NCBI GenBank assembly: GCA_045589375.1
Contig: JAZNOY010000042.1
Span: forward strand, 101-64,100
DNA length: 64,000 bases
Source of the DNA: Acutalibacteraceae bacterium
GTDB lineage: Bacteria > Bacillota > Clostridia > Oscillospirales > Acutalibacteraceae
Direction: 5' to 3'
This document shows positions 1 through 64,000 of the stretch, piece by piece (position 1 is the first letter of the stretch; every line of letters begins with the position of its first letter). The notes below the pieces were generated by a model. That model was not told where the DNA came from and did no database searches. It saw nothing but the letters and a program-made list of their open reading frames with translations. Position numbers and translations under genes: made by a program.

Positions 1-1086
1 GGAATGTGCAAAACCGTAGCCGACGGCCTTAAGCCCGGCAGTGATGTCGCAAACCTCTCGGTTTTGGGCTATGACCCGCTCGTTTCCTATACCGGCCGCT
101 CTCCGCTTGAGGCCGCTTCAATCGGTATTAATCTTCTTGATACCGATGTTACTCTGCGCTGTAATCTTGTAACGCTGAGCGATAATGAGCCATACGAAAG
201 CAAGGTAATGGTTGATTATTGTGCAGGCGATATTTCAACACAAGAGGCCGCCGAAATAATCGAAACAATCAAACAGGAGCTTGGTAATGATATATATACC
301 TTCTATGCAGGCGTAAGCTATCGGCATTGCCTTGTTGTTAAAAACGGAACAACCGAGCTTGGAACGCTAACCCCGCCCCACGATATAAGCGGCAAGGTTA
401 TAACCGATTATTTAAGCTCACACGATAATGCAAAACCGCTTATCGAGCTTATGAAGAAAAGCTACGAAATTCTAAAAAACCACCCTGTTAATATTAAAAG
501 GCGCGAAATGGGCCTTCGCACCGCCGATTCGATTTGGCTATGGGGCGAAGGAACTCGGCCGAGCGTTGAGGACTTTTTTGACAAAAACGGTGTTAAGGGT
601 GCAATTATAAGCGCAGTTGACCTGCTTAAAGGCATTGGCAAATGCGCCAATATGCTCGTTCCCGAGGTTGCGGGTGCTACGGGATATATCGATACCGATT
701 TCAGCGGTAAAGCCAATGCAGGCATCGAGGCATTAAAGAATGGATATGATTTGATTTATCTGCATTTTGAGGCTCCCGATGAATGCGGTCACCGCGGCGA
801 AGCTCAAAATAAGGTTCGTGCCATTGAGCTTATTGATTCACTCGCACTGAAGCCTATTCTCGATTATCTGAATGATTCGGGCGAGGATTACAGAATTTTA
901 ATAATGCCCGACCATCCCACACCGCTTGATATTAAAACCCATTCAAGCGCCCCTGTTCCCTATCTTATATATGACAGCCGCAAAAAGCTTTCGGGAGTTG
1001 AATGCTTTGATGAAGCTTCTGCTCGCAAAACCGGTAATTTTATTGAGCATGGTCCCTCTATTATGAGCCGACTTCTTATGAAATAA
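1..1086 (+). CDS. apgM: cofactor-independent phosphoglycerate mutase, ApgM-type (5' end cut by window edge)
   Basis: Frame is open to nt 1. It carries alkaline-phosphatase-superfamily metal-site motifs (HFEAPDECGHRG, MPDHPTP) as in archaeal-type iPGM. About 360 aa of an expected ~400 are present. Confidence 0.75.
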   Translation, partial: GMCKTVADGLKPGSDVANLSVLGYDPLVSYTGRSPLEAASIGINLLDTDVTLRCNLVTLSDNEPYESKVMVDYCAGDISTQEAAEIIETIKQELGNDIYTFYAGVSYRHCLVVKNGTTELGTLTPPHDISGKVITDYLSSHDNAKPLIELMKKSYEILKNHPVNIKRREMGLRTADSIWLWGEGTRPSVEDFFDKNGVKGAIISAVDLLKGIGKCANMLVPEVAGATGYIDTDFSGKANAGIEALKNGYDLIYLHFEAPDECGHRGEAQNKVRAIELIDSLALKPILDYLNDSGEDYRILIMPDHPTPLDIKTHSSAPVPYLIYDSRKKLSGVECFDEASARKTGNFIEHGPSIMSRLLMK

Positions 1087-1087
1087 T

Positions 1088-1768
1088 ATGAAAAGAACCA
1101 AGCTTAAAAACCGAGTTTTGCCCGACTATACTCGCGGCGAAGAAATATTTAATATGGTCAGCCACATAGTAGGCGGAGGCTTTGGTGTTATAGCGCTTGC
1201 GGGCTGTGTTATAAAAGCCTTTTTAAACCACGATGCATATCAAATTGTTAGTGCCTTTATTTACGGCTTTTCTATGGTTGTCCTTTATACTATGTCAAGC
1301 GTATATCACGGTCTTCGGCCCGAAACGGCAAAAAAGGTTATGCAAATTATCGACCACTGCACTATTTTTATATTGATTGCAGGCACCTATACACCCATCT
1401 CCCTTTGTGCCCTCAGAACAAAAAATGCGGCTGTGGGTTGGATAATTTTCGGTGTAGTTTGGGGCGTTTCGGCGCTCGGTATAACCCTTAACGCCATTGA
1501 CCTTAAAAAATACAATGTTTTTTCTTATATCTGTTATTTGGTACTTGGCTGGTGCATTGTTATGCCCGGCAAAATAACAATAAGTGCCTTAGATTCACGC
1601 GCATTTGCACTCTTGCTTGCAGGCGGTGCCGCATATACAATCGGTGCTGTATTGTATGCTGTTGCCGCTCAAAAAACCGTTAGATATTTTCACTCGGTTT
1701 TTCATATATTTGTAGTTATAGGAAGCATTTTACACGGTCTTGCCATTTTCCTTTATATCCTTGTTTGA
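1088..1768 (+). CDS. hemolysin III / PAQR family membrane protein
   Basis: Seven hydrophobic segments. Family motifs are EEIFNMVSH, SSVYHG, IDHCTIF and HSVFHIFV. It starts 2 nt after the apgM stop. Confidence 0.85.
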   Translation: MKRTKLKNRVLPDYTRGEEIFNMVSHIVGGGFGVIALAGCVIKAFLNHDAYQIVSAFIYGFSMVVLYTMSSVYHGLRPETAKKVMQIIDHCTIFILIAGTYTPISLCALRTKNAAVGWIIFGVVWGVSALGITLNAIDLKKYNVFSYICYLVLGWCIVMPGKITISALDSRAFALLLAGGAAYTIGAVLYAVAAQKTVRYFHSVFHIFVVIGSILHGLAIFLYILV

Positions 1769-1770
1769 AC

Positions 1771-1809
1771 AAAGGCGCTCAAAGAAATCTCTTTGAGCGC
1801 CTTTTTTTA
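1771..1809. terminator. bidirectional intrinsic terminator between the hemolysin-III gene and the convergent AraC gene
   Basis: 13-bp perfect stem aaggcgctcaaag/ctttgagcgcctt followed by a T-run, with an A-run on the other side. Confidence 0.75.
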
Positions 1810-2652
1810 TTTAATTATAATCTTTTGCTCTTGACTGTTTTCTCGCTTAGGGCTTACACCAAAATACTTTCGATAGAGCCGATAGAAAGAAGAATATTCC
1901 TTAAACCCACATTCACTGCTCGCCTTAATTGCACCCTCGCCCGATAAAATTTTCTCACGGGCACTCAAAAGTCTTTTAACGGTTATGTATTTCCAAATCG
2001 AGCTGCCCGTAGCTCTATTGAAAATTCGATTTATCTGCGAGGGGCTTAAATAAAATCGTGCACCAATGCTCTCAAGTGAGAGCTCCTCAAAAAGATGCCT
2101 GTTAATATAGTTGATAAGCCGAACGGAAATATCATTGTTTTGTGTGGCGGCATCACCCTTTTCAAGCTTCGCGATATAGGCCTTATAAATCTCGGTAAGT
2201 ATTGCCAAAAGCTTTGCTTTAACATCGAGCTCGAGCGGTAATTTGCCCTCGCTTATCCCCTCAAAGCATTGGGCACAAAGATTGTTATCGAACTCCTCTA
2301 AGCTGTATTTATTAAGTGTGCCGAGCTTTCTTTCATAAAAGGGACGCATCAATTCGCCACTGCTATCAAAGTCCTTAATAATTGAAACGGGGAAATGAAT
2401 AGACACTCGTTCATAGGGTTCACTCCCGCGGATATGCGGATTATGAGCCTCAGAAGGACGCATTATCATAATGTCTCCTTTGTGAAGCGTATATTCATTA
2501 CCTTCAACATAATATGCCACATTTCCCGATATAAAATAATATATTTCGGGCTTATCGTGGGCATGCATAAGAAAATCGGTTTGCTCAGGCGGATTTGAAA
2601 TAAGATGGTGTCCATCAAAACCGCCGCTTATTAGCTTGAATTGATTGCTCAT
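1807..2652 (-). CDS. AraC family transcriptional regulator (N-terminal cupin, C-terminal HTH)
   Basis: Cupin-like N-terminal half. The C-terminal half has the AraC double HTH (SPSQINRIFNRATGSSIWKYI...FKEYSSFYRLYRKYFGVSP). It is divergent from the sugar cassette. Confidence 0.85.
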   Translation of the reverse strand: MSNQFKLISGGFDGHHLISNPPEQTDFLMHAHDKPEIYYFISGNVAYYVEGNEYTLHKGDIMIMRPSEAHNPHIRGSEPYERVSIHFPVSIIKDFDSSGELMRPFYERKLGTLNKYSLEEFDNNLCAQCFEGISEGKLPLELDVKAKLLAILTEIYKAYIAKLEKGDAATQNNDISVRLINYINRHLFEELSLESIGARFYLSPSQINRIFNRATGSSIWKYITVKRLLSAREKILSGEGAIKASSECGFKEYSSFYRLYRKYFGVSPKRENSQEQKIIIK

Positions 2653-2779
2653 ATTATCACCTGTTTATATTATAGCATTTTATGCTCAAAAACGCAATAT
2701 ATAATGCTTGATTTTGCAATTGCATTGTCAATACAAGCCATATATAATGAAAATATCAATCATATTAGGAGGTTTTAAT

Positions 2780-3634
2780 ATGGACAAAATAAAAATTTAC
2801 GCGTTTGCCGATGAAGCCGATGCCAACATAGACGGCCAAATCAAAGCCATGCAGGAAAATGAGCTTGACGGCCTTGAAATAAGAGGAGTTGACGGTGAAA
2901 ACATTTCCTCAATTTCGCTTGAAAAAGCAGCCGAGGTTAAATCTAAGCTTGATGCCGCAGGACTTTCTGTTTGGTCTATAGGCTCACCCATTGGTAAAAT
3001 AGATATAGAAAAAGATGATTTTGAAAAAGAAAAGGCAAGATTTATCCATACCCTCGAGGTCGCAAAGATTTTATGCGCACCGAATATAAGGCTTTTTTCC
3101 TTCTTTATTCCAAAGAATAAAGACCCAAAAGAGTTTAAAGACGAGGTTATAGCGCGTCTTAAGACCTATGTTGAGCTTGCAAAGGGCTACGATATTGACC
3201 TTTGCCACGAAAACGAAAAGGGTATCTACGGCGACAATGCCGAGCGTTGTCTTGAGATTTTAACCGAGGTGCCGGAGCTTAAGGGCATTTTCGACCCTGC
3301 AAACTTCATTCAGTGCGGTGTTGATACCAAAGCTGCTTGGGATATGCTCAAGCCTTACATTAAATATATGCATATAAAGGATGCTCTTGCAGACGGAAGC
3401 GTTGTTCCCGCAGGCTGCGGCGAAGGCAATCTTCAAGAGATAGTAGGAGATTTTATCGGCTTGGGCGGAGAAGCTTTTACCCTTGAGCCGCACTTAACCA
3501 TATTCAGCGGACTAGAGGGCCTCGAGCGCGAGGGTGACACAAGCGAAATCGGAAAGAAATTTGTTTACGAAAGTCCTGTTGAGGCATTTAACGCTGCGTG
3601 TGACGCCTTTAAGAATATCGCAAGCAAAATTTGA
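2780..3634 (+). CDS. sugar phosphate isomerase/epimerase (xylose-isomerase-like TIM barrel)
   Basis: Start is placed at ATG 2780, 7 nt after the AGGAGG at 2767-2772; the track ORF begins earlier at 2708. The sequence pattern, including HENE, is typical of the AP_endonuc_2/TIM family. Confidence 0.75.
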   Translation: MDKIKIYAFADEADANIDGQIKAMQENELDGLEIRGVDGENISSISLEKAAEVKSKLDAAGLSVWSIGSPIGKIDIEKDDFEKEKARFIHTLEVAKILCAPNIRLFSFFIPKNKDPKEFKDEVIARLKTYVELAKGYDIDLCHENEKGIYGDNAERCLEILTEVPELKGIFDPANFIQCGVDTKAAWDMLKPYIKYMHIKDALADGSVVPAGCGEGNLQEIVGDFIGLGGEAFTLEPHLTIFSGLEGLEREGDTSEIGKKFVYESPVEAFNAACDAFKNIASKI

Positions 3635-3642
3635 GGTGTATT

Positions 3643-4386
3643 ATGAAAATAGGAGCACAACTGTATACCGTTAGAGATTTTTGCAAGGATACCGACTCCC
3701 TTTTTGAAACGCTTAAAAAAATAGCTGATATAGGATATAAATATATTCAGGTTTCGGGAGTTTGTGAATACGATGCGGCTTGGCTTAAAAATGCGCTTGA
3801 GCAAACAGGACTTAAATGTGTTTTAACCCACATCCCCGCAGAGAAGCTCATTAACGAAACCGATAAGGCAATAAATGAACATAATATTTTTGATTGCCGT
3901 TATATCGGGCTTGGGTATTTTGATTTTGCAAAAGAAAATGCCTTCGCGGAATTTATAAATGAGTTTTCTTCCCCCGCAAAAAAGTTATCGGAAAACAATA
4001 AACACTTTATGTATCACAATCATTCAAGCGAGTTTATAAAGCTTGAGGGCAAAACCATCCTTGAGCATTTAGCAGAGCACTTTCCACCTAATGAAATGGG
4101 ATTCACCTTTGATACCTACTGGGCTCAGCATGCGGGTGCCGACCCTGCAGAATTTTTAAAGCTGCTTGCAAACAGAATCCCCTGCATCCACCTTAAAGAC
4201 CACAAATATAACGGAGATATGGCAGTAATAGGTGAAGGAAATATAAACTTTGATAGAGTTTTTGCCGCAGCGAAAGCAGGCAACACGGAATATATGCTTG
4301 TTGAGCAGGATGATTGCTACGGTGAAAACCCCTTTGAATGTTTGAAACGAAGCTATAAAAATTTAAAGTCCCTTGGATTTGAATAA
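3643..4386 (+). CDS. sugar phosphate isomerase/epimerase (xylose-isomerase-like TIM barrel)
   Basis: ATG 3643 is preferred over the TTG at 3631. The N-terminus MKIGAQLYTVRD is typical of this family, and there is a conserved HLKD/EQD pattern. Confidence 0.75.
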   Translation: MKIGAQLYTVRDFCKDTDSLFETLKKIADIGYKYIQVSGVCEYDAAWLKNALEQTGLKCVLTHIPAEKLINETDKAINEHNIFDCRYIGLGYFDFAKENAFAEFINEFSSPAKKLSENNKHFMYHNHSSEFIKLEGKTILEHLAEHFPPNEMGFTFDTYWAQHAGADPAEFLKLLANRIPCIHLKDHKYNGDMAVIGEGNINFDRVFAAAKAGNTEYMLVEQDDCYGENPFECLKRSYKNLKSLGFE

Positions 4387-4399
4387 GGAGAGATTAAAT

Positions 4400-5575
4400 A
4401 TGGAAAAACAAATAAAACTCGGTATAATCGGAATTGGTAATATGGGCTCGTCCCACGCAAACAACATATTAAAAGGCAGTTGCCCTAATCTTAAAATTAC
4501 TGCAGTTGCCGATATAAACCCCGATAGACTCGATTGGGCTCGAAAAAATATCGGCGAAGATGTTCTTTTGTTCAATAATGCCGAAGAAATGATTACAAGC
4601 AAAGCCATTGAGGCTTGCTTAGTAGCCGTTCCCCACTATGACCACGCTAAATACGCCATTATGTGCATAGAAAACGGCATACATGTTATGGTAGAAAAGC
4701 CTGCAGGCGTTTACACAAAGCAGGTCAAGGAGATGAACGCTGTATCAAAAAAGCATCCCGAGGTTGTTTTCGGTATGATGTTTAATCAACGCACCAATCA
4801 TATATACAGAAAAACTCGTGAGCTTATAAAATCAGGCGTTTATGGCCAAATCCGCAGAACTAACTGGCTTATTACCAATTGGTATAGACCGCAGTGCTAC
4901 TATGATTCGGGCGCTTGGCGTGCCACTTGGTCAGGCGAAGGCGGCGGAGTGCTTTTAAATCAATGCCCCCATCAGCTCGACCTATGGCAATGGATTTGCG
5001 GAATGCCAAAAACGGTTGAGGCTCATCTGCATTTCGGCAAGTGGCACGATATTGAGGTTGAGGACGATGTTACCGCTTATGTTGAGTATGAAAACGGCGC
5101 AACCGGTGTTTTCATAACCTCGACGGGCGATGCTCACGGCACAAATCGTTTTGAAATACAGCTTGACAAGGCAAAAATCGTTATTGAAGACGATAAGCTT
5201 CAAGTTCTTGAATACGAAATGACCGAGCAGGAGTTTTCTGCTACCAACACCGAATCCTTTGGCTCAGTTAAGGCAAATATTGTTGATGTTAAAACCGATG
5301 GCAAAAACGAACAGCACATTGGCGTTTTAAATGCATGGTCCGGTGCAATTCTTGAAGGCACTCCTTTGATTGCCGAAGGTGCTGAGGGTATAAACGGACT
5401 TACCCTTTCAAACGCTATGCATCTCTCCTCTTTCTTAAATAAAAAAATCGAGCTTCCCTTTGATGATGAGCTGTATTATGACGAACTTATGAAAAGGGTT
5501 AAAAATTCTCGTAAAAAGGAGAATGTTGCGGCCACGTTTGCAGATACCTCTAAAACCTATGGAGGCAACAAATAA
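4400..5575 (+). CDS. Gfo/Idh/MocA family NAD(P)-dependent oxidoreductase
   Basis: ATG 4400 follows AAGGAG. Rossmann motif GIIGIGNMG, EKP motif, and a C-terminal alpha/beta domain (GGGVLLNQCPHQLDLWQW). Confidence 0.85.
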   Translation: MEKQIKLGIIGIGNMGSSHANNILKGSCPNLKITAVADINPDRLDWARKNIGEDVLLFNNAEEMITSKAIEACLVAVPHYDHAKYAIMCIENGIHVMVEKPAGVYTKQVKEMNAVSKKHPEVVFGMMFNQRTNHIYRKTRELIKSGVYGQIRRTNWLITNWYRPQCYYDSGAWRATWSGEGGGVLLNQCPHQLDLWQWICGMPKTVEAHLHFGKWHDIEVEDDVTAYVEYENGATGVFITSTGDAHGTNRFEIQLDKAKIVIEDDKLQVLEYEMTEQEFSATNTESFGSVKANIVDVKTDGKNEQHIGVLNAWSGAILEGTPLIAEGAEGINGLTLSNAMHLSSFLNKKIELPFDDELYYDELMKRVKNSRKKENVAATFADTSKTYGGNK

Positions 5576-5587
5576 CAGGAGGCATTT

Positions 5588-6763
5588 ATGTCTAATCTTT
5601 CGGTTGGTGTTATAGGAATAGGCAATATGGGCTCTGCCCATGCAAACTGCATATATAAGGGCGAGATTAAAGGTATGCGCCTTGCCGCCGTTTGCGATAT
5701 AGACCTTCAAAAGCTTAATGCATTTAAAAAAATTTGTCCCAACATTCCAAGCTTTTGCAATTATACCGATTTGCTTGAAAGCGGTCTTGTTGATACCGTT
5801 ATAATTGCAGTTCCTCATAATCTGCATGCTATTATAGCCATTGACGCTTTAAATGCCGATATGAATGTATTGATTGAAAAGCCTGCCGATATATCCGTTA
5901 CGGCGGCAAAAAATCTCAACCAAGCAGCCCAAAAAAGCGATAAGGTTTTCGGAATAATGTTTAATCAGCGCACAAATCCGCTCTTTGCAAAAGCGCGTGA
6001 AATCGTAAAATCAGGACAGCTTGGTGAGCTTAAACGGACAGTTTGGATTATTACCAACTGGTATCGCACGCAACACTACTATGATTCGGGCTCTTGGCGC
6101 GCCACCTGGGCGGGCGAAGGCGGCGGAGTGCTTTTAAATCAAGCGCCTCACCAGCTTGATTTATGGCAATGGATTTGCGGAATGCCAACAAGTGTTACCG
6201 CCAATTGCTTTGAAGGCAAATACCACGATATTGAGGTTGAGGACGACGCTATAATTTTAACCCGTTTTGAAAACGGCGCCACGGGAGCCTTTATAACCTC
6301 AACGGGTGAGGCACCCGGAACAAACCGACTTGAAATAACGGGCACGCTCGGCAAGCTTGTTATCGAGGATGGGGTTCTTAAATGGTGGCAGCTCGGCACC
6401 GATGAGCGAGAGCTTAACAAAAACTGCCCTGATGCTTTTCCAAGCTATCAACAAAGCTACAAGGGAATTAGGCAAATCGAGGCTGAAAGCGCACACAAGG
6501 GAATTCTCCAAAACTTTGCAAACGCTTGTATAAGCGGTGAAGAATTAATCGCCAAGGGCACCGACGGCATTTTATCACTCACAATATCAAATGCCGCATA
6601 TCTATCCTCTTGGCAGGGTGGTATCCCCGTTTCCCTTCCCTTTGATGAGAAAAAATTCAATGAGATTCTCACAAAAAAAGCTGCCGCTTCAAGCTATAGG
6701 CCTGAGCCCTATAAAGAAAAGCTAAAGGCCGAGTATAAAAAAAGATGGTCGGTTAATTGGTAA
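5588..6763 (+). CDS. Gfo/Idh/MocA family NAD(P)-dependent oxidoreductase (paralog of the preceding gene)
   Basis: GVIGIGNMG, EKP and GGGVLLNQAPHQLDLWQWICGMP. It aligns with the upstream paralog over its full length. Confidence 0.85.
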   Translation: MSNLSVGVIGIGNMGSAHANCIYKGEIKGMRLAAVCDIDLQKLNAFKKICPNIPSFCNYTDLLESGLVDTVIIAVPHNLHAIIAIDALNADMNVLIEKPADISVTAAKNLNQAAQKSDKVFGIMFNQRTNPLFAKAREIVKSGQLGELKRTVWIITNWYRTQHYYDSGSWRATWAGEGGGVLLNQAPHQLDLWQWICGMPTSVTANCFEGKYHDIEVEDDAIILTRFENGATGAFITSTGEAPGTNRLEITGTLGKLVIEDGVLKWWQLGTDERELNKNCPDAFPSYQQSYKGIRQIEAESAHKGILQNFANACISGEELIAKGTDGILSLTISNAAYLSSWQGGIPVSLPFDEKKFNEILTKKAAASSYRPEPYKEKLKAEYKKRWSVNW

Positions 6764-6766
6764 ACA

Positions 6767-6800
6767 AAAAAGCTGTGATGAGCCTCATCACAGCTTTTTA
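6767..6800. terminator. bidirectional intrinsic terminator
   Basis: Stem aaagctgtgatgag/ctcatcacagcttt flanked by A- and T-runs, lying between convergent genes. Confidence 0.75.
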
Positions 6801-6804
6801 TCTT

Positions 6805-7962
6805 TTATTTTTTCTCGGCGTTTTTTTCTTTTGTGCGGGAATTAAGTTGCGTTGATACAAATTCGGCAAGAGAGAAATAGACAATTGAGCAAATCGGAAC
6901 TCCCAACAGCATTCCGAGAACGCCGAATAAATTACCGCCCACAGTTACTGCAACGAGCACCCAAATTCCCGGAAGACCTACCGATTTTCCTACAACATGA
7001 GGATAAATGAGGTTGCCCTCTATTTGCTGAAGAATTATTATGAACACAACAAACCAAAGCGCTTTAATTGGGCTATCAACCAAAATTAAAAATGCACCGA
7101 TAGCAGTTCCTATAAGTGCGCCGAATATCGGAATAAGTGCCATTATGCCTATTAAAATTGCTATAACATAGGCATAGGGCATCTTAAATATAGTCATACC
7201 TATAAAGCAAAGCGTTGCCAAGATAATTGCCTCAAGCACCTGACCGGTAATGAAGTTAGTGAAGGTCTTTTTAACCTTATCCGTAAAGCTAAACAGGCTT
7301 TCTGCCTTGTTTTTATTCATAAAGGCTACAGCAAGCTTTCTAAGCTGTCTGCCAAGCTTTTCTTTTGACGCCAAAAGATATACCGAGAACACAAAGCCGA
7401 TGAATATATCCACAACCGCGCCAAATACCGCTGTGGTTGTTTTGATTGTTTGGTCTACAAGCCTTTCACCTATATTGGTAAGCCAGCTTGTAAGCTTTGA
7501 AAATATACCTGTCTCACCGCTAAATTCCGGAAGTGTTATTGAAAACTTTTCAAGTGTTTTGGATAGGCTTGCCCATTTTCCTTTAAGGCCCTCAAAATAT
7601 TCGGGTAATTTTTCAGCTATCGTTATAAGCGTTCTGCTAACCTCAGGAATTACTACGAACATAACAGCAAAAATCACGCCCAGAACAATTATCATTGAAA
7701 GTGTAAGCGACACGGGGCGCTTTATTTTTTTATAAAATTTTTCTTGCTTTTTAAAAATTTTCTTAAGCAAGCTTTCAAACGGCTTCATTAAAAGATTAAC
7801 AACAAAGGCGATACAAAAGCCGATAATAAACGGCGTTAACACGGATATGATTTTTCCTATCCAACTGCCTATCACCGTTAGATTGAGCGCCGCCCAAAGC
7901 ATAAGAATACTGATTGCAACGATAAAAAGAATCTGCTTAGTAGTCTTTTTGTTTATTTCCAA
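6805..7962 (-). CDS. AI-2E family transporter (PerM/UPF0118)
   Basis: 385-aa polytopic membrane protein. Its length and TM pattern, and the C-terminal GxxGxxLxxP-type motif (GMLLGVPI), fit the AI-2E family. Confidence 0.8.
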   Translation of the reverse strand: MEINKKTTKQILFIVAISILMLWAALNLTVIGSWIGKIISVLTPFIIGFCIAFVVNLLMKPFESLLKKIFKKQEKFYKKIKRPVSLTLSMIIVLGVIFAVMFVVIPEVSRTLITIAEKLPEYFEGLKGKWASLSKTLEKFSITLPEFSGETGIFSKLTSWLTNIGERLVDQTIKTTTAVFGAVVDIFIGFVFSVYLLASKEKLGRQLRKLAVAFMNKNKAESLFSFTDKVKKTFTNFITGQVLEAIILATLCFIGMTIFKMPYAYVIAILIGIMALIPIFGALIGTAIGAFLILVDSPIKALWFVVFIIILQQIEGNLIYPHVVGKSVGLPGIWVLVAVTVGGNLFGVLGMLLGVPICSIVYFSLAEFVSTQLNSRTKEKNAEKK

Positions 7963-7990
7963 AGCGGAACACCTCCATATATAAAATTAT

Positions 7991-8794
7991 TTATTCGTCC
8001 TTTAGCTCTAAGGTCCTATTATACGAAGCCTTTACAGTTTTATCCAAAAGCTCGTAAAGCCCATTTTCTCGAAGTGCCTCAACACCCTCTATCGTGGTGC
8101 CTTTAGGACTGCAAACCTCATCAACAAGCACGCTTATTTCCTTATCACTTGTCTGTGCAAGTCTTGCCGCACCTTCAACGGTTTTAAGAGCGTAAAGCTT
8201 TGCTTTATCAGAGTCAAGTCCACACTTTTGAGCGGCCTTAGACAACGCCTCGGCAAACATATAAACAAATGCCGGCCCGCAACCCGATACCACGCTTGCG
8301 GCATCTATTTTTTCTTCGACTATATAATCAAGCAATCCAACACCCGCTAATATATCGGTGAATTCCTCGAGCATTTGCTCATCGACAAGGTTATTATAAC
8401 AATATAAGATTACTCCTCTTTCTACCGAACACGGCATATTAGGCATAATGCGGATGACGGGAAGCTTGGCGCCTATATACTGCTCAATTTTAGCAGCTTC
8501 AACGCCCGCCGCCATCGTTACAATAACAGCCTCGCGATTTGCCCTTATGGCCTCGGCCACCGAAGAAAGCACATTTTCAAGCATTTGCGGCTTAACCGCC
8601 AAAAAGATATATTTTGAATGGCTTACAAGCTCTGATATATCGAGAAGCTTTACACCCTCGCGGGTGAATTTTTCTGCCTTTTCTGGAATTTTTTCACAAA
8701 CACAGCAATTTGGGGCTCCGATATTTTTATGAGCGGCACTAAGCAAAACTCCGCCCATATTACCGCAACCGATAAAGCCTACCTTATACTTCAT
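7991..8794 (-). CDS. proC: pyrroline-5-carboxylate reductase
   Basis: GFIGCGNMGG dinucleotide fold and a C-terminal P5CR dimerisation domain (SPKGTTIEG). It is the last gene of the proBAC operon. Confidence 0.9.
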   Translation of the reverse strand: MKYKVGFIGCGNMGGVLLSAAHKNIGAPNCCVCEKIPEKAEKFTREGVKLLDISELVSHSKYIFLAVKPQMLENVLSSVAEAIRANREAVIVTMAAGVEAAKIEQYIGAKLPVIRIMPNMPCSVERGVILYCYNNLVDEQMLEEFTDILAGVGLLDYIVEEKIDAASVVSGCGPAFVYMFAEALSKAAQKCGLDSDKAKLYALKTVEGAARLAQTSDKEISVLVDEVCSPKGTTIEGVEALRENGLYELLDKTVKASYNRTLELKDE

Positions 8795-8803
8795 TTATAT
8801 CAC

Positions 8804-10054
8804 CTATCTAATTTGTCCGTTTCCGCGGATTACATATTTATATGTGTTAAGCTCATTAAGCCCCATCGGCCCTCTTGCATGGAGTTTTTGGGTTGATATG
8901 CCGATTTCGGTGCCGTTGCCGAACTCACCGCCATCGGTGAAGCGAGTTGAGGCATTAACATAAACCGCCGCACTATCAACCGATGAAATAAATCTCTCGG
9001 CGTTTTCACTCGTTTCGGTTATAATTGCATCGCTATGATGGGTTGAATGAGCATCAATATGGGATATTGCCTCATCAACATTTTCTACAATTTTAACCGC
9101 CAAAATATAATCTAAAAACTCAGTATTAAAATCATTTTCCGTGGCCGCGCTGCCCTCAATTATCTTTTGCGCCTTTTCACAAAGGCGAAGCTCAACGGGA
9201 ATCTCACCCTTTGCAATTCTATCATCAACAAGACGCTTTTTAAGAAACGGTAAAAACTCCTGCGCTATATCCTCGCTAACCAAGCAAACCTCCTCGGCAT
9301 TGCAAACCGAAGGTCTACTCGTTTTGGCATTTTCAATAATATCAAGTGCCATTTCGATTTTAGCACTTTTATCAACATAAATATGGCATATGCCTGTTCC
9401 CGTTTCTATGCACGCAACGGTAGCATTCTCAACGCAAGCTCGTATAAGCCCTGCCCCGCCTCGCGGGATAAGCAAATCAACATATTTATTGGCGGTCATA
9501 AGAATTTGGGCGCTTTCGCGGGAGCGGTCCTCGCAAAGATTTATAAGGCACCTTGGAAGTCCCAACCTTGCAAGAGCATTTTGCATTGCATCTACAATAG
9601 CCTTGCAGGAAAAATAGCTTTCCTTGCCTGAGCGCAGAACACAAACATTGCCGCTTTTTATTGCGAGCGCTGCAGTATCCGCCGAAACATTGGGGCGACT
9701 TTCAAAAATCACCGCAACCACTCCGAAGGGAACGGAAAGCTTTGAAATTTGAAGTCCGTTAGGGGCGTTTTTTTCGGCGAGCACTCGACCTACGGGGTCA
9801 GGAAGCTTTGCCACCTGCTTTATGCCCTCGGCCATAGAAACAATTCGCTCCTTGGTTAGCAAAAGCCTATCGACCATAACGCTTGAAAGATGGGTTGCCG
9901 CCTCAACATCTTTTTTGTTGGCGGCTAAAATGCTATCACTTTCCTCTATTAAGCATTCAGCCATCGTGTTAAGCGCAAGATTTTTTTGCGCGGTTGAAAG
10001 CGTTGCCGCCGTGTTTACCTCTTTTTTTGCTTTTTCGAGCATCTGATAAGTCAT
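8804..10054 (-). CDS. proA: glutamate-5-semialdehyde dehydrogenase
   Basis: 416-aa aldehyde dehydrogenase fold with ProA blocks (IFESRPNV, CNAEE, HSTHHSDAI, NASTRFTDG). Confidence 0.95.
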   Translation of the reverse strand: MTYQMLEKAKKEVNTAATLSTAQKNLALNTMAECLIEESDSILAANKKDVEAATHLSSVMVDRLLLTKERIVSMAEGIKQVAKLPDPVGRVLAEKNAPNGLQISKLSVPFGVVAVIFESRPNVSADTAALAIKSGNVCVLRSGKESYFSCKAIVDAMQNALARLGLPRCLINLCEDRSRESAQILMTANKYVDLLIPRGGAGLIRACVENATVACIETGTGICHIYVDKSAKIEMALDIIENAKTSRPSVCNAEEVCLVSEDIAQEFLPFLKKRLVDDRIAKGEIPVELRLCEKAQKIIEGSAATENDFNTEFLDYILAVKIVENVDEAISHIDAHSTHHSDAIITETSENAERFISSVDSAAVYVNASTRFTDGGEFGNGTEIGISTQKLHARGPMGLNELNTYKYVIRGNGQIR

Positions 10055-10821
10055 TATTTCACCGCCTTGAACCTTGTGCCCACACTCTTACCATCGAGCA
10101 AATCATAGATAAGCTCGGCTTTTTTGCCATTAAGTATTACCATCTCTGCGCCCGCATTCATACAAATCTCGGCCGCATCAATTTTGGTTTTCATTCCTCC
10201 CGTTCCGAGCGCCGAGCCTGCACCGCCTGCAAGAGCCTTAATTTCGGGGGTGATTTCCTGCACGGTAGGTATAAGACTTGCCGAGCTATCATCGCTTGGG
10301 TTTGCGGTATAGAGGCCATCAATATCAGATAGAATTATGAGCATATCTGCATTAATACTCTTGGCAACCAATGCCGAAAGCGTATCGTTATCGCCAACCT
10401 TAATTTCCTCTGTTTCAACGGTATCGTTTTCGTTGATAATAGGAAGCACGCCGAGCTCTAACAAGCGCTCAATAGTATTTACAAAATTATTATACCTATC
10501 GCTATAAGAAAAATCATCACCAGTTATGAGAATTTGAGCTATGGTATGATTATACTCTGCAAACATCTTATCATAGGTATACATAAGCTCGCACTGACCG
10601 ACCGCTGCCGCGGCCTGCTTGGTGGGTATATCCTGCGGCTTGCTTTTAAGCGAAAGCTTGCCGACGCCCATTCCGATTGCTCCGGAGCTAACTATTATAA
10701 CCTCGTTGCCGCGGTTTTTAACATCGCTTAATATTTTAGAAAGATTTTCTGTATTTCTAACATCAAGGCACCCTGTTTTATGGGTTAGAGTTGATGTGCC
10801 TATTTTCACAACTATCCTCAT
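10054..10821 (-). CDS. proB: glutamate 5-kinase (short form without PUA domain)
   Basis: Amino-acid kinase fold (VVKIGTS, VSSGA, NENDTV, GGM TK). Its stop overlaps the proA start. Confidence 0.9.
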   Translation of the reverse strand: MRIVVKIGTSTLTHKTGCLDVRNTENLSKILSDVKNRGNEVIIVSSGAIGMGVGKLSLKSKPQDIPTKQAAAAVGQCELMYTYDKMFAEYNHTIAQILITGDDFSYSDRYNNFVNTIERLLELGVLPIINENDTVETEEIKVGDNDTLSALVAKSINADMLIILSDIDGLYTANPSDDSSASLIPTVQEITPEIKALAGGAGSALGTGGMKTKIDAAEICMNAGAEMVILNGKKAELIYDLLDGKSVGTRFKAVK

Positions 10822-10869
10822 TATTTTATCACCTTCAAGGCCATTAATTTATAAATTTTTCCATAATAA

Positions 10870-10898
10870 ATTATAATAAAATAAACCGCCAAAGTCAA
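10870..10898 (-). promoter_or_regulatory. sigma-A type promoter of proBAC
   Basis: On the minus strand: TTGACT, a 17-nt spacer, then TATAAT. It sits about 45 nt upstream of the proB ATG. Confidence 0.55.
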
Positions 10899-10911
10899 CG
10901 AAATATTTCAA

Positions 10912-10957
10912 AAAATAACCCCTCAGAGCATATGCTCCGAGGGGTTATGGTTTTTTT
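10912..10957. terminator. intrinsic terminator downstream of the DJ-1/PfpI gene
   Basis: Long stem taacccctc.gagca/tgctc.gaggggtta with flanking A and T runs. Confidence 0.75.
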
Positions 10958-11459
10958 AAGAGTTTAACGCCTCTATAAACTTTTTCATAAAGAACGGAAG
11001 GTCACCGGGACGGCGCGAGGTGATGATATTTTTATCCATCACAACCGGCTCATCTAAATATATTCCGCCGCAATTTTTAAGGTCATCACGAAGCCCCGGA
11101 TAGCAGGTGCATTTAACGCCTCTTAAAACATCTGCCGAAAACAATAGCTGCGGGCCGTGGCATATAGCTGCTATCGGCTTTCCGCTCTCGGCAAATTCTC
11201 TCACTATTGAAACTATCTTATCATCCTGACGAAGCTTTTCGGGAGCCATACCGCCGGGAAGCATAAGACCGTCAAAGCAGTTGATGTCAACCTCATCTGC
11301 CGCCAAGGTCGCCTCCGTGGAAAAATGATATTTTGCATTAACCATTCCTCTCTTAAAAGAAGCTATCGTAACGGAATATCCCTCTTCATAAAGGCGATAT
11401 ATCGGATAAAAAAGCTCCGAATCATCGCACATATCTGCAGTTATAAATAAAATGTTCAT
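10956..11459 (-). CDS. DJ-1/PfpI family protein (type 1 glutamine amidotransferase-like)
   Basis: 167 aa, with the nucleophile elbow AAICHGPQ. Confidence 0.85.
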   Translation of the reverse strand: MNILFITADMCDDSELFYPIYRLYEEGYSVTIASFKRGMVNAKYHFSTEATLAADEVDINCFDGLMLPGGMAPEKLRQDDKIVSIVREFAESGKPIAAICHGPQLLFSADVLRGVKCTCYPGLRDDLKNCGGIYLDEPVVMDKNIITSRRPGDLPFFMKKFIEALNS

Positions 11460-11483
11460 TACGTTTCCCTCTCAAATTGCAAA

Positions 11484-13298
11484 TTAAAGCTTATCGTTCT
11501 CAAAGCCATCCTTTAAGCAGGTCTTATGAATGGTAATGGGCTGATTGCCGAGATTTACTATTCTATATTCACCCATAGATGCAGGAACAACGATAATATC
11601 AAGGAAATTTTGCTCATAGTAATGCTCGGGATTCGAAACGGATTCTATGCGAACCTTCTCACCGTTAACCAATGAAAGAACATGGAATTTACCGTTTGTA
11701 TTATCACGGATTTCCTTTTCAAACTCTAAGTGGCGAAGTGAGAAATAAAGCAAATCGCACTCACCGATTATAGACTCCTTAAAGCCATCTCCCTCACGAA
11801 TGGTGCGAGGCGCTTGAACAACATTTTGGTTAATCCAGGTTGTGTTTCTCTCGGTGCAAAGAACGCGCTCACCGTGATAGCTATGAATCGGACGCGGCTT
11901 ACCATCAAGGTCAAGACGAAGATAGTCATACATTTTATATGTATAAGAGCCTACGGTAAGACTGCCGATTTCTAAAATAAGCTGATTTTGACCTGAAGCG
12001 TGTATAGTTCCTGCGGGAATCATAACCTGAACGCCGGGCTTTGACTCAACGGCATTAATGTATTTTTTATAATCAATTACCGAATGGTCTTTTTCCGACT
12101 TCTTAGCAAGCTCTATAAACTCCTTGGGGTCAATCTCATCGCGGAAGCCTAAATAGGTTTTAGCTCCGTGACCTGCGTTAACTATATAGTAGCTCTCGTC
12201 CTGTCTGCCAAACTCGTTAAAGTTTTCCTTATTATATTGACTGCCCGAGTGAACCTGAATAGACATATTGCCTGAGGAATGGAAGGTATCGTCATAGTTA
12301 AAGCGAATGGGGAAATATCCGCCGAACTTCTCAACACAGGCCTCACCCATAATGTTAACCTCTTGGGACTGCAAGAAGGTATAGAAGGGCATTTCAAAAA
12401 GCTCATCGCCGATTTCGGTAACAACGCTTACCTCCATCGGTATAAAATCGAATACCCAAGCGATGCTCTTCATCTCGTCTACATTACGAAGGCTCTTAAT
12501 ATATTGACCGCCCCAAACGCCGTCTATATAAACAGGTCTATTACGGAAGGGCATTAACGAAAGCTTGCTTGTAAGCTCGGATAAAGCGACCTTATCGAGC
12601 ATCTTATATTCTTCGGTGCTATCGATATAATAATCAATTCTGTCCTTATGAAGCAGCTCTCTTCTAAGGGTTAGTGCCGCCTCAAAATCTACATAATATG
12701 CTCTGCGCATCATTTCCTTAAACGGCCTTGAGGTCTTATCGCCTATGTTGGTCATTCTGCCGCTCTTTGCGCGCAAAACTGCGGCCTTGGGCGCAACATC
12801 AAGCCAAACAATAGTGTCGCAAAGCTCACGAATTTGCTCAAAATATGTGCAACCGAAGCCGTAAAGTATAACCGCACCCTCGCGGTCCTTAATGTCTTTT
12901 TCAAGAGTCCCAACCTTTTGAGCATCGAAAACGAGCTCATACCCATCTTCAACGCGCTTGCCGAAAAGATTAACAGGGTCCTTCTCTTTGTCAATTTTAA
13001 GATTATCAGATAGCAATTCCTCAATAACCTCTGCCGACTTATAATAATCTGCTGCATTTATAACCTTATAAGAAATTCCCGCAAGCTTAAGCGCTCCTGC
13101 AAGAACATTAACAAGCTCCTTAAATTCGGCAGAAGAGTAACCATCAAACGCTATTACCTTTCCGCTTGCAGCTTTTGAAAGCTCCTCGGCAATTTCAGCC
13201 GTTCCTTTTTTAAGCGAAGCCTTAACATTATCGGAAAGCTTCGGACGGTTTATTGCCGACATTTCATTATAAGGATGCGGGTTAAACATAAAACTCAT
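11484..13298 (-). CDS. class I mannose-6-phosphate isomerase-like cupin protein with a ~300-aa N-terminal extension
   Basis: PMI type-I-like motifs MSIQVHSGS and IPAGTIHASG lie in the C-terminal half. The N-terminal half was not assignable by eye. Confidence 0.6.
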   Translation of the reverse strand: MSFMFNPHPYNEMSAINRPKLSDNVKASLKKGTAEIAEELSKAASGKVIAFDGYSSAEFKELVNVLAGALKLAGISYKVINAADYYKSAEVIEELLSDNLKIDKEKDPVNLFGKRVEDGYELVFDAQKVGTLEKDIKDREGAVILYGFGCTYFEQIRELCDTIVWLDVAPKAAVLRAKSGRMTNIGDKTSRPFKEMMRRAYYVDFEAALTLRRELLHKDRIDYYIDSTEEYKMLDKVALSELTSKLSLMPFRNRPVYIDGVWGGQYIKSLRNVDEMKSIAWVFDFIPMEVSVVTEIGDELFEMPFYTFLQSQEVNIMGEACVEKFGGYFPIRFNYDDTFHSSGNMSIQVHSGSQYNKENFNEFGRQDESYYIVNAGHGAKTYLGFRDEIDPKEFIELAKKSEKDHSVIDYKKYINAVESKPGVQVMIPAGTIHASGQNQLILEIGSLTVGSYTYKMYDYLRLDLDGKPRPIHSYHGERVLCTERNTTWINQNVVQAPRTIREGDGFKESIIGECDLLYFSLRHLEFEKEIRDNTNGKFHVLSLVNGEKVRIESVSNPEHYYEQNFLDIIVVPASMGEYRIVNLGNQPITIHKTCLKDGFENDKL

Positions 13299-13436
13299 AA
13301 CTAATACCTCACTATTTATTTTTTCTTATAATACATCTTAAGCTTACTTTATACAAGTGCTCTTTCGGTATGAAAAATATAAGAATATTGACTTTTGCGT
13401 TCTTTTTGTTAAAATGTTCTTAAGGGGATGTTAAAT

Positions 13437-14246
13437 ATGAATTCACCAAATGTTTTGAAATGCTGTTATTTTAAAGCAGAGCATAGCGAGCGCCAGATGA
13501 AAAGGACCGTTAAAAATTATGAGTTTGATTACTATATCGAGGGCAATCGAACTATCGTTATAAATGATGTTGCCTATAATATAGAGCCCGATAGTCTTGT
13601 TATTCGCCGCCCCGGAGATACAGTCTCGGGCGAAGGCCCCTTTAATTGCTATATGCTAACCCTTGATTTCAGCGGTCAAAAGGCTCCCGCCTTCTATGAT
13701 AGAAATTCAAAAGGCGAAATTGAGCCGATTTCCGATAATTTTTTACTCCAAAATCTCCCAACATATTTTAAGCCCCGTCACGGCATTGAATATCGAAAGC
13801 TTATGAGGCTTATTTCTATTGCTATGTATTCTAAAACAGACAAGCAAAAGGAAATCGCCTCGCTTACTATGGAGCTTTTGCACCTCATTGCCGCCGATTC
13901 ATACAGCGCGAGCGAAGAAAGAAGCATAGATTCCGATGAATTTTCCTTTATCTGCCGATATATGCAAAACCATCTGCGCGAAGAAATAACCCTTGATGAG
14001 CTCGCGGCAAAGCTGCATTTTAACAAAAGCTATTTTGCAAGAAAGTTTAAGCAAAATCTCGGCGTTTCGCCAATGAAATATCTCTTTGATATAAGAATGG
14101 ACTACGCGAGGCTTTTGCTCTCTGATACCTCGCTGCCCATAAGCGAAATTGCCGAAATGAGCGGCTTTTGCGATTCATCATATTTTGGGCTTCATTTTAA
14201 AAAGCAATTCGGTATTACGCCGCTAGGCTACCGCAAGCGTCCATAA
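13437..14246 (+). CDS. AraC family transcriptional regulator
   Basis: Start is moved to ATG 13437, 9 nt after AAGGGG. C-terminal AraC HTH pair (FNKSYFARKFKQNLGVSPMKY...FCDSSYFGLHFKKQFGITP). Confidence 0.85.
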   Translation: MNSPNVLKCCYFKAEHSERQMKRTVKNYEFDYYIEGNRTIVINDVAYNIEPDSLVIRRPGDTVSGEGPFNCYMLTLDFSGQKAPAFYDRNSKGEIEPISDNFLLQNLPTYFKPRHGIEYRKLMRLISIAMYSKTDKQKEIASLTMELLHLIAADSYSASEERSIDSDEFSFICRYMQNHLREEITLDELAAKLHFNKSYFARKFKQNLGVSPMKYLFDIRMDYARLLLSDTSLPISEIAEMSGFCDSSYFGLHFKKQFGITPLGYRKRP

Positions 14247-14250
14247 AAAA

Positions 14251-14274
14251 TACCGCAAGAAAAACTCTTGCGGT
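14251..14274. terminator. hairpin terminator between convergent AraC and Lrp genes
   Basis: Stem taccgcaaga/tcttgcggta with A/T flanks. Confidence 0.65.
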
Positions 14275-14281
14275 AAAATCA

Positions 14282-14728
14282 TTATTTTTTAATGGCCTCG
14301 ACGCCTATACCCTCAGGCTGTTTTGGTGTTGAAAATGCTATTTGTGTTTCGGTGGAGCCGAAATTATTAAGCTCCCCTATAAAGCTATCGAGCTCCTCGG
14401 TGCTCTCAAATGCAACCTTCAAAAGCTGTGAATACCCACCCGTTACACAATGACACTCTATAACATTAGGATGACTGCGAACAAAGGGATAAAACTCCGG
14501 CTTAAGCTTGGGGTCTAAATCGAGGTTTACGAAGGCAAGAATAGGAAGTCCTATGCTCTTAAGGTTAATCCTTGCACCATAGGATTCAATGATACCCTCT
14601 TTTTCGAGCCTCTCAATCCTCGCGGCCGTTGCGGGAGAAGAAAGAAAGACCTCTGCGGCAATGCTTTTAAGCGGCATTCTCGCATTATTTTGAAGCAGTG
14701 TTATAAGCTTTAAATCAATAGCATCCAT
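14282..14728 (-). CDS. Lrp/AsnC family transcriptional regulator
   Basis: 148 aa with an N-terminal wHTH (LDAIDLKLITLLQNNARMPLKSIA) and a C-terminal RAM domain. Confidence 0.9.
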   Translation of the reverse strand: MDAIDLKLITLLQNNARMPLKSIAAEVFLSSPATAARIERLEKEGIIESYGARINLKSIGLPILAFVNLDLDPKLKPEFYPFVRSHPNVIECHCVTGGYSQLLKVAFESTEELDSFIGELNNFGSTETQIAFSTPKQPEGIGVEAIKK

Positions 14729-14858
14729 TTAAAACACCTCGTTTTCATAATAATAAACCAATATTTATTTAAAGTCAAGCAAAGTGTTTATAATATGACA
14801 ATTTTCGTAATCCGATTTTTGTATAATGTTTTTATATTGCCTTTTAGGAGAGAAAATT

Positions 14859-15407
14859 ATGACCGAAAAAGAACTTGGCTGTTGCTTTACAGGCTACCGC
14901 CCCAACAAGCTACCCTTCCCCACCGATAAAAGCTCACCTGCATATATTCAGTTTGAAAATCAGCTTCAAGGTGAAATTTTCAGATTGATAGAAAACGGCT
15001 GCACCTGCTTTTATACAGGTATGGCTATGGGCTTTGATATAATTGCCGCAGAATGTGTTTTGCTGGCTAAGGATACATATAAAAAATCCCCCATAAAGCT
15101 TATTTGTGCCCTGCCCTTTATCGAGCAAGACGATAGCTTTAAGGATTTATGGCGAGAAAGATATAACGATATTTTAGCTCGTGCCGATGAGGTTATTTTA
15201 ATATCGGATAAATACTATAGCGGTTGCTACCAAAAAAGAAACAAATTTATGGTTAAAAATTCTGATTTTGTTCTGACTTGGTTTGACGGCAAACGCGGCG
15301 GAACAAAAAATACAATTGATTATGCAAAATCTCTCGGCCGCACGGTTATAAACCTTTTCGAAGAGCAAGAAAAAGAAAATTGCTATACCGAATATCAAAT
15401 TTTTTGA
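14859..15407 (+). CDS. SLOG-fold DUF1273 protein (YpsA-like)
   Basis: ATG 14859 follows AGGAG. FTGYRPNKLP and GMAMGFDIIAAE blocks match the YpsA/DUF1273 pattern. Confidence 0.7.
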   Translation: MTEKELGCCFTGYRPNKLPFPTDKSSPAYIQFENQLQGEIFRLIENGCTCFYTGMAMGFDIIAAECVLLAKDTYKKSPIKLICALPFIEQDDSFKDLWRERYNDILARADEVILISDKYYSGCYQKRNKFMVKNSDFVLTWFDGKRGGTKNTIDYAKSLGRTVINLFEEQEKENCYTEYQIF

Positions 15408-15462
15408 GTTGATTTATAATTATTCCTATGTTAAAATGAATGATGAAAGGATGTGAACCATA

Positions 15463-16032
15463 GTGCCCTGCGAGGAAACCCTAAAAAAGAATTTTTCGAG
15501 AAATCTCAGTGCATACCGAAAGCTTAACAAGCTAACCCAATTAGAGCTTGCCCAGAAGCTTAACTACTCTGATAAATCCGTTTCTAAATGGGAGCGCGGA
15601 GAGGGACTGCCCGATTTAGTTGTAACCTCATCACTGGCAGAGCTTTTGGGCGTTTCGGTCAACGACCTTTTAAGTGATAAAATCAAAAAGCGCGTTTTCC
15701 TTACTCGCAATAAGCTTCTTATCACTATTCTTTCAATCGGTCTTGTTTGGTTTGTTGCAACGGTGCTTTACTTTATATTAAGCCTTCTGCTTCCAAGCCT
15801 TGATTCTTGGCTCTTATTTATCTATGCTATACCCGTAAGCGCAATTGTTTCAATTGTTTTTTCTGCAATTTGGTGGAAAAAAATCTTTACCTTTCTTTCG
15901 GTTTCATTGCTCATTTGGTCACTTGCGGTTTCAATTGTTATCACCTTGAGTATGCCAAAAATCACATTCTTGTTTATTGTAACAGCCGTTTTACAAATAC
16001 TTACAATTCTTTTCTTTTTACTAAAAAAATAA
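15463..16032 (+). CDS. XRE-family HTH regulator with C-terminal membrane domain
   Basis: GTG start. HTH_3 motif LTQLELAQKLNYSDKSVSKWERGEGLPD, followed by about four hydrophobic helices. Confidence 0.8.
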   Translation: MPCEETLKKNFSRNLSAYRKLNKLTQLELAQKLNYSDKSVSKWERGEGLPDLVVTSSLAELLGVSVNDLLSDKIKKRVFLTRNKLLITILSIGLVWFVATVLYFILSLLLPSLDSWLLFIYAIPVSAIVSIVFSAIWWKKIFTFLSVSLLIWSLAVSIVITLSMPKITFLFIVTAVLQILTILFFLLKK

Positions 16033-16060
16033 AAGCTTCCGTTTTCGGAAGCTTTTATTT
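16031..16060. terminator. bidirectional intrinsic terminator
   Basis: 10-bp perfect stem aaaagcttcc/ggaagctttt. Confidence 0.75.
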
Positions 16061-16061
16061 A

Positions 16062-17135
16062 TTACTTTAAGATATAAATTTCAACATTTCTTCTGCCGAA
16101 GTTTACGCAGGCCTGACGGCTTGACATAAACAGGTCGACATTGTTAGGTCTTGATTTTATAAATCCGCCTGTATCTGCTGCGATTGCATAACCATAGGTA
16201 TACTTACCGTCGCTCGATTTAATATACATCTTTGTGCCATAAGGTATAACCTTGGGGTTTACGGCAATATATCCGGGCTGAGGAGCAACTCCGGTTGCAC
16301 AACGATGACCGGTATAGGTATACGCTGTTGCCTCAACAGTTATACGCTTTTTATAGTTTACGGGATTACCCTTTGAGTCAAGCTCAATCGGCGAAGCGGG
16401 CTTAAGGGTTGAAATCGCCTTCTTGGTATCGCTTGTTGTTGCTGTGGCGGGCTTTGCAGTGCCTATAACCCGAGTGGCAGCTACCGCCGCCTTTACGGTT
16501 TCTCTGCTATCTACAACCGTTTCTACGGTCACGCCGTCAACAACCTTAGCTGTATAATGAACCTTTTCAACGCCGTCCTTGCCTGCTTTAAGCGTTTTAG
16601 TGCCCGCGGCCTGCTTATTAGAATAAACTGTTTTTACCGAGCAAGGTATGGTTTCATTATAGCTGCCTGTCACATAATCAATATTGACATAATCAATATA
16701 CGCCGTTTCGGTTATCTTGGTATTAACCGCAGGCTCTACCATATCATGCTTATCAACCTTGATACCTGCAAGCTGCAAAATCTCGCCAACGGTTGAAGCA
16801 ATCGTTTCAACCTCAATGGTTTCCTTGCCGGAATTAATGTATGCCTTAAAGGTGCGGGCAAGTGACACGGTTGTATCGCCATTATTGGTTACTTTGTTTA
16901 AAATCCTAAAGTTGCCTTTATTAATGCCTGCAATATCCATTGCCGCATCTATATCATCTGAAAGTGTTGTTATTGTTTGGCTGTTAACGCCATCTGTAAA
17001 CTTGATGGTCTTAACTGAATTAACGAGCAATGTTGCAGCGCAGAAAAAGGCAATAACAAGGATTGCTATAAACGGTGTGCGGCTATTTACTATCTTGCCG
17101 AGAACAGCCGTTTTACTTTTTATCCAACTTAACAT
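16062..17135 (-). CDS. YabE-like cell-wall protein (TM anchor, DUF348, G5 and 3D domains)
   Basis: N-terminal TM segment. G5-like block (KAGKDGVEKVHYTAKVVDG). C-terminal 3D/MltA-like block (ATAYTYTGHRCATG...ADTGG...VDLFM). Confidence 0.8.
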   Translation of the reverse strand: MLSWIKSKTAVLGKIVNSRTPFIAILVIAFFCAATLLVNSVKTIKFTDGVNSQTITTLSDDIDAAMDIAGINKGNFRILNKVTNNGDTTVSLARTFKAYINSGKETIEVETIASTVGEILQLAGIKVDKHDMVEPAVNTKITETAYIDYVNIDYVTGSYNETIPCSVKTVYSNKQAAGTKTLKAGKDGVEKVHYTAKVVDGVTVETVVDSRETVKAAVAATRVIGTAKPATATTSDTKKAISTLKPASPIELDSKGNPVNYKKRITVEATAYTYTGHRCATGVAPQPGYIAVNPKVIPYGTKMYIKSSDGKYTYGYAIAADTGGFIKSRPNNVDLFMSSRQACVNFGRRNVEIYILK

Positions 17136-17198
17136 CTAACGTCTCCTTTTTTGCGGGGAAACCAAGCAAACTCGAGCCGTTTTCCAACCGCTTTGTGC

Positions 17199-17227
17199 AT
17201 TATATACACATTTCGCACCGATGTCAA
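17199..17227 (-). promoter_or_regulatory. consensus sigma-A promoter of the YabE-like gene
   Basis: On the minus strand: TTGACA, a 17-nt spacer, then TATAAT, both perfect. It lies about 65 nt upstream of the ATG. Confidence 0.65.
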
Positions 17228-17441
17228 GGCAAAAAAGCCGCTTGTTTTTGTGCAAAATAACTAATGAAAATCGAAAAAATAAAAGTTACAAATTTGTAAC
17301 TATTTGATTTTACGGGTTATTTTGGCAATTTTTGTAAATTTTATTGTGCAAACCGACAATTTTACCCCATTTTGAAAGCGATAATCCTATTATTGCCTTT
17401 TTCGCCTCATAAAATACCCCCGTTAGCTTTAGTCAAAAGTC

Positions 17442-17470
17442 TTTACAAATTGATTTGATTGTGGTATTAT
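17442..17470 (+). promoter_or_regulatory. probable pyrR promoter
   Basis: TTTACA, a 17-nt spacer, then TGgTATTAT (extended -10). Confidence 0.5.
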
Positions 17471-17486
17471 ATTTAAGGTTAAATTT

Positions 17487-17597
17487 CCTTTAAATGTGGC
17501 ACAGTGAGGCCGACAAGGTTAAGACAATAATATAATATGCCCTGCATATATTATATGCTCTTTTCTTGCCGTGCACTCTGCACGGCAATTTTTATTT
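17487..17597 (+). promoter_or_regulatory. PyrR-dependent transcription attenuator (binding loop plus terminator)
   Basis: CCUUUAAAUGUGGCACAGUGAGGCCGACAAGG resembles the PyrR box (..CAGAGAGGC....AAGG). It is followed by the terminator ttgccgtgca-ctc-tgcacggcaa plus a T-run at 17566-17597, directly upstream of pyrR. Confidence 0.7.
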
Positions 17598-17617
17598 CCA
17601 TATCGGGAGGTAGGTAT

Positions 17618-18154
17618 ATGTCTGCATATAAGGCAACCTTAATGGATTCGGCGGCGGTAAGTCGTGCGCTTAAGCGAATCTCCCACGAAATAGTAGAAAA
17701 AAACAACGGATGCCGTGACCTTTGTATTATAGGTATAAAGCGTAAGGGTGTTCCGCTTAGTAAAATAATCGCAAATAACATAAAGCAAATTGAAGGCTCC
17801 GAGGTTCCAACAGGGGTTATTGATATCACCTTTTACCGTGATGACCTTAAGCACATCTCCCCCGACCCCATTGTTCACAATTCTCAAATCCCGTTTGATA
17901 TTTCAGCCAAAAAAATCGTTCTTGTGGACGATGTGCTTTTTACCGGCAGAACCGCCCGTGCCGCAATCGACGGACTTATGTCCCACGGACGCGCCGCAGC
18001 CATTCAGCTTGCTGTTTTGATTGACAGAGGCCATCGCGAGCTACCTATTAGAGGTGATTATGTAGGCAAAAATGTTCCCACCTCAAAAAGTGAGCTTATC
18101 AAGGTGAAAATTCCCCCGTTTGATGAAGAAACCGCCGTTGAGTTATATGAATAA
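17618..18154 (+). CDS. pyrR: bifunctional pyr operon regulator / uracil phosphoribosyltransferase
   Basis: ATG 17618 follows GGGAGG. PRPP motif VLVDDVLFTGRTARAA. About 178 aa. Confidence 0.95.
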   Translation: MSAYKATLMDSAAVSRALKRISHEIVEKNNGCRDLCIIGIKRKGVPLSKIIANNIKQIEGSEVPTGVIDITFYRDDLKHISPDPIVHNSQIPFDISAKKIVLVDDVLFTGRTARAAIDGLMSHGRAAAIQLAVLIDRGHRELPIRGDYVGKNVPTSKSELIKVKIPPFDEETAVELYE

Positions 18155-18253
18155 TAAGTATATTATTATTTATATATAAATATATTGGTTAATTCGGGTC
18201 TGCCCGTTTTAATATATTTTTTATGCCAATGTGCAGAATATGGAGGAGAAAAA

Positions 18254-19615
18254 ATGAAAATGATTTACAACATTGAGGACAAGCCCAAGTTTGGTCAAAT
18301 GCTTGTTTTCGCATTCCAGCAATTGCTTGCTATTATGGCAGCAACTATTGCCGTTCCTATGATTATAGGAAATGGTATGAGTATCGCAGCCGCACTGTTC
18401 GGTGCAGGTGTAGGAACTCTTATTTATGTTCTTTTTACTAAAGGTAAGAGCCCCGTTTTCTTAGGCTCATCCTTCGCTTTCCTCGGCTCAATGGCAGCCG
18501 CCTTTGCAGGTGCAATTTCGGTTCAGGTAGGCTATATAGGTCTTATCATAGGTGCCGCTTTTGCAGGTCTTGCTTATGTTGTTATTGCGCTTTTGGTTAA
18601 GTTTGTAGGCGTTAACTGGCTCAACAAGCTTATGCCTCCTGTAGTTATCGGACCTACAGTTGCTATCATCGGTTTATCCCTTGCGGGCTCGGCTATAGGC
18701 GACCTTCAAAAGCCGAATATTGAGGGTGGCTCACCCCTTATCGCAATTGTTTGCGGTCTTGTAACCCTTGTTACAGTTACTATTTGCTCTACATACGGTA
18801 AGAAAATGGCAAAACTTATCCCCTTTATTATAGGAATACTTGCCGGCTATGCCGTTGCAGCTATATTCACAGGTATTGGAATTGCGACTGAGATTGACGC
18901 TCTTAAGATTGCAGACTTTGGCAAAATCACAGCTTTTGCTGCAGATGGCGTTACACTTAAGGCCTTCGTTTCCCTTCCCGATTTCACCTTCTTAACTGCC
19001 ATTAAGGGCATTAAGGAAATTGATGGCGCATACATAGCATCCGTTGCTGTGGCTTATATTCCTGTTGCTCTTGTTGTTTTCGCAGAGCATGTTGCTGACC
19101 ACAAGAATATTTCCTCTATCATTGAACGCGACCTCATCAAAGAGCCCGGTCTTCACAGAACACTCCTTGGTGACGGCGTTGGCTCTATGGTAGGTGCATT
19201 CTTCGGCGGTTGCCCCAACACAACCTATGGTGAATCGGTTGCCTGCGTTGCTATTACAAGAAATGCTTCGGTTGTAACAATCGTTTGCACCGCTTGTCTT
19301 GCAATTATTACCTCATTCCTTTCTCCCGTTATCGCTTTCCTAAGCTCAATACCCTCCTGTGTAATGGGCGGTGTTTGTATGTCACTTTACGGCTTTATCG
19401 CTGTATCAGGTCTTAAGATGCTTCAGCCTGTAGACCTTAACGACAACAAAAACCTCTTCGTTGCTTCTACAATTCTTATTGCGGGTATCGGCGGTCTTTC
19501 CCTTACCTTTGGAAAAATCACCATCACCTCAATTGCAACCGCTTTAATTCTTGGAATTATTGTTAACACAATTCTTTCAAAGAAAAAAACAGCCCCCCAT
19601 GAAGCAGAGGAATAA
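18254..19615 (+). CDS. pyrP: uracil permease (NCS2 family)
   Basis: ATG 18254 follows GGAGGAG. It is a polytopic NCS2 protein with conserved blocks (FQQLLAIMAATIAVP, GESVACVAITR) located downstream of pyrR. Confidence 0.88.
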   Translation: MKMIYNIEDKPKFGQMLVFAFQQLLAIMAATIAVPMIIGNGMSIAAALFGAGVGTLIYVLFTKGKSPVFLGSSFAFLGSMAAAFAGAISVQVGYIGLIIGAAFAGLAYVVIALLVKFVGVNWLNKLMPPVVIGPTVAIIGLSLAGSAIGDLQKPNIEGGSPLIAIVCGLVTLVTVTICSTYGKKMAKLIPFIIGILAGYAVAAIFTGIGIATEIDALKIADFGKITAFAADGVTLKAFVSLPDFTFLTAIKGIKEIDGAYIASVAVAYIPVALVVFAEHVADHKNISSIIERDLIKEPGLHRTLLGDGVGSMVGAFFGGCPNTTYGESVACVAITRNASVVTIVCTACLAIITSFLSPVIAFLSSIPSCVMGGVCMSLYGFIAVSGLKMLQPVDLNDNKNLFVASTILIAGIGGLSLTFGKITITSIATALILGIIVNTILSKKKTAPHEAEE

Positions 19616-19627
19616 TTAAAAATATTA

Positions 19628-19668
19628 AAGCCCTCAAGCGCACAAGCTTGAGGGCTTTAGTTTTATTT
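19628..19668. terminator. bidirectional intrinsic terminator
   Basis: 12-bp perfect stem aagccctcaagc/gcttgagggctt followed by a T-run. Confidence 0.8.
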
Positions 19669-20121
19669 TTCTTTTCTGCCAAAGGCGTAAACCTTAATAA
19701 TAAAATAAGTTATCGGGCCGCCTGCCATAGCTGCAAGCACTGTTCCCCAAAATTGAGGCAAGTCCCAGGTGTTTATTGTTACAAAGGTTACGAGCGAAAA
19801 TATAATAAAATTTGGTATATAGGAAATTACGAATTTTATAAATCTTTCAAGGCGAGGTTTTCTGTTAAATATAAACCGACTGCTTATGAAAAATGCAATT
19901 GTAAGTGCCGTGGCGTATCCAAGCATCGCTGCTATATTTTCCTGCACAACAAAGTGGTAAACCCAAGAAAAAAAAGCATCATTCAGTGTGTTAATAACGC
20001 CTAAAATGCAAAACTCTATAAAGCGTTTATTTATAAATGTCTTTTTAAATGACTCTATAATCTTCGTGATTTTCGCCCCTTTCCCTGAATTTACACTGCC
20101 ATTATAGCAAACATAACCCAA
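19663..20121 (-). CDS. GtrA family membrane protein
   Basis: Four TM segments in a GtrA-like pattern. The start is uncertain: TTG at 20121, with no internal ATG near the N-terminus. Confidence 0.65.
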   Translation of the reverse strand: MGYVCYNGSVNSGKGAKITKIIESFKKTFINKRFIEFCILGVINTLNDAFFSWVYHFVVQENIAAMLGYATALTIAFFISSRFIFNRKPRLERFIKFVISYIPNFIIFSLVTFVTINTWDLPQFWGTVLAAMAGGPITYFIIKVYAFGRKEK

Positions 20122-20236
20122 AAAATCAAGTTTTGGGTTGACTTATCGATTTTGTTGATATAAGATTATAAGGTAACAAGAATAATCCGAGCCTGTTTTA
20201 AAAAGGCGGATTACTCTTGTCACCTTACGGTAATAT

Positions 20237-20313
20237 GTTTCCGTAGCTCAGTTGGATAGAGCGACCGCCTCCTAAGCGGTAGGTCGGAGGTTCGAATCCT
20301 CTCGGGAACGCCA
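20237..20313 (+). tRNA. tRNA-Arg (anticodon CCT)
   Basis: Folded by hand into a cloverleaf: 7-bp acceptor GTTTCCG/CGGGAAC, D arm GCTC..GAGC, anticodon loop CTCCTAA, T arm GGAGG TTCGAAT CCTCT, and an encoded CCA. Confidence 0.95.
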
Positions 20314-20344
20314 AAAGCCTCGTTTTATGAAGCGAGGCTTTTTA
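20314..20344 (+). terminator. intrinsic terminator after tRNA-Arg
   Basis: Stem aagcctcg/cgaggctt followed by TTTTT. Confidence 0.7.
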
Positions 20345-20373
20345 ATTTAATTTGCTATTTACTTTAAAAATAT

Positions 20374-20402
20374 TTGACAATACTAAAATAAGGTGTTATA
20401 AT
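20374..20402 (+). promoter_or_regulatory. consensus sigma-A promoter of the asnS-asnA operon
   Basis: TTGACA, a 17-nt spacer, then TATAAT, both perfect. Confidence 0.65.
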
Positions 20403-20409
20403 CATTCCA

Positions 20410-20688
20410 TATTGTAAAGGCTATGATGAAGAAAAGTATCGATAAAAGCGATGCCAAGTGAGCGGCGGATAGTGAGAACGCCGACAAGCGCATATCGTGA
20501 AGAACACTTCTAAGCCGCAAACTGAAAGGCTTTTGCTTATTAGGGGCGCCGTGTGAGATGCGTTAAAATCTATAGCAGTTAAGGCTGTGAAAGCAGACCG
20601 CTTATGCGGTAAATTGGGTGGCACCGCGGATAAGAATTTTAAACGCTTATTCGTCCTGATAACAGGACGAATGGCGTTTTTTTAGTTT
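20410..20688 (+). promoter_or_regulatory. T-box riboswitch leader, probable Asn (AAC) specifier
   Basis: Conserved T-box sequence AAATTGGGTGGCACCGCGG at 20611-20629. Terminator helix plus T7 at 20644-20683. Stem-I-like AGTGA/GAGA elements with AAC in GTGAGAACGCC at about 20472-20482. Confidence 0.85.
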
Positions 20689-20704
20689 TTAGGGAGGTTT
20701 TATT

Positions 20705-22081
20705 ATGAAACACATTGATATTATTGAAATTATGGAAAATCGCGAATTTTTAAATAAGGATGTAACAGTTTGCGGTTGGGTGCGCACATCGCGTGACTCT
20801 AAAAATATGGCTTTTTTAGAGCTTAACGACGGCACCACACTAAAGCACCTGCAGATAGTAATTGATAAGGCAGTTATGGGCGAAATCGGCGAATATATGA
20901 AGCTTGGCACCTCGCTTAAGGTTACGGGCACCGTGGTTAAATCGGTTGTTGCGCAGGATAGTGTTGAAATCAACGCCAAGGATATAGCCGTTTTAGGTGT
21001 ATGCCCAAGCGAATACCCCTTGCAGAAAAAGCGCCACACGCTTGAATATTTGCGCACAATCCCCGCGCTTCGTGTTCGCACAAACACCTTTAATGCCGTA
21101 TTCCGAGTGCGCTCGGTTGTATCGGCCTGCATCCACGAATTTTTCCAAGCAAGGCACTTCACTTATATCCACACTCCTCTTATAACCGCAAGCGATTGCG
21201 AGGGTGCGGGTGAAATGTTTAAGGTTACAAGCATTGGCTTTAGCAACGAATATAAAACCGAGGAGGAATATAACGAGGCTGATTTCTTCGGCCGCCGTGC
21301 CGCTCTATCGGTTTCAGGTCAGCTTGAGGGCGAGGTTGCCGCTATGGCACTTGGTAAGATTTATACCTTCGGTCCCTCCTTCCGCGCAGAAAAGAGCAAC
21401 ACCCAACGCCATGTTGCAGAATTTTGGCATGTTGAGCCCGAGGTTGCTTTTGCAGAGCTTCCCGATATTATTGAAATTGCCGAGGACCTAATCAAGCACA
21501 TTATCCGTTCGGTTGTTGAAAAATGTCCCCAAGAGCTTAAGTTCTTTGATGCTCACTTTGAAAAAGGGCTTATAGAAAAGCTTCAAAATGTTTTAGATAA
21601 TGATTTCGCAGTTATGACCTATACTGAGGCCATTGAAGCGCTAAAATCAAGCGGTAAGGATTTTCAGTATCCTGTTGAGTGGGGTGCCGACCTTATGACC
21701 GAGCACGAGCGCTATATTTCAGAGGAGGTTTGCCGCCGTCCAGTTTTCCTCACCGACTATCCGAAGGAAATCAAGTCCTTCTATATGAAGCAAAATGCTG
21801 ACGGCAAAACCGTTGCCGCAACCGACCTTTTAGTGCCGGGTGTTGGTGAGATTATCGGCTGCAGCGAAAGAGAGGCCGACCTTGATAAGCTGCTTGAGGC
21901 TATGAATGTTCGCGGAATGAATATTGATGACTATAATGATTATATTTCATTGCGCCGCTTCGGCTCCGTTCCGCATAGCGGCTTCGGCTTGGGACTTGAG
22001 AGAATTATTATGTATGTTACGGGTGTTCAAAATATCCGTGATGTAATTCTCTATCCCCGCACCTTTGGTAACATCTATTAA
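20705..22081 (+). CDS. asnS: asparagine--tRNA ligase
   Basis: Class IIb aaRS with an N-terminal OB fold, motif 2 FRAEKSNTQRH and motif 3 GFGLGLERI. RBS AGGGAGG. Confidence 0.95.
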   Translation: MKHIDIIEIMENREFLNKDVTVCGWVRTSRDSKNMAFLELNDGTTLKHLQIVIDKAVMGEIGEYMKLGTSLKVTGTVVKSVVAQDSVEINAKDIAVLGVCPSEYPLQKKRHTLEYLRTIPALRVRTNTFNAVFRVRSVVSACIHEFFQARHFTYIHTPLITASDCEGAGEMFKVTSIGFSNEYKTEEEYNEADFFGRRAALSVSGQLEGEVAAMALGKIYTFGPSFRAEKSNTQRHVAEFWHVEPEVAFAELPDIIEIAEDLIKHIIRSVVEKCPQELKFFDAHFEKGLIEKLQNVLDNDFAVMTYTEAIEALKSSGKDFQYPVEWGADLMTEHERYISEEVCRRPVFLTDYPKEIKSFYMKQNADGKTVAATDLLVPGVGEIIGCSEREADLDKLLEAMNVRGMNIDDYNDYISLRRFGSVPHSGFGLGLERIIMYVTGVQNIRDVILYPRTFGNIY

Positions 22082-22095
22082 TCAGGAGTTTTATT

Positions 22096-23085
22096 ATGGA
22101 AAAATATGTTTCAAAGCTTGATGTTTTGAAAACTCAGGCCATTATCCGCTCGCTTCGCCACAAATTTGAGGAAAGCCTTTGCGATGCGCTCAATTTAAGC
22201 CGCGTTTCCGCGCCTCTTTTTGTTAAGTGCGGCAGCGGACTTAACGATAACCTCAGCGGCACCGAGCGCCCTGTGAGCTTTGATGTTTTAGATGGCGGTG
22301 AGCTGGTTGAGGTAGTGCACAGCCTTGCAAAATGGAAGCGTATGGCACTCGCAAAATACGGCTTCAAGCTCCATACGGGGCTTTATACCGATATGAACGC
22401 TATCCGCCGTGATGAGCATTGTGACAGCCTTCATTCTTTATATGTTGACCAATGGGATTGGGAAAAGGTTATTGCCGATGAGGATAGGAATGAAGACTAT
22501 CTAAAGGATACCGTTCGCAGAATTTATGCCGCCATTTTAGCAACTGCAGACTATGTTGAACGCAAATACCCCTGCCTTGACAACTATCTTCCTCGTGATA
22601 TTTCCTTTATCACGACTGCTGAGCTTGAAAAGCTTTATCCGACGCTCTCCGCCAAGGAGCGTGAAAATGAAATCACCAAGAAGCTCGGTGCCGTTTTCTT
22701 AATGCAAATCGGTGATACTCTGCCGAGCGGTCAAAAGCACGATAACAGAGCTCCCGATTATGATGATTGGCGTTTAAACGGAGATATTCTCGTTTATAAC
22801 CGCGTTGCCGATGCCGCCATCGAGCTTTCCTCAATGGGAATCAGAGTTAACAAGGAAAGGCTTCTTTATCAGCTTGACAAGGAAAACGCCTTGGATAGAT
22901 TAGAGCTTCCTTTCCATAAGGCTCTTGCAAACGATGATCTGCCGCTCTCAATAGGCGGCGGCATAGGTCAGTCAAGACTTTGTATGCTGCTGCTTCAAAA
23001 GGCGCATATAGGTGAGGTTCACGCTTCGGTTTGGCCGCAAGCCGAGCTTGAGCGCTGTAAAGCACTGGGTATTGAGCTCTTATAA
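22096..23085 (+). CDS. asnA: aspartate--ammonia ligase (asparagine synthetase A)
   Basis: 329 aa with AsnA blocks (VVHSLAKWKR, YVDQWDWEKV, APDYDDW, GGGIGQSRLCMLLL). Confidence 0.95.
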   Translation: MEKYVSKLDVLKTQAIIRSLRHKFEESLCDALNLSRVSAPLFVKCGSGLNDNLSGTERPVSFDVLDGGELVEVVHSLAKWKRMALAKYGFKLHTGLYTDMNAIRRDEHCDSLHSLYVDQWDWEKVIADEDRNEDYLKDTVRRIYAAILATADYVERKYPCLDNYLPRDISFITTAELEKLYPTLSAKERENEITKKLGAVFLMQIGDTLPSGQKHDNRAPDYDDWRLNGDILVYNRVADAAIELSSMGIRVNKERLLYQLDKENALDRLELPFHKALANDDLPLSIGGGIGQSRLCMLLLQKAHIGEVHASVWPQAELERCKALGIELL

Positions 23086-23166
23086 TAACACAAAAACAGG
23101 CGTCGTAAGACGGCGGTTTTTATATGCCCGAATTTCTAACAAAGTCCTTTTATCTTTCAAACGAGC

Positions 23167-26112
23167 CTATAGTGCGCGAATGGATTCAACTGGCTTTTTC
23201 TTTGCCGCATTATTTACAGGAATAAATGTAGCCACCACAACGGTAACCAGCGCCACCACAATAAGCACCATAAACGAAGCGACACCGAACACAAACAGAG
23301 ATGCTCCGAGGCCCCTTGCAAGCTCGGAATTGAGAATGTTACAAATTATTGCACAAGCGATTGATGAAAGTAAAACGCAAATTGTCCCGATAGTAAAGGA
23401 TTCCGAGAAGAATATTTTAAACACATCGGTGCTTCTTGCACCAACCGCACGCAAAATACCGATTTCGCGTCTTTTTTGTGTGATAGATGCCGAAATGAAG
23501 TTAGAAAGCAGGAGTGCTGCAAATACTGCCATAGCTAAACCTATATACAAGAACACCTGTGACATTGAGCTTACCGCTCCATCAATCATTTGAAGGGTGG
23601 ATACGAAATTACCGGTTAGACTTACTCTGCTATCATCCTCTGCCCAAGCCTCATTATTATAAAGCTTCCAATATTCTTCTGCCGCTTCATCGGTAAACTC
23701 AAACGGAACTACTATCTTTGAATAAACCGCATTTTCAGGCTCTACATACTTTGTTGTAACCTCTTCATAGTTATCAACAGTCTTTTTTTGCTCACCCCAA
23801 AGTTGCTCGAACTCATCATTTGAGAGAACTAAACCGCCAACGCCGCCCATATCGTTCTTATCAATATAAACACCTATTATATTGAATTTTAAAAGGTCGC
23901 CGATAGTGCTGTTATTATCATAATCGAACATCTTAACGCCTGCGGTAAGATTTATTTTATCGCGCTTCACAGCCGCAATCAAGGAAGCGGTTTTTTCGCG
24001 CAGCTCCTTCTTCGTGAACTTAACAAACTCACTCTTTTCGGTTTCGGGATTGGTTTTATGAGTGCCGTTATCCCTTACCTGATTTGCCAAGTCGGCAACC
24101 GCATAATATTTTTCGGCGAGTGAATAATTTTCACCGCAACCTTCTGCTAAGCCATAATAAACTTCTACTACCATTTCGGCGAAAGCTCTTGAAGATACTA
24201 TCGTTTCTCCTTTAGAGGGCACCTTTTTATCCGAGGTGACCGCAAGCACTTCGTTGTTGCCTATTGCGGCTTCGTTTAGATAGTTAGCATTGGAATATTC
24301 GGGGAATTTATATTCGCCGTTTTTCATTAGCGCTGAAACGATATTTGTATAGTTATGAATACCCTCTACATAATTATAACCCTCGTTTGCGATTTCCAAA
24401 AGCCGCTCGTTTGATACAAACGCCATTTGATACAAGCCATCGCCCAAAAATGAGCTGTATTTAGTGAAAAGCATTCCGTTTTCCAAGCCGTTTTCTTTTA
24501 AAGCGCTATACTCCTCGGGAATCACGCCGCTATCAATTATTCCTGTTATTTTATATGTATAACCGGAAAGCATTATTTTCTTGCCGATAAGCTCCTCATT
24601 TGCGGAAACCGCGAAAGCAGTTCCGTTGTTATCATAGCCTTCGCAGGCAATAAGCGTTTCTGCCAAATACGAGGAGATGGCAATTTCATTTTTCGCTTTT
24701 GGATATGTGCCTGTGAGCTTGCTTTGAATTGAATTGTTTTGAGGCAAAAAAGCAATAGTAGTTACCGCACCGTTATAATATGAAGAATCGTTTTGGCGCA
24801 TATTAAACCCTGCCGAAAAGCTAACTCCGCCAAAAGCATCAGGCCCGAGCTTTTCGGTCATTTCATTAAGCTCGTCGGGTGTGAACGCGGTATCCGTGTA
24901 GCTTTCATATGTGTTTCCCTCTTTGCCGTTTGAATACCATATAACCTTAGTCTTATAGTTCTTTTCAAGTTGCATGACCGAAGTTCCGCCATCACTAAGG
25001 GTTTGAATAAATGTATCATGACTATCGTAAAAATTAAGGGTTGAAAGCAGACCGAACAGCACGAATGCAACCGTGCATAAAAGTGCTGTAAAGGTGAGGC
25101 GGAAGGGCTTACTGCGAAGGCTCGAAACACCCATTTTAATCGCGTGCTTCATAGGCAGCTTTGAACGAATAAAGCGGCTTTCTTCAGGAGAATACTCCTT
25201 CTTATCAAGCTTTTTGGTTTCAGAGAAAACCTCTTTAGCGCCATCCTCGTTTATACGGCTCAGCTTTTTGAAATTGTTAACATCCTTTTCATTGCCGGCT
25301 ATGATAACATCCTTTGGAGTTCCTCTTAAAAAGGCCCTGATTTTTTCAAAATCGGAATCGGTGAGGTCGCTTCCGTTTTTACAAATAAGCATATCACCAA
25401 CCGAATTAACATTTTGAGAAAGCGCGGTTTGCGGTTGCTTTTCCTTTGTAACATCCGAAAGCACCTTACCATCCTTAAGCTCGATTATTCGGTCGCCATA
25501 CTGCTCGGCAAAGTCGCGGTCGTGCGAAACCACCACAACCAATTTATTTTTTGAAAGCTTTTTAAGGGTATCAAAAACCTGCTTGCCCGTGTTTGAATCG
25601 AGCGCGCCCGTGGGCTCATCTGCCATAATAATCTCAGGCGATTTTATAAGTGCGCGGGCAATTGCAATACGCTGCTTTTGACCGCCCGAAAGAGTGTTGG
25701 GCTTGCGTTTTGCAAAGCCGGTGAGGTCAACCTCCTCCAAAAGCTCGGCAATAGCCGCCTTATCCTTGGGCTTTCCCTGCAATTCAAGCGCAATCGCAAT
25801 ATTATCCTCAACCGAAAACTCATTGAGAATATTGTATTCTTGAAATATAAAACCGATAAAAGTATTGCGGTAGCTATCAAAATCACTCTGTGTAAAATCG
25901 GCACTGCTTCTGCCCTTTACAATGATTTCGCCGCCGGTAGGAGAATCCAAGCCGCCGCAAACATTAAGAAGCGTCGACTTACCGCTACCCGATTTACCGA
26001 GCAAAAACACCATTCCCTTTTCGGGAAAGGTTAGGCTTACGCCGTCAAGCGCGAATACATCGGCACCGTTTTTGGTTTTGTAAATCTTACTTAGGTTTTT
26101 TACTTCTAACAT
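23167..26112 (-). CDS. fused ABC transporter ATPase / FtsX-type permease (MacB-like)
   Basis: N-terminal NBD (GKSGSGKST, LSGGQKQR, ADEPTGALD), one TM segment, a ~550-aa extracytoplasmic region, and a C-terminal FtsX four-helix bundle. Confidence 0.85.
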   Translation of the reverse strand: MLEVKNLSKIYKTKNGADVFALDGVSLTFPEKGMVFLLGKSGSGKSTLLNVCGGLDSPTGGEIIVKGRSSADFTQSDFDSYRNTFIGFIFQEYNILNEFSVEDNIAIALELQGKPKDKAAIAELLEEVDLTGFAKRKPNTLSGGQKQRIAIARALIKSPEIIMADEPTGALDSNTGKQVFDTLKKLSKNKLVVVVSHDRDFAEQYGDRIIELKDGKVLSDVTKEKQPQTALSQNVNSVGDMLICKNGSDLTDSDFEKIRAFLRGTPKDVIIAGNEKDVNNFKKLSRINEDGAKEVFSETKKLDKKEYSPEESRFIRSKLPMKHAIKMGVSSLRSKPFRLTFTALLCTVAFVLFGLLSTLNFYDSHDTFIQTLSDGGTSVMQLEKNYKTKVIWYSNGKEGNTYESYTDTAFTPDELNEMTEKLGPDAFGGVSFSAGFNMRQNDSSYYNGAVTTIAFLPQNNSIQSKLTGTYPKAKNEIAISSYLAETLIACEGYDNNGTAFAVSANEELIGKKIMLSGYTYKITGIIDSGVIPEEYSALKENGLENGMLFTKYSSFLGDGLYQMAFVSNERLLEIANEGYNYVEGIHNYTNIVSALMKNGEYKFPEYSNANYLNEAAIGNNEVLAVTSDKKVPSKGETIVSSRAFAEMVVEVYYGLAEGCGENYSLAEKYYAVADLANQVRDNGTHKTNPETEKSEFVKFTKKELREKTASLIAAVKRDKINLTAGVKMFDYDNNSTIGDLLKFNIIGVYIDKNDMGGVGGLVLSNDEFEQLWGEQKKTVDNYEEVTTKYVEPENAVYSKIVVPFEFTDEAAEEYWKLYNNEAWAEDDSRVSLTGNFVSTLQMIDGAVSSMSQVFLYIGLAMAVFAALLLSNFISASITQKRREIGILRAVGARSTDVFKIFFSESFTIGTICVLLSSIACAIICNILNSELARGLGASLFVFGVASFMVLIVVALVTVVVATFIPVNNAAKKKPVESIRAL

Positions 26113-26150
26113 GTTTTTCCTCCGTTATAAACCGAATTTTATTTTTCTGT

Positions 26151-27191
26151 TTAAAGCTTTATAAAGTTTAGATTTTTACAATCAAATTTATATAGGTCAA
26201 TATTGCCGCCATGGCCTTTTTCGTTTTGAAAGGTAGTAGCAATATAAAACCGCCCTTCGCCTATGCCCGCTATTCCGGCAGAGCCATGGGGGAATCTGCT
26301 GCCGCATATTTGTCCATCGCAAATTCCGCTGCCTAAATCTGTTAGTGGGATGACATCGCCCTCTTCACCCACACCTATTAATGTTTCCGCCTGCGGTTTT
26401 TGGGTGCAATCTATAAAGAACATCGAATAGTTGGGAAATCCTTCCTTTTGCCCGCAATAAACCGCCGCAATCATTGTTTTGGTAACAGAATCATATTCTA
26501 AGTTTTGGATACCGTAGGTTGTGTTGCCGGTATACACGAAATATTTTCCGTTTGGCTTTTTAGGACCTCGCCTATGCATATTAAGCTGGTCAAGCGCAAG
26601 GGCATATTTATCCCAATTTGAAATATCATATTTTAAAATTACCTGATAATCGTTATCCGTTCTTGATACATCTCCGTAAATGCCGTAGGCAACATAAAGA
26701 TAGCTAGGCTCGCCTTCCTCCCCGATAGATGGAGCAAAGGTTATTCCGTCTATTCCGCTGCAGCCAAGGTGGTGGCCCTTGGCGGAATAGTCATCATAAA
26801 CCTCACCTAAAAACACAGCTTTCATAATGCCATCCTTTTCGGCATCCATATTTATTCTATCAATTTTATCAACATCAAAGCAGGCGATATAAAACCCATC
26901 CTTGATCTCGCCGATATATCCGAGATTTTTAAGAATCCCCTTTCCGATCTCATCATTTTTAAATTCAAGGGAGCCATACACTCTACCATCCAGCGAATTA
27001 TAGGCAATACAGCCCAAATGACCGCAAATGCCATTGACCGAGCCGACCATATTCCCGTTCATATCATATTTTATGAGGCAGGTGGTAAAAGAACAATATA
27101 TGTATTCGCGATTTTTATCAATGGCTATTCCTTGAAGATGACTTGCGCTATTTTCAGACGTAACCATAATAGAAACAGGTAAATTTTCCAT
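26151..27191 (-). CDS. hypothetical protein (346 aa, no signal peptide, possibly beta-propeller-like)
   Basis: Long ORF with RBS GAGGTG and a TGcTATTAT -10-like element upstream. I recognised no family motif. Confidence 0.5.
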   Translation of the reverse strand: MENLPVSIMVTSENSASHLQGIAIDKNREYIYCSFTTCLIKYDMNGNMVGSVNGICGHLGCIAYNSLDGRVYGSLEFKNDEIGKGILKNLGYIGEIKDGFYIACFDVDKIDRINMDAEKDGIMKAVFLGEVYDDYSAKGHHLGCSGIDGITFAPSIGEEGEPSYLYVAYGIYGDVSRTDNDYQVILKYDISNWDKYALALDQLNMHRRGPKKPNGKYFVYTGNTTYGIQNLEYDSVTKTMIAAVYCGQKEGFPNYSMFFIDCTQKPQAETLIGVGEEGDVIPLTDLGSGICDGQICGSRFPHGSAGIAGIGEGRFYIATTFQNEKGHGGNIDLYKFDCKNLNFIKL

Positions 27192-27308
27192 TTATGTCAC
27201 CTCAACGAAATAATAGCATAACGTTAAATAAAATGCAATATCATTTTATGGGTTGCTATAACCGTTTTGAAACTTATAAAATTTTACTCGAAAATTCCCC
27301 CCTACAAT

Positions 27309-27336
27309 AAAAAATGCGCCTACCGAAGCAGACGCA
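27309..27336 (-). terminator. strand-specific intrinsic terminator (UUCG tetraloop)
   Basis: Minus strand reads tgcgtctgc-ttcg-gtaggcgca then TTTTTT. Two stem positions are G-U on the minus strand but C-A mismatches on the plus strand. Confidence 0.65.
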
Positions 27337-27360
27337 CAAAAAACGCAAACCCCGATAGTC

Positions 27361-27382
27361 GCCAAACCAACTTAAATAGAAT
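27361..27382. repeat. left arm of the imperfect inverted repeat (pairs with 27491-27515)
   Basis: gccaaaccaacttaaatagaat compared with the reverse complement of attctattaattaagttgatttggc. There are 22 paired positions and a 3-nt bulge. The single mismatch is G-U on the minus strand. Confidence 0.8.
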
Positions 27383-27490
27383 AATACGATCAACATATAC
27401 CCCACTCAAGCGGAATTTGCATTTTTATCAAATTCAGACAGAGTGAGTTTTTACAGTTTAAAGGCATAATATTCCCCTAAAAATCGCACT

Positions 27491-27515
27491 ATTCTATTAA
27501 TTAAGTTGATTTGGC
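27491..27515. repeat. right arm of the imperfect inverted repeat (pairs with 27361-27382)
   Basis: See the left arm. Confidence 0.8.
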
Positions 27516-27522
27516 ATTTATT

Positions 27523-27550
27523 ATTATAACATATTTACCGCAAAATTCAA
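27523..27550 (-). promoter_or_regulatory. candidate sigma-A promoter of the small minus-strand unit
   Basis: Minus strand reads TTGAAT, a 16-nt spacer, then TGtTATAAT (extended -10). The predicted +1 falls at the first base of the 5' helix arm. Confidence 0.45.
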
Positions 27551-27620
27551 CACCGGTTTCGGCGGAGTGTTAGCAAAAATCCACCTCCCTCATCAAATGG
27601 AGACGGACACATGTTATGGA

Positions 27621-27648
27621 ACAAAAAAGACCTGCGAGTGCAAGTCTT
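27621..27648 (-). terminator. intrinsic terminator of the SGNH hydrolase gene
   Basis: Minus strand reads aagacttgc-actc-gcaggtctt then a T-run. There is one G-U on the minus strand, which would be a C-A mismatch on the plus strand. Confidence 0.65.
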
Positions 27649-27675
27649 TTTAATTTATCTATTATGGGCTTTGGA

Positions 27676-28248
27676 TCACGGTAGTTGCTCGCAGAAGCGA
27701 ATGAATTTAGGAGTCCACCACTCTTTATATCCCGTTATATTTGGGTGAACCGGATCTTGCATATAGCGATTATAGTCCGCCTCGCTTATTGCGCGCATAT
27801 CCTTATCGTTATAGAGATCTAAAATATAGAAATCATATTCATTTTGCAAGGAATATAAAAGCTCTACCATTTTGGAATACTTTTCATTTTCAAAATATGT
27901 TCCGGTATAAAAAACGATTGGACAGCCAAAGGTTTCTTTTACATAGTTTAGTATAAAACGAATAGCCTGTTCTATTTCGCAAAAATCAATGTTTTTTGAA
28001 GGCGAGGCATCGTTGGTAGAAAGCTGGCAAATGAACAGATCAAGTGCGGTGGCTTTATCGATCTTTTTAAGCCGCGCCACATAAGACCGAGGGTCAATAT
28101 CGGCGAGAGTTGTTCCGGAAACAGCCTCTTTAATGCAGTTGATGCCACAAGCTTCACTCATAATATCTGCAAAGGAAACACCGCCCGAAGCAGAGCCATA
28201 GGTCACTGAAGAGCCCAAAAACAAAATCGTTTTACCGCTCAGTTGCAT
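27676..28248 (-). CDS. SGNH/GDSL family hydrolase
   Basis: Block I GSSVTYG near the N-terminus and block V DPVHPN near the C-terminus. RBS GAGGTG. Confidence 0.75.
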   Translation of the reverse strand: MQLSGKTILFLGSSVTYGSASGGVSFADIMSEACGINCIKEAVSGTTLADIDPRSYVARLKKIDKATALDLFICQLSTNDASPSKNIDFCEIEQAIRFILNYVKETFGCPIVFYTGTYFENEKYSKMVELLYSLQNEYDFYILDLYNDKDMRAISEADYNRYMQDPVHPNITGYKEWWTPKFIRFCEQLP

Positions 28249-28331
28249 AAAATCACCTCAATGGTATTATATCGTAAAACCAAAGGCGAAGCCTTTGTTG
28301 CCGCGTTTCGCGGTTTCCGCATCGCAATGCG

Positions 28332-28439
28332 GCGGTTTTAATGATACAATGTTCTCAAACGAAAATCTTTGATTTTCATAAATGCGAATGCATTTCGGCG
28401 GCGTTCAACCGCCGTCGGTTTGAGGTTATTATAGCATAA
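28332..28439. repeat. copy 1 of a ~108-nt direct repeat (palindrome-rich promoter/leader cassette), upstream of the SGNH hydrolase gene
   Basis: The 97-nt core at 28343-28439 differs from 31085-31181 at only 2 positions. It contains three perfect hairpins and a TGnTATAAT on the minus strand. Confidence 0.85.
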
Positions 28440-28473
28440 AATGCGGATAATGTATATAACAATTTTAAATATA

Positions 28474-28502
28474 GAAAAAAGACCGAGGGAACTCGGTCTT
28501 TT
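28474..28502 (-). terminator. intrinsic terminator of the GH2 gene
   Basis: Minus strand reads aagaccgag-ttcc-ctcggtctt then TTTTTT. Confidence 0.75.
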
Positions 28503-28506
28503 GAGA

Positions 28507-31020
28507 TTAAAACTGATTCATTTGTGTAAGTGATATTTTTGATGCTTCACCGTCTACAACGACATTTATCACTTCGCTCGGTAAAACGGTGACAAAGTTT
28601 TTGTCGGTAATAAGCGGTGTGCCGTCTTTATCCAAGACACTAAATTCAACAAAGTAGGCAGGTGTTTGTGATTTGTTCGTGACGGCAAACTGTGATTTGC
28701 CGAGTTTTGTAATCTCTAAATCACATTTCTTTGCTTTTAGCAACGGCGCAAAGGTTTCTTTTTCCCTGCTTGTGAAAATCCATTCTCCAAAAAGTTTTTC
28801 ATCGTTAGAGGCCGTCATGCGAACAAGGGCAAGGTCGCCGTTTAACTTGATTTTAAGGGGAACAAGTTCGATCGTGCCTGAGCCCTTAACGTTTTCAAAG
28901 TTAAATGTTTCGATTTCTTCACCGTTCTCATTAAAGACGCTGATTTTAACAGTGCCGAAATCAAATTCATTATCCGAGCAAAGAAAAGGCATAAAGGAAA
29001 TTTCACCGTTTCGGTCGGCGTAGGGCAGGTCGTATTTGAGGCCGAGCATTTGTGGAGCATATCCCTTTTTCGTTTCGTAAAATGCAGGTTTCGGGTAACC
29101 GTCAAATTCAAGAAGACAGGTGTTTTGCGCATTCGGGAAAGGCTCCGAGCCCATCCAAACGATCATTCCCGTTCGTTTTTTATCGAAAAATCTTATTGCC
29201 GAACAAATTGTTTTAAGCGATTCGCCTTGAATAAAACGAGAAGCCGCGGCATAGGCCGAAAGCCTATCGGGACATTCTTCGAAATCGCCGAAAAGTTCTT
29301 TAAGTTCATCAAGCCTTATCCACCAAGCACCGCGACTTGACCAAAATTCAGTGCGGTAACTAGGCGGCCAAATATCCTTTGTGCAGTATTTTTTAAGCGC
29401 GTCAACCCTGGCACAAGAAGGTGCACCGACTTCGGAAAACAACACACTTTTTTCGTTGTAAAAATGCGTGTATTGGCGTTGCACGCCGATATAATCCCAA
29501 GGTCCATGGGCATCGCCGTTTATCCAACCGCCTGTGCTTTCCTTTGTGAAACGGGGGTCGGCAATGCGGGAAGGGGTATCAGGAAGATAAAGAATTTCGG
29601 GGTTAAGCTTTCTTACCAGGTCGCCCAAGGCTTTAACATTGTTGCTGATATCCTCATCTAAAGGATAATAATTATCTTTTAGATAAAGTTCATTTCCTGC
29701 GCACCAGTATGTAAGGCTCACGTGGCTTCGGGCATAAAGAACATGCTGTGTGGAAATTTTTACAAGGTTTTTAATAAATGCCTCGTCTTCGTTTGGCTCG
29801 TTGTCAATTCCGCTTGAAGATTGCGGGAAATCCTGCCAAACCATAATTCCCATTTTATCGCAAAGAGAATAGAAAACGTCGCTTTCCTGTGCGGCGCCGC
29901 CCCATACGCGAATAAGGTTGCAACCCATTTTTACAAAGCGTTCAAGGAAGAAAAGATAATCCTTTTCCCTTACACTGCCGTAAAACGGTGAAATGGGCAC
30001 CCAGTTAATTCCGCGCAGTGGAATAACACGGTCATTTATCTTAACCGAATAGGGCAGGCAACCATCGGGCGCACCCTCGGGAACGGCGTATTCAATTTTT
30101 CTAAAGCCAACCTGTTTTTCATCGCTTGTAAGAACAGTTTTATCCTTACTGCAAACGGTGATTTTTGCGGTGTAAAGCGGCTGTTCGCCAAAACCCAGCG
30201 GGAACCATTTTTCAACCGCTAAATTATTAAGATTTAAAGTTACGCTGTTTTCGCCTTTAACAGCGGAAACGGTGCTTTCGGTTTCAGCAACAACATTACC
30301 GTTTCTTTCAAGTGAAAGAGTGACGTTGTAGTCGGCATTTTGGGTAGCGTTAAAGATGAGGTTTCCGCTGACCGAACCGCTTTTACCGTTGTAAGACGTT
30401 TTGGGGTAAAAATCCTCAATGTAAGCGCCGCTGACTGCCTCGAGCCATACGTCACGGAAAATACCGATGTTTACAAGGCGAGGGCACCAGTCCCAACCGT
30501 AGTTAAAACGGGACTTTAAAATTGAGGTCTTGCTTGTGTAACCGACCTGTCCGTCAACTTCGGGCGGCTGCAGGAAAACAATTTTTAACTGATTTTCCTT
30601 ATCAAGATAAATTGCATCGGTAACATCAACGCGGTAGGGAATCATCATCTCGTTAAATTCTAAAACCTGCCTATCGTTGACAAAAACAATGCCGTTAAAG
30701 TCAAGGCCCTCAAAATAAAGGTGATAACGTTCGGCTTTTTCAGCAACCGAAAAAGTCTTGGTGTAAACCCATTCGCGATTTTCAACCCATTCAATATTTC
30801 TAAAATTAGTTTGGATTTTCCAATCCTCAATAATACCGTTATCAAATAGATCGGTCTGCACACTTCCGGGAACGGTTGCGGGGATTTCGGTCACCACGGG
30901 TGCGGAAAAACCGTTTGTTTCCATAACCTTGCCATAGTGCCATTGATGCTTAACCCAACCAACAAGTCGCCAATCGTTGCCGCTTAAAAGAGTTTTGCTC
31001 AAAAAAATCCCCACTTTCAT
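28507..31020 (-). CDS. glycoside hydrolase family 2 protein, beta-mannosidase-like
   Basis: GH2 architecture. Acid/base region YWCAGNE, nucleophile region FSEVGAPS, and beta-mannosidase-like blocks (INWVPISPFYG, IRVWGGA, MVWQDFP). The start is uncertain: ATG 31020 has no clear SD, the track uses 31047, and a TTG a few codons downstream is possible. Confidence 0.78.
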   Translation of the reverse strand: MKVGIFLSKTLLSGNDWRLVGWVKHQWHYGKVMETNGFSAPVVTEIPATVPGSVQTDLFDNGIIEDWKIQTNFRNIEWVENREWVYTKTFSVAEKAERYHLYFEGLDFNGIVFVNDRQVLEFNEMMIPYRVDVTDAIYLDKENQLKIVFLQPPEVDGQVGYTSKTSILKSRFNYGWDWCPRLVNIGIFRDVWLEAVSGAYIEDFYPKTSYNGKSGSVSGNLIFNATQNADYNVTLSLERNGNVVAETESTVSAVKGENSVTLNLNNLAVEKWFPLGFGEQPLYTAKITVCSKDKTVLTSDEKQVGFRKIEYAVPEGAPDGCLPYSVKINDRVIPLRGINWVPISPFYGSVREKDYLFFLERFVKMGCNLIRVWGGAAQESDVFYSLCDKMGIMVWQDFPQSSSGIDNEPNEDEAFIKNLVKISTQHVLYARSHVSLTYWCAGNELYLKDNYYPLDEDISNNVKALGDLVRKLNPEILYLPDTPSRIADPRFTKESTGGWINGDAHGPWDYIGVQRQYTHFYNEKSVLFSEVGAPSCARVDALKKYCTKDIWPPSYRTEFWSSRGAWWIRLDELKELFGDFEECPDRLSAYAAASRFIQGESLKTICSAIRFFDKKRTGMIVWMGSEPFPNAQNTCLLEFDGYPKPAFYETKKGYAPQMLGLKYDLPYADRNGEISFMPFLCSDNEFDFGTVKISVFNENGEEIETFNFENVKGSGTIELVPLKIKLNGDLALVRMTASNDEKLFGEWIFTSREKETFAPLLKAKKCDLEITKLGKSQFAVTNKSQTPAYFVEFSVLDKDGTPLITDKNFVTVLPSEVINVVVDGEASKISLTQMNQF

Positions 31021-31073
31021 AAAGTATTTTTTAATTATACCACGCAAAAAAGTTTATATCAAGGATTTTTTTA

Positions 31074-31181
31074 GCGGTATTAACGATACAATGTTCTCAA
31101 ACGAAAATCTTTGATTTTCATAAATGCGAATGCATTTCGGCGGCGTTCCACCGCCGTCGGTTTGAGGTTATTATATCATAA
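31074..31181. repeat. copy 2 of the ~108-nt direct repeat, upstream of the GH2 gene
   Basis: See copy 1. On the minus strand TTTACA (31193-31198), a 17-nt spacer and TGaTATAAT (31170-31175) overlap its end. Confidence 0.85.
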
Positions 31182-31330
31182 TTCTTTAGCCCTGTAAATG
31201 AAGCATTTGCCTTGCGGCAAATATGAAGCGAAGCGTTCCTTATCGTGCCGTAGGCACACTTCATTGCCGAAGGCTGCTTCATTAGCGTAAGCGTCTTAAT
31301 GCACCGTTAGGTGCGCTTCATTCCACCAAA

Positions 31331-31355
31331 CAAAAAACCACCCTTTTGGGTGGTT
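31331..31355 (-). terminator. intrinsic terminator of the tRNA-Thr/tRNA-Tyr unit
   Basis: Minus strand reads aaccaccc-aaaa-gggtggtt then TTTTT. Confidence 0.75.
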
Positions 31356-31361
31356 TCTGTT

Positions 31362-31446
31362 TGGTGGGAGAGGATGGATTCGAACCATCGAAGCTGAAAG
31401 CAACAGATTTACAGTCTGCCCCCTTTGGCCGCTCGGGAACTCTCCC
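31362..31446 (-). tRNA. tRNA-Tyr (anticodon GTA), long variable arm
   Basis: The reverse complement is GGGAGAGTTCCCGAGCGGCCAAAGGGGGCAGACTGTAAATCTGTTGCTTTCAGCTTCGATGGTTCGAATCCATCCTCTCCCACCA. This is a type II cloverleaf with anticodon loop CTGTAAA. Confidence 0.95.
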
Positions 31447-31468
31447 ATATTTAATTTTACGAAAAAAC

Positions 31469-31544
31469 TGGAGCTGGTGGACGGACTTGAACCCCCGACC
31501 TGCTGATTACAAATCAGCTGCTCTACCAACTGAGCTACACCAGC
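31469..31544 (-). tRNA. tRNA-Thr (anticodon TGT)
   Basis: The reverse complement is GCTGGTGTAGCTCAGTTGGTAGAGCAGCTGATTTGTAATCAGCAGGTCGGGGGTTCAAGTCCGTCCACCAGCTCCA, with anticodon loop TTTGTAA. Confidence 0.95.
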
Positions 31545-31562
31545 ATTTTCGAACGCTTGACT

Positions 31563-31591
31563 AATATACCATATTTAATAATTAAAGTCAA
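31563..31591 (-). promoter_or_regulatory. probable promoter of the tRNA-Thr/Tyr unit
   Basis: Minus strand reads TTGACT, a 17-nt spacer, then TGgTATATT. Confidence 0.55.
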
Positions 31592-31678
31592 GCGAAAATT
31601 TCGAAAATAATGCTTTTTTAGTATTTTTTTGAAATTTTGCGGAAACATAAAAACGAATTCATTATTGGAGGAATTTTT

Positions 31679-33019
31679 ATGAGTAAAAAACTAACTTCAC
31701 TATTACTGGTTATCAGCGTTTTATTGGTGTCGCTTTCCCTTGCGGGCTGCGGCAAAAACAAATCAGCGGTTTATTTCTTAAACTTTAAGCCCGAATCGGC
31801 AAGCGTTTACGAGGAAATCGCGCGTGTTTACGAGGAAGAAAAGGGTGTTAAGGTTAAGGTTGTTACCGCGGCTGCAGGCACTTATGAGCAGACGCTTAAA
31901 TCTGAAATTGCCAAGGCCTCTGCTCCCACTATTTTTCAGGTTAACGGCCCTATTGGCTACGACTCTTGGGAGGAATACTGCCTTAACATTGAGTCAAGCG
32001 AGTTATACCAGCATCTTTCCGACAAAAGCCTTGCTATAAGGGACGATGACGGCGAGGGCGTTTACGCAATCCCTTATGTTGTTGAAGGCTATGGCATCAT
32101 ATATAATGATGAGATTATGAAAAAATACTTTGCTCTGCCTGAAAAGAAAACCAATTTTACAAGTGCCTCTCAAATCGCAAGCTTTGACGAGCTTAAGGCG
32201 GTTGTTGAGGATATGAGCCGCAACAAGAAAAAATTGGGCATCGAGGGCGTTTTCGCCTCTACCTCGCTATACTCGGGTGAGGATTGGAGATGGCAAACAC
32301 ATCTTCTAAACATTCCGCTTTACTATGAGTTCCGCGACAGCGAGGACTATATGGACCCCACCATTGCGGGACTTAATTCAAAGGAAATTGCATTCAGATA
32401 CGGTGAGGGCTTTAAAAAGCTATTCGATTTATACACCGATAATTCAATCACACAAAAAACACTTTTAGGCTCCAAGTCGACCGCCGACTCTATGGCAGAG
32501 TTTGCACTCGGCAAGGTTGCTATGGTTCAAAACGGCAACTGGGCTTGGTCGCAAATTTCAGGCATTGAGGGCAACACGGTAAAATCAGAGAACATCAAAT
32601 TTATGCCCTTATATATGGGAGTTGACGGCGAAAAATCACAGGGAATCTGCATAGGCACCGAAAACTATTTGGCAATAAACAAATATGCAACCGAGGAGCA
32701 GCAAAAGCAATCTCTTGATTTCCTCAACTGGCTTTTCACAAGCGAAAAGGGCAAAAAGTTCGTTACCGAAAAGCTCAACTTTATAACCCCCTTTGATTCC
32801 TTTAGTGAATCAGAGCTGCCAAACGACCCGCTCGCGCGCGAGGTTGTTAGATATATGAACGACAGCAGCATTACCAATGTTCCTTGGATTTTCACCTCTT
32901 TCCCGAGCGATATTTATAAAACCACCGTCGGAAGCGCCTTGCTCGACTATGTTCAGGGTGATAAGAAGTGGGACGAGGTTAAAACAACAATAATTGATAA
33001 ATGGAAGAGTGAAAGATAA
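31679..33019 (+). CDS. carbohydrate ABC transporter substrate-binding lipoprotein
   Basis: ATG 31679 follows GGAGG. Signal peptide with lipobox LSLAGC. SBP family-1 size and pattern. Confidence 0.85.
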   Translation: MSKKLTSLLLVISVLLVSLSLAGCGKNKSAVYFLNFKPESASVYEEIARVYEEEKGVKVKVVTAAAGTYEQTLKSEIAKASAPTIFQVNGPIGYDSWEEYCLNIESSELYQHLSDKSLAIRDDDGEGVYAIPYVVEGYGIIYNDEIMKKYFALPEKKTNFTSASQIASFDELKAVVEDMSRNKKKLGIEGVFASTSLYSGEDWRWQTHLLNIPLYYEFRDSEDYMDPTIAGLNSKEIAFRYGEGFKKLFDLYTDNSITQKTLLGSKSTADSMAEFALGKVAMVQNGNWAWSQISGIEGNTVKSENIKFMPLYMGVDGEKSQGICIGTENYLAINKYATEEQQKQSLDFLNWLFTSEKGKKFVTEKLNFITPFDSFSESELPNDPLAREVVRYMNDSSITNVPWIFTSFPSDIYKTTVGSALLDYVQGDKKWDEVKTTIIDKWKSER

Positions 33020-33021
33020 AA

Positions 33022-33867
33022 ATGGAGCGTAGTTTAAAGCGATGGTTTGCAGTTTTCACGCTTCCAACCCTTCTCGCCTTTATAATCGCCTTTCTCATTC
33101 CCTTTATTGTGGGGCTTTATCTATCCTTTTGCGAATTCCGAACGGTAAGCGATGCGGTTTTTGTTGGGTTTAGAAACTATATAAGCGCATTCGGCGATAA
33201 CACCGATTTTTTAAACTCGCTTTGGTTTACGATTAGATTTGCGGTAGTATCGGTTATAAGCATAAATATTTTTGCCTTTTTGTTGGCGCTTTTATTAACG
33301 CGTGGGCTACGCGGCACCAACTTTTTCAGAACAGTATTTTTTATGCCAAATCTTATAGGCGGAATAGTGCTCGGATATATTTGGCAGCTTATAATAAACG
33401 GCGTTTTATACCGCTTTGGATACTCGATAACCTCAAATGCGGCCTTCGGCTTTTGGGGACTGGTAATTTTAATGAACTGGCAAATGATTGGCTATATGAT
33501 GATAATTTATATAGCAGGAATTCAAAATGTTCCAAACGATATTTTAGAGGCGGCGCGTGTTGACGGCGCGTCGCCGCTTAAAATACTTTTTAAAATTACC
33601 ATTCCCTCGCTTATGCCCTCAATTACCATTTGTCTGTTTTTAACCATTACCAACGCCTTTAAGCTCTTTGACCAAAATCTTGCGCTCACAGCAGGAGCCC
33701 CCTCAAAGCAGACGCAAATGCTGGCACTTGATATTTATAACACCTTTTACGGCAGGGTCGGCTTTGAAGGCGTAGGGCAAGCAAAGGCGGTTGTTTTCTT
33801 CATAATTGTAGCCGTTATCGCACTGGCACAATTATATTTTACCCGAAGCAAAGAGGTGGAAAATTAG
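33022..33867 (+). CDS. carbohydrate ABC transporter permease (MalF/UgpA-like)
   Basis: Six TM segments and an EAA loop (EAARVDGASPLKILFKITIP). Confidence 0.9.
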   Translation: MERSLKRWFAVFTLPTLLAFIIAFLIPFIVGLYLSFCEFRTVSDAVFVGFRNYISAFGDNTDFLNSLWFTIRFAVVSVISINIFAFLLALLLTRGLRGTNFFRTVFFMPNLIGGIVLGYIWQLIINGVLYRFGYSITSNAAFGFWGLVILMNWQMIGYMMIIYIAGIQNVPNDILEAARVDGASPLKILFKITIPSLMPSITICLFLTITNAFKLFDQNLALTAGAPSKQTQMLALDIYNTFYGRVGFEGVGQAKAVVFFIIVAVIALAQLYFTRSKEVEN

Positions 33868-34700
33868 TGCTTAAAGAGCGTCGTTCAAATACTTTTTTAA
33901 CCGTTATATTGTCACTTGTGGCGTTTGTTTTCATTTTCCCCGTCTTAACGGTTTTTCTAAACTCCTTTAAATCAAAGTTCTATATAAGCGAAACTCCGTT
34001 TGTATTGCCCAATCCGAGCACTTTTTCAGGGCTTGAAAACTATACAACGGGGCTTAGAACAACCGGATTTATAAGCGCGTTTTTTTGGTCATTGTTTATA
34101 ACGGTTTTTTCGGTTGCGGCAATAGTTATTTTCACCTCTATGACGGCTTGGTATATCACCCGTGTTAAAGGAAAGCTCAGCTCTATCATTTATTATTTAT
34201 TTGTGTTTTCGATGATAGTGCCGTTTCAGATGGTTATGTTTACTATGTCTAAAATAGCAAACTCACTGAAGCTCGATAATCCCTTTGGCTTAATTTTTAT
34301 TTATTTGGGCTTTGGCGCAGGGCTTTCGGTATTTATGTTCTCGGGCTTTGTTAAATCGGTACCAAAAGGCATTGAGGAGGCCGCCCGCGTTGACGGCTGT
34401 AACCCGCTTGAAACCTTTTTCTATATTGTATTTCCCATATTAAAGCCCACCGCAATAACCGTTGCTATACTCAATACTATGTGGATTTGGAACGATTATC
34501 TATTGCCATATTTGGTTATCGGCAGTGATTACAAAACCATACCCATAGCCATACAGTATCTCAAGGGTGGCTACGGCTCTATTGATATGGGTGCTATGAT
34601 GGCAATGCTTGTTTTATCCATTATTCCTGTTGTTATTTTCTATCTAAGCTGCCAAAAATATATTATAAAAGGAGTTGCGGCAGGTGCTGTTAAAGGATAA
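33867..34700 (+). CDS. carbohydrate ABC transporter permease (MalG/UgpE-like)
   Basis: GTG start overlapping the upstream stop. EAA loop EEAARVDGCNPLETFFYIVFP. Confidence 0.9.
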   Translation: MLKERRSNTFLTVILSLVAFVFIFPVLTVFLNSFKSKFYISETPFVLPNPSTFSGLENYTTGLRTTGFISAFFWSLFITVFSVAAIVIFTSMTAWYITRVKGKLSSIIYYLFVFSMIVPFQMVMFTMSKIANSLKLDNPFGLIFIYLGFGAGLSVFMFSGFVKSVPKGIEEAARVDGCNPLETFFYIVFPILKPTAITVAILNTMWIWNDYLLPYLVIGSDYKTIPIAIQYLKGGYGSIDMGAMMAMLVLSIIPVVIFYLSCQKYIIKGVAAGAVKG

Positions 34701-36168
34701 GCAGAGAATAAACAAAAGCGGCGTGCTTATGGCGATTTCCTCCCTACCCTCGAAATACGGTATCGGTTCAATGGGAATCGAGGCATACAAATTTATAGAT
34801 TTTTTAAAAGCCTCTAATCAAAGCCTTTGGCAAATTCTGCCGCTCAATCCTATCGGTGAGGGCAACTCGCCCTACAAATCCATCTCCTGCTTTGCAGGAG
34901 AGATTTTGTATATAGATATTGATTTTTTAGTTCGTGACGGTCTCTTGATAAAAAATGAAACCGCACCCAAGGGAAAACAATCTAAAACCGATTATTCGCT
35001 CGCAAGGCAAAGCAAGCTACCGCTGCTTCGCGCCGCGGCAGAAAACTTTAATCTGCGAAACCGCGAATATATAAAATTTGCAAAGGAAAATGCCTTTTGG
35101 CTTAACGATTACGCATTGTTTTGCGTGATTTGCGACCTTTACAAGACCGAAAATCCTGCAAAATTCCCCGAAAAGCTCAAATACCGAATACCCACCGAGC
35201 TCATTAAATTTAAAAAAGAACACGAAAAGCTCATTAATTTTTACAAAATAACTCAGTTTTTCTTCTTTAAGCAGTATTATGCGCTCAAGGCATACGCAAA
35301 TCAAAGCGGAATTCAAATTATAGGTGACATACCCTTTTATATTTCGCCACATTCGGCAGATGTTTGGAAAAATCCAAGCGATTTTAAGCTTAATCGAAGC
35401 CTTGAGCCTGTAGAAATTGCGGGTGTTCCACCCGATATATTTTCAGCGACAGGTCAGCTTTGGGGCAATCCAATATACGACTGGCAGCACCAAAGAATCG
35501 GCGGTTTTCTATGGTGGAAAAAGCGACTTTTACATTACAACAATATGTTTGACATCATAAGAATTGACCATTTTCGTGCATTTGCAGATTTCTATGTTAT
35601 ACCCGCAAACGCGAAAAACGCCACCGAGGGCAAGTGGCGCAGGGGCGTAGGCATAGGCTTTTGGGACAAAATATACTCGTCGATAGGCGAGATGGATATA
35701 ATCGCGGAGGATTTGGGCGGTGAGGACGACCCTCTTGTTATAGATTTGCTTCATAAGACAGGATTTCCTAATATGAAGGTTTTACAGTTTGGCTTTACCG
35801 GCGAGCCCGACAACCCCTTTTTAGCGCAAAATTTCTCGCGAAACTGCGTTTGCTACACGGGAACACACGATAATAATACCACGCTTGGCTGGTATTCCTC
35901 GCTCGATTTGAAAACTAAAATCATCTGTGATACCGAATTATCGCAGTTCGGCGAATTGCCGATTGCCCATAAAATGATTCGAGCAGCGGTGCTATCCCCC
36001 GCAAAATACGCGATTTTTCCTATGCAGGACATACTAAGCCTTGATGAAAAAGCGCGAATGAACACCCCCGGCACAACATCTCATAATTGGGTTTGGCGGC
36101 TTGACTCCGGAATAGATTACAAGGAAACAAGTTCGGTTTTATGTAAACTAACCAAGGAGAGAAACTAA
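34684..36168 (+). CDS. malQ: 4-alpha-glucanotransferase (GH77 amylomaltase)
   Basis: GTG 34684 lies 9 nt after AAGGAG. GH77 blocks SGVLMAISSLPSKYGIGS, IRIDHFRAF, IAEDLG and YTGTHDN. Confidence 0.9.
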   Translation: MLLKDKQRINKSGVLMAISSLPSKYGIGSMGIEAYKFIDFLKASNQSLWQILPLNPIGEGNSPYKSISCFAGEILYIDIDFLVRDGLLIKNETAPKGKQSKTDYSLARQSKLPLLRAAAENFNLRNREYIKFAKENAFWLNDYALFCVICDLYKTENPAKFPEKLKYRIPTELIKFKKEHEKLINFYKITQFFFFKQYYALKAYANQSGIQIIGDIPFYISPHSADVWKNPSDFKLNRSLEPVEIAGVPPDIFSATGQLWGNPIYDWQHQRIGGFLWWKKRLLHYNNMFDIIRIDHFRAFADFYVIPANAKNATEGKWRRGVGIGFWDKIYSSIGEMDIIAEDLGGEDDPLVIDLLHKTGFPNMKVLQFGFTGEPDNPFLAQNFSRNCVCYTGTHDNNTTLGWYSSLDLKTKIICDTELSQFGELPIAHKMIRAAVLSPAKYAIFPMQDILSLDEKARMNTPGTTSHNWVWRLDSGIDYKETSSVLCKLTKERN

Positions 36169-36192
36169 AAAACAAGCACCCCGCGGGGTGCG
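36168..36192 (-). terminator. terminator hairpin after hydA
   Basis: Palindrome gcaccccgcggggtgc followed by TTGTTTTTT on the minus strand. Confidence 0.6.
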
Positions 36193-36213
36193 TGATTTAA
36201 TTTAAAGGAATGA

Positions 36214-37968
36214 TTATTCCTTTGTATACTTTTTACGAGCTACATAGCTTGTATGCAAATCGTGGTGAGCCTTATGACCGCCGAAGCCATCGGTATACCA
36301 CTCATCGTAAAGAGCCTTTACAACGGGTGATTCGTGTGACATACGAAGAGCCATAGAAGAATCCTGGTCATACAATGCCTTTGCACGAACTGCCTTAAGG
36401 TCAACGGTATCACGAATATACTGAGGCTGAATCGGTTGACCGCCGCCGTTTACACAGCCGCCCGGACAACCCATTATCTCGATAAAGCCCCAACCCTGCG
36501 GATTGCCTGCTTTAAGCTGGTCCATAACATATTTTGCAGCACCAGCGCCCGAAGCCACGGCAAGCTTAAGGTCGGTTCCGCCAACATTAACGGTGGTCTG
36601 CTTAAGTCCCATTGTTCCGCGAACTGCCTCAAGCTCAATCGGAGCAGTAGCGCCGTTAAGCCAAGCGTTTGCAGTTCTAACTGCCGCTTCCATAACACCG
36701 CCTGTTGCGCCGAATATAACGGCAGCACCGGTATCTTCACCTAGAGGATTATCAAATTCCTCATCGGGTAAAGCTGCAAAATTAAGGCCTAATCTATCAA
36801 TCATTCTGCCAAGCTCACGGGTTGTGATAGCAATATCAACATCAGGAACACCTGCTGCGGATTCATTATCACGGCCGATTTCAAACTTCTTAGCAGTGCA
36901 GGGCATAACGGATACCGAAACGATGTCCTTAGCCTCAATGCCCATTTTCTCTGCCCAATAGGTCTTAATAACGGCACCTGCCATCTGCTGAGGAGATTTG
37001 CAGGTAGAAAGATGGTCAAGCATATCGGGATAATAGAACTCGCAGAACTTAACCCAACCGGGTGAGCAAGAGGTAATCATCGGTAGAGTTCCGCCGGTCT
37101 TGATGCGGTTTACAAGCTCGCTTGCCTCCTCAACGATAGTGAGGTCAGCCGCAAAGTCAGTATCAAACACCTTATCAAAGCCAAGGCGGCGTAATGCTGC
37201 TACCATCTTACCTTCAACATTACTGCCAACAGGCATACCGAAGCACTCGCCGAGGGTTACACGAACAGAAGGTGCTGTTTGAACAACAACAGTCTTAGTG
37301 GGGTCAGCAAGAGCCTCCCAAATCTTATCAGTATCATCCTTTTCGGTCAAAGCGCCGGTCGGACAAACGGCGGTGCACTGACCGCAGGAAATACAAGGAG
37401 TATTATTAAGAGAAAGGTTAAAGGCTTGACCGATATTAGTATCAATACCACGGTCGTTAGCGCCGATAACATTAACAAACTGTTCTTTACAAGCTGCTAC
37501 GCAGCGGCGGCAAAGAATGCACTTGTTATTATCGCGAACAAGGTGAGGTGAGCTATTATCAAGCTCATAAACCGGCTTGAAGCCTTCAAAGGTTGTATCC
37601 TCAACGCCATAGTCGCGGCAGAGCTTTTGAAGCTCACAGTTAGTAGAACGAGCGCAGGAAAGGCACTTTTTATCGTGGGTTGAAAGAATAAGCTCAAGAG
37701 TAGTCTTTCTCGCCTTTTGAATCTTTTCAGAGTTAGTGCGAACCTCCATACCCTCGCTTGCAGGATAAACGCAAGCGGTAACAATACGGAAGCCTCTTCC
37801 CTCGTTTACCTCAACAACGCAAATACGGCAAGCGCCGATTTCATTCTTTTCCTTCATATAGCAAAGGGTGGGAATTTCAATTCCTACCTTGCGGGCAGCC
37901 TCTAAAACAGTGGAGCCCTTCGGCACGCTTACTGCAATACCATTGATTTTTAAGTTAATCATATCCAT
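36214..37968 (-). CDS. hydA: [FeFe]-hydrogenase catalytic subunit, group A multimeric (bifurcating) type
   Basis: N-terminal 2Fe-2S and His-ligated/4Fe-4S ferredoxin domains. H-cluster motifs are L2 VMPCTAKKFE and L3 EIMGCPGGCVNGGGQP. L1 reads TSCSPGW. Confidence 0.9.
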   Translation of the reverse strand: MDMINLKINGIAVSVPKGSTVLEAARKVGIEIPTLCYMKEKNEIGACRICVVEVNEGRGFRIVTACVYPASEGMEVRTNSEKIQKARKTTLELILSTHDKKCLSCARSTNCELQKLCRDYGVEDTTFEGFKPVYELDNSSPHLVRDNNKCILCRRCVAACKEQFVNVIGANDRGIDTNIGQAFNLSLNNTPCISCGQCTAVCPTGALTEKDDTDKIWEALADPTKTVVVQTAPSVRVTLGECFGMPVGSNVEGKMVAALRRLGFDKVFDTDFAADLTIVEEASELVNRIKTGGTLPMITSCSPGWVKFCEFYYPDMLDHLSTCKSPQQMAGAVIKTYWAEKMGIEAKDIVSVSVMPCTAKKFEIGRDNESAAGVPDVDIAITTRELGRMIDRLGLNFAALPDEEFDNPLGEDTGAAVIFGATGGVMEAAVRTANAWLNGATAPIELEAVRGTMGLKQTTVNVGGTDLKLAVASGAGAAKYVMDQLKAGNPQGWGFIEIMGCPGGCVNGGGQPIQPQYIRDTVDLKAVRAKALYDQDSSMALRMSHESPVVKALYDEWYTDGFGGHKAHHDLHTSYVARKKYTKE

Positions 37969-37985
37969 TATTTTCGGCTCCTTTC

Positions 37986-39806
37986 TTAAGCTTTAGTTAT
38001 AGCCTTAAATTTACAGTTGCCCATACATACACCGCACTTAACGCACTTATCAGCATCAATCGTATAGGAAGGAAGCTTATGGCCGGGTGCGATATAATCT
38101 GTCTTACTGATAGCATCGGCAGGACAGTTCTTTGCGCACATTCCGCAACCGATACACTTATCTGCATCAATCTTGAATGTGAGAAGGTCTTTACATACGC
38201 CTGCGGGACACTTTTTATCAACAACGTGAGCAACATATTCTTCTCTAAAGAACTTGAGTGTTGCAAGGACGGGGTTCGGTGCAGTTTGACCGAGACCGCA
38301 AAGAGAATTTTCTTTTATATAGTAGCAAAGCTGTTCAAGCTTATCAACATCCTCAAGAGTGCCCTTACCGGAGGTAATCTTTTCGAGCAACTCAAGGAGT
38401 CTTCTTGTTCCTACGCGGCAGGGAGTGCACTTACCGCAGGACTCATCAACGGTGAACTCGAGGAAGAACTTAGCCATATCAACCATACAGTTATCTTCGT
38501 CCATAACGATTAGACCGCCCGAGCCCATCATACAACCGATGGCTGTTAGGTTATCGTAATCAACCGGAGTGTCGATAAGGGAAGCAGGGATACAACCACC
38601 AGAAGGACCACCTGTTTGAGCAGCCTTGAACTTCTTACCATCGGGGATACCGCCGCCGATGTCATCAATGATTTCGCGAAGGGTTGTTCCCATCGGGATT
38701 TCAACAAGGCCTGTATGCTTAATCTTGCCACCTAAAGCAAATACCTTAGTTCCCTTAGACTTCTCGGTTCCCATAGAAGCAAACCAATCAGCACCGCGAA
38801 GGATAATCTGAGGAATATTAGCAAAGGTTTCAACATTATTTTCAACTGTGGGAGAATTATATAGTCCCTTAACTGCCGGATAGGGCGGACGGGGACGCGG
38901 CTCACCGCGGTTACCCTCAATAGAGGTCATCAAAGCAGTTTCCTCACCGCAAACGAAGGCACCTGCACCCAAACGGATATAAAGCTCGAACTCAAAGCCT
39001 GAGCCAAAAATGTCTTTACCAAGCAGACCATATTCGTGAGCCTGGTCAATTGCTATCTGCAAGCGCTTAACAGCAATAGGATACTCAGCACGAACATAAA
39101 CATAACCCTTTGTCGCGCCAATCGCATAGCCGGCTATTGCCATAGCCTCGATTATAGCGTGGGGGTCGCCCTCCAAAACTGAACGGTCCATAAATGCACC
39201 CGGGTCACCCTCATCGGCGTTACAAACAACATATTTCTGAGGAGCCTTATTCGGTGCACAAAGCGACCACTTAAAGCCGGTGGGGAATCCGCCGCCGCCA
39301 CGGCCGCGAAGACCTGAATCAGTTATGCACTTAATAACATCCTCAGGAGTCATTTCGGTAAGAACCTTACCGAGTGCCGCATAACCATCCATAGCGATAT
39401 ATTCATCAATATTTTCAGGGTCGATAACACCGCAGTTACGGAGAACAACACGGTTCTGTGTTTTATAAAACGCAGTATCGCTCAAAGCAACGTTGCCGAG
39501 CTCATCCGGTTGAACAGCGCCCTCATCATTATATACCAAGCGTTCAACAACACGGCCTTTAACAAGGTGCTCCTCAACGATTTCCTTAACATCTTCCGGC
39601 GTTACGCGGCTATAAAGGTTACCGTCAGGATAAACGATAACTATCGGACCTAATGCACAAAGACCGAAACAGCCTGTTTGAACAACCTTCACTTCTTCGG
39701 AAAGACCATTTTTTTCAATATGCTCTTTAAAAGCCTCTTGAATGGCCTGACTACCCGAAGAGGTGCAGCCCGTTCCACCACAAATCAATATGTGTGCACG
39801 AATCAT
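37986..39806 (-). CDS. hydB: NuoF-like NAD(P)H/FMN subunit of the hydrogenase
   Basis: N-terminal thioredoxin-like 2Fe-2S domain, FMN/NADH site GRGGGGFPTGFKW, 4Fe-4S motif CGKCTPCR, and two C-terminal ferredoxin CxxCxxCxxxCP motifs. Confidence 0.9.
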   Translation of the reverse strand: MIRAHILICGGTGCTSSGSQAIQEAFKEHIEKNGLSEEVKVVQTGCFGLCALGPIVIVYPDGNLYSRVTPEDVKEIVEEHLVKGRVVERLVYNDEGAVQPDELGNVALSDTAFYKTQNRVVLRNCGVIDPENIDEYIAMDGYAALGKVLTEMTPEDVIKCITDSGLRGRGGGGFPTGFKWSLCAPNKAPQKYVVCNADEGDPGAFMDRSVLEGDPHAIIEAMAIAGYAIGATKGYVYVRAEYPIAVKRLQIAIDQAHEYGLLGKDIFGSGFEFELYIRLGAGAFVCGEETALMTSIEGNRGEPRPRPPYPAVKGLYNSPTVENNVETFANIPQIILRGADWFASMGTEKSKGTKVFALGGKIKHTGLVEIPMGTTLREIIDDIGGGIPDGKKFKAAQTGGPSGGCIPASLIDTPVDYDNLTAIGCMMGSGGLIVMDEDNCMVDMAKFFLEFTVDESCGKCTPCRVGTRRLLELLEKITSGKGTLEDVDKLEQLCYYIKENSLCGLGQTAPNPVLATLKFFREEYVAHVVDKKCPAGVCKDLLTFKIDADKCIGCGMCAKNCPADAISKTDYIAPGHKLPSYTIDADKCVKCGVCMGNCKFKAITKA

Positions 39807-39824
39807 TTTCTATACCTCCAAAAA

Positions 39825-40196
39825 TTATGCTTCTAAGTCAGCAATGGTGTAGTCAGTAACAACCTTGCCGTTCTTTAGATGCTTTTCTACTACTTCCTTA
39901 GCCTTCTCGGCGGTCATCTTAACATAAGTAACCTTTGGCTTGCCTGCTTCATAAACCTCTACAACGGGTTCAAACTGGCAAATACCGATACAGCCTGTTT
40001 GGGAAACGGTAACCTTTCCGGCAAGGTCTTGGGCGTTAACGCCTTCAACGAATGCGCTAAGCACAGGACGCGCACCTGCTGCAATTCCACAGGTTGCCAT
40101 ACCTACTACTACGCGGATTCCCTCCATGCCTTCACGAAGAACTACCTTATCCTTCATTCTTTCCTTGATTGCTTGAAGTTCAGCTAATGTTTTCAT
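39825..40196 (-). CDS. thioredoxin-like [2Fe-2S] ferredoxin (HndB-like)
   Basis: 123 aa with Cys pattern ATCGIAAG...QTGCIGICQ. Confidence 0.8.
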   Translation of the reverse strand: MKTLAELQAIKERMKDKVVLREGMEGIRVVVGMATCGIAAGARPVLSAFVEGVNAQDLAGKVTVSQTGCIGICQFEPVVEVYEAGKPKVTYVKMTAEKAKEVVEKHLKNGKVVTDYTIADLEA

Positions 40197-40222
40197 ATAT
40201 TTCTCCCTTTCATTAATATCTA

Positions 40223-40777
40223 TTAAGAATCTCCGCCATATTGCTCAAGCAAATAGGCTTCAATCCATTTGATAACCTCGTAATTATTAAGCGGCACCTC
40301 GCTCCCAAGCACCTCGCGAAGCTCGCGGGTATCAAGGGAAACCTCCTTCTCGGCGGTTTTATGATTAAAAAGAAAATCAGTATCGGGATGGCCTTGAATA
40401 AGCGTTACAACCGAAGCGGTGACATCACCGAGCGGTGTAAAATCTATATGCTTCTTGAAAAAACTTGCCGTAACAACTGTTCCGTGGTTTTGCGCATTGT
40501 CCTCGACGCTTGTTGAGCTTATACTCATTTCGCCGCCCGTTTGCTCTGCTTGAAGCTTGAGCAAGGGAAGCCCGAGTCCCACCTTGCGAGTGGTTCGGGT
40601 GGTATAAAACGGATTTACAACACCCTCAAGCACTTCTTTAGACATTCCGCAGCCGTTATCCTTTATAGTAAGCGTTAACAGCTCCTCGGTTTCGGTTATA
40701 TATATTTCGGTGAGGCTTGCTTTTGCCTTAACCGAATTTTCGACAATATCAAGAATATTTAGCGATAATTCCTTCAT
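40223..40777 (-). CDS. histidine-kinase-like ATPase domain protein (hydrogenase-operon HydD-type)
   Basis: N-box LNILDIVENS, G1 IKDNGCGM and G2-like GLGLPLL. There is no DHp or sensor domain. Confidence 0.7.
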   Translation of the reverse strand: MKELSLNILDIVENSVKAKASLTEIYITETEELLTLTIKDNGCGMSKEVLEGVVNPFYTTRTTRKVGLGLPLLKLQAEQTGGEMSISSTSVEDNAQNHGTVVTASFFKKHIDFTPLGDVTASVVTLIQGHPDTDFLFNHKTAEKEVSLDTRELREVLGSEVPLNNYEVIKWIEAYLLEQYGGDS

Positions 40778-41508
40778 TTTATTCCCTTAAGCCTTTTTAT
40801 CAGATTTTTTCTGACAAGCTCACTGCTATACGGCTCATCATCAAGCTCGATTGCGACGTTATCCTCTCTTAAATCGGTGAGATAGTGCGCATCTGAGGAG
40901 ATTATTTTAAGCTTGCTTTCAAGCCCGTATCGCGCTATATACTCCTGTGCTTTTTCCGATTTATGAAACTCTACACAATCAAAGTGCGGCGTTTCGGGGA
41001 AAGCACCCAGCACGGCTATCGCGCCGTTTGAATGGCGGTCGATATGAGCAGGATAGCAAACACCATCGTATTTTTGCACGATAGACGGCACCTCTTCAAG
41101 CGAAATGGTGGTAGCAACCGAAAGCAAATTTGGTTCTTCGGATACGATATTATCCTCACCGTCTAATATATACTGATGACCGAAAATATCAGGTCTATTG
41201 GGAACCTTTATTCTGCGGGCCGAAACCTCTTTATCAAATTCCATCGCCTTTTCTAAATCATCAAAAAGGCATATCACATGAATTTCCTCCGAGGTTGTAA
41301 GCTCCATACCCGCAATTGCTATGATACCATAGCGTTTGGCTGCCTTGAAAAATGCAGGACAGTTTTGGCAGGTGTTATGGTCGGTCAGCGCCATAATTTG
41401 TATACCGTTGAGCGTTGCCATACCTGCAAGATTATTCGGTGTGTTATCGTCATCTCCGCAAGGAGACAGGCAGGAATGAACATGCAAATCGTAAAAATAC
41501 TTATTCAT
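40774..41508 (-). CDS. PHP domain (polymerase/histidinol phosphatase-like) metal-dependent phosphoesterase
   Basis: N-terminal YDLHVHS motif, with further His/Asp ligands (TDHNT, SDAHY). Confidence 0.8.
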   Translation of the reverse strand: MNKYFYDLHVHSCLSPCGDDDNTPNNLAGMATLNGIQIMALTDHNTCQNCPAFFKAAKRYGIIAIAGMELTTSEEIHVICLFDDLEKAMEFDKEVSARRIKVPNRPDIFGHQYILDGEDNIVSEEPNLLSVATTISLEEVPSIVQKYDGVCYPAHIDRHSNGAIAVLGAFPETPHFDCVEFHKSEKAQEYIARYGLESKLKIISSDAHYLTDLREDNVAIELDDEPYSSELVRKNLIKRLKGIK

Positions 41509-41830
41509 CTAAAAACTCTTGAAGCTTCAGCGCCGTTTCGTAAGCCGGAAGCTCTGAAGAAAACACATTAACGAGCTTTGCCTCGGCTTCCTTAACGATA
41601 CCCTCATCAAGCTCTACGCCTTCCGCCAATATAACACACGCTGTATCGGCAAGCGAGGCAACCGCTATAACATTAATGTTGGACATAATCGTTATCCACG
41701 CACTGTCTGCCCCCGCTCTGCCCATAACCCAGCTAAGCAAATCGCCTATATAAACACCGGATATTTCACGCTCACCATCGGGCAAGGAAATCGCTTTAAA
41801 GCCAAGACGAGTAAGCTCACTTACCTTCAT
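41501..41830 (-). CDS. DRTGG domain protein
   Basis: 109 aa. It is a paralog of the 43530-43886 product, and its size and pattern fit the DRTGG family. Confidence 0.6.
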   Translation of the reverse strand: MKVSELTRLGFKAISLPDGEREISGVYIGDLLSWVMGRAGADSAWITIMSNINVIAVASLADTACVILAEGVELDEGIVKEAEAKLVNVFSSELPAYETALKLQEFLDE

Positions 41831-43091
41831 CGCAATCCCTCCTGCTTAAAAGAACACATTTTTTAATTTCTGCTTTATCTCGATGATTGCGAACGATATC
41901 CTCCGCAAAGGCTCTGCAGGTAGGAGCACCGCAAGCACCGCAATCTATTCCGGGAAGCTCCTTGCGAAGCTTCTGAATATCTGACATCATTCTCATAGAC
42001 TCAGCCATATTATCGCTCAGCCTACTTATCGGATTGTATTCGGGAAGCTCGTTAAAGAAATAATCCTCGGGAATGTATTTTTCTTCCACAGGTGAAAGAA
42101 AGTTCTGCGAAACGGGCAAATATCTTCGGAGGCTTTGCAGCCTTGCCTTTGCTATAAAGGGGTTTTGCATACAAAGCACGCCGCCGACGCAGCCACCCGT
42201 GCAGGCATTAAGCTCTATAAATTTAAGAGGCGGTATGTTTCCGTTTTCTATTTGGTCTAACACATGGATAACATTTTCAATTCCATCTGCCGCCAAATAA
42301 TCCTCGTTGAATATTGCTGTTGCTTCGCCGCCCGAGCTTGCCCAGCCTATTCCAATCATTCCAGATTGCGAAAGTGATTTTATTTCACAGTCCTTATCCA
42401 TCGCACTTATAAGCGAAAAATAAATATCGCTGATAGAAACCACCGCATCAACTGCGCTTTCATAATCCGCAAAGCCGTTTTTAACATAGCTTGACTTCGC
42501 AGGACACGGGGATATAAAGCAAACGCCTATTTCCTCGCTCGAAAGCTCGGGATGCTCTTTTAAGGCCTTTTTCTTTGCAAGCCTTGCCGCCATTTCCATA
42601 GGAGGCAGCATTTTGAGTATATTTTCGTTAAGTGACGGGAAGCGAAGCCCTATAAGCCTCACAACTACCGGACAAGCCGAGCTTATAACCGGCGTTTTAA
42701 TACCGTCAGTCTTAAGATATAATCTTGTATAGGCAGAAACCAGCTCTGCCGCTTTCGAGACCTCGTAAACATCATCGAAGCCTATCTTAAGCAAACCATC
42801 AAGAACATAATCGACATCATCAAGATTATCGAACTGACCATAAAGCGAGGGCGCCGGAAGAGCAATTTTCCATTTGAATTTTTCCATAGCCTCAAGCTTA
42901 TCGCAAACCGCTTTCTTGGCTTTATGGGGGCAAACCCTTATACATTCGCCACAGTCAATACAACGCTCTGAATTAATAACCGCCTTACCGTCTTTAATTC
43001 TGATAGCCTCCGTGGGACAACGGTGCAGACAGGTGGTGCACCCTGCACACTTTTCGCTATCGAGTAAAACAGAATGTTCGTATTTATTCAT
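41817..43091 (-). CDS. sensory-type [FeFe]-hydrogenase-like protein (H-domain with altered L1, no PAS)
   Basis: Two N-terminal CxxCxxCxxxCP motifs. L1 is SSACP (Ala at the proton-relay Cys position), L2 is SPCPAKS and L3 is ELNACTGGCVGGV. There is a C-terminal extra Cys motif, CGACGAPTC. Confidence 0.72.
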   Translation of the reverse strand: MNKYEHSVLLDSEKCAGCTTCLHRCPTEAIRIKDGKAVINSERCIDCGECIRVCPHKAKKAVCDKLEAMEKFKWKIALPAPSLYGQFDNLDDVDYVLDGLLKIGFDDVYEVSKAAELVSAYTRLYLKTDGIKTPVISSACPVVVRLIGLRFPSLNENILKMLPPMEMAARLAKKKALKEHPELSSEEIGVCFISPCPAKSSYVKNGFADYESAVDAVVSISDIYFSLISAMDKDCEIKSLSQSGMIGIGWASSGGEATAIFNEDYLAADGIENVIHVLDQIENGNIPPLKFIELNACTGGCVGGVLCMQNPFIAKARLQSLRRYLPVSQNFLSPVEEKYIPEDYFFNELPEYNPISRLSDNMAESMRMMSDIQKLRKELPGIDCGACGAPTCRAFAEDIVRNHRDKAEIKKCVLLSRRDCDEGK

Positions 43092-43111
43092 ACCTTAACC
43101 CTAAATGCAGT

Positions 43112-43537
43112 TTAGCTTAAATTGACACGCATTGTAATGGTGGTTCCGCTACCTACAACGGTCTCTATCTTCATATCATCGGAATAGCGCTTCATATTAG
43201 GAAGTCCCATACCGGCTCCAAAGCCTAAAGACCTGATTGTATCGGTTGCAGTAGAAAAGCCCTCCTGCATAGCCTGTTCTATATTTTTAATGCCGGGACC
43301 ATGGTCGGAAAGAACAATCTCTATGTAATCCTCATAAACGCGCACCTCGGCATCACCGCCGCCCGCATGGATTACCATATTGATTTCACCCTCATACATA
43401 GCTATTGACACTCGCCTTATTATTTCGGGAGATATGCCAAGCTGACGAAGGTTCTTCTTTACCTGAACTGAAGCCTGACCGGCCGAAGTAAAGTTTCCTC
43501 CATCCACATCAAAGTGGAAAATCAATGCTTCAGACAT
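43112..43537 (-). CDS. SpoIIAB/RsbW-like serine kinase (HATPase_c, anti-sigma-factor-type)
   Basis: 141 aa. N-box-like YEGEINMVIHAG and G-boxes SDHGPGI and GFGAGMGLPN. Confidence 0.7.
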   Translation of the reverse strand: MSEALIFHFDVDGGNFTSAGQASVQVKKNLRQLGISPEIIRRVSIAMYEGEINMVIHAGGGDAEVRVYEDYIEIVLSDHGPGIKNIEQAMQEGFSTATDTIRSLGFGAGMGLPNMKRYSDDMKIETVVGSGTTITMRVNLS

Positions 43538-43886
43538 GACGAGTCACATTGCCGGTAAGGCCGTTTGTATATAAAATGCCGCAGGCATCATACATACGCT
43601 TATCGGTGGTCATAAGAACTATACCGTGTTCACGGGCAAGCTCAATCATATCCTCACTCGGAGCCTTTGAACGAACGAAAACGATGCATATCATATCCAT
43701 CATTTCGGCCGTTCTGATTACCTGAGGATTAACAAGTCCCGTAAGCAAAACGGCTTGGTCCTTAACATAGGCCAAAACATCACTCATCATATCGCTTCCG
43801 CAAGCGGAATATACATGGCGGTCGAGCATTTCCTCGTTACAAAGCACCTCGGCACCAAGCAGTTCTTTAATGGTAGTAATTTTCAT
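43530..43886 (-). CDS. DRTGG domain protein
   Basis: 118 aa with a LLTGLVNPQ...IVFVRSK...IVLMTT pattern. Confidence 0.65.
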   Translation of the reverse strand: MKITTIKELLGAEVLCNEEMLDRHVYSACGSDMMSDVLAYVKDQAVLLTGLVNPQVIRTAEMMDMICIVFVRSKAPSEDMIELAREHGIVLMTTDKRMYDACGILYTNGLTGNVTRHV

Positions 43887-43913
43887 AAAGCCATTTCCTT
43901 CTGCTAAAGCAGT

Positions 43914-44414
43914 TTATTTATTCATATATTTATCCAAAATTCCGTCAACATCGTCAACGGTAAGTCTGCCGTAAACCTCATCGTTTACAGTGAGAACGGG
44001 AGCAAGACCGCACGCACCTATGCAACGGCAGGCGGTAAGGGAAAATTTACCGTCAGCAGTGCATTCATCGGCACCGATGCCCAAGCGCTCACTTAGTTTA
44101 TCGAATATAGGACCTGCGCCCTTAACATAGCAAGCAGTTCCAAGGCAAACAGAAATATTATATTTGCCCTTGGGAGAGAGTGAAAACTGAGCATAGAAGG
44201 TTGATACACCATAAACCTGCTCAAGCGACACATCCATACCCTCAGCTATCATTTCCTGCACTTCAAGCGGGAGATAACCATAGATATCCTGTGCCTTCTG
44301 CATTACTACCATAAGGTTGCTCTTATCAGCTTTATGCTCTTCAATGACCTGCATAAGCTGAGCTTCTTGCTCTGCGGTTCCCTTAAACGGAAGTTTGCTT
44401 ATTTTCTTCTTCAT
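43914..44414 (-). CDS. hydC: NuoE-like [2Fe-2S] subunit of the hydrogenase
   Basis: Thioredoxin-like ferredoxin with CLGTACYVKG...CRCIGACGLAP. It is the first gene of the operon. Confidence 0.9.
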   Translation of the reverse strand: MKKKISKLPFKGTAEQEAQLMQVIEEHKADKSNLMVVMQKAQDIYGYLPLEVQEMIAEGMDVSLEQVYGVSTFYAQFSLSPKGKYNISVCLGTACYVKGAGPIFDKLSERLGIGADECTADGKFSLTACRCIGACGLAPVLTVNDEVYGRLTVDDVDGILDKYMNK

Positions 44415-44589
44415 TAAAAGTTCCTCCTCATATTAATACAACGGCAATCGGCCTAAGGCAGAATTATCGTTATATTTTTATCAATATTCATAATACCACA
44501 AAACTCATCGTTTGCAAAGCATTTTTACAAAAAAAAATTAAATTTTTCTTTTTTCGTCAATAAGCATAAAAATTCGCTCTAAAAACATA

Positions 44590-44632
44590 AAAATAACAGC
44601 TCTAAGACGAGCTTAGAACTGTTATTTATAAG
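44590..44632 (-). terminator. intrinsic terminator after pepP
   Basis: Minus strand reads aataacagttctaag-ctcg-tcttagagctgttatt then TTTT. Confidence 0.65.
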
Positions 44633-44677
44633 GTGACAAGCATATTCCGCACCTTTGTAACGGTTGTATGGAATTAA

Positions 44678-45745
44678 TTACAGTATTATCAAATTTTTAG
44701 GTGAGGCAGTTAAATTTTTACAGCCGTTTTCGGTGGTCCAAATCATATCCTCAATTCTAACTCCGAATTTATTTTCAAGATAAATGCCCGGCTCAACGGT
44801 CATCACCGTTCCGGCTTTAAGTATTGTTTCGCAGCGCATATTGAAATTGGGGCTTTCGTGTATTTCTATACCCACGCTGTGTCCGAGTCCGTGGCCAAAG
44901 CAGCCCTCAAAGCCTGCCGAGTAAATTATATCCCTTGCTACCTTATCTATATCCTTGCAACGAACGCCCGCTTTTATAGCCTTAATTGCTTCAAGCTGGG
45001 CTTTAAGCACCGTTTCGTAAACGCGCTTTTGCTCATCGGTTATATTGCCGAGCGCTACCGTCCTTGTCATATCAGAGCGATAACCGTCCACCACAGCGCC
45101 AAAATCCATTGTTATAAAATCGCCCTTTTCAATTTTCTTATCGGTGGGCACCCCGTGAGGCAAGGATGAGTTTTTGCCCGATACCACTATAAAATCGAAG
45201 GAAACTCCCTCGCTACCGAGCTTTCTCATAAAGAACTCCATATCGAGCATTACCTCGCGCTCGGTTCTGCCCTCGGATATTCTTTCACAAATATACTCAA
45301 AGGTTTTATCGGTTAGCTCCTGCGCTTTCATAATAAGTGCGAGTTCGTCTTTATCCTTAACGCTTCTAAGCTCGGTAAGACACTTACTTAAGGTGCTTTC
45401 GCGAGATACCTCTACGCCCTCAAAGGCTTCGGTTAAAGCCGCAAACTCCGAAACGCTTACCGCCTCGCTCTCGAGCAACAGTTTTTTTACGCCCTTTTCC
45501 TTAAGGATATCAAAAATCTCACTCTTTTGATTAGAAGAAAGCAAAACCTCGCAGCTTTTTACTACCTCTTTCGCCTTTTCAAAATAGCGAAAATCAATTA
45601 AAAAATAAGCACTCTCCTGTGTTACAACAACCGCGCCCGCGCTTGTTTCAAAGCCCGTTATATAAAAGCGGTTAGGCTCGCTCGTTATGAGTGCCGCAGT
45701 TTTACTATCGAGCAATTTTTGAATTTCAAATACACTGTTTTTCAT
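44678..45745 (-). CDS. pepP: Xaa-Pro aminopeptidase (M24B)
   Basis: The start is set at ATG 45745, in an ATGA overlap with the pepD stop. M24 metal ligands are DFGAVVDGYRSDMTR, HGLGHSVGIEIHE, EPGIY and RIED. Confidence 0.85.
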   Translation of the reverse strand: MKNSVFEIQKLLDSKTAALITSEPNRFYITGFETSAGAVVVTQESAYFLIDFRYFEKAKEVVKSCEVLLSSNQKSEIFDILKEKGVKKLLLESEAVSVSEFAALTEAFEGVEVSRESTLSKCLTELRSVKDKDELALIMKAQELTDKTFEYICERISEGRTEREVMLDMEFFMRKLGSEGVSFDFIVVSGKNSSLPHGVPTDKKIEKGDFITMDFGAVVDGYRSDMTRTVALGNITDEQKRVYETVLKAQLEAIKAIKAGVRCKDIDKVARDIIYSAGFEGCFGHGLGHSVGIEIHESPNFNMRCETILKAGTVMTVEPGIYLENKFGVRIEDMIWTTENGCKNLTASPKNLIIL

Positions 45746-47160
45746 TTCCTTAGCTCCTTTAAAATCTCGCAAATATATTTATAGGTCCGCTCGGTTGAAG
45801 AAATCGAAAGCCGCTCGCGCGGAGTATGAATTTCAAACAAATCAGGACCGATTGAAACGGCATCAAGCCCACTGATTTTTTCGCTTATTATTCCACACTC
45901 AAGACCTGCATGTATCGCCTCAATTATTGGCTTTTTGCCGTAAATTCGGGCAAAGACCTCGACCATTTTTTCTCGCAGGGGTGATTGCTTGCGATATTCC
46001 CAAGCGGGATAATGCCCGTAGCTTGAGCATTTTCCGCCAAGGCTTAAAGCAAATTCCTCAAGTTCTTTTATAAGCCTCTGCTTTTCTGTCCCTACAGAGC
46101 TCCTCACCGCAAACGAGGCCTTAAGGCAATCGTTATCGACAAAAAGTATCCCCAGGTTAAGCGAGGTTTCAACAAGGCCTTCTATATCTCTGCTCATCGC
46201 CTGAACGCCATTCGGAACGGCGTTTAAAAATTTAATTATCCTTTGCGATGCTTCGGCGCTGAAGCAGGATTCGTTTTCTACCCTTTTGACCGTTAAGTTA
46301 AGACCGCTATCGGTAGGAATTCTATTGCCTTTCAAAAACGACTCAATTTTTGCCTCGATATTCTCGTTTGTTGAAACAATACACTCGCTTAAAACAGGAA
46401 TGGCGTTATCCTTTAAGCCGCCCTTTATATCGGCAATTCTTATATCATCAAACTGCTTTAAAAACCTACCCAAGGCTATATTTGAATTAAGCCTACCCTT
46501 ATTAATTTCAACGCCTGAATGTCCTCCTATAAGACCATCAAGTGTAATTTTAAAGCACTCTAAGCTTTCGCTTTCTCTTTGTAGCGGAATTTCTATTTCT
46601 GCCCTTGCGCCGCCCGCACAGCTAACGGTTAAAACACCCTCGTTTTCAGAGTCAATATTTATAAGCATTTTACCGCTAAGCAGTGAGGCGTCAAAGCCAT
46701 CTGCACCAAACATTCCCGTTTCCTCATCAACGGTAAAAAGCGCCTCAATCGGAGGGTGAGGAAGCTGTTTATCGGCAAGTATCGAAAGAATCATCGCAAC
46801 CGCAATTCCATCATCGCCGCCTAAGGTAGTGCCATCTGCAAAAACAAAATCATCCTCCGTTTTAAGCCGAAGCCCATCCTTTAAAAAATCAATATCCGAG
46901 CCTTCATCCTTTTCGCAAACCATATCGAGATGTCCCTGCAAAATCACAGCAGGACAACCCTCATATCCTTTTGAAGCAGGCTTTTTGATTATAATATTAT
47001 TGAGCTCATCTTGGTTATACCAAAGTGAATTTTTCTCAGCAAAGCGAACGCAATAATCGCTGATTTCCCTTGTATTGCCCGAGCCGTGAGGTATCGCGCA
47101 TATATCCTCAAAATATGAAAACACATCCAAAGGTCTTGAGCTTTCTAAAATTCTCGACAT
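45742..47160 (-). CDS. pepD: aminoacyl-histidine dipeptidase (M20C, PepD)
   Basis: PepD blocks are FEDICAIPHGSGN, LQGHLDMV, GGDDGIAVA and VDEETGM. Confidence 0.9.
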   Translation of the reverse strand: MSRILESSRPLDVFSYFEDICAIPHGSGNTREISDYCVRFAEKNSLWYNQDELNNIIIKKPASKGYEGCPAVILQGHLDMVCEKDEGSDIDFLKDGLRLKTEDDFVFADGTTLGGDDGIAVAMILSILADKQLPHPPIEALFTVDEETGMFGADGFDASLLSGKMLINIDSENEGVLTVSCAGGARAEIEIPLQRESESLECFKITLDGLIGGHSGVEINKGRLNSNIALGRFLKQFDDIRIADIKGGLKDNAIPVLSECIVSTNENIEAKIESFLKGNRIPTDSGLNLTVKRVENESCFSAEASQRIIKFLNAVPNGVQAMSRDIEGLVETSLNLGILFVDNDCLKASFAVRSSVGTEKQRLIKELEEFALSLGGKCSSYGHYPAWEYRKQSPLREKMVEVFARIYGKKPIIEAIHAGLECGIISEKISGLDAVSIGPDLFEIHTPRERLSISSTERTYKYICEILKELRK

Positions 47161-47166
47161 TTTTCT

Positions 47167-48438
47167 TCACACCTTACTCTTACGATGCTTTATAAGCTTA
47201 TACAGCTCCTCGGCGGCAAAGCGCACCTTTAAAACAGGCGCCCGCTCCTTCGGGAAGCAATAATAAAGTCTTTTACTATCACCTATTCCGATAACATCAC
47301 CGATTTCATACCAAAAATAATCGGCGTTTAGGGTATACGAGGAAATAGGCGCTTGAGAATATTCAAGGCTGTTGCCGCAGCCTGTTAGACTAAATCCGTT
47401 TTCATTATGAACGAGTCTGCCCTCGCCCACCGAATAAAGCGCTTTATGGTCTGCAATTACCTTTATATCGACAGGCACATCAAGACAATACTCACCCCGC
47501 GTTATCTCCTCTATTACGCACTGCCTTTCCCAATTATACCAATCGGGAATATGCTCAAACTCGGTTTCACCGCGGTCGGCTTTAAGACGGCCGTATATAT
47601 CAAGGGTATAGCTTTTTTTGCAATCCTTACAAAAAAGCTTAATTCCCTCACCCTTCATTCCGCTCTCGCTTTTACAGCTTGGGCATTTATATAAAATGCG
47701 TTCAAGGCCGTCTGCCCGAAAATCCTCGCTTATCGGGGTTTTGGTTTCATATTGGCGAGCAAAAGCGTCAAAGCTAAACTCACCCTTTATGGCCTCGTCT
47801 ATTTCCTCTACCGAAAGCTCTTTCAGCTCCTCGGCAGAAAACAGGCATTTAACGGTTGCGCTGACATTTGTTTTTCGTTTTTGAAGTCCGTTATAAAGCG
47901 GGTCGCGCAAAAACGCGCCCTCTGTTATAACGCTCACCACGGGAACGCCCAGCTTTTTGATTAAAACACCCATTCTTGAAGGGAGCGCCACCGCCCTGCC
48001 CTCAAACGAATAACCTGCCTCGGGATACATTAGAACGCTTGTTTTATTTTTCTTTATGCTATAAAGAATATCCTTTATAAGCGCCGTATCGGTCACAAAC
48101 TTTTTTGTTGGGATACAGCCCATCAGCCGCATAAGCCATTTTTTGCCTATGAGCGCATCGGTTGTGCAAACAATGGCATAGCGCTTAGGGAAAAATATTT
48201 TAGAGGCAATTTTAAGGTCGATAAAGCTTGAATGGTTCATAAGTATAAAATAAGGGCCCTTGCCTGCTTTATCCATATCAATTTTTTTGTATTTAAAGCC
48301 CGTTACTAAAAGCTCGGGTATTGCAAGAATTCTTATTAATGCCGCCAAAATAATATTGGGCTTTAGGGGGTTTTGCCTCCTAGGCGGCTTAATAGCCGCC
48401 ACGCTTTCATAATCCGCAGTAACAGTTTTTATTTTCAT
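47167..48438 (-). CDS. lysophospholipid (PlsC-like) acyltransferase with C-terminal zinc-ribbon domain
   Basis: HX4D motif NHSSFID and a YPEAG block. The C-terminal half has CPSC...CKDC. Confidence 0.7.
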   Translation of the reverse strand: MKIKTVTADYESVAAIKPPRRQNPLKPNIILAALIRILAIPELLVTGFKYKKIDMDKAGKGPYFILMNHSSFIDLKIASKIFFPKRYAIVCTTDALIGKKWLMRLMGCIPTKKFVTDTALIKDILYSIKKNKTSVLMYPEAGYSFEGRAVALPSRMGVLIKKLGVPVVSVITEGAFLRDPLYNGLQKRKTNVSATVKCLFSAEELKELSVEEIDEAIKGEFSFDAFARQYETKTPISEDFRADGLERILYKCPSCKSESGMKGEGIKLFCKDCKKSYTLDIYGRLKADRGETEFEHIPDWYNWERQCVIEEITRGEYCLDVPVDIKVIADHKALYSVGEGRLVHNENGFSLTGCGNSLEYSQAPISSYTLNADYFWYEIGDVIGIGDSKRLYYCFPKERAPVLKVRFAAEELYKLIKHRKSKV

Positions 48439-48455
48439 TTCCCCACCCCTTTAGT

Positions 48456-49349
48456 TTAAACATTTTCATTCATTGCCTTTATAGATGCCGCATACTGCAA
48501 AGGCGAAAGTCCTGTTTTGGCTTTGAATTGCCGCGAAAAATAATGGATATTACTGTATCCGAGCAGCTCGGCAATTTGGGTTACATTATATTCCTTTTCA
48601 CGAAGATACCTCTTTGCAGCCTCGATTTTCAGATTGATAAAATATTCAATTGCACCCATATTAAACCTATTGTTAAAAAGGTTTATAATTGTTGTTCGGT
48701 TAGAGCCGCTATATAAGACCAATTCGCCAAGCGTTAACGAACGATTTAGATTTTCTTTCATATAAGCTACTATTCCATCTAAAACATTATCAAACGAATC
48801 GAGCGAAATCATAGGGCTCTTGACACTAGCATCCGCGTTTGCACGCATAAACGAAAACAAAAGCTCACAGATATACATACAAATAAGCTGCTCCGAGCCT
48901 ATTATTGCCGTTTCCTTTCTTTGAAGGCGCGTGGTGTTTATATCATTAAGCGGTGTTGAAAACGCGTTTTTATACTCTCTTATGATATTTGAAATTATGT
49001 TTTTTTGAGCATCATTTACAGAGAAGCTACTATCGCAAAAAAACTCCATCGCTTTTGAAACACTCTCAAAGCTCACTATCGCAACATTTGCCACCACGCC
49101 TCCCGCTTTGATATTATGCCATTCACAAGGCTTATGAAAAACGATTTCCCCTGAACGCATAACCCTTTCGCCATCTTCGGTAATAACGCATATTTCACCC
49201 GCATCAACATAAACGAATTCCCAAAAGTTATGAGCCTCGCCCGTGAAGGCAAAATCTGCGGCATATTCAAAATAATGAACGGTAAAAAGGCGATTAATCA
49301 TAATATCGTTTTGAAGCTTTAGTCCGATATACTTATTGATATAATTCAC
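48456..49349 (-). CDS. AraC family transcriptional regulator
   Basis: N-terminal cupin and C-terminal HTH pair (YSNIHYFSRQFKAKTGLSP). It is divergent from nahK. Confidence 0.85.
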   Translation of the reverse strand: MNYINKYIGLKLQNDIMINRLFTVHYFEYAADFAFTGEAHNFWEFVYVDAGEICVITEDGERVMRSGEIVFHKPCEWHNIKAGGVVANVAIVSFESVSKAMEFFCDSSFSVNDAQKNIISNIIREYKNAFSTPLNDINTTRLQRKETAIIGSEQLICMYICELLFSFMRANADASVKSPMISLDSFDNVLDGIVAYMKENLNRSLTLGELVLYSGSNRTTIINLFNNRFNMGAIEYFINLKIEAAKRYLREKEYNVTQIAELLGYSNIHYFSRQFKAKTGLSPLQYAASIKAMNENV

Positions 49350-49507
49350 CTTCCCCTAACTATTTTAAAAAATTATAACATATATTTTAAAAATATTCAA
49401 TAGCAGTTATTGTAAATAGTGTAAACAAAATTGCATTAAAGACAAATCTTTCCACGACTTGTTATTATATAATGTTAACCGAAAGAAATTCTTTAAGGGG
49501 GGTTATT

Positions 49508-50581
49508 ATGCCATACGATTTAAAAGAAATTTGTTCTCATTTTGATATTACAACCAATATCGGCTCCTATGGAAACGGTCACATTAACGATACATATTTG
49601 TGCGAAACCGACCCCGGCTTCATTTTGCAAAGGATAAACACCAACATTTTCAAAAACCCCGATGAGCTTATGGAAAACATTTTTAATGTTACCGACCACA
49701 TTAAAGCAAAAATCAAGGCAGCCGGCGGTGATATTAAGCGCGAAACCTTAACCGTTATTAAGACCACCGACAATAAAAACTATTATCGCACGGGTGACGG
49801 CGACTGCTTTAGAATGTATAACTTCATTCAAAACTCGGCAAGCTTCGATACCGCCGAAACGAGCGATTTGCTATATGAGGCCGGCAAGGCCTTCGGCAAA
49901 TTTCAGCGAATGCTTGATGATTTTCCCGCCGATATTCTTCACGAAACCATTGCAAACTTTCACAACACACCCGAGCGCGTAAATCAGCTAAAAAGTGCTA
50001 TTAAAAACGATGCTGCGGGCAGGCTTAGCAGTTTAAAAGCCGAAACCGATTTTGCTTTTGATTACAGCCGCTATGCAGATATGATAACCTCTGCGCTAAA
50101 ATCCGGTGAGGTTCCGCTTCGCGTTACCCATAACGATACCAAGCTTAACAATGTTTTGTTTGATGCCGATACCCTTGAGGGCCTTTGCGTAATCGACCTT
50201 GATACCGTTATGCCGGGCTCTATGCTATATGATTTCGGTGATGCGCTTCGTTTTGGGGCCTCATCTGCCTCAGAGGATGAAACCGAGCTTGATAAGGTTT
50301 GGTTTGACCTTGAAAAATTCGATGCTTTTTCGAAAGGCTTTCTCGGAGAAACGGCCAAATTCTTATCGCTTAAGGAGCTTGAGCTGCTTGCTTATTCTCC
50401 GCTGATTTTAACCTATGAATGCGCAATAAGATTTCTTGCCGATTACCTTAACGGCGATACATATTTCAAGATTCACAAGCCGCTGCACAACCTTCACAGA
50501 GCGCGTAATCAATTCAAGCTTGTAAAGGACATCGAAAGCAAGCTTCCAAAAATAAAGGAAATTATAAATAAGTATTTATAA
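49508..50581 (+). CDS. nahK: N-acetylhexosamine 1-kinase (APH-fold, NahK/LnpB-like)
   Basis: ATG 49508 follows AAGGGGGG. It has long blocks shared with my recollection of Bifidobacterium NahK: GNGHINDTY, LRVTHNDTKLNNVLFD, DLDTVMPGSMLYDFGDALRFGAS and RFLADYLNGD. Confidence 0.8.
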   Translation: MPYDLKEICSHFDITTNIGSYGNGHINDTYLCETDPGFILQRINTNIFKNPDELMENIFNVTDHIKAKIKAAGGDIKRETLTVIKTTDNKNYYRTGDGDCFRMYNFIQNSASFDTAETSDLLYEAGKAFGKFQRMLDDFPADILHETIANFHNTPERVNQLKSAIKNDAAGRLSSLKAETDFAFDYSRYADMITSALKSGEVPLRVTHNDTKLNNVLFDADTLEGLCVIDLDTVMPGSMLYDFGDALRFGASSASEDETELDKVWFDLEKFDAFSKGFLGETAKFLSLKELELLAYSPLILTYECAIRFLADYLNGDTYFKIHKPLHNLHRARNQFKLVKDIESKLPKIKEIINKYL

Positions 50582-50583
50582 CA

Positions 50584-50615
50584 AAAACTCTGCTGAATTT
50601 TCAGCAGAGTTTTTT
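50584..50615. terminator. bidirectional intrinsic terminator between nahK and the end of the 11-gene operon
   Basis: 13-bp stem aaaactctgctga/tcagcagagtttt with T and A runs. Confidence 0.8.
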
Positions 50616-50632
50616 ACTGTGTTAAATTAATC

Positions 50633-52315
50633 CTAATCTATGTTTTCAAAATGAATTCGCTTATCACAAATGCTTAAAGCGGCTTCGCGGTGGGTTATAA
50701 TAAGCACCGTGCGATTTGTCATAGAGCGTATATTCTTTAAAAGCTGTTCCTCGGTTGGTGCATCGAGCGCACTCGTTGCCTCGTCTAAAAGAAGAATCGG
50801 ACGCTCTGAGAGGATTGCTCTTGCAACCGAGAGGCGTTGCATTTGTCCTTCAGACAAGCCGCTTCCGCGTTCGCCTAAAATGGTATCCAATCCGTTTGGA
50901 AGCTCATCCACAAAGCCATCTGCACAAGCAATTTTAAGCGCTTGATAAAGCTTTTCCTCCTGCTTCATTAAATCGGGGTCGGAAAAGGTTATGGTTTCGC
51001 GAATGGTTCCCGAAATTAATTGGTTACCCTGCGGAACATAAGCAAACAGACCGCGCCAAGAAGCATTAAGGCTATGGCGAGAGCCATCGGTATTTTGCAA
51101 ATAAGCGTTTCCGCTATCCAAAGGATATAAATTAAGCAAAAGCTTAAGAGCGGTGCTTTTGCCGCAACCCGATTCACCCGTAAAGGCAATAAACTCGCCC
51201 TTATGAATATCTAAATTAAGGTTTTTAAGCACCTTTTCATTTTCGTTTTCATAAGCAAAGCAGGCGTTTTCAAGACCTACAGAATAAAACTGCTCGTCAT
51301 AATATTTGTGAATTTCTCCCTGCCCTATGGGGAATGCCGCAACACCCGACTCAAAGTCTTCAATCTCAATTAATCGCTCTGCGCTTGCGAGCATTGAGTA
51401 ATATTGCGAAATATAAGAGGATATCATGGCCATCGGAGTTTCGAGCATATTAATCAAATATAATATTGAGGACATCGTTCCGTAGCTCATAAGGCCGTTT
51501 AAAATTCCAAAGCCGCACAAGCCGACACCGAGAACCTGCGCGCCGTTCATAGCAATGCTCAGGGCGGTGTGGCTTAAATTTACAAAGTGAAAACGGCGCA
51601 TACGGGTTGCAATATAGTTATCCGTATGCTTTTTACCCAACTCCTCAGAGGCCTTTTCCTGTGTAAAGGAGCGAACAACCAACAGGCTATATAAACGTTC
51701 CTGCATAAAGGAACGGGCTACACCGTCTGCCTGCTGGGCTTTCTTATGATGAAGCTTAATTTTTTTGCGGAAAAAGTAAGAAAAAAGAACCATTAATAAG
51801 CTGCAGGGCAATAAAATATAAACGAGCCTCGGAGCAAAATTGAGCAGCGCAATCAAGGCGCCAACCATACGCACTAAAGCACCTGCAAGCTCAGGAAGAA
51901 TGGTGGCAACTGCCCTTGAAATAACCGCGGTATCAGAGATAATGCGGTTCATCCACTCGCCCGTGTGGGTTTGAGTGATTTTTGCATAATCACGATGAAG
52001 CAGCTCGGAGAAGGTATGTGTTCGAAAGGCTCTATCTAACAAGGAGAAGCTTTTTTCGGATATGTATCTGCCTAAAGATTGAATAACCACCGTAAATACT
52101 ACAAGGGCTATAAAAAAGGCAAGATGGCTATAAAACGCATCACTTATGCCGGCGGCCGCTTGGTCAACAACGCTACCGAGCGCATAGGCATATAAAATAC
52201 AGGTATATCCCTGAACTATGCGAACAAGCATTAATAGTGCCGTCCACCATAATGTTTTGCCCGATACATTAAAAATCCATTTTAAAATTAAACGGTCTTT
52301 TTTATCCATCAGCAT
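50633..52315 (-). CDS. ABC exporter, fused 6-TM permease and ATPase (MsbA/half-transporter type)
   Basis: N-terminal TMD. NBD with GESGCGKST, LSEGQMQR and LLLDEATSALD. Its ATG abuts the stop of the upstream gene. Confidence 0.85.
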   Translation of the reverse strand: MLMDKKDRLILKWIFNVSGKTLWWTALLMLVRIVQGYTCILYAYALGSVVDQAAAGISDAFYSHLAFFIALVVFTVVIQSLGRYISEKSFSLLDRAFRTHTFSELLHRDYAKITQTHTGEWMNRIISDTAVISRAVATILPELAGALVRMVGALIALLNFAPRLVYILLPCSLLMVLFSYFFRKKIKLHHKKAQQADGVARSFMQERLYSLLVVRSFTQEKASEELGKKHTDNYIATRMRRFHFVNLSHTALSIAMNGAQVLGVGLCGFGILNGLMSYGTMSSILYLINMLETPMAMISSYISQYYSMLASAERLIEIEDFESGVAAFPIGQGEIHKYYDEQFYSVGLENACFAYENENEKVLKNLNLDIHKGEFIAFTGESGCGKSTALKLLLNLYPLDSGNAYLQNTDGSRHSLNASWRGLFAYVPQGNQLISGTIRETITFSDPDLMKQEEKLYQALKIACADGFVDELPNGLDTILGERGSGLSEGQMQRLSVARAILSERPILLLDEATSALDAPTEEQLLKNIRSMTNRTVLIITHREAALSICDKRIHFENID

Positions 52316-53407
52316 CTACCCTCCGTATTTTTTCAAAATTAAAGGAATATTGCAGCTACCCGTTTCGTTTTTGCATTGAAAATCACGAAACAGCAGCTTT
52401 CGTAAAATCGTTTCCTTCGCAGGCTCTCGCAAAGCCACCTGCTCGGCAGGCTCTCTTTCGCTTTCGATAACCAACGCATTAGCGCGGATTTTTTCTATTA
52501 ACTCCTTGCCCTTATTTGTTCTCGCGATAACCAACGAGGTGCCCATTCCATCAGCCAATTCGGGCTTAAAGTTTTCAACACCCCAATAGTCACCGATAGT
52601 CAGGTCAAAGGGCAGCTCCCAATGGGTATAAGGGCATTGGTAACAGCTCGGTCGAAGTGTAATACATTTCATATAAAGTCTGCTAAAAGGGTCGTTGCCC
52701 ATTGAAACGGCATATTCTTGGTTATCAACGGTATAAGCAACGGTATGCCCATCGTTTTTAATCCTTTTATCCCTAAAGCAGTAATTTTCAAGTTTTTTAT
52801 CGCCTTTAATATGGGAAACATAATCTCTCCACAAGCCGGGCGATTGCACACCACGGCAAATAAGTGCCGCCAAAATTAAATTCGAGGAGGGCTTTCCGAT
52901 AAATCTGCGAACACCGTCGCATTGACAGGGCGTTCCTGTAAAAAGCACCTTTTTGCCCGCCTTTAAAGACTCGCTTATTTGAGAATAAATACCCGTAAGC
53001 TCGCTTTGAACATATTTGGATTTTCTCATTCTTGAAATATCGTTTGAGAGAATATGACGAACATTAAAGTCCTCATCAAAAGCCGCACCGCAAACCAAGC
53101 CGCCCGCCGAAATTATCTCATCGGCAAAAAGCGAAAATGCACCGCCCGAGGAGCTTTTCTTTAAAAGCTCGGTATCATTGCAGCGCACGGCATAGGCGCT
53201 ACCATCGAGCTGTTCGAGGGGATTATTAGCAGGACAAGCCTCTTTGCAAGCACCGCACTGTGTGCATAGCTCGTTATTAATCGAAGGATAAATAAAGCCC
53301 TCGGCATCCTCTATCATAGAAATAGCATTATTAGGGCAAACGGCACAACACGCACCACAGCCAAAGCACTCGGATTTTTTATTTATTAACTGTATCATCG
53401 AGGGCAA
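52316..53407 (-). CDS. coenzyme F420 hydrogenase/dehydrogenase beta-subunit (FrhB)-like Fe-S flavoprotein
   Basis: Two N-terminal ferredoxin motifs (CFGCGACCAVCP, CTQCGACKEACP) followed by an FrhB_FdhB-like body. This type is usually a partner of pyruvyl transferases. Its start overlaps the upstream gene by up to 29 nt. Confidence 0.72.
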   Translation of the reverse strand: MPSMIQLINKKSECFGCGACCAVCPNNAISMIEDAEGFIYPSINNELCTQCGACKEACPANNPLEQLDGSAYAVRCNDTELLKKSSSGGAFSLFADEIISAGGLVCGAAFDEDFNVRHILSNDISRMRKSKYVQSELTGIYSQISESLKAGKKVLFTGTPCQCDGVRRFIGKPSSNLILAALICRGVQSPGLWRDYVSHIKGDKKLENYCFRDKRIKNDGHTVAYTVDNQEYAVSMGNDPFSRLYMKCITLRPSCYQCPYTHWELPFDLTIGDYWGVENFKPELADGMGTSLVIARTNKGKELIEKIRANALVIESEREPAEQVALREPAKETILRKLLFRDFQCKNETGSCNIPLILKKYGG

Positions 53408-54428
53408 TTCTCCTTAGATATGAAATAGATGAAGCCTTGCGCTCGTCCATAAGGCACCAAAGCTCTTCGTAGTTCGGCGAAACCACGGTTTCTAAAGCGG
53501 AAGATAGCCCTAAAAAGCTTAACATTTCATCAAGTCTTCCGTTGCGGGTGCTAAGCTCCCCTGTAAGCCTTTTTATATGGAAGCTTCTACCGAATATCAT
53601 TGAAAAAACCATACCGTGAAAGGAATTGGTGAACACGCTTTGCGCGTTACGAATTAAGCCGAGCCATTCGGTAACACCCGTAGTGTTCCAAGCGCTCATG
53701 CCTACCTGCGGCATAAAAGCGGCAGTAACAATACGAAGCGGCAGGCCTTGGCTTTCGGCCTCTTTACGAGCCCTTGCCAACAGCTCCTCGTCATACTTGA
53801 GAAGGAACAACAGAATATAGGGCTCTAAATCGGTCTTTTGCGTCAGTTTCTCCCAATCCTGCCTATCTAATAACAGTGTTGGGTCTAAGCATACCTCGGC
53901 GTCTTTTCCCGTTAAAGCCTTTACTATCTGACAGCCGCTCGCCTCTCTAACCGATATATTCTTAAATTTTGAAAGCTGGTCTGCTGCCCAAGCCTTTGCC
54001 TTTTCGGGTAGGTCATCTGCACCGAAGCTTGCGGCATAGCTATTGCGCTTTTGGCTCTTGGCAAAAGGCAGAAAATAGCGCGCATCGGCGCCGGGAATTC
54101 TAAAATTCCAAATCTGGTCGCTACCTGCTATAAAGCAGTCATAATCATTATCTATAGGCTCTGCCGGTTGATACGGGCGGGAAATTTTCATATATTTCTG
54201 CCTAAAGTCTTCAAAAAGAGCCTCGCGTTTTTTGCTTTCCGCCTGTATTTTACGAGCAAAAATAGCAGCCGCACCGACAGCAGCCTCTGCCCCGGTGTTT
54301 CCCTTCGGCATTTCGATTTGCACGAATTGACTTTCCTTACCCAGCTTTAAGAGGGTTTGCTGCAGAGCATAAGCCTGCAACACTGCACCATAGCTATCTG
54401 CCTCGTGGAAGGTTAAAATTCCAATCAT
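53379..54428 (-). CDS. polysaccharide pyruvyl transferase family protein
   Basis: N-terminal GILTFHEADSYGAVLQAYALQ is a signature of this family. About 350 aa. Confidence 0.78.
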   Translation of the reverse strand: MIGILTFHEADSYGAVLQAYALQQTLLKLGKESQFVQIEMPKGNTGAEAAVGAAAIFARKIQAESKKREALFEDFRQKYMKISRPYQPAEPIDNDYDCFIAGSDQIWNFRIPGADARYFLPFAKSQKRNSYAASFGADDLPEKAKAWAADQLSKFKNISVREASGCQIVKALTGKDAEVCLDPTLLLDRQDWEKLTQKTDLEPYILLFLLKYDEELLARARKEAESQGLPLRIVTAAFMPQVGMSAWNTTGVTEWLGLIRNAQSVFTNSFHGMVFSMIFGRSFHIKRLTGELSTRNGRLDEMLSFLGLSSALETVVSPNYEELWCLMDERKASSISYLRRIALDDTVNK

Positions 54429-55276
54429 TATTCCATTTCCTTTCTTGCTCGCTGCGCAGCACTCGACAGTAAAAGCCCTCTTTTTTGTCGCTCTAAGGCT
54501 TGTATGAGTGCGGTATAGTGCGCTTTATCACAATCACAATGCTCTAAAATCGCCAGTCTAAGCGCGGTGAAATTTTCAATGCGCTGTAAATTCTCCCTAT
54601 ACGAACGGCTACGACTGGAATGACCGGTATGTCTGCGGCAATAGGTATGTAACTTTTCATCCAAATAGCCACATTCGCTTCTGCTCGCCGAGGGTAATAA
54701 AAGCTGTAGATTTTGTCCCTCGGGAGATTCCGGCATTTTTTTACTTGGATAGCCCTTAAAAAACAACTCGGTTCTTATCATATAACAGCCGGCATAGCAA
54801 TAGGTTTTATCTAAAATTAGCTCTTCAAAGATATTATTTTGACTGCGGTCGGCTTCCAATGCACTTTCGCCTAATATGACATTTTTATCGGCATCCATAA
54901 CAATTCCGTTGCTTCTAACCATTCCCACATCAGTGTGGTTTAAAAGCCAAAGTGCCTTTTTTTCTATGCTATCATAAGAAAGCAGGTCATCGGCATCGCA
55001 CCAAGTGAAAAACTCACCCGTAATAAGCGGAAGCGCGGCATTCATTGCGGCGGCCTGTCCTTTATGTGAGCAAAAAAGCAATTTAACGGAAATTCCCGCC
55101 GCTTCTAAACGCACCTTATAGTCCCTCAAACAAGCCGCCGAGTCATCGGTAGAGCCATCGTCTACCAAAATAACCTCTAACGGTCGCCAGGTTTGTTGCT
55201 CTAAGCAATTTAGGAAGTCCTTTAAATAAGGCATTGAATTGAACACAGGAGCAGCCAAGGTTACAAGTGGTTTCAT
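54428..55276 (-). CDS. glycosyltransferase family 2
   Basis: GT-A N-terminus (LAAPVFNSMPYL...ILVDDGSTDDS) and a DAD motif (CDADDLL). Confidence 0.85.
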   Translation of the reverse strand: MKPLVTLAAPVFNSMPYLKDFLNCLEQQTWRPLEVILVDDGSTDDSAACLRDYKVRLEAAGISVKLLFCSHKGQAAAMNAALPLITGEFFTWCDADDLLSYDSIEKKALWLLNHTDVGMVRSNGIVMDADKNVILGESALEADRSQNNIFEELILDKTYCYAGCYMIRTELFFKGYPSKKMPESPEGQNLQLLLPSASRSECGYLDEKLHTYCRRHTGHSSRSRSYRENLQRIENFTALRLAILEHCDCDKAHYTALIQALERQKRGLLLSSAAQRARKEME

Positions 55277-55938
55277 TCCTTTTTCATTCGCTTTCTGAGC
55301 AATGCGGCATAGTTTGCCATCTCTTGCTTTGGTTGAACTCGACCTGTATTGGTCAAATGAAGTCTTCTTTTTAAAGTAACCGTTTGAATTTGCGCCGTTT
55401 TAATACCCGAATCCCTTAGCTTTAACAGCCAAGCAACCGTTTCGCCGCTTTTCATCGTGGCATCAAAAAGGCCTATCGTATCAAAAATGCGCCGCTTTAT
55501 TAAGCTACAGCCGGGCAGAACACCGGCATAGCTACCGCTCCGAGGGCACAGCTCGGCCTTTTGGGAATCGGTAAGCTCGGGAGAAATAAAATCCTCAGCC
55601 ATAGCAAAAACAGCATCGACCTCTTCTGAAAGGGCACAATACATAGCATCTAATGCGCCGGGGGTTAGCTCATCATCGGCATCGAGCAACAAAACAAGCT
55701 CGCCTTTAGCAACACCGAGTCCCGCATTTCGCGCCGATGCCGCGCCGCCTTGGTGCTTTTTCAAAAGCTCTACGCCTAATTCCTTTGCCACACTCGCGGT
55801 GCCATCGGTAGAGCCATCATCAATCACTATGATTTCCATTTCGCCCTGCCAATTTTGCCCTCTTGCAGAAGCGACCGCCTTTTCGAGATATTTTTCCGCC
55901 TGATGCGCGGGAATTATAACAGATAAACTTGGTAACAT
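55273..55938 (-). CDS. glycosyltransferase family 2
   Basis: LSVIIPAHQAEKYL...IVIDDGSTDGT and LLLDADDEL. Confidence 0.85.
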   Translation of the reverse strand: MLPSLSVIIPAHQAEKYLEKAVASARGQNWQGEMEIIVIDDGSTDGTASVAKELGVELLKKHQGGAASARNAGLGVAKGELVLLLDADDELTPGALDAMYCALSEEVDAVFAMAEDFISPELTDSQKAELCPRSGSYAGVLPGCSLIKRRIFDTIGLFDATMKSGETVAWLLKLRDSGIKTAQIQTVTLKRRLHLTNTGRVQPKQEMANYAALLRKRMKKE

Positions 55939-55953
55939 AAAATTCTTCCTAAC

Positions 55954-56646
55954 CTAATTATTTAAAAAAGACACATAATCAAAATCGTCCATCAATCGTT
56001 TTTGGCTGAATTTCGTTGGATAATCCATAGCATATTTTTTTCTGAAAAAGACCGATTTTCTCAAAGGGACAATCTCCTTGTTAAAAGAAAAAAGGACCTT
56101 TGCAAGCATACGCTTTTTGGGGTGCTTGATACCCTTAAAGCGCTTATATAATGGGTTTAGTTTGTGCAGGAAGGGAAGCTTTTGAATTGTGGGCGAATGA
56201 AAGATAACATAGAGATTATCAAGGTCTACCCTTTGGCATCTTCTAAGCCATTTTTCCTTCCCTTTTTCAAAGGTGCCGTCGTGCATAAAGTGTAACACTA
56301 CCTGCTCTTCTCCCTTTTTCAAAACCCCAACGGGATAGGTTATACCGTCTATAAAAATTTCTTCGGGTGTGCAATTTAAGTAATATTCTAAGTCGTTAAC
56401 AAAGCGGGTAAAATCATTCGGCTTAATTAAAACATTTGCCGTGGGAGATAAATACGGCAAGCCTAAATCGCGGTAAATAGCTCCGCCCACGCAGTTGTTG
56501 CAAATGATAGAAGGCGCGGTATTTTTTAGCCTGCTTTGCATCTGTTTTATAAATTTCAATCTTTTTTGCTGAGTATTTTTTTGGAGCTTAACCTTTATTT
56601 TTTTAAATAACTGAGCCTTCAACCTGCTTTCACTCCCCGCGCTCAT
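55954..56646 (-). CDS. DUF1919 domain protein (polysaccharide-locus associated)
   Basis: IICNNCVGGAIYRDLGLPYLSPT matches the DUF1919 N-terminal signature (SNNCWGG..Y). Confidence 0.68.
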   Translation of the reverse strand: MSAGSESRLKAQLFKKIKVKLQKNTQQKRLKFIKQMQSRLKNTAPSIICNNCVGGAIYRDLGLPYLSPTANVLIKPNDFTRFVNDLEYYLNCTPEEIFIDGITYPVGVLKKGEEQVVLHFMHDGTFEKGKEKWLRRCQRVDLDNLYVIFHSPTIQKLPFLHKLNPLYKRFKGIKHPKKRMLAKVLFSFNKEIVPLRKSVFFRKKYAMDYPTKFSQKRLMDDFDYVSFLNN

Positions 56647-57806
56647 TGTTTATTAATGTTTTTTAGCCTTTCGCTGTGCCTTTGTGCTGACATAATAGCG
56701 GCACGGCGAACGCGTTCTTGGCGCACCACCTCGGGCGGCAGCTCAATTCCTCTGCGCTTCATTTCGGCAATAACCTCGCCGTAATGTTGGCTATTCTTTT
56801 TAGAGAGAATATCTAAAAGGTAAAAATTTTTGTTGTTATAAAATTTTTCGGTGTCAAAAACCTTATTAAATTTATCTAAAGCTCCGAGAGCATACAAGGC
56901 GCCTATCGTGCGAATACATTTACCACAGCTCCCGCAATTTTCCCTTTCGGCATAAATACAAGGGTGTAAATATTTTTGTGCAAGCGGAAAATCAGATAAC
57001 TCCTTTAGCTTTTGCATACGGGAGATATGGCTTCCCGTAGAATAAAACACGGTGCAATCGGTTTCAAAGCATGTAAGTGGGAGCAGCTCGTAATAAGCGC
57101 TGTTCTCCTTAACGAAAGAAAGTCGATTGAATTCATAAGCGCCCGAATTTAAGAAAACTCCGAAAAGCTTTTGAACTGCCAACACGGCGGCAGGCAGTCT
57201 AAAAGCCGCAACTGCTAAATAATTTTCATTCTGCAGCAGGTGTATATTAGAATCTATCGTTATCACCGAAAGCTTTGTTTCAGCAGCGATATTTTTACGG
57301 GCTTTGTTCGCCATAAAGCCTAAAAGCTCTGTGTTGTGGTCGCTTTCCAATGTCCCCACATTTGCAACAAGCAAGTGGGTAAGCTTACGACTGGGCTCGG
57401 TGGCATTAAGGTGTGTCATAAGAGTATGCATACTGTCTACGCCACCTGTCCACCCCGTTCCGACAGCCCTCTCACACGGCAGCGGTGCATCAACAACACT
57501 CGCGTGAATGGCGATGCTCTGATAAATATCCATAGCTGCCGCCATAGTCGGTATGAGATATGTTGTGATTTGATAATAAAGCCTCTTGGTCATCGGGGCT
57601 TCACACTTAATATCCTCGCCGCGCCTCATAGCAGTAGTAAGAAAAGCCACTACAAAGGCATCCGAGCGCTCAGCAGTGAGATATTCGGCATATTCCTTCT
57701 CGGTTGAAAACCATACGGTTTCCTGCCTTCCGTCCAAGTCCACCGTGGCCGATAGAACTGCTCTGTTTTCGGTAATATTAAGTTTTGGCTTTCCAAAACA
57801 AATCAT
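56643..57806 (-). CDS. QueC-like PP-loop ATP pyrophosphatase family protein, paralog A (function unknown)
   Basis: PP-loop variant GWTGGVDS at about aa 118-125. About 175 aa later comes a Zn-type motif, C-x7-C-x2-C-x2-C (HPCIYAERENCGSCGKCIRT). It also has a unique ~110-aa N-terminal domain and a C-terminal extension. Confidence 0.5.
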   Translation of the reverse strand: MICFGKPKLNITENRAVLSATVDLDGRQETVWFSTEKEYAEYLTAERSDAFVVAFLTTAMRRGEDIKCEAPMTKRLYYQITTYLIPTMAAAMDIYQSIAIHASVVDAPLPCERAVGTGWTGGVDSMHTLMTHLNATEPSRKLTHLLVANVGTLESDHNTELLGFMANKARKNIAAETKLSVITIDSNIHLLQNENYLAVAAFRLPAAVLAVQKLFGVFLNSGAYEFNRLSFVKENSAYYELLPLTCFETDCTVFYSTGSHISRMQKLKELSDFPLAQKYLHPCIYAERENCGSCGKCIRTIGALYALGALDKFNKVFDTEKFYNNKNFYLLDILSKKNSQHYGEVIAEMKRRGIELPPEVVRQERVRRAAIMSAQRHSERLKNINKQ

Positions 57807-57824
57807 TCGAATTCTCCTATGCTT

Positions 57825-59024
57825 TTAAGGCTTTTTTGGGGCCTCTTTATTCCTGAGCCTTTGCGCTAATGCGCGATATGTTCCGCGCTCTGCCTGAGTT
57901 AGCGAAACAACTCTTTTTGCAGCCTTAGGTGCTTTCGCCAATCGATAGGCTTCGTCAGGAATGGGAATATTATTGATTTTAAAGATTTGCAAAACATTTT
58001 TGTTAAATGGGTCATCTTTATTGGCAAGCAGATAAGCAAAATGCTCCGGTAATGCCTTTATAAACTCATCAGTGTCAACCACCGAAGCGAAACGGTCGAG
58101 CACTCCATAGGCATAAAGCACCATAAAGGTGCGAACGCATTTTTTGCACAAGCCGCAATTTGCCTTACTAAGACGCCTTCTAAAGCAGGGGTGCAGCCAA
58201 CGGTGCGCCGGCTCCCATTTTGCAAGAGCAAGGAGCTTTTCGTGGCGATAAGCCTCACCGCCCGGACAAAAAACACTAAGGCCCTCGGTTTGTCCGCAAT
58301 GGATTAGCAAAAGGTCAAAAGAGCAATCTCTATTAAGCTCCATAGCAAATTCCGAGAAGGCATAACCCGACGAATGAAGATAAACCGAAAGCAAGCCCTG
58401 CAATGCCATTGCAGATGCCAAATTGCGAAATCCGCAAACAGCTACGAAATCCTCCGGCAAAACCTCAATGATATTTGAGTCCAAAGAAATCAACTGATAG
58501 TCCTGCTCTTTGGCAAAAACAGCAGCATCCTCGCAAGCCTTATGAAAGCTTTGCTTATAAAACTCACCATCAAAGGCACCAACATTGAAGACTGCCAAAT
58601 GGGTTATGGGAAAAGCACTTTCCTTTTGGTGCTTCATAATGGTATAAAGACAATCAACTCCACCCGAAAAGCCCGTGGCGACAGCGCCCTTATTTTGAAC
58701 GGGCTTCGCTACGGTGGGTGCCGTAATTTTTATGGGATTATAAATATCGCCCGCGCCGCATAATGTAGGTATTAAGTAATTCTCAAGCTGGTAATGAAGC
58801 CTTTCGGACATAGGTGTTTCGCAGACAATATCGTGACTACCGCGCATAGCGGCAGGAAGCAACGCCATGACAAAGGCATCACTTCTATCGTAACACAAAC
58901 ATTCTGAATTTGCTTCATCAACGCCGAACCAAAGCGTTGTGCCCTTACCGTTAATGGTTATATCGGCACACACTCGGCTCTGCCCGTTTATGCTTTGGCG
59001 ATATATTTTTTTGATATTCAGCAT
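57825..59024 (-). CDS. QueC-like PP-loop ATP pyrophosphatase family protein, paralog B (function unknown)
   Basis: The start is set at ATG 59024, 4 nt after the GT2 stop, with RBS AGGAA. PP-loop variant GFSGGVDC and the motif C-x9-C-x2-C-x2-C (HPCFRRRLSKANCGLCKKCVRT). It aligns with paralog A throughout. Confidence 0.5.
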   Translation of the reverse strand: MLNIKKIYRQSINGQSRVCADITINGKGTTLWFGVDEANSECLCYDRSDAFVMALLPAAMRGSHDIVCETPMSERLHYQLENYLIPTLCGAGDIYNPIKITAPTVAKPVQNKGAVATGFSGGVDCLYTIMKHQKESAFPITHLAVFNVGAFDGEFYKQSFHKACEDAAVFAKEQDYQLISLDSNIIEVLPEDFVAVCGFRNLASAMALQGLLSVYLHSSGYAFSEFAMELNRDCSFDLLLIHCGQTEGLSVFCPGGEAYRHEKLLALAKWEPAHRWLHPCFRRRLSKANCGLCKKCVRTFMVLYAYGVLDRFASVVDTDEFIKALPEHFAYLLANKDDPFNKNVLQIFKINNIPIPDEAYRLAKAPKAAKRVVSLTQAERGTYRALAQRLRNKEAPKKP

Positions 59025-59028
59025 ACCC

Positions 59029-59715
59029 TTATTCCTTGCTTCCTCTTTTAGTCTGACGAATAGCATCTGCCATAATAGACATCATTCTGTTAATTCCCGA
59101 GGATTTATGGGTTAAGGAGATATTTTTGCTATGTATTCTCCTTTTATAAAGCACCTCGGGTATCAAGTGGTTAAGGCTTATTCCCGAAACATTCAGCCGA
59201 TACATAAATTGCGTATCCTCGCCGTGAGGATAGTCGGTGCGAAATGCACCGCATTTTTCAAACACGCTTCGGCGAATTGCACAGGTAATGATGCATCTTT
59301 CAAGGCTTGCGTTCAGTAGCTCCCTTTGGCGTTCTCCCATAGGGCCGCTCGCTTCATCGTAAAAATTCTCCGCAAGAGTAAAAACAAGCATACAATCAGG
59401 GTTTTCATCCAAATATTTTACTTGCTTTTCAAGCTTACTTGAATCCCACATATCATCGGCATCTAAAAAGACGACTATTTCCCCGCGCGCCGCCTCAATG
59501 GCCGCATTTCGAGTAACCGACACACCGGCGTGCGTCAGCTTAATATACCTCACCTTTTGGTAATTAGATACCACTTGCTCCGTATTATCGGTAGAGCCGT
59601 CATCAACGACGACTATTTCATAATCGGTAAAGCTTTGTGCGAGAACGCTTTCAATGGCTTCACCTATAAATTGAGCGCAATTATATGTGGGGATTAAAAC
59701 CGAAACCCTTGGCAT
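59029..59715 (-). CDS. glycosyltransferase family 2
   Basis: VSVLIPTYNCAQFI...VVVDDGSTDNT and FLDADDMW. Its ATG shares one nt with the PqqD stop (TAATG). Confidence 0.85.
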   Translation of the reverse strand: MPRVSVLIPTYNCAQFIGEAIESVLAQSFTDYEIVVVDDGSTDNTEQVVSNYQKVRYIKLTHAGVSVTRNAAIEAARGEIVVFLDADDMWDSSKLEKQVKYLDENPDCMLVFTLAENFYDEASGPMGERQRELLNASLERCIITCAIRRSVFEKCGAFRTDYPHGEDTQFMYRLNVSGISLNHLIPEVLYKRRIHSKNISLTHKSSGINRMMSIMADAIRQTKRGSKE

Positions 59716-60128
59716 TATTCGCTGAGAATCGGCCAGCCTTGCTCAACATCTACATCGTGAACAGGGTCTGCAAGGATTAAATCCTGCACCTCGTTAAACT
59801 CATCAACCGATAGAGTAAAGCCATCGGTCAAGGCAGCAGCATCAATGCTAACGGGCGCTTCGGCAGTGCCTTCAGAAGCTACTATTACTTCCTTTTCAAG
59901 CAAAGCGTTTATAAAGCTGTTTAAATCCTCCTCGATGTTTGCAGGGCAACCATCAAGAGCCTTTATAGCGGTTAGCACTGCATCTACAGAAGCACCGTTT
60001 AAAAGTGCATCTAAAGCGGCAGAGCCAAGACTACTTGTGCCGTAATACATACCTGTTGTGAAATTAATCACAATAGCCTGTCCCTCTGCCATGTCATAAA
60101 ACATTTTTTCTTCGTTTAACTTATACAT
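59715..60128 (-). CDS. PqqD-family (RRE-like) protein with a 52-aa acidic C-terminal tail
   Basis: The N-terminal ~85 aa fit the PqqD pattern (AEGQAIVINFTTGMYYGTSSLGSAALDALLNGASVDAV). The tail at aa 86-137 has 13 D/E and no K/R. Confidence 0.65.
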   Translation of the reverse strand: MYKLNEEKMFYDMAEGQAIVINFTTGMYYGTSSLGSAALDALLNGASVDAVLTAIKALDGCPANIEEDLNSFINALLEKEVIVASEGTAEAPVSIDAAALTDGFTLSVDEFNEVQDLILADPVHDVDVEQGWPILSE

Positions 60129-60130
60129 TT

Positions 60131-61150
60131 TTAAAACTCCTTTTCTATAAAGCTGCGTAAAAACGCAGGGTTTTTCTTTAAATCGGTGCTCATACGCATT
60201 TCATAAACGGGTAAACCCGAAAGGCGCTGAGCCATCTGCTGAATTAGTGCTGTATCATGGCGCGATTCAATTTGCGTTATGGTCGAATGAATAAGATGAA
60301 TCATAACCTTACTCGGCGGTATGGGTGCTATACTCGGCTCATCGTCACCTGCGATTTTCGGAATTATCAGCGCCTTAATATTCAAAGCGGAACTAAATCT
60401 TTCTGCCGGCACCTGAAACTGCGGCTTGCCTCCCCTAAAGCTGCCATCCTCCTCTAAAAGAGGCTTGCCAAGCTGTGGAAACTCACCATACATATCCTCG
60501 CGCAAAGCCACAATTGTATATAAGGGCATTGCCAAAAGCTCACCCGAGGCGGTAATGAGCGTGTAATCATCCGAAACAAAATCAAGGTCCTCGGCCAAAC
60601 AGGAAACGGCGAAGGTTGATTTACCGCTTCCGCCTCTGCCTGCTATCATTACTCCCTTGCCACCCGTGCCAACGGCAGCGGCGTGGAATAACAGCTTGTT
60701 ATTTGCTTTAGCCCATCTCGCGAAGGCGTTAACCATTACATGCCGCGTTAGCATATAGCCTGAGTTTTGAGGCTTAGGCCTTGCGAAGAAATAGCGCTGT
60801 CTTGCAAAGTCGCAACCCACTAAGGAATCATCATCGGTTCCAATCTTTAAGCTTCCTGTTTCATCGCTACTTTGCCAAACCGATGAAAACTCTGCTTCAC
60901 CCTTTGGAAGATAGTCGTCGCAACGGTCATACCAATATATAAACTTAGCATCAACAGGGCCATCGTCCTCTATCAAAAATCCCGATAAACTCGTTTTGCC
61001 CGCCTCTGCTAATTCCTTAGTTGGAAATCTAAGCTCGATATTTTCACCACAAACCCGAACACGAAAGCCATCAGTAGGCATTTTTCCACTTTTTTCCAAA
61101 TGCCTTTCTACAGCCTGAAAGTATTCGGTTAGTTTTACCTTTGCAGACAC
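60131..61150 (-). CDS. HPr-kinase-related P-loop protein (HprK C-terminal-domain-like serine kinase)
   Basis: LFHAAAVGTGGKGVMIAGRGGSGKSTFAVSCLAEDLDFVSDDYTLI matches the HprK catalytic core pattern (H..G.G.L..G.SG.GKS....L......SDD). GTG start after GGGGGAG. Confidence 0.68.
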   Translation of the reverse strand: MSAKVKLTEYFQAVERHLEKSGKMPTDGFRVRVCGENIELRFPTKELAEAGKTSLSGFLIEDDGPVDAKFIYWYDRCDDYLPKGEAEFSSVWQSSDETGSLKIGTDDDSLVGCDFARQRYFFARPKPQNSGYMLTRHVMVNAFARWAKANNKLLFHAAAVGTGGKGVMIAGRGGSGKSTFAVSCLAEDLDFVSDDYTLITASGELLAMPLYTIVALREDMYGEFPQLGKPLLEEDGSFRGGKPQFQVPAERFSSALNIKALIIPKIAGDDEPSIAPIPPSKVMIHLIHSTITQIESRHDTALIQQMAQRLSGLPVYEMRMSTDLKKNPAFLRSFIEKEF

Positions 61151-61225
61151 CGCATCTCCCCCTTTAAAGCAATAGCTCCTTGCAAATAGTATTTATAGTT
61201 GGTATAATAAACCAAGGTGATTAGT

Positions 61226-62230
61226 ATGAATGAAAATGAAATTGTGTTGTTTTGCGGATTTAATAAAACAACTAAATATTTATGCGAATTATACTCTATG
61301 GACGACACCCACGATAACGCCCTATATGAATGGCTTGATGCCGCCGATTTTGAAGCGCTGCCCTCAGAAGCCACCTCTATGGCCGCAGTAATGGGAGCCG
61401 CTTCTGATTATAGCGGAATTCCCCCTCGCCTAATTCCAAGACTTAAAGGGATAAACAGATATATACACACCTTGAATTCGGGTATGCTATCAGGTCTATG
61501 TGCCTTAGGTGCAAGGCTTAATCAATCCGACATAAGCGTCCTCTTACTTGACGAAACGGCGCTTTATGTTCGTTTCAATAACGCCCCCCAGCGTCAGCTT
61601 TGGCAAATGTTTATAGCCGTATCCGAAAAGGACTATGAAGACACGCTTAACATAGCGCGAGATATCGGCTTTAGCGTGGAAAAATTTCCTCAAACAGCCG
61701 TAGCTCGCCAAGGCGTTACCAGGCAGATTATAATTGCACCTTTAAAGGAAAAGGATTTTCATTTAGTTGATGCCGAGAAAATTGAAATGGGCGGCGCCGA
61801 TTTCCTCTGCCCTACAGTTTCGGAAATTTTAATAGGACTAAGCCGCCGTAATTTTAGGGCGCTAACTAAGCCTAATCCCTCTTTGGTGCGCTGGTTTATG
61901 GATATGAAGCTGCTTTTAGGGCTAATTTCCGATAAGGATTGGGCGTGTGCTTTAAAAATTGCCAAAAGAGAGCATAGCTGCCATCTTATTGGCTTTTTGC
62001 TTACGGTTTATGCCGCTATAACGGGCGATATTATCCCACAAGCAAGCTCCTTTGCGAGCGGGCGCGCTTCGCAAAAAGTATTCGCGCTTCTTAAAAAGCT
62101 TCAAAAAAGCAGCGAAAAAGGTTGGCGCATGCGCCGTTCTTTTCTATTGTTCCGCTTAAGAAGGCCGGACAATATTTTTGCCGCAACCGCGCTTTTTGGT
62201 AAAAACATTTTAAATAAAATAGATTTTTAA
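61226..62230 (+). CDS. hypothetical protein, possibly a degenerate NTP_transf_5-like paralog
   Basis: ATG 61226 follows AAGGTGA. It is preceded by TTGCAA, a 17-nt spacer and TATAAT. Its layout loosely resembles the neighbouring nucleotidyltransferase, but I saw no DxD-type motif. Confidence 0.4.
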   Translation: MNENEIVLFCGFNKTTKYLCELYSMDDTHDNALYEWLDAADFEALPSEATSMAAVMGAASDYSGIPPRLIPRLKGINRYIHTLNSGMLSGLCALGARLNQSDISVLLLDETALYVRFNNAPQRQLWQMFIAVSEKDYEDTLNIARDIGFSVEKFPQTAVARQGVTRQIIIAPLKEKDFHLVDAEKIEMGGADFLCPTVSEILIGLSRRNFRALTKPNPSLVRWFMDMKLLLGLISDKDWACALKIAKREHSCHLIGFLLTVYAAITGDIIPQASSFASGRASQKVFALLKKLQKSSEKGWRMRRSFLLFRLRRPDNIFAATALFGKNILNKIDF

Positions 62231-63402
62231 TCCCCGTTTGTATCTAATCCTACCTGCTGTATATGCTCATCATACTTAGAAAGCTTGCCTTTGTTCATTT
62301 TAAGAACAAGCATACCTCGTTTAATTTTTGCTCGGTTTTTGAACAAGGCATTAAACCAATGCACCACCCAGAACACAGGCAGCAAAAGAGGCTTTTTTGC
62401 TAAAGCCGGATATTTATAAGACAATTCCGAAGGACTCGGAAAAACAGAACGGATAAACCAAAGAAATTTCATTTTAAATATTGATTTATTTCCATCTGCA
62501 TGCTGACGCATTCGGTTATTTATTGCCGATTCATCAAAATCCTCGCACACACCGCCTAAAAAAGCAGAACGGGTTATCAGTTCGGTCGCTTTTGTGGCAC
62601 CTTCCCCGTTAAACCAACTGTTAAGCAGGTCTAATATATTGCGGTAAAAGCTTAAAAGCTTAAGGAAGCCAAGCTTTTCCTCAATATATTTTTCATCCAT
62701 ATCAGGATAATTAACCCGCCAAACATAGAAATCGCAAATATCCTTAGCGCAAATCGAGCCAAAAAGGTAATGCTTGGCGAAATGAACGATTAAATATATA
62801 AAATGCTCCTCGGGGCTCAGTAGATATTGCGAGCTGTTTTCTCTTCTTTTTGCAAGCCGCCAGCTATCGCTATAATATGTAAAATAGCTCTTAAAGCGGG
62901 GCGCTACTAAATGGCGGTGCAGCTCTAAGGTTAGCTCGGGGCATTTCCAAGTATACTCATAGTCACTGTTATCAAGCTCACTAAATCCCAATTTTTGCAA
63001 TATCGGCTGTATTCTTGAATATTGCTCGGGGCGAATGAGAATATCCGCATCCCCCATAACCCGATATTCAGCTTTTGGATAAAGCGGCTTAATAACCGCG
63101 CCCTTAACGGGAAGATACTCAATATTATTTTCATCAAAAACGGCGCAAACCTCTCCGAGCTTTTCCATTTGCCCACGGCTTTTTTTAAGGTCACCACAGA
63201 AGCTTGCCGTCATCTGCACAAGAGCGGGATGTGTTCTCGAAACGCCGCAAAGCAGGGCGCCTTGAATTCCCAAGCCCAGCAGGTGGTGATTATATAATAT
63301 ATCAAACGCCTGCCCTAAATCAAAGGATTCGGGGAGGGAAAGCTTTTCACCCTTTAATGCGCTTCGTAAAAGTGTGATAACGCCTAAATGCAATGCTTCC
63401 AT
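62227..63402 (-). CDS. uncharacterised nucleotidyltransferase family protein (NTP_transf_5-like)
   Basis: The pattern LPVKGAVIKPLYPKAEYRVMGDADILI ... LELHRHL is typical of this family, which is found in lasso-peptide and HPr-rel-A contexts. Confidence 0.65.
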   Translation of the reverse strand: MEALHLGVITLLRSALKGEKLSLPESFDLGQAFDILYNHHLLGLGIQGALLCGVSRTHPALVQMTASFCGDLKKSRGQMEKLGEVCAVFDENNIEYLPVKGAVIKPLYPKAEYRVMGDADILIRPEQYSRIQPILQKLGFSELDNSDYEYTWKCPELTLELHRHLVAPRFKSYFTYYSDSWRLAKRRENSSQYLLSPEEHFIYLIVHFAKHYLFGSICAKDICDFYVWRVNYPDMDEKYIEEKLGFLKLLSFYRNILDLLNSWFNGEGATKATELITRSAFLGGVCEDFDESAINNRMRQHADGNKSIFKMKFLWFIRSVFPSPSELSYKYPALAKKPLLLPVFWVVHWFNALFKNRAKIKRGMLVLKMNKGKLSKYDEHIQQVGLDTNGD

Positions 63403-63531
63403 TTATGCCCTTGCCTTTCTAATTTCAATCAATACAACTATAACTTATATATTATACTATATTGATTTTTTAAAAGCAATAAATTCCGAGCAATTTTTTA
63501 TGGCAACATCATTAAATAATTACCAAAACGC

Positions 63532-63570
63532 AAAACGGTGCAACCGAAAAATCGGCTGCACCGTTTTTTT
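63532..63570. terminator. bidirectional intrinsic terminator
   Basis: Stem aaacggtgca.ccga/tcgg.tgcaccgttt with a T7 run. Confidence 0.75.
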
Positions 63571-64000
63571 ACAAGAAGCAGGCAAACATAATAGGTATTG
63601 TTATTATCGCCATCGCGTGAGAAATGAGCGCCATACCTGCGCCCGGCGTCGTATCCCCTCCGTAAGCCGCGGGGAAAACAACGGTATTGAGGCCAAGCGG
63701 CATTGCCGTTGCACATAACGCCACTCTTATAATCGCAGCCTCGGCATTAACAAGCCTTAATGCCAGCATAAATAAAAGCGGTATTATAATAAGCCTTATA
63801 ATAGATGCCAAATATACCTTCTTCATTTTCGCAAGCTGCCTAAGGCTGTAATTTCCCACAATAAAGCCTGTAAGAAGCATTGCAAGCGGAGACATGCACG
63901 CTCCTGCAGATGCCGCGGCATTAGATATAAAGGTCGGTATTTTAAACTCCAAAAGTCCACACGCACCGCCTAAAATCATACCGATAAAAATGGGGTTTAC
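63569..64000 (-). CDS. AEC (auxin efflux carrier) family transporter, C-terminal part (5' end beyond window)
   Basis: The frame stays open from 63979 to nt 64000. The C-terminal half is hydrophobic and ends ...ITIPIMFACFL, consistent with an AEC permease. Confidence 0.7.
   Translation of the reverse strand, partial: VNPIFIGMILGGACGLLEFKIPTFISNAAASAGACMSPLAMLLTGFIVGNYSLRQLAKMKKVYLASIIRLIIIPLLFMLALRLVNAEAAIIRVALCATAMPLGLNTVVFPAAYGGDTTPGAGMALISHAMAIITIPIMFACFL

Follow-up and report, generated by a model that had tools for sequence, protein, structure and literature searches.

Genes A and B lie side by side in an eleven-gene polysaccharide operon within the window (the whole 64,000-nucleotide stretch of Acutalibacteraceae DNA analyzed here), and their products belong to a large, unnamed new family inside the known PP-loop ATP pyrophosphatase / adenine-nucleotide alpha-hydrolase superfamily. 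The two proteins are paralogs, with a similarity well above chance, and most likely act as a pair. Our tentative reading of their function, to which we would give a little less than an even chance, is that they form a B:A pair whose catalytic member, A, uses ATP to adenylate a carboxylate on a glycan, probably one of pyruvyl origin, which is then turned into an amide; substrate and chemistry are here proposed by inference.

Genes A and B and their operon

The operon comprises A, B, three family-2 glycosyltransferases (GT2), a pyruvyl transferase, an FrhB-like protein, a DUF1919 protein, an ABC exporter, a PqqD-like protein and an HprK-like kinase, with no glutaminase partner among its genes. 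A terminator-like hairpin at 63532-63567 marks the cluster boundary. The features are:

50633..52315, minus strand: fused TMD-NBD ABC exporter, last gene of the operon (Pfam ABC_membrane and ABC_tran; conserved in related loci)
52316..53407, minus strand: FrhB-like Fe-S flavoprotein that goes with the pyruvyl transferase (Pfam FrhB_FdhB_C and Fer4; 19/80 loci)
53379..54428, minus strand: polysaccharide pyruvyl transferase (Pfam PF04230, E 1.9e-28; 28/80 family loci)
54428..55938, minus strand: two family-2 glycosyltransferases, 54428-55276 and 55273-55938 (Pfam)
55954..56646, minus strand: DUF1919 protein (Pfam PF08942, E 1.1e-36), its start overlapping the end of A by 4 nt; homologs in 8/80 loci
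56643..57806, minus strand: gene A, A-type PP-loop protein of 387 aa (ORF)
56916..56960, minus strand: Cys4 motif of A, C283-x7-C291-x2-C294-x2-C297 (translation; hhalign to the C-x8-C-x2-C-x2-C zinc site of QueC)
57432..57455, minus strand: PP-loop of A, GWTGGVDS, residues 118-125 (translation; model; alignment to SGGxDS of QueC and MnmA)
57483..57806, minus strand: N-terminal domain of A, ~108 aa, with the RSDAF and YLIP motifs (secondary structure of the model)
57825..59024, minus strand: gene B, B-type paralog of 399 aa (ORF and annotated start; public annotation, P0121)
58137..58187, minus strand: Cys4 motif of B, C280-x9-C290-x2-C293-x2-C296 (translation)
58650..58673, minus strand: PP-loop of B, GFSGGVDC, residues 118-125 (translation)
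59029..59715, minus strand: family-2 glycosyltransferase directly upstream of B (Pfam)
59715-60128, minus strand: PqqD-like protein, operon head (Pfam/NCBIfam matches, all under curated cut-offs)
60131-61150, minus strand: HprK-related kinase, operon head (Pfam/NCBIfam matches, all under curated cut-offs)
61217-62230, plus strand: conserved protein, homologs in 9-10 loci
62227-63402, minus strand: NTP_transf_5 nucleotidyltransferase (Pfam), homologs in 9-10 loci

Note that the longest possible ORF of B begins at 59066, a start that would run into the upstream GT2 gene; the length of 399 aa corresponds to the start of the public annotation. Shine-Dalgarno-like sequences precede the starts of both A and B. 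The second GT2 (55273-55938) has homologs that are fused to A-type proteins (P0085, P0251, P0238).

A and B share 35% identity over 355 aa (BLASTP, E 5e-75), in line with the original prediction, made from the sequence, that they align throughout. All the motif blocks that it had named as common were located in both proteins, i.e. RSDAFV, YLIPT, GWTGGVDS or GFSGGVDC, (I/L)DSNI, LHPC and C-x2-C-x-KC-x-RT, and translation confirms the single departure of each from SGGxDS (TGGVDS in A, SGGVDC in B). The family consensus across 106 diverse members is the canonical SGGVDS, so that T-for-S in A and C-for-S in B are conservative variants of this motif. The predicted C-x7/9-C-x2-C-x2-C motif is also present in each protein, with ~160-165 residues between the PP-loop and the first Cys in place of the ~175 first given. 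The B protein of the window has both its PP-loop and its Cys4 motif intact.

Fold and family of the two proteins

The AlphaFold model of A (pLDDT 95.6) supports a three-part architecture for A and B, composed of an N-terminal domain of ~105 aa, a PP-loop domain ending in the Cys4 motif and a helical tail of ~80 aa, which agrees with the ~110-aa N-terminal domain and the C-terminal tail anticipated from the sequence. The PP-loop domain is a Rossmann-like, five-strand alpha/beta fold, in which strands and helices alternate over residues 114-257, and the PP-loop sits at the beta1-alpha1 junction, after strand 114-118 and before helix 123-132. Searched with Foldseek against the PDB, the model has as its best matches NAD synthetase, NcsA and TilS, all PP-loop enzymes, with no E value below 1e-3; against BFVD, a phage QueC ranks first (E 1.8e-4, probability 1.0, TM 0.57 on the target), followed by 'adenine alpha hydrolase', ThiI and PAPS reductase. 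For the N-terminal domain, Foldseek returns weak RNase H-like matches, and profile similarity to PqqD, QueC, MnmA, TilS or NadE was not detected.

Profile comparison leads to the same superfamily. Using hhalign, the family aligns with the whole of QueC (residues 3-217; probability 89.7%, E 1.9e-6), PP-loop on PP-loop and the four Cys column for column on the QueC zinc site, and the core domain alone reaches a probability of 92.4%. Against a score of 50.6 for QueC, the controls (reversed, shuffled or unrelated) stay at 11-23, the shuffled ones with E values of 0.02-0.7. The adenine-nucleotide alpha-hydrolase fold that had been predicted is thus upheld by AlphaFold, Foldseek and hhalign. MnmA is the best-scoring single-sequence PP-loop relative (score 44, E 1.6e-5) and, over the PP-loop region, the sole match of the family profile to PDB sequences (E 0.035). 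Since the profiles place MnmA and QueC at about equal distance, A and B form a separate PP-loop family and not a branch of QueC; of the 'QueC-like PP-loop core' originally described, the core and the Cys4 site stand and membership in the QueC family does not. Judged from the alignment, the Cys4 site of A and B is probably of the QueC type, with zinc as its presumed metal. Membership in the superfamily would imply cleavage of ATP to AMP and PPi via an adenylated substrate.

The family counts ~7,100 clusters at 50% identity and spans many phyla, with members in Clostridia, Bacilli, Bacteroidota, Verrucomicrobiota, Cyanobacteria, Nitrosomonas, Photobacterium and others. Across the 106 diverse members, positions G122, C283, C294 and K296 never vary, and S120, D124, C291 and C297 each reach a conservation of 90% or more. 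Among A-type orthologs the PP-loop is intact in 113/115 and the Cys4 motif in 115/115, the common PP-loop variants being TGGVDS (80) and TGGVDC (30); their B-type counterparts mostly read SGGVDS (60) or SGGVDC (29). We found no name, structure or literature for this family. A and B have no Pfam or NCBIfam match at E <= 10, so no domain model detects them, and no match among PDB sequences; as originally stated, no characterized member with this architecture was found in Pfam, NCBIfam, PDB sequences or the literature searched. Weak matches of the diverse members are most commonly to DUF6395 (PF19932; 24/106, best E 6e-4), which is therefore probably a sister group. Neither A nor B matches PF19932, and DUF6395, which no paper of the literature searched mentions, is itself uncharacterized; together these matches suggest a related yet separate family. 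MnmA and LarE are among the most frequent weak NCBIfam matches of the 106 members, while weak matches to QueC models occur in 4/106 (Pfam) and 2/106 (NCBIfam), and to Asn_synthase in only 2/106.

Pairing, glycan context and proposed function

The pairing of A and B is a clade-specific duplication, distant relatives being mostly single-copy. Of 25 close loci, at least 18 have B next to A or fused with it and at least 21 have B somewhere in the locus, the order B then A being fixed and the gaps between the genes short or overlapping. In ~20 natural B-A fusions, the A half retains the PP-loop and the Cys4 motif; the B half has lost them (0/20 for each) and still carries the N-terminal domain. Fusions with a B half so stripped speak for a heteromer whose catalytic subunit is A and, together with the shared loci, favor the heteromeric pair of the original prediction. 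One fusion protein was modeled with a pTM of 0.81, its disordered linker notwithstanding, a value that speaks only indirectly for a defined interface. A and B are predicted to form a B:A heterodimer, with A the presumed catalytic subunit and B the presumed partner. The family gene would have been duplicated in this clade to give a B:A pseudo-homodimer, in which A would be obligatory for catalysis and B able to lose its active site; the B-A system would then offer a clean natural case of a duplicated enzyme resolved into a catalytic subunit and a pseudo-enzyme partner.

Alternatively, A and B could be independent enzymes that act one after the other, each on its own carboxylate or site, without forming a heterodimer. 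We consider this unlikely, although PP-loop and Cys4 are intact in both proteins here and in most standalone orthologs (B-type PP-loop in 103/109), and some loci carry one to three B genes or a B apart from A (a single locus has three B genes and one A gene). The B of the window, as it keeps both motifs, may indeed be a second active enzyme and not a scaffold. Against independence stand the recurrent fusions with a catalytically dead B half, which point to physical association, the pTM of the fusion model and the fixed, closely spaced gene order.

The neighborhoods of the family are polysaccharide loci. The same gene set recurs in shuffled order in other genomes, and one fused B-A protein is encoded in an EPS locus of the classical type (Bac_transf, EpsG, Ugd, pyruvyl transferase) without PqqD and HprK. 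For 44 single-copy distant members, the genes up to two positions away mostly encode Wzx-type flippases (26) and pyruvyl transferases (10), and family members are found fused to GT2 and, once, to a pyruvyl transferase (L069). The original prediction had left open glycan and peptide carboxylates. The survey favors the glycan and, within it, a pyruvyl-derived carboxylate over a uronic acid, given a pyruvyl transferase in 28/80 loci and the one fusion versus a UDP-sugar dehydrogenase in 5/80; in this crude BLAST survey, a carboxylated-sugar marker (pyruvyl transferase, cytidylyltransferase or Ugd) is present in only 38/80 loci. The surroundings of distant relatives include genes that could supply amines (amino-acid racemases, a Mur ligase with VanY, a DltA/DltC-like pair, aminoethylphosphonate biosynthesis), and some of these relatives are fused to DD-carboxypeptidases. 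Approximately ten distant loci harbor genes of the kind seen in CMP-activated sugar pathways (cytidylyltransferase, HMGL-like, HAD/SIS).

In the proposed mechanism, the A/B pair would tailor the cell-surface glycan produced by the eleven-gene operon. ATP bound at the PP-loop of A would serve to adenylate a sugar-borne carboxylate, with release of PPi, the likeliest target being the carboxylate put in by the co-conserved pyruvyl transferase (53379..54428); ammonia or another amine would then displace AMP to leave an amide, one of the three candidate products (amide, macrolactam, nitrile) of the original prediction. Substrate and nucleophile are proposed from the gene context. We know of no description of an amidated pyruvate ketal.

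A reaction of the PseA/WbpG/WbuX type, in which the carbonyl oxygen of a sugar N-acyl group (or another carbonyl) is adenylated and ammonia yields an amidine with no carboxylate involved, is distinctly unlikely. These enzymes share with A and B the superfamily, the kind of locus (polysaccharide or flagellin glycan) and the absence of a glutaminase domain, and the CMP-activated-sugar type genes of the ~ten distant loci would suit them. However, the homology to PseA/WbpG that could have made A and B ordinary glycan-tailoring enzymes was not found: the weak NCBIfam matches that recur among the 106 members do not include the N-acetyl-sugar amidotransferase model, and A and B do not match it at E <= 10. 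Moreover, the strongest associations and fusions of the family are with the pyruvyl transferase, a carboxylate supplier, and obvious amino-sugar biosynthesis genes are missing from the operon.

Two further schemes seem improbable to us, to the same degree. In the first, A and B replace a lasso cyclase or AsnB-type enzyme in a RiPP-like pathway, the PqqD-like protein acting as a guide, and convert a peptide Asp/Glu or C-terminal carboxylate into a macrolactam or amide. The PqqD-like protein, the HprK-related kinase and NTP_transf_5 are all in the cluster, and such genes go with lasso clusters in Firmicutes (PMC7533575); the exporter, moreover, is of the fused TMD-NBD type. Yet the window has no transglutaminase-type leader protease, the operon no Asn-synthase homolog and 19 related loci no conserved small ORF. 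PqqD and HprK homologs accompany the family in only 16/80 loci each, all inside the close clade, and are missing beside the fused B-A protein of the ordinary EPS locus; flippases adjoin the distant members, and the N-terminal domain lacks PqqD profile similarity. With neither precursor peptide nor leader protease found, the lasso-cyclase analogy first drawn is unsupported. In the second scheme, the pyruvyl transferase, the FrhB-like, ferredoxin-type reductase and A/B would make up a pathway that mirrors MurA/MurB/MurC but does not serve peptidoglycan: reduction of an enolpyruvyl or ketal group, derived from PEP and attached to a sugar, would yield a lactyl ether and with it a muramic-acid-like sugar, whose carboxylate the PP-loop pair would ligate to the amine of an amino acid, peptide or protein. 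In this clade the amine might come via the PqqD-like, HprK-like and NTP_transf_5 proteins, to give an exported glycan-peptide conjugate. Hints of such a logic come from distant relatives, with their DD-carboxypeptidase fusions and their Mur ligase/VanY, racemase and Dlt-like neighbors.

Least probable, with a remote chance at best, is sulfur transfer as in MnmA, TtuA/NcsA or LarE, with a persulfide or Fe-S-bound sulfide attacking the adenylate to form a thio-sugar or thiocarboxylate and an Fe-S cluster held by Cys4: the rank of MnmA in both profile searches, that of NcsA (a [4Fe-4S] carrier) among the top PDB folds and the frequent weak MnmA and LarE matches speak for it, but the Cys spacing and position fit the structural zinc site of QueC, no conserved Cys beyond Cys4 could serve as persulfide carrier and the operon has no cysteine desulfurase or sulfur-carrier gene.

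If the family does neutralize or derivatize sugar carboxylates, it would alter the charge and antigenicity of capsules and exopolysaccharides. A glycan modification class, the amides of acidic sugars or substituents, would thereby be assigned genes in a family that is present in surface-polysaccharide loci, those of gut Clostridia, an abundant group, among them. To our knowledge, the enzymes for such amides are mostly unidentified.

Comparison with known systems

MnmA, the tRNA 2-thiouridylase (PF03054), scores highest of the single-sequence profile matches to the PP-loop domain; nevertheless A and B lack its catalytic Cys and tRNA-binding domains, MnmA lacks Cys4, and the contexts are unrelated. 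AsnB-type amidotransferases are found beside PqqD/HprK/nucleotidyltransferase genes in some EPS clusters. The AsnB-type enzymes and lasso cyclases (PF00733: WbpS, LtsA/AsnB1, McjC-like) resemble the proposed A/B reaction, in that a PP-loop domain adenylates a carboxylate before an amide or lactam is formed, and like A and B they adjoin PqqD/HprK/nucleotidyltransferase genes in lasso clusters (PMC7533575). They differ in sequence, as A and B do not match PF00733 and their ~105-aa N-terminal domain is not glutaminase-like. Among the lasso hallmarks, the A/B operon has only the PqqD-like protein, without precursor peptide or leader protease.

QueC converts a carboxylate to an amide and then to a nitrile, using free ammonia and ATP. 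In QueC (PF06508, TIGR00364) as in A and B, the PP-loop opens a Rossmann-like domain, a C-x(7-9)-C-x2-C-x2-C motif follows ~160-175 residues on, and there is no glutaminase domain. In contrast, A and B do not reach the thresholds of either QueC model, even at E <= 10; with 387 and 399 aa, they add the ~105-aa N-terminal domain and the ~80-aa tail to what is in QueC a single domain of ~230 aa, and their setting, as paired or fused paralogs in a polysaccharide operon, differs from the queuosine/preQ0 context of QueC.

PseA, WbpG and WbuX (TIGR03573) are PP-loop enzymes without a glutaminase domain that occur in surface-glycan loci. They have no detectable sequence relationship to A and B, their domain architecture is another one, and they belong to acetamido-sugar pathways, whereas the A/B family goes with pyruvyl transferases. 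As ATP-dependent, ammonia-using enzymes of sugar tailoring, they nevertheless provide the closest functional analogy to A and B.

A PP-loop family with a QueC-like core

The two paralogous genes lie in tandem on the minus strand of the window:

56643-57806, minus strand: A, open reading frame of 387 aa
57825-59066, minus strand: B, longest open reading frame, in tandem with A

The public annotation (P0121) and all B homologs place the start of B at the ATG at 59024, giving a protein of 399 aa, and a Shine-Dalgarno-like sequence precedes the start of both A and B. The two proteins share 35% identity over 355 residues (E 5e-75). Every motif listed in the original prediction was found in both, including the SGGxDS-type PP-loop (TGGVDS in A, SGGVDC in B) and the Cys4 motif (C-x7/9-C-x2-C-x2-C), the first cysteine of which lies ~160-165 residues past the PP-loop instead of the ~175 first given. 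Two plus-strand antisense ORFs inside A or at the A-B junction (57336-57707, 123 aa; 57586-57828, 80 aa) are without support and probably spurious.

Neither A nor B matches any Pfam or NCBIfam model even at E ≤ 10, and PDB sequences gave no match to A or B alone, nor to the first family profile (A1). The homolog search returned 349 relatives of A and 249 of B, all unnamed or "hypothetical" and the majority from assemblies of gut and rumen Clostridia, and an exhaustive profile search among 1.84 billion cluster representatives recovered 7,108 clusters with an E value of at most 1e-3, of which 1,370 reached E ≤ 1e-30. When one genome per species was scanned (profile A1 as query, the diverse alignment A2 being too variable), family members were observed in Clostridia, Bacilli, Bacteroidota, Verrucomicrobiota, Lentisphaerae and Cyanobacteria, as well as in Nitrospira, Nitrosomonas, Photobacterium, Acinetobacter, Treponema and others. 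The consensus of 106 diverse members, AVGTGxSGGVDSxYT, is a canonical PP-loop; G122, C283, C294 and K296 (numbered as in A) are invariant, and D49, F51, S120, D124, N187, R263, K266, N290, C291 and C297 nearly so. Scanned singly, these members gave recurring weak Pfam/NCBIfam matches only to DUF6395 (Pfam; 24 of the 106), MnmA, QueC, NAD synthase, AsnB and LarE, all of them PP-loop families save the uncharacterised DUF6395. Searches of a literature library returned nothing on the A/B family and no paper there mentions DUF6395; in line with the original prediction, which knew of no characterised member, the searches found no homolog that has been characterised, and no domain model, structure or paper.

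The AlphaFold2 model of A (51-sequence alignment; pLDDT 95.6, pTM 0.91) comprises an N-terminal domain of beta sheet and helices (residues 1 to ~105), a beta-alpha-beta domain (strands 114-118, 144-149, 180-186, 215-221 and 253-257) whose first strand and first helix flank the PP-loop, and a helical C-terminal region. Foldseek searches with the whole chain gave no PDB match below E 1e-3, the best specific matches, at weak E values, being the PP-loop enzymes NAD synthetase, tRNA thiolase NcsA and TilS. The BFVD library was more informative, with phage QueC on top (E 1.8e-4, probability 1.0, target-normalised TM 0.57), followed by "adenine alpha hydrolase", ThiI and PAPS reductase. With an alignment of E. 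coli QueC and eight phage QueCs, hhalign matched the family at a probability of 89.7% (E 1.9e-6) over 185 columns and QueC residues 3-217, and the core domain alone at 92.4%; PP-loop aligns with PP-loop, and HPC...NCGxCxKCxRT falls on the QueC zinc site TCY...CGxCxxCxxR. Controls (reversed, column-shuffled, unrelated proteins) score 11-23, versus 50.6 for QueC. Foldseek and hhalign thus agree with the predicted adenine-nucleotide alpha-hydrolase fold, and the outcome that the original prediction named as refuting it, a different fold, did not arise. The 106-member diverse profile also matched MnmA in the PDB across the PP-loop region (E 0.035), and single-sequence hhalign scores against the family are 44 for MnmA, 28.5 for TilS, 28 for QueC and 25 for NadE.

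The N-terminal domain, considered as a candidate PqqD-like peptide-recognition element, has no profile similarity to PqqD, nor to QueC, MnmA, TilS or NadE. Its only fold matches in PDB and BFVD (Foldseek) are RNase H-like and, because these are weak, the domain is left without assignment.

Pairing of A and B

Of the 25 loci most closely related to A, 12 have a B-type gene as the immediate upstream neighbour of A, 6-7 have B fused to A and 3 have B elsewhere in the locus; the co-occurrence that the original prediction proposed to check is therefore seen in at least 21 of them. In the fusion proteins, which measure 600-723 aa and in one case 1,324 aa, a complete A-like half comes after a B-like half. 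In the ~20 B-A fusions, the B half ends before the cysteine motif, and neither PP-loop nor Cys4 is present in any; the A half mostly keeps the PP-loop and nearly always Cys4. The model of one fusion, P0138, reaches a pTM of 0.81 despite a disordered linker (274-316), which indirectly suggests that its two halves pack in a defined manner. One genome (L019/L029) carries four tandem family genes, three B-type then one A-type (~10001-14708 in L019), with one B-type gene devoid of PP-loop, and this array suggests that a single catalytic subunit combines with any one of several partners. A is predicted to be the indispensable catalytic subunit, and we infer that A and B form a heterodimer. Standalone orthologs of both types retain the motifs, the PP-loop in 113 of 115 A-type and 103 of 109 B-type proteins and Cys4 in all 115 and all 109; that A and B act separately and not as a complex, a question independent of the chemistry, nevertheless appears unlikely. 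Among distant relatives (≤35% identity), which are not classifiable as A or B, 55 of 77 loci carry a single copy; the A/B pair, we conclude, arose by clade-specific duplication.

Surface-glycan context

A and B belong to an operon whose genes are separated by gaps or overlaps of at most 29 nt:

61150-50633, minus strand: operon, in order HprK-related kinase, PqqD-like protein, GT2, B, A, DUF1919, GT2, GT2, polysaccharide pyruvyl transferase, FrhB-like Fe-S protein, ABC exporter
61217-62230, plus strand: conserved gene without assignment, upstream of the operon

The DUF1919 gene (55954-56646), whose start overlaps the end of A by 4 nt, has conserved counterparts in only 8 of the 80 loci around family members and is therefore accessory to the A/B module, not part of its core. 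The pyruvyl transferase and FrhB-like Fe-S flavoprotein genes (52316-54428) share a 29-nt overlap and are conserved together in 16 of 80 related loci. An NTP_transf_5 gene also lies upstream of the operon, and BLASTP detected no similarity between its product and that of 61217-62230; the segment 59715-63402 carries the PqqD-like, HprK-related kinase and NTP_transf_5 genes together with this plus-strand gene. A terminator-like hairpin (63532-63567, minus strand, 16-bp stem) between the Mem_trans and NTP_transf_5 genes delimits the cluster on its upstream side. Promoter-like sites showed no excess over shuffled sequence. Elsewhere in the window (41817-44414), an [FeFe]-hydrogenase-like protein (Fe_hyd_lg_C, Fer4 and a putative Fe-S domain) adjoins an HATPase_c_2 protein and a NuoE-like 2Fe-2S thioredoxin-like ferredoxin, and these genes may form a sensory hydrogenase module unrelated to A/B.

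The gene set of the operon is found again in other genomes with its order changed.

Loci with homologs of each gene, among the 80 loci around family members
GT2: ~42
Pyruvyl transferase: 28
FrhB-like protein: 19
HprK: 16
PqqD: 16
ABC exporter: 16
UDP-sugar dehydrogenase: 5

One fused B-A comes from a Wzy-type EPS locus of the classical kind, which has a priming transferase, EpsG, UDP-glucose dehydrogenase and a pyruvyl transferase but no HprK, PqqD or NTP_transf_5. Within two genes of 44 single-copy distant members, the neighbours are mainly Wzx-type flippases (17 + 9) and pyruvyl transferases (10). Family members are also fused to GT2 and, once each, to PGA_cap and to a pyruvyl transferase. 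The latter (L069:3037-5160, from a WOR-3 MAG) is a single 707-aa ORF with a PS_pyruv_trans domain (Pfam E 5e-10), a Rosetta-stone link that would connect the activity of the family with pyruvyl transfer. In a more distant clade, the fusion partners are S11 DD-carboxypeptidases (P0338, P0394; L101, L102), one of these proteins also carrying a methyltransferase. One such locus is Dlt-like, with MBOAT, AlgX, an AMP-binding enzyme, a carrier protein and an Asp/Glu racemase; the other lies beside flagellin, with a Mur ligase-VanY protein, an alanine racemase and aminoethylphosphonate biosynthesis genes including PEP mutase and phosphonopyruvate decarboxylase.

Proposed chemistry and relation to known enzymes

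From sequence and gene context, the family is predicted to be a PP-loop ATP pyrophosphatase tailoring surface glycans. In this superfamily, a carboxylate or carbonyl is adenylated and a nucleophile then displaces AMP. Our tentative proposal, given slightly less than even odds, is that A/B adenylate a carboxylate borne by a sugar, probably pyruvyl-derived, and that a nucleophile then forms an amide, because the QueC-like core comes without a glutaminase domain, the family is associated with and fused to pyruvyl transferases, and amine or amino-acid supply genes adjoin its distant relatives. Ammonia would be the simplest nucleophile for this operon, since it lacks amine-supply genes. A uronic acid is unlikely as the general substrate, UDP-sugar dehydrogenase homologs being present in only five of the 80 loci.

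Amidine formation, as by PseA/WbpG, is distinctly improbable; no N-acetyl-sugar amidotransferase model was among the recurring weak matches of the 106 members. A peptide-directed, RiPP-like role is slightly less probable still. The PqqD/HprK/NTP_transf_5 trio, known as lasso-peptide tailoring machinery in Firmicutes, where it accompanies lasso clusters (PMC7533575), here heads a glycan operon; the gene set at 59715-63402 includes no lasso cyclase, leader protease or conserved precursor ORF, and a search of 19 HprK-containing loci for a conserved small ORF that might encode such a peptide yielded none. We give an equally small chance to a MurA/B/C-like pathway, in which pyruvyl transferase, FrhB-like reductase and A/B would join an amine or peptide to a lactyl- or pyruvyl-sugar, the product possibly being an exported glycan-peptide conjugate. 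One may speculate that the FrhB-like reductase could convert an enolpyruvyl or ketal group to a lactyl ether, a reduction on which the literature yielded nothing. Sulfur transfer by A/B is the least probable of all.

Both the superfamily and its general chemistry are well known, which is not true of this architecture, of the pairing of a catalytic subunit with a pseudo-subunit or of the presumed class of substrate. The original term "QueC-like" holds for the core and the Cys4 site, as aligned by hhalign, and not for membership: A and B lie outside the QueC family, and MnmA is as close to them as QueC is.

Follow-up and report, generated by a model that had tools for sequence, protein, structure and literature searches.

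An RRE protein with a conserved C-terminal peptide of its own, encoded in a widespread bacterial cassette with a kinase, a nucleotidyltransferase-fold enzyme and glycosyltransferases

The window analysed here is a 64,000-nucleotide stretch of an Acutalibacteraceae genome, in which a PqqD-like gene (59715–60128, minus strand; 137 aa) lies among genes for a kinase, nucleotidyltransferase-fold proteins and glycosyltransferases. The kinase gene (60131–61150, minus strand; 339 aa) has a GTG start preceded by a GGGGGAG ribosome-binding site. A previous sequence-only reading had placed it 2 nt from the PqqD-like gene, and the gap is exactly that, with the kinase stop at 60131 and the PqqD start at 60128 on the minus strand. 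The TAATG overlap described between the PqqD-like stop and the next GT2 start is also present, at 59715, and couples translation of this small soluble GT2 glycosyltransferase (59029–59715, minus strand; PF00535, 131.8 bits) to that of the PqqD-like gene. Two paralogous PP-loop-like proteins of 413 and 387 aa follow (56643–59066), then accessory, glycan-decorating genes with Pfam assignments (52316–56646: DUF1919, two GT2 enzymes, a polysaccharide pyruvyl transferase and an FrhB-like Fe–S protein), whose synteny is kept in close relatives. The final gene of this 11-gene operon encodes a 560-aa ABC exporter with fused transmembrane and ATPase domains (50633–52315; ABC_membrane and ABC_tran), and all of these genes lie on the minus strand.

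On the other side of the kinase, an NTP_transf_5 nucleotidyltransferase-fold enzyme of 391 aa is encoded at 62227–63402 on the minus strand, the coordinates previously given. The gene between them (61217–62230, plus strand; 337 aa, here X337), which the sequence-only reading did not describe, is divergently transcribed. The string proposed as the NTP_transf_5 gene’s own promoter does occur (minus strand, 63451–63479; −35 TTGCTT at 63479–63474, 17-nt spacer, −10 TATAAT at 63456–63451), but our promoter scan did not call it, because just 3 of the 6 bases in its −35 agree with the consensus. The scan did register a promoter-like TTGCAA-17-TATAAT with a TG extension 5′ of X337 (61180–61208, plus strand; 10 of 12 matches); promoter-like sites in the region show no excess over chance (6 observed, 6.2 expected). 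A strong intrinsic-terminator-like hairpin (63567–63532, minus strand; 16-bp stem and T run) ends the upstream transporter gene and separates NTP_transf_5 from that neighbour. The gaps at 61151–61216 and 63403–63568 hold no credible short ORF, in agreement with the earlier search.

Residues 1–85 of the PqqD-like protein (59874–60128, minus strand) form an RRE of the PqqD/lasso B1 winged-helix type. The PqqD label needs qualifying: the window protein alone scores 22.0 bits with PF05402, under the gathering cut-off of 23.4, but its fold and family profile identify it as a lasso-B1-type RRE. AF2 models the domain with a pLDDT of 86–96 as a three-stranded sheet and three helices in a winged-helix fold. 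Its best Foldseek matches are TbiB1 with leader (5v1v, 5v1u) and 6jx3, with a probability of 1.00 and target-normalised TM-scores of 0.82–0.85, and with BsfB1 the family profile reaches 53 bits. The fold thus confirms the RRE; failure of RRE profile detection is what the sequence-only reading had named as refuting its inference. PF05402 is annotated on about half of the close homologs and on 120 of 120 listed Acidobacteria-type homologs. The RRE protein is the best or near-best conserved member of its cassette (for example, 75% identity where the kinase has 48%).

Beyond the RRE, on the minus strand, a hypervariable linker (residues 86–102, 59823–59873; mean column entropy 2.6–3.2 bits) leads into a leader-like docking segment (residues 103–120, 59769–59822) with the consensus G-F-x-L-[ST]-V-D-E-F-x-E-V-Q-D-L-I-L-A. 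Model confidence is about 92 (pLDDT) for residues 101–110 and about 60 for 111–120, with a predicted strand at 108–111 and a helix at 114–120. In the other subfamily this segment aligns with F-x-x-P-x-L-x-x-Y-T-D-M-Q-E-L-L-L, in which F-x-x-P-x-L is spaced like the Y-x-x-P-x-L motif of lasso leaders; the family profile does not match the BsfA leader (E 0.3), so the likeness to leaders is at the level of the motif only. In the predicted structure, the proximal half of the tail packs on the RRE and leaves the end exposed. Read from pLDDT and DSSP alone, the tail would lie in the leader groove.

The tail end itself (residues 121–133, 59730–59768, minus strand), D-P-V-H-D-V-D-V-E-Q-G-W-P in the window protein, follows a near-invariant family motif, D-P-[VI]-H-[DE]-V-[DE]-x-x-G-W-P. 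It is predicted to be disordered (pLDDT below 50), and its column entropy (0.36–0.66 bits) is the lowest in the protein. In both of our alignments P122, H124, G131 and W132 are invariant; D121 and P133 each reach invariance in one of them and stay at 90% or more in the other. Every locus carrying the motif has a single copy, only in the RRE protein, and a tail-only search returned no convincing free-standing copy, its short matches resembling truncated gene calls. The two subfamilies have no conserved Ser, Thr or Tyr in common within the tail, and therefore conservation marks no single kinase target there. Within groups, Thr or Ser occupies position −14 in 100% of close Bacillota relatives and positions −9 and +8 in 92–95% of the Acidobacteria type.

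The kinase had been called HprK-related. The window protein alone falls below every curated cut-off: 21.1 bits with Hpr_kinase_C (PF07475; cut-off 33.3), 25 with TIGR00679 (240), 35.4 and 43 with the HprK-related A and B (HprK_rel_B) models (200) and 24.8 with the ScmC NCBIfam model (125); distant homologs reach at best 62.8 bits with the NCBIfam kinase models, and PF27840 (ScmC) is the precomputed annotation. Family profiles and predicted structure nevertheless place it in the PEPCK/HprK fold. Against HprK/P 1ko7 the family profile scores 24.3 bits, and against the lasso kinase BsfK 39.8 bits (175 positions); the AF2 model (pLDDT 92.3) has PEPCK as its best Foldseek matches (E 8e-11), the whole fold being nearer to PEPCK than to HPr kinase/phosphorylase. 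The catalytic set is complete (H156, G171, G174, G176, K177, S178, D194, D195) and includes the HPr kinase features, namely the G-x-S-G-x-G-K-S P-loop, the upstream His and the D-D metal site. It matches BsfK H148, G163, G166, G168, K169, S170, D186 and D187 with identical spacing (15, 3, 2, 1, 1, 16, 1). Among 60 kinase homologs, H156, G174, G176, K177 and D194–D195 are invariant, and at least 90% keep G171 and S178.

The NTP_transf_5 family call is solid (PF14907, 119.7 bits; gathering cut-off 31.2), and the intact G117-D118-A-D120 motif indicates an active enzyme; its orthologs adjoin the cassette in related loci. X337 has lost both catalytic Asp residues, with Q130 and F132 in their place, and has neither a Pfam match nor BLASTP similarity. 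Profile–profile comparison by hhalign nonetheless aligns it with NTP_transf_5 over 230 columns (97.1% probability, E 4.9e-11), identifying X337 as a degenerate paralog, and it is kept next to the kinase in related loci.

At least 499 species genomes, spread over more than 15 phyla, carry the RRE-plus-tail gene. With the window proteins as tblastn queries, NTP_transf_5, X337, kinase, RRE, GT2 and ABC genes were syntenic across 35 loci. A further 49 loci of at least 14 kb each, found via the RRE alone, contain the kinase (45/49), an NTP_transf_5-like gene (40/49), a GT2 gene (47/49) and an ABC exporter homolog (24/49). In 44 of 67 loci the RRE gene and the kinase gene are immediate neighbours, in either order, and some relatives have kinase–GT2 domain fusions. 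Minimal Acidobacteriota cassettes run GT2-GT2-RRE-kinase-GT2-NTP_transf_5 with unrelated genes on both sides, and the compact cassette is bordered by unrelated genes in several phyla. Kinase, PqqD-like protein and NTP_transf_5 enzyme had been presented as a trio; all three are there, but they are part of a larger unit, to which GT2s, a second protein of NTP_transf_5 type and, in most cases, an exporter also belong. This conserved cassette consists of a tailed RRE, a kinase, an active NTP_transf_5 enzyme with its degenerate paralog, small GT2s and often an ABC exporter; it is undescribed and most likely sugar-adding.

The reported lack of a cyclase and a protease extends beyond the window. No Pfam match to Asn_synthase or transglutaminase was found among the genes scanned at 17.5–63.4 kb, and none of 117 loci has a BsfB2-like protein or an SGGxDS-bearing protein of 450 aa or more; neither the annotated part of the window nor any syntenic locus has a lasso cyclase or protease nearby. 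Across 84 diverse loci, the 8–10 kb to each side of the cassette contain no conserved small ORF. The polysaccharide-type content of the operon is limited to GT2 genes, the pyruvyl transferase and the fused ABC exporter, with no priming phosphoglycosyltransferase, flippase/polymerase or Wzm/Wzt among its 11 genes. Wzm/Wzt does occur in some distant relatives, where the cassette lies among classical envelope-glycopolymer genes with transporters of this type; in three loci (L007, L039 and L040) it sits amid teichoic-acid-type glycerophosphotransferase, IspD, PIG-L, PMT_2 and Wzm/Wzt-type ABC-2 genes.

The closest experimental precedents are lasso tailoring enzymes: BsfK, whose precursor phosphorylation is strongly boosted by BsfB1 and whose catalytic motif was validated by mutation (PMC10368454), and PsmK, which phosphorylates a Ser, with PsmN, an uncharacterised nucleotidyltransferase required for hexose addition to the Ser phosphate and inactive as a D134A/D136A mutant (PMC6993621). 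The lasso tailoring module (BsfB1/BsfK/BsfN, PsmK/PsmN, PadeK) shares with the window cassette a discrete lasso-B1-type RRE, the kinase motif and its spacing, a DxD nucleotidyltransferase-fold partner (PsmN being the putative counterpart) and a fused-type ABC exporter, although the kinase score with BsfK is no higher than about 40 bits. Unlike lasso clusters, the window cassette has no precursor gene, B2 protease or C cyclase, and unlike the lasso module it has a conserved C-terminal peptide in cis on the RRE, several GT2 genes and a degenerate nucleotidyltransferase paralog.

HprK-related A/B and SynChlorMet systems (TIGR04352, TIGR04355, ScmC/ScmD) also place an HprK-superfamily P-loop kinase beside a PqqD-family protein; in the HprK-related kinase A system, the kinase is accompanied by a nucleotidyltransferase as well as by the PqqD-type protein. 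The window cassette matches all three kinase models and ScmD weakly, its family lying far under the curated cut-offs (35–63 bits against 200; 25–35 against 125), and unlike SynChlorMet neither the window operon nor the minimal cassettes have radical SAM/SPASM partners. Mycofactocin, made from the precursor MftA with the RRE MftB and the GT2 MftF, undergoes GT2-type oligoglycosylation, and the C-terminus of its precursor does not vary between taxa. The window cassette likewise has an RRE, an invariant peptide C-terminus and GT2s (62–69 bits against MftF-type models, under the cut-offs), but its peptide is fused to the RRE and it lacks a radical SAM enzyme, peptidase and dehydrogenase, with kinase and nucleotidyltransferase in place of the radical chemistry. 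Pathways of the LicA/LicC/LicD type decorate glycans through a kinase, a nucleotidyltransferase and a phosphotransfer step. By description, they would share the enzyme logic of the window cassette, beside glycosyltransferases and an exporter, but they have no RRE.

The sequence-only reading had offered three places for the missing peptide. A PqqD fold recruited for a non-peptide ligand has gained no positive support, and a substrate within one of the encoded proteins, the PqqD tail, fits best: within the cassette’s most conserved protein the tail shows the strongest conservation, its proximal half is predicted to pack on the RRE with the end exposed, and the 84 loci hold no conserved small ORF to compete with it. 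We therefore favour, tentatively and at somewhat less than an even chance, a system in which the RRE binds its own tail while the kinase, then the nucleotidyltransferase, and the GT2s act on the exposed end. The cassette may have arisen from a B1-dependent lasso tailoring module (RRE, kinase and nucleotidyltransferase) without cyclase, leader protease or separate precursor, its RRE being joined through the variable linker to a peptide of its own. Residues ~103–120 would fold back onto the RRE as a leader does, with the flexible 13-residue invariant end in the position of a core peptide. The RRE would recruit the adjacent kinase, which would phosphorylate the presented tail; the active NTP_transf_5 enzyme, probably with its inactive paralog, would convert the phosphate to a phosphate-linked sugar or activated phosphodiester, and the small GT2 enzymes would extend the glycan. 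In the window organism, the pyruvyl transferase, DUF1919 and PP-loop proteins may decorate the glycan, and the ABC exporter would export the product. The anatomy, folds, catalytic motifs, conservation pattern and co-occurrence are shown, as is the absence of precursor, cyclase and protease from the loci covered; we infer the order of chemistry, the seat of the tail in the leader groove, and that the tail end rather than another molecule would be the acceptor.

Several observations count against this own-tail reading. Core peptides are usually variable, and the near-invariance of the tail also fits a docking motif. The two subfamilies’ tails share no conserved Ser, Thr or Tyr, the cassette has no protease to free a peptide, and an exporter of the window type is unlikely to carry a 15-kDa protein. 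The envelope-glycopolymer and Wzm/Wzt surroundings in some relatives also weigh against it. The first rival is an RRE that serves as an adaptor only, a scaffold permanently loaded with a built-in pseudo-leader, whose invariant end docks into or activates the kinase, NTP_transf_5 and GT2s. No ribosomal peptide would then be the true acceptor; a lipid carrier, a sugar or a glycan under construction would take that part, and the ABC protein would export a glycan or glycolipid of the envelope that contains phosphate. The tail offers no universally conserved hydroxyl acceptor, and its end, being short, disordered and almost invariant, resembles a typical docking peptide; the teichoic-acid-type settings of L007, L039 and L040, the pyruvyl transferase and further GT2 genes following the window cassette, and the kinase–GT2 fusions all agree with an adaptor. 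However, we know of no natural RRE used solely as a scaffold, the minimal cassettes have no lipid-carrier or priming phosphoglycosyltransferase gene, and both experimentally studied relatives, of the kinase and of the nucleotidyltransferase, act on peptides. We regard the adaptor as unlikely, if the most serious of the rivals.

A conventional RiPP, in which the RRE binds a free leader peptide encoded outside the cassette and the tail has another role, would agree with the normal behaviour of RREs, which bind free precursors; only 64 kb of the genome is visible, and short precursor genes are easily missed. It is disfavoured, and to us improbable, because the cassette is self-contained in many phyla, compact between unrelated flanks; the 84 loci share no small ORF, the tail is predicted to pack against the RRE, and the tail-only search gave no convincing free-standing copies. 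That the locus is a degraded lasso cluster, its remaining genes decaying or independent after loss of cyclase and protease, might be suggested by the nearest characterised relatives of RRE, kinase and nucleotidyltransferase, all in lasso clusters, and by a tail that allows alignment with a leader/core ruler having Ala1 and Asp8. The reading frames are all intact, though, catalytic residues are kept, and the strong constraint on the gene set across the species and phyla counted above is incompatible with decay; in view of this conservation, a degraded cluster is close to refuted.

A more specific version of the own-tail reading, which we consider rather doubtful, is a self-contained, protein-primed pathway: the invariant C-terminal peptide of the RRE protein would receive a phosphate that joins it to an oligosaccharide made by the GT2 enzymes, and would then possibly be released or cross-linked by Asp-Pro cleavage involving the invariant His. 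Self-cleavage at Asp-Pro occurs in the GDPH motif of VWD domains (PMC10880436), and the resemblance of this motif to D-P-[VI]-H in the window tail is a lead only. If true, a conserved glycopeptide metabolite or cofactor would exist in more than 15 bacterial phyla, parallel to PQQ and mycofactocin, with kinase and nucleotidyltransferase chemistry replacing that of radical SAM enzymes.

The PP-loop-like pair has an SGGxDS-type motif and a C-terminal Cys4, with conserved residues G135, G136, D138, C294, C304, C307 and C310. Neither protein has a Pfam or NCBIfam match, and similarity to PDB and Pfam entries is marginal; nor do they show specific similarity to Asn synthetase, the type of the lasso cyclase. 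Their genes are missing from one related locus (L001) and from the minimal cassettes, and the two proteins are accessory, outside the core cassette.

The grouping of kinase, PqqD-like and nucleotidyltransferase genes noticed in the sequence-only reading is real, and is more than a trio: it belongs to a cassette that spans phyla. The kinase-like gene (61150..60131 (−), 339 aa) and the gene for the PqqD-like protein (60128..59715 (−), 137 aa; hereafter the RRE protein) are separated by 2 nt, and the PqqD stop overlaps the following GT2 start as TAATG at 59715. These junctions had been described correctly, as had the gene coordinates and all other sequence-level features, including the promoter string of the NTP_transf_5 gene (63402..62227 (−)). 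Its elements, TTGCTT (63479..63474) and TATAAT (63456..63451) with a 17-nt spacer, are present. Only 3 of the 6 bases of the −35 agree with the consensus, and a scan placed the promoter-like sites of the region at chance level. Between the gene and the one upstream of it lies a strong terminator (63567..63532).

The kinase gene is the first of a tightly packed 11-gene operon on the minus strand, in which no strong internal terminator was seen. The order is kinase, RRE protein, GT2, PP-loop-like protein (413 aa), PP-loop-like paralog (387 aa), DUF1919, GT2, GT2, polysaccharide pyruvyl transferase, FrhB-like Fe–S protein and, eleventh, a fused ABC exporter (52315..50633 (−)). Taken alone, the window proteins gave a solid family call for NTP_transf_5 (119.7 bits) and fell below threshold for Hpr_kinase_C (21.1 bits against a cut-off of 33.3) and PqqD (22.0 against 23.4). 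An APH-family phosphotransferase gene (49472–50581 (+)), with no counterpart in any related locus, converges on the operon end.

Between the kinase and NTP_transf_5 genes lies a divergent gene (61217–62230 (+)) that was absent from the earlier description. Its 337-aa product, X337, has no Pfam match, and BLASTP against NTP_transf_5 found no similarity; profile comparison identified it as an NTP_transf_5 paralog (97.1% probability, E 4.9e-11, 230 columns) in which both catalytic Asp residues of G-D-x-D are replaced, by Q130 and F132. In related loci, too, an intact copy tends to be accompanied by a degenerate one (such as the 301–303 aa proteins of the environmental relatives L039 and L040), which suggests a catalytic/non-catalytic pair.

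Six residues (H156, G174, G176, K177, D194 and D195) never vary among 60 kinase homologs, and conservation of two more, G171 and S178, is 90% or higher. The spacing of this motif is identical to that of H148, G163, G166, G168, K169, S170, D186 and D187 in BsfK, a lasso precursor kinase for which mutagenesis found the motif to be required (PMC10368454). The kinase family profile scored 39.8 bits over 175 positions against BsfK and 24.3 bits over 46 positions against HprK/P (1ko7). A PDB search with the single kinase sequence returned no match; the AF2 model (pLDDT 92.3), taken whole, resembles PEP carboxykinase, a P-loop kinase (E 8e-11). The window kinase scored below the curated cut-offs of HprK, HprK-related A, HprK-related B and ScmC and, judged by those cut-offs, is not a member of the HprK-related A/B or ScmC families. 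The TIGRFAMs ‘HprK-related kinase A’ system presumably also pairs a PqqD-type protein with a nucleotidyltransferase. In L039 (8001–9770) and L040 (8001–9737), the kinase gene encodes a fusion protein of 578–589 aa that ends in a GT2 domain, and it adjoins Wzm/Wzt-type ABC-2 transporter genes; relatives with this fusion adjoin Wzm/Wzt-type transporters, PMT_2 or teichoic-acid-type genes.

Whether the PqqD-like region is an RRE had been left to profile detection. The single sequence falls 1.4 bits under the Pfam threshold, but the fold and the family profile support the assignment. Residues 1–85 were modelled with a pLDDT of 86–96 (AF2), and the best PDB structural matches of the predicted fold are lasso B1 RREs with leader peptides (5v1v, 5v1u and 6jx3; probability 1.00, target-normalised TM-score 0.82–0.85). 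Because of these matches, and because the family profile scores 53 bits against the lasso RRE BsfB1, detection holds at the level of fold and family. NCBI labels the protein ‘PqqD family protein’.

Alignments across phyla revealed three zones C-terminal to the RRE: a hypervariable linker (residues 86–102; mean entropy 2.6–3.2 bits), a moderately conserved docking segment (residues 103–120; 1.3 bits) and a near-invariant tail end (residues 121–133; 0.36–0.66 bits), compared with 1.5–1.9 bits for the folded domain. The tail end follows the consensus D-P-[VI]-H-[DE]-V-[DE]-x(1,2)-x-G-W-P, with P122, H124, G131 and W132 invariant in both alignments, and D121 and P133 each without variation in one alignment and conserved in 90% or more of sequences in the other. 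AF2 confidence is high to about residue 110, with a strand at 108–111; a helix at 114–120 is less confident, and the last 17 residues are predicted to be disordered.

In Bacillota the docking segment has the sequence G-F-x-L-[ST]-V-D-E-F-x-E-V-Q-D-L-I-L-A, and in the Acidobacteria type F-x-x-P-x-L-x-x-Y-T-D-M-Q-E-L-L-L-L. The spacing of F-x-x-P-x-L is that of the lasso leader motif Y-x-x-P-x-L, found at positions −17 to −12 (PMC10368454). Measured from the motif L with the lasso ruler, ‘core position 1’ would be the residue directly N-terminal to D-P; in the Bacillota type this is Ala, giving A1...D8, a resemblance only. The RRE-tail profile gave no statistical match to the leader of the lasso precursor BsfA, so the leader likeness is a motif-level lead only.

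The tail motif occurs once per carrying locus, always within the RRE protein. Free-standing copies were sought by querying 1.84 billion representatives with 40 aa of the tail, which yielded 45 matches; the short ones are probably truncated gene calls, because most of the 15 inspected retain the end of the last RRE helix or start at a contig edge or frameshift. Truncation leaves two database proteins, P0343 and P0353, unexplained: in both, a hydrophobic, membrane-like N-terminus is joined straight to the tail motif, with no RRE. Frameshifts may have produced them artificially, or the variants may be real. Some loci hold two RRE-tail genes (L053, 6193–6606 and 8001–8423; L109, 7971–8420 and 10504–10966); the second copy in L053 has E-W-P in place of G-W-P, and that in L109 is broken by a frameshift.

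Database searches returned 101 clusters with the kinase as query and 455 with the RRE protein. An Acidobacteriota RRE homolog added 838 further clusters, nearly all of 145–160 aa, PF05402-positive and matched over most of the query including the tail. Counting one genome per species, at least 499 genomes carry an RRE-tail relative, in phyla that include Bacillota, Bacteroidota, Elusimicrobiota, Desulfobacterota, Patescibacteria, Actinomycetota, Chloroflexota, Pseudomonadota, Verrucomicrobiota, Planctomycetota, Cyanobacteria, Gemmatimonadota and Nitrospirota. A common order, NTP_transf_5, X337, kinase, RRE, GT2 ... ABC, is seen in the 35 loci retrieved first, with the kinase as query; the middle of the operon varies. 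A further set comprises 49 loci, each at least 14 kb long, for which only the RRE served as query. The kinase is present in 45 of them, an NTP_transf_5-like gene in 40 and a GT2 in 47, with all three together in 37 and an ABC exporter in 24. RRE and kinase genes are directly adjacent, in either order, in 44 of 67 loci. Minimal cassettes, GT2-GT2-RRE-kinase-GT2-NTP_transf_5, are surrounded by unrelated genes; a Thermodesulfobacteriota version is RRE-kinase-GT4-GT2-ABC-NTP_transf_5.

The sequence-only reading had found no ORF of precursor size, and indeed neither intergenic gap holds a credible short ORF. When small ORFs outside the conserved genes were compared all-against-all, nothing was common to more than three loci, and those were closely related. 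Pfam annotation showed no lasso cyclase or B2 protease in the window, and a search with the leader protease BsfB2 and a PP-loop motif scan found no lasso cyclase-like or B2-like gene in 117 loci. A cyclase and protease just outside the window, as in a conventional cluster, had been raised as an objection; none was present in the syntenic loci, nor was an Asn-synthetase-type cyclase or transglutaminase-type protease seen among the genes scanned in the rest of the window.

In known lasso systems, BsfB1 greatly boosts phosphorylation of the precursor by BsfK (PMC10368454), and in pseudomycoidin the kinase PsmK phosphorylates a Ser, with PsmN, an uncharacterised DxD nucleotidyltransferase, needed for 1–2 hexoses on that phosphate (PMC6993621). 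According to a rumen lasso survey, the surroundings of predicted clusters include genes for HPr kinase, PqqD, nucleotidyltransferase and GT2 (PMC7533575). The cassette keeps the RRE, kinase and nucleotidyltransferase functions of the lasso tailoring module and works like it. GT2 enzymes and an exporter are additions, the enzymes that define the lasso class are missing, and the peptide is fused to the RRE. It is not a lasso cluster, because the three defining lasso features tested were not found.

From the shared functions, the additions, the missing enzymes and the fused peptide, we tentatively regard the cassette as self-contained and derived from the lasso tailoring module, a system in which the RRE presents its own tail to the enzymes; the missing precursor is best explained by an RRE that carries its own peptide. 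The RRE would bind its own leader-like segment, putatively docked in the groove, and would show the invariant tail end, as candidate acceptor, to the kinase. NTP_transf_5 and its inactive paralog would turn the phosphate into a sugar-phosphate linkage, the GT2 enzymes would lengthen the glycan, lineage-specific enzymes would decorate it and the ABC transporter would export the product. This pathway builds on an observed anatomy, with its folds, motifs, conservation, co-occurrence and absences; the order of reactions we infer.

The weakest point of taking the tail as acceptor is that an alignment of tails gave no hydroxyl residue conserved across both subfamilies. That missing residue, and the glycopolymer context of some relatives, would fit a hard-wired RRE–leader unit that serves as adaptor only, assembling or activating the enzymes for a lipid or glycan acceptor; such an arrangement has no known natural precedent and the cassette has no priming enzyme, and we consider it rather unlikely. 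A precursor encoded elsewhere is less probable again, given a compact cassette and no conserved small ORF, and a decaying lasso cluster, incompatible with the conservation, is scarcely credible. Some other explanation takes the remaining weight.

RREs are a handle for finding and understanding peptide natural-product pathways and, to our knowledge, every well-studied RRE binds a separate precursor. If our reading of a self-presenting RRE is true, an RRE joined to a peptide with leader-like and core-like parts would represent a new architecture, and would explain a class of ‘orphan’ PqqD/HprK matches, which probably appear as incomplete lasso clusters in the output of genome-mining tools. In the cassette the fused peptide is more strongly constrained than the fold, and the architecture occurs in hundreds of species that range from gut Clostridia to Cyanobacteria and Patescibacteria. 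Searches of open-access text turned up the lasso precedents; none turned up a description of the cassette or of a conserved peptide fused to an RRE. The cassette offers a tractable system for the chemistry of NTP_transf_5 (PsmN-type) enzymes, directly testable in the cultured carriers Papillibacter cinnamivorans DSM 12816, Cohnella cellulosilytica, Rhodohalobacter sulfatireducens and Oscillatoria sp. PCC 10802.

The two PP-loop-like paralogs (56643–59066 (−)) belong to no described family. Both have an SGGxDS motif, together with a Cys4 that is conserved at the C terminus (C294, C304, C307 and C310). Such proteins occur in 1–4 copies in related Bacillota loci, often directly after the RRE gene; a PDB search with the single 413-aa sequence returned no match. 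Considered as hidden cyclases or core parts, they were rejected: they have no specific Asn synthetase similarity and are missing from the closest relative, L001, which also lacks DUF1919. Minimal cassettes lack all four accessory types, namely the PP-loop-like paralogs, DUF1919, the pyruvyl transferase and the FrhB-like gene.

Elsewhere in the window, the scanned genes have housekeeping roles (a hydrogenase cluster, sugar ABC uptake, GH77, GH2, AsnA and AsnRS). The hydrogenase cluster (36214–44414 (−)) encodes two [FeFe]-hydrogenase large-subunit-like proteins, a Nuo51-like flavoprotein and 2Fe-2S thioredoxin-like ferredoxins; genes for two HATPase_c proteins and a PHP-domain protein are interspersed among these. 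At 23167–27191 (−), a 981-aa ABC ATPase/FtsX-type permease fusion precedes a 346-aa protein that matches no Pfam family. At the gathering threshold, Rfam matches in the window are limited to three tRNA genes (20237–20310 (+), 31365–31446 (−) and 31472–31544 (−)).
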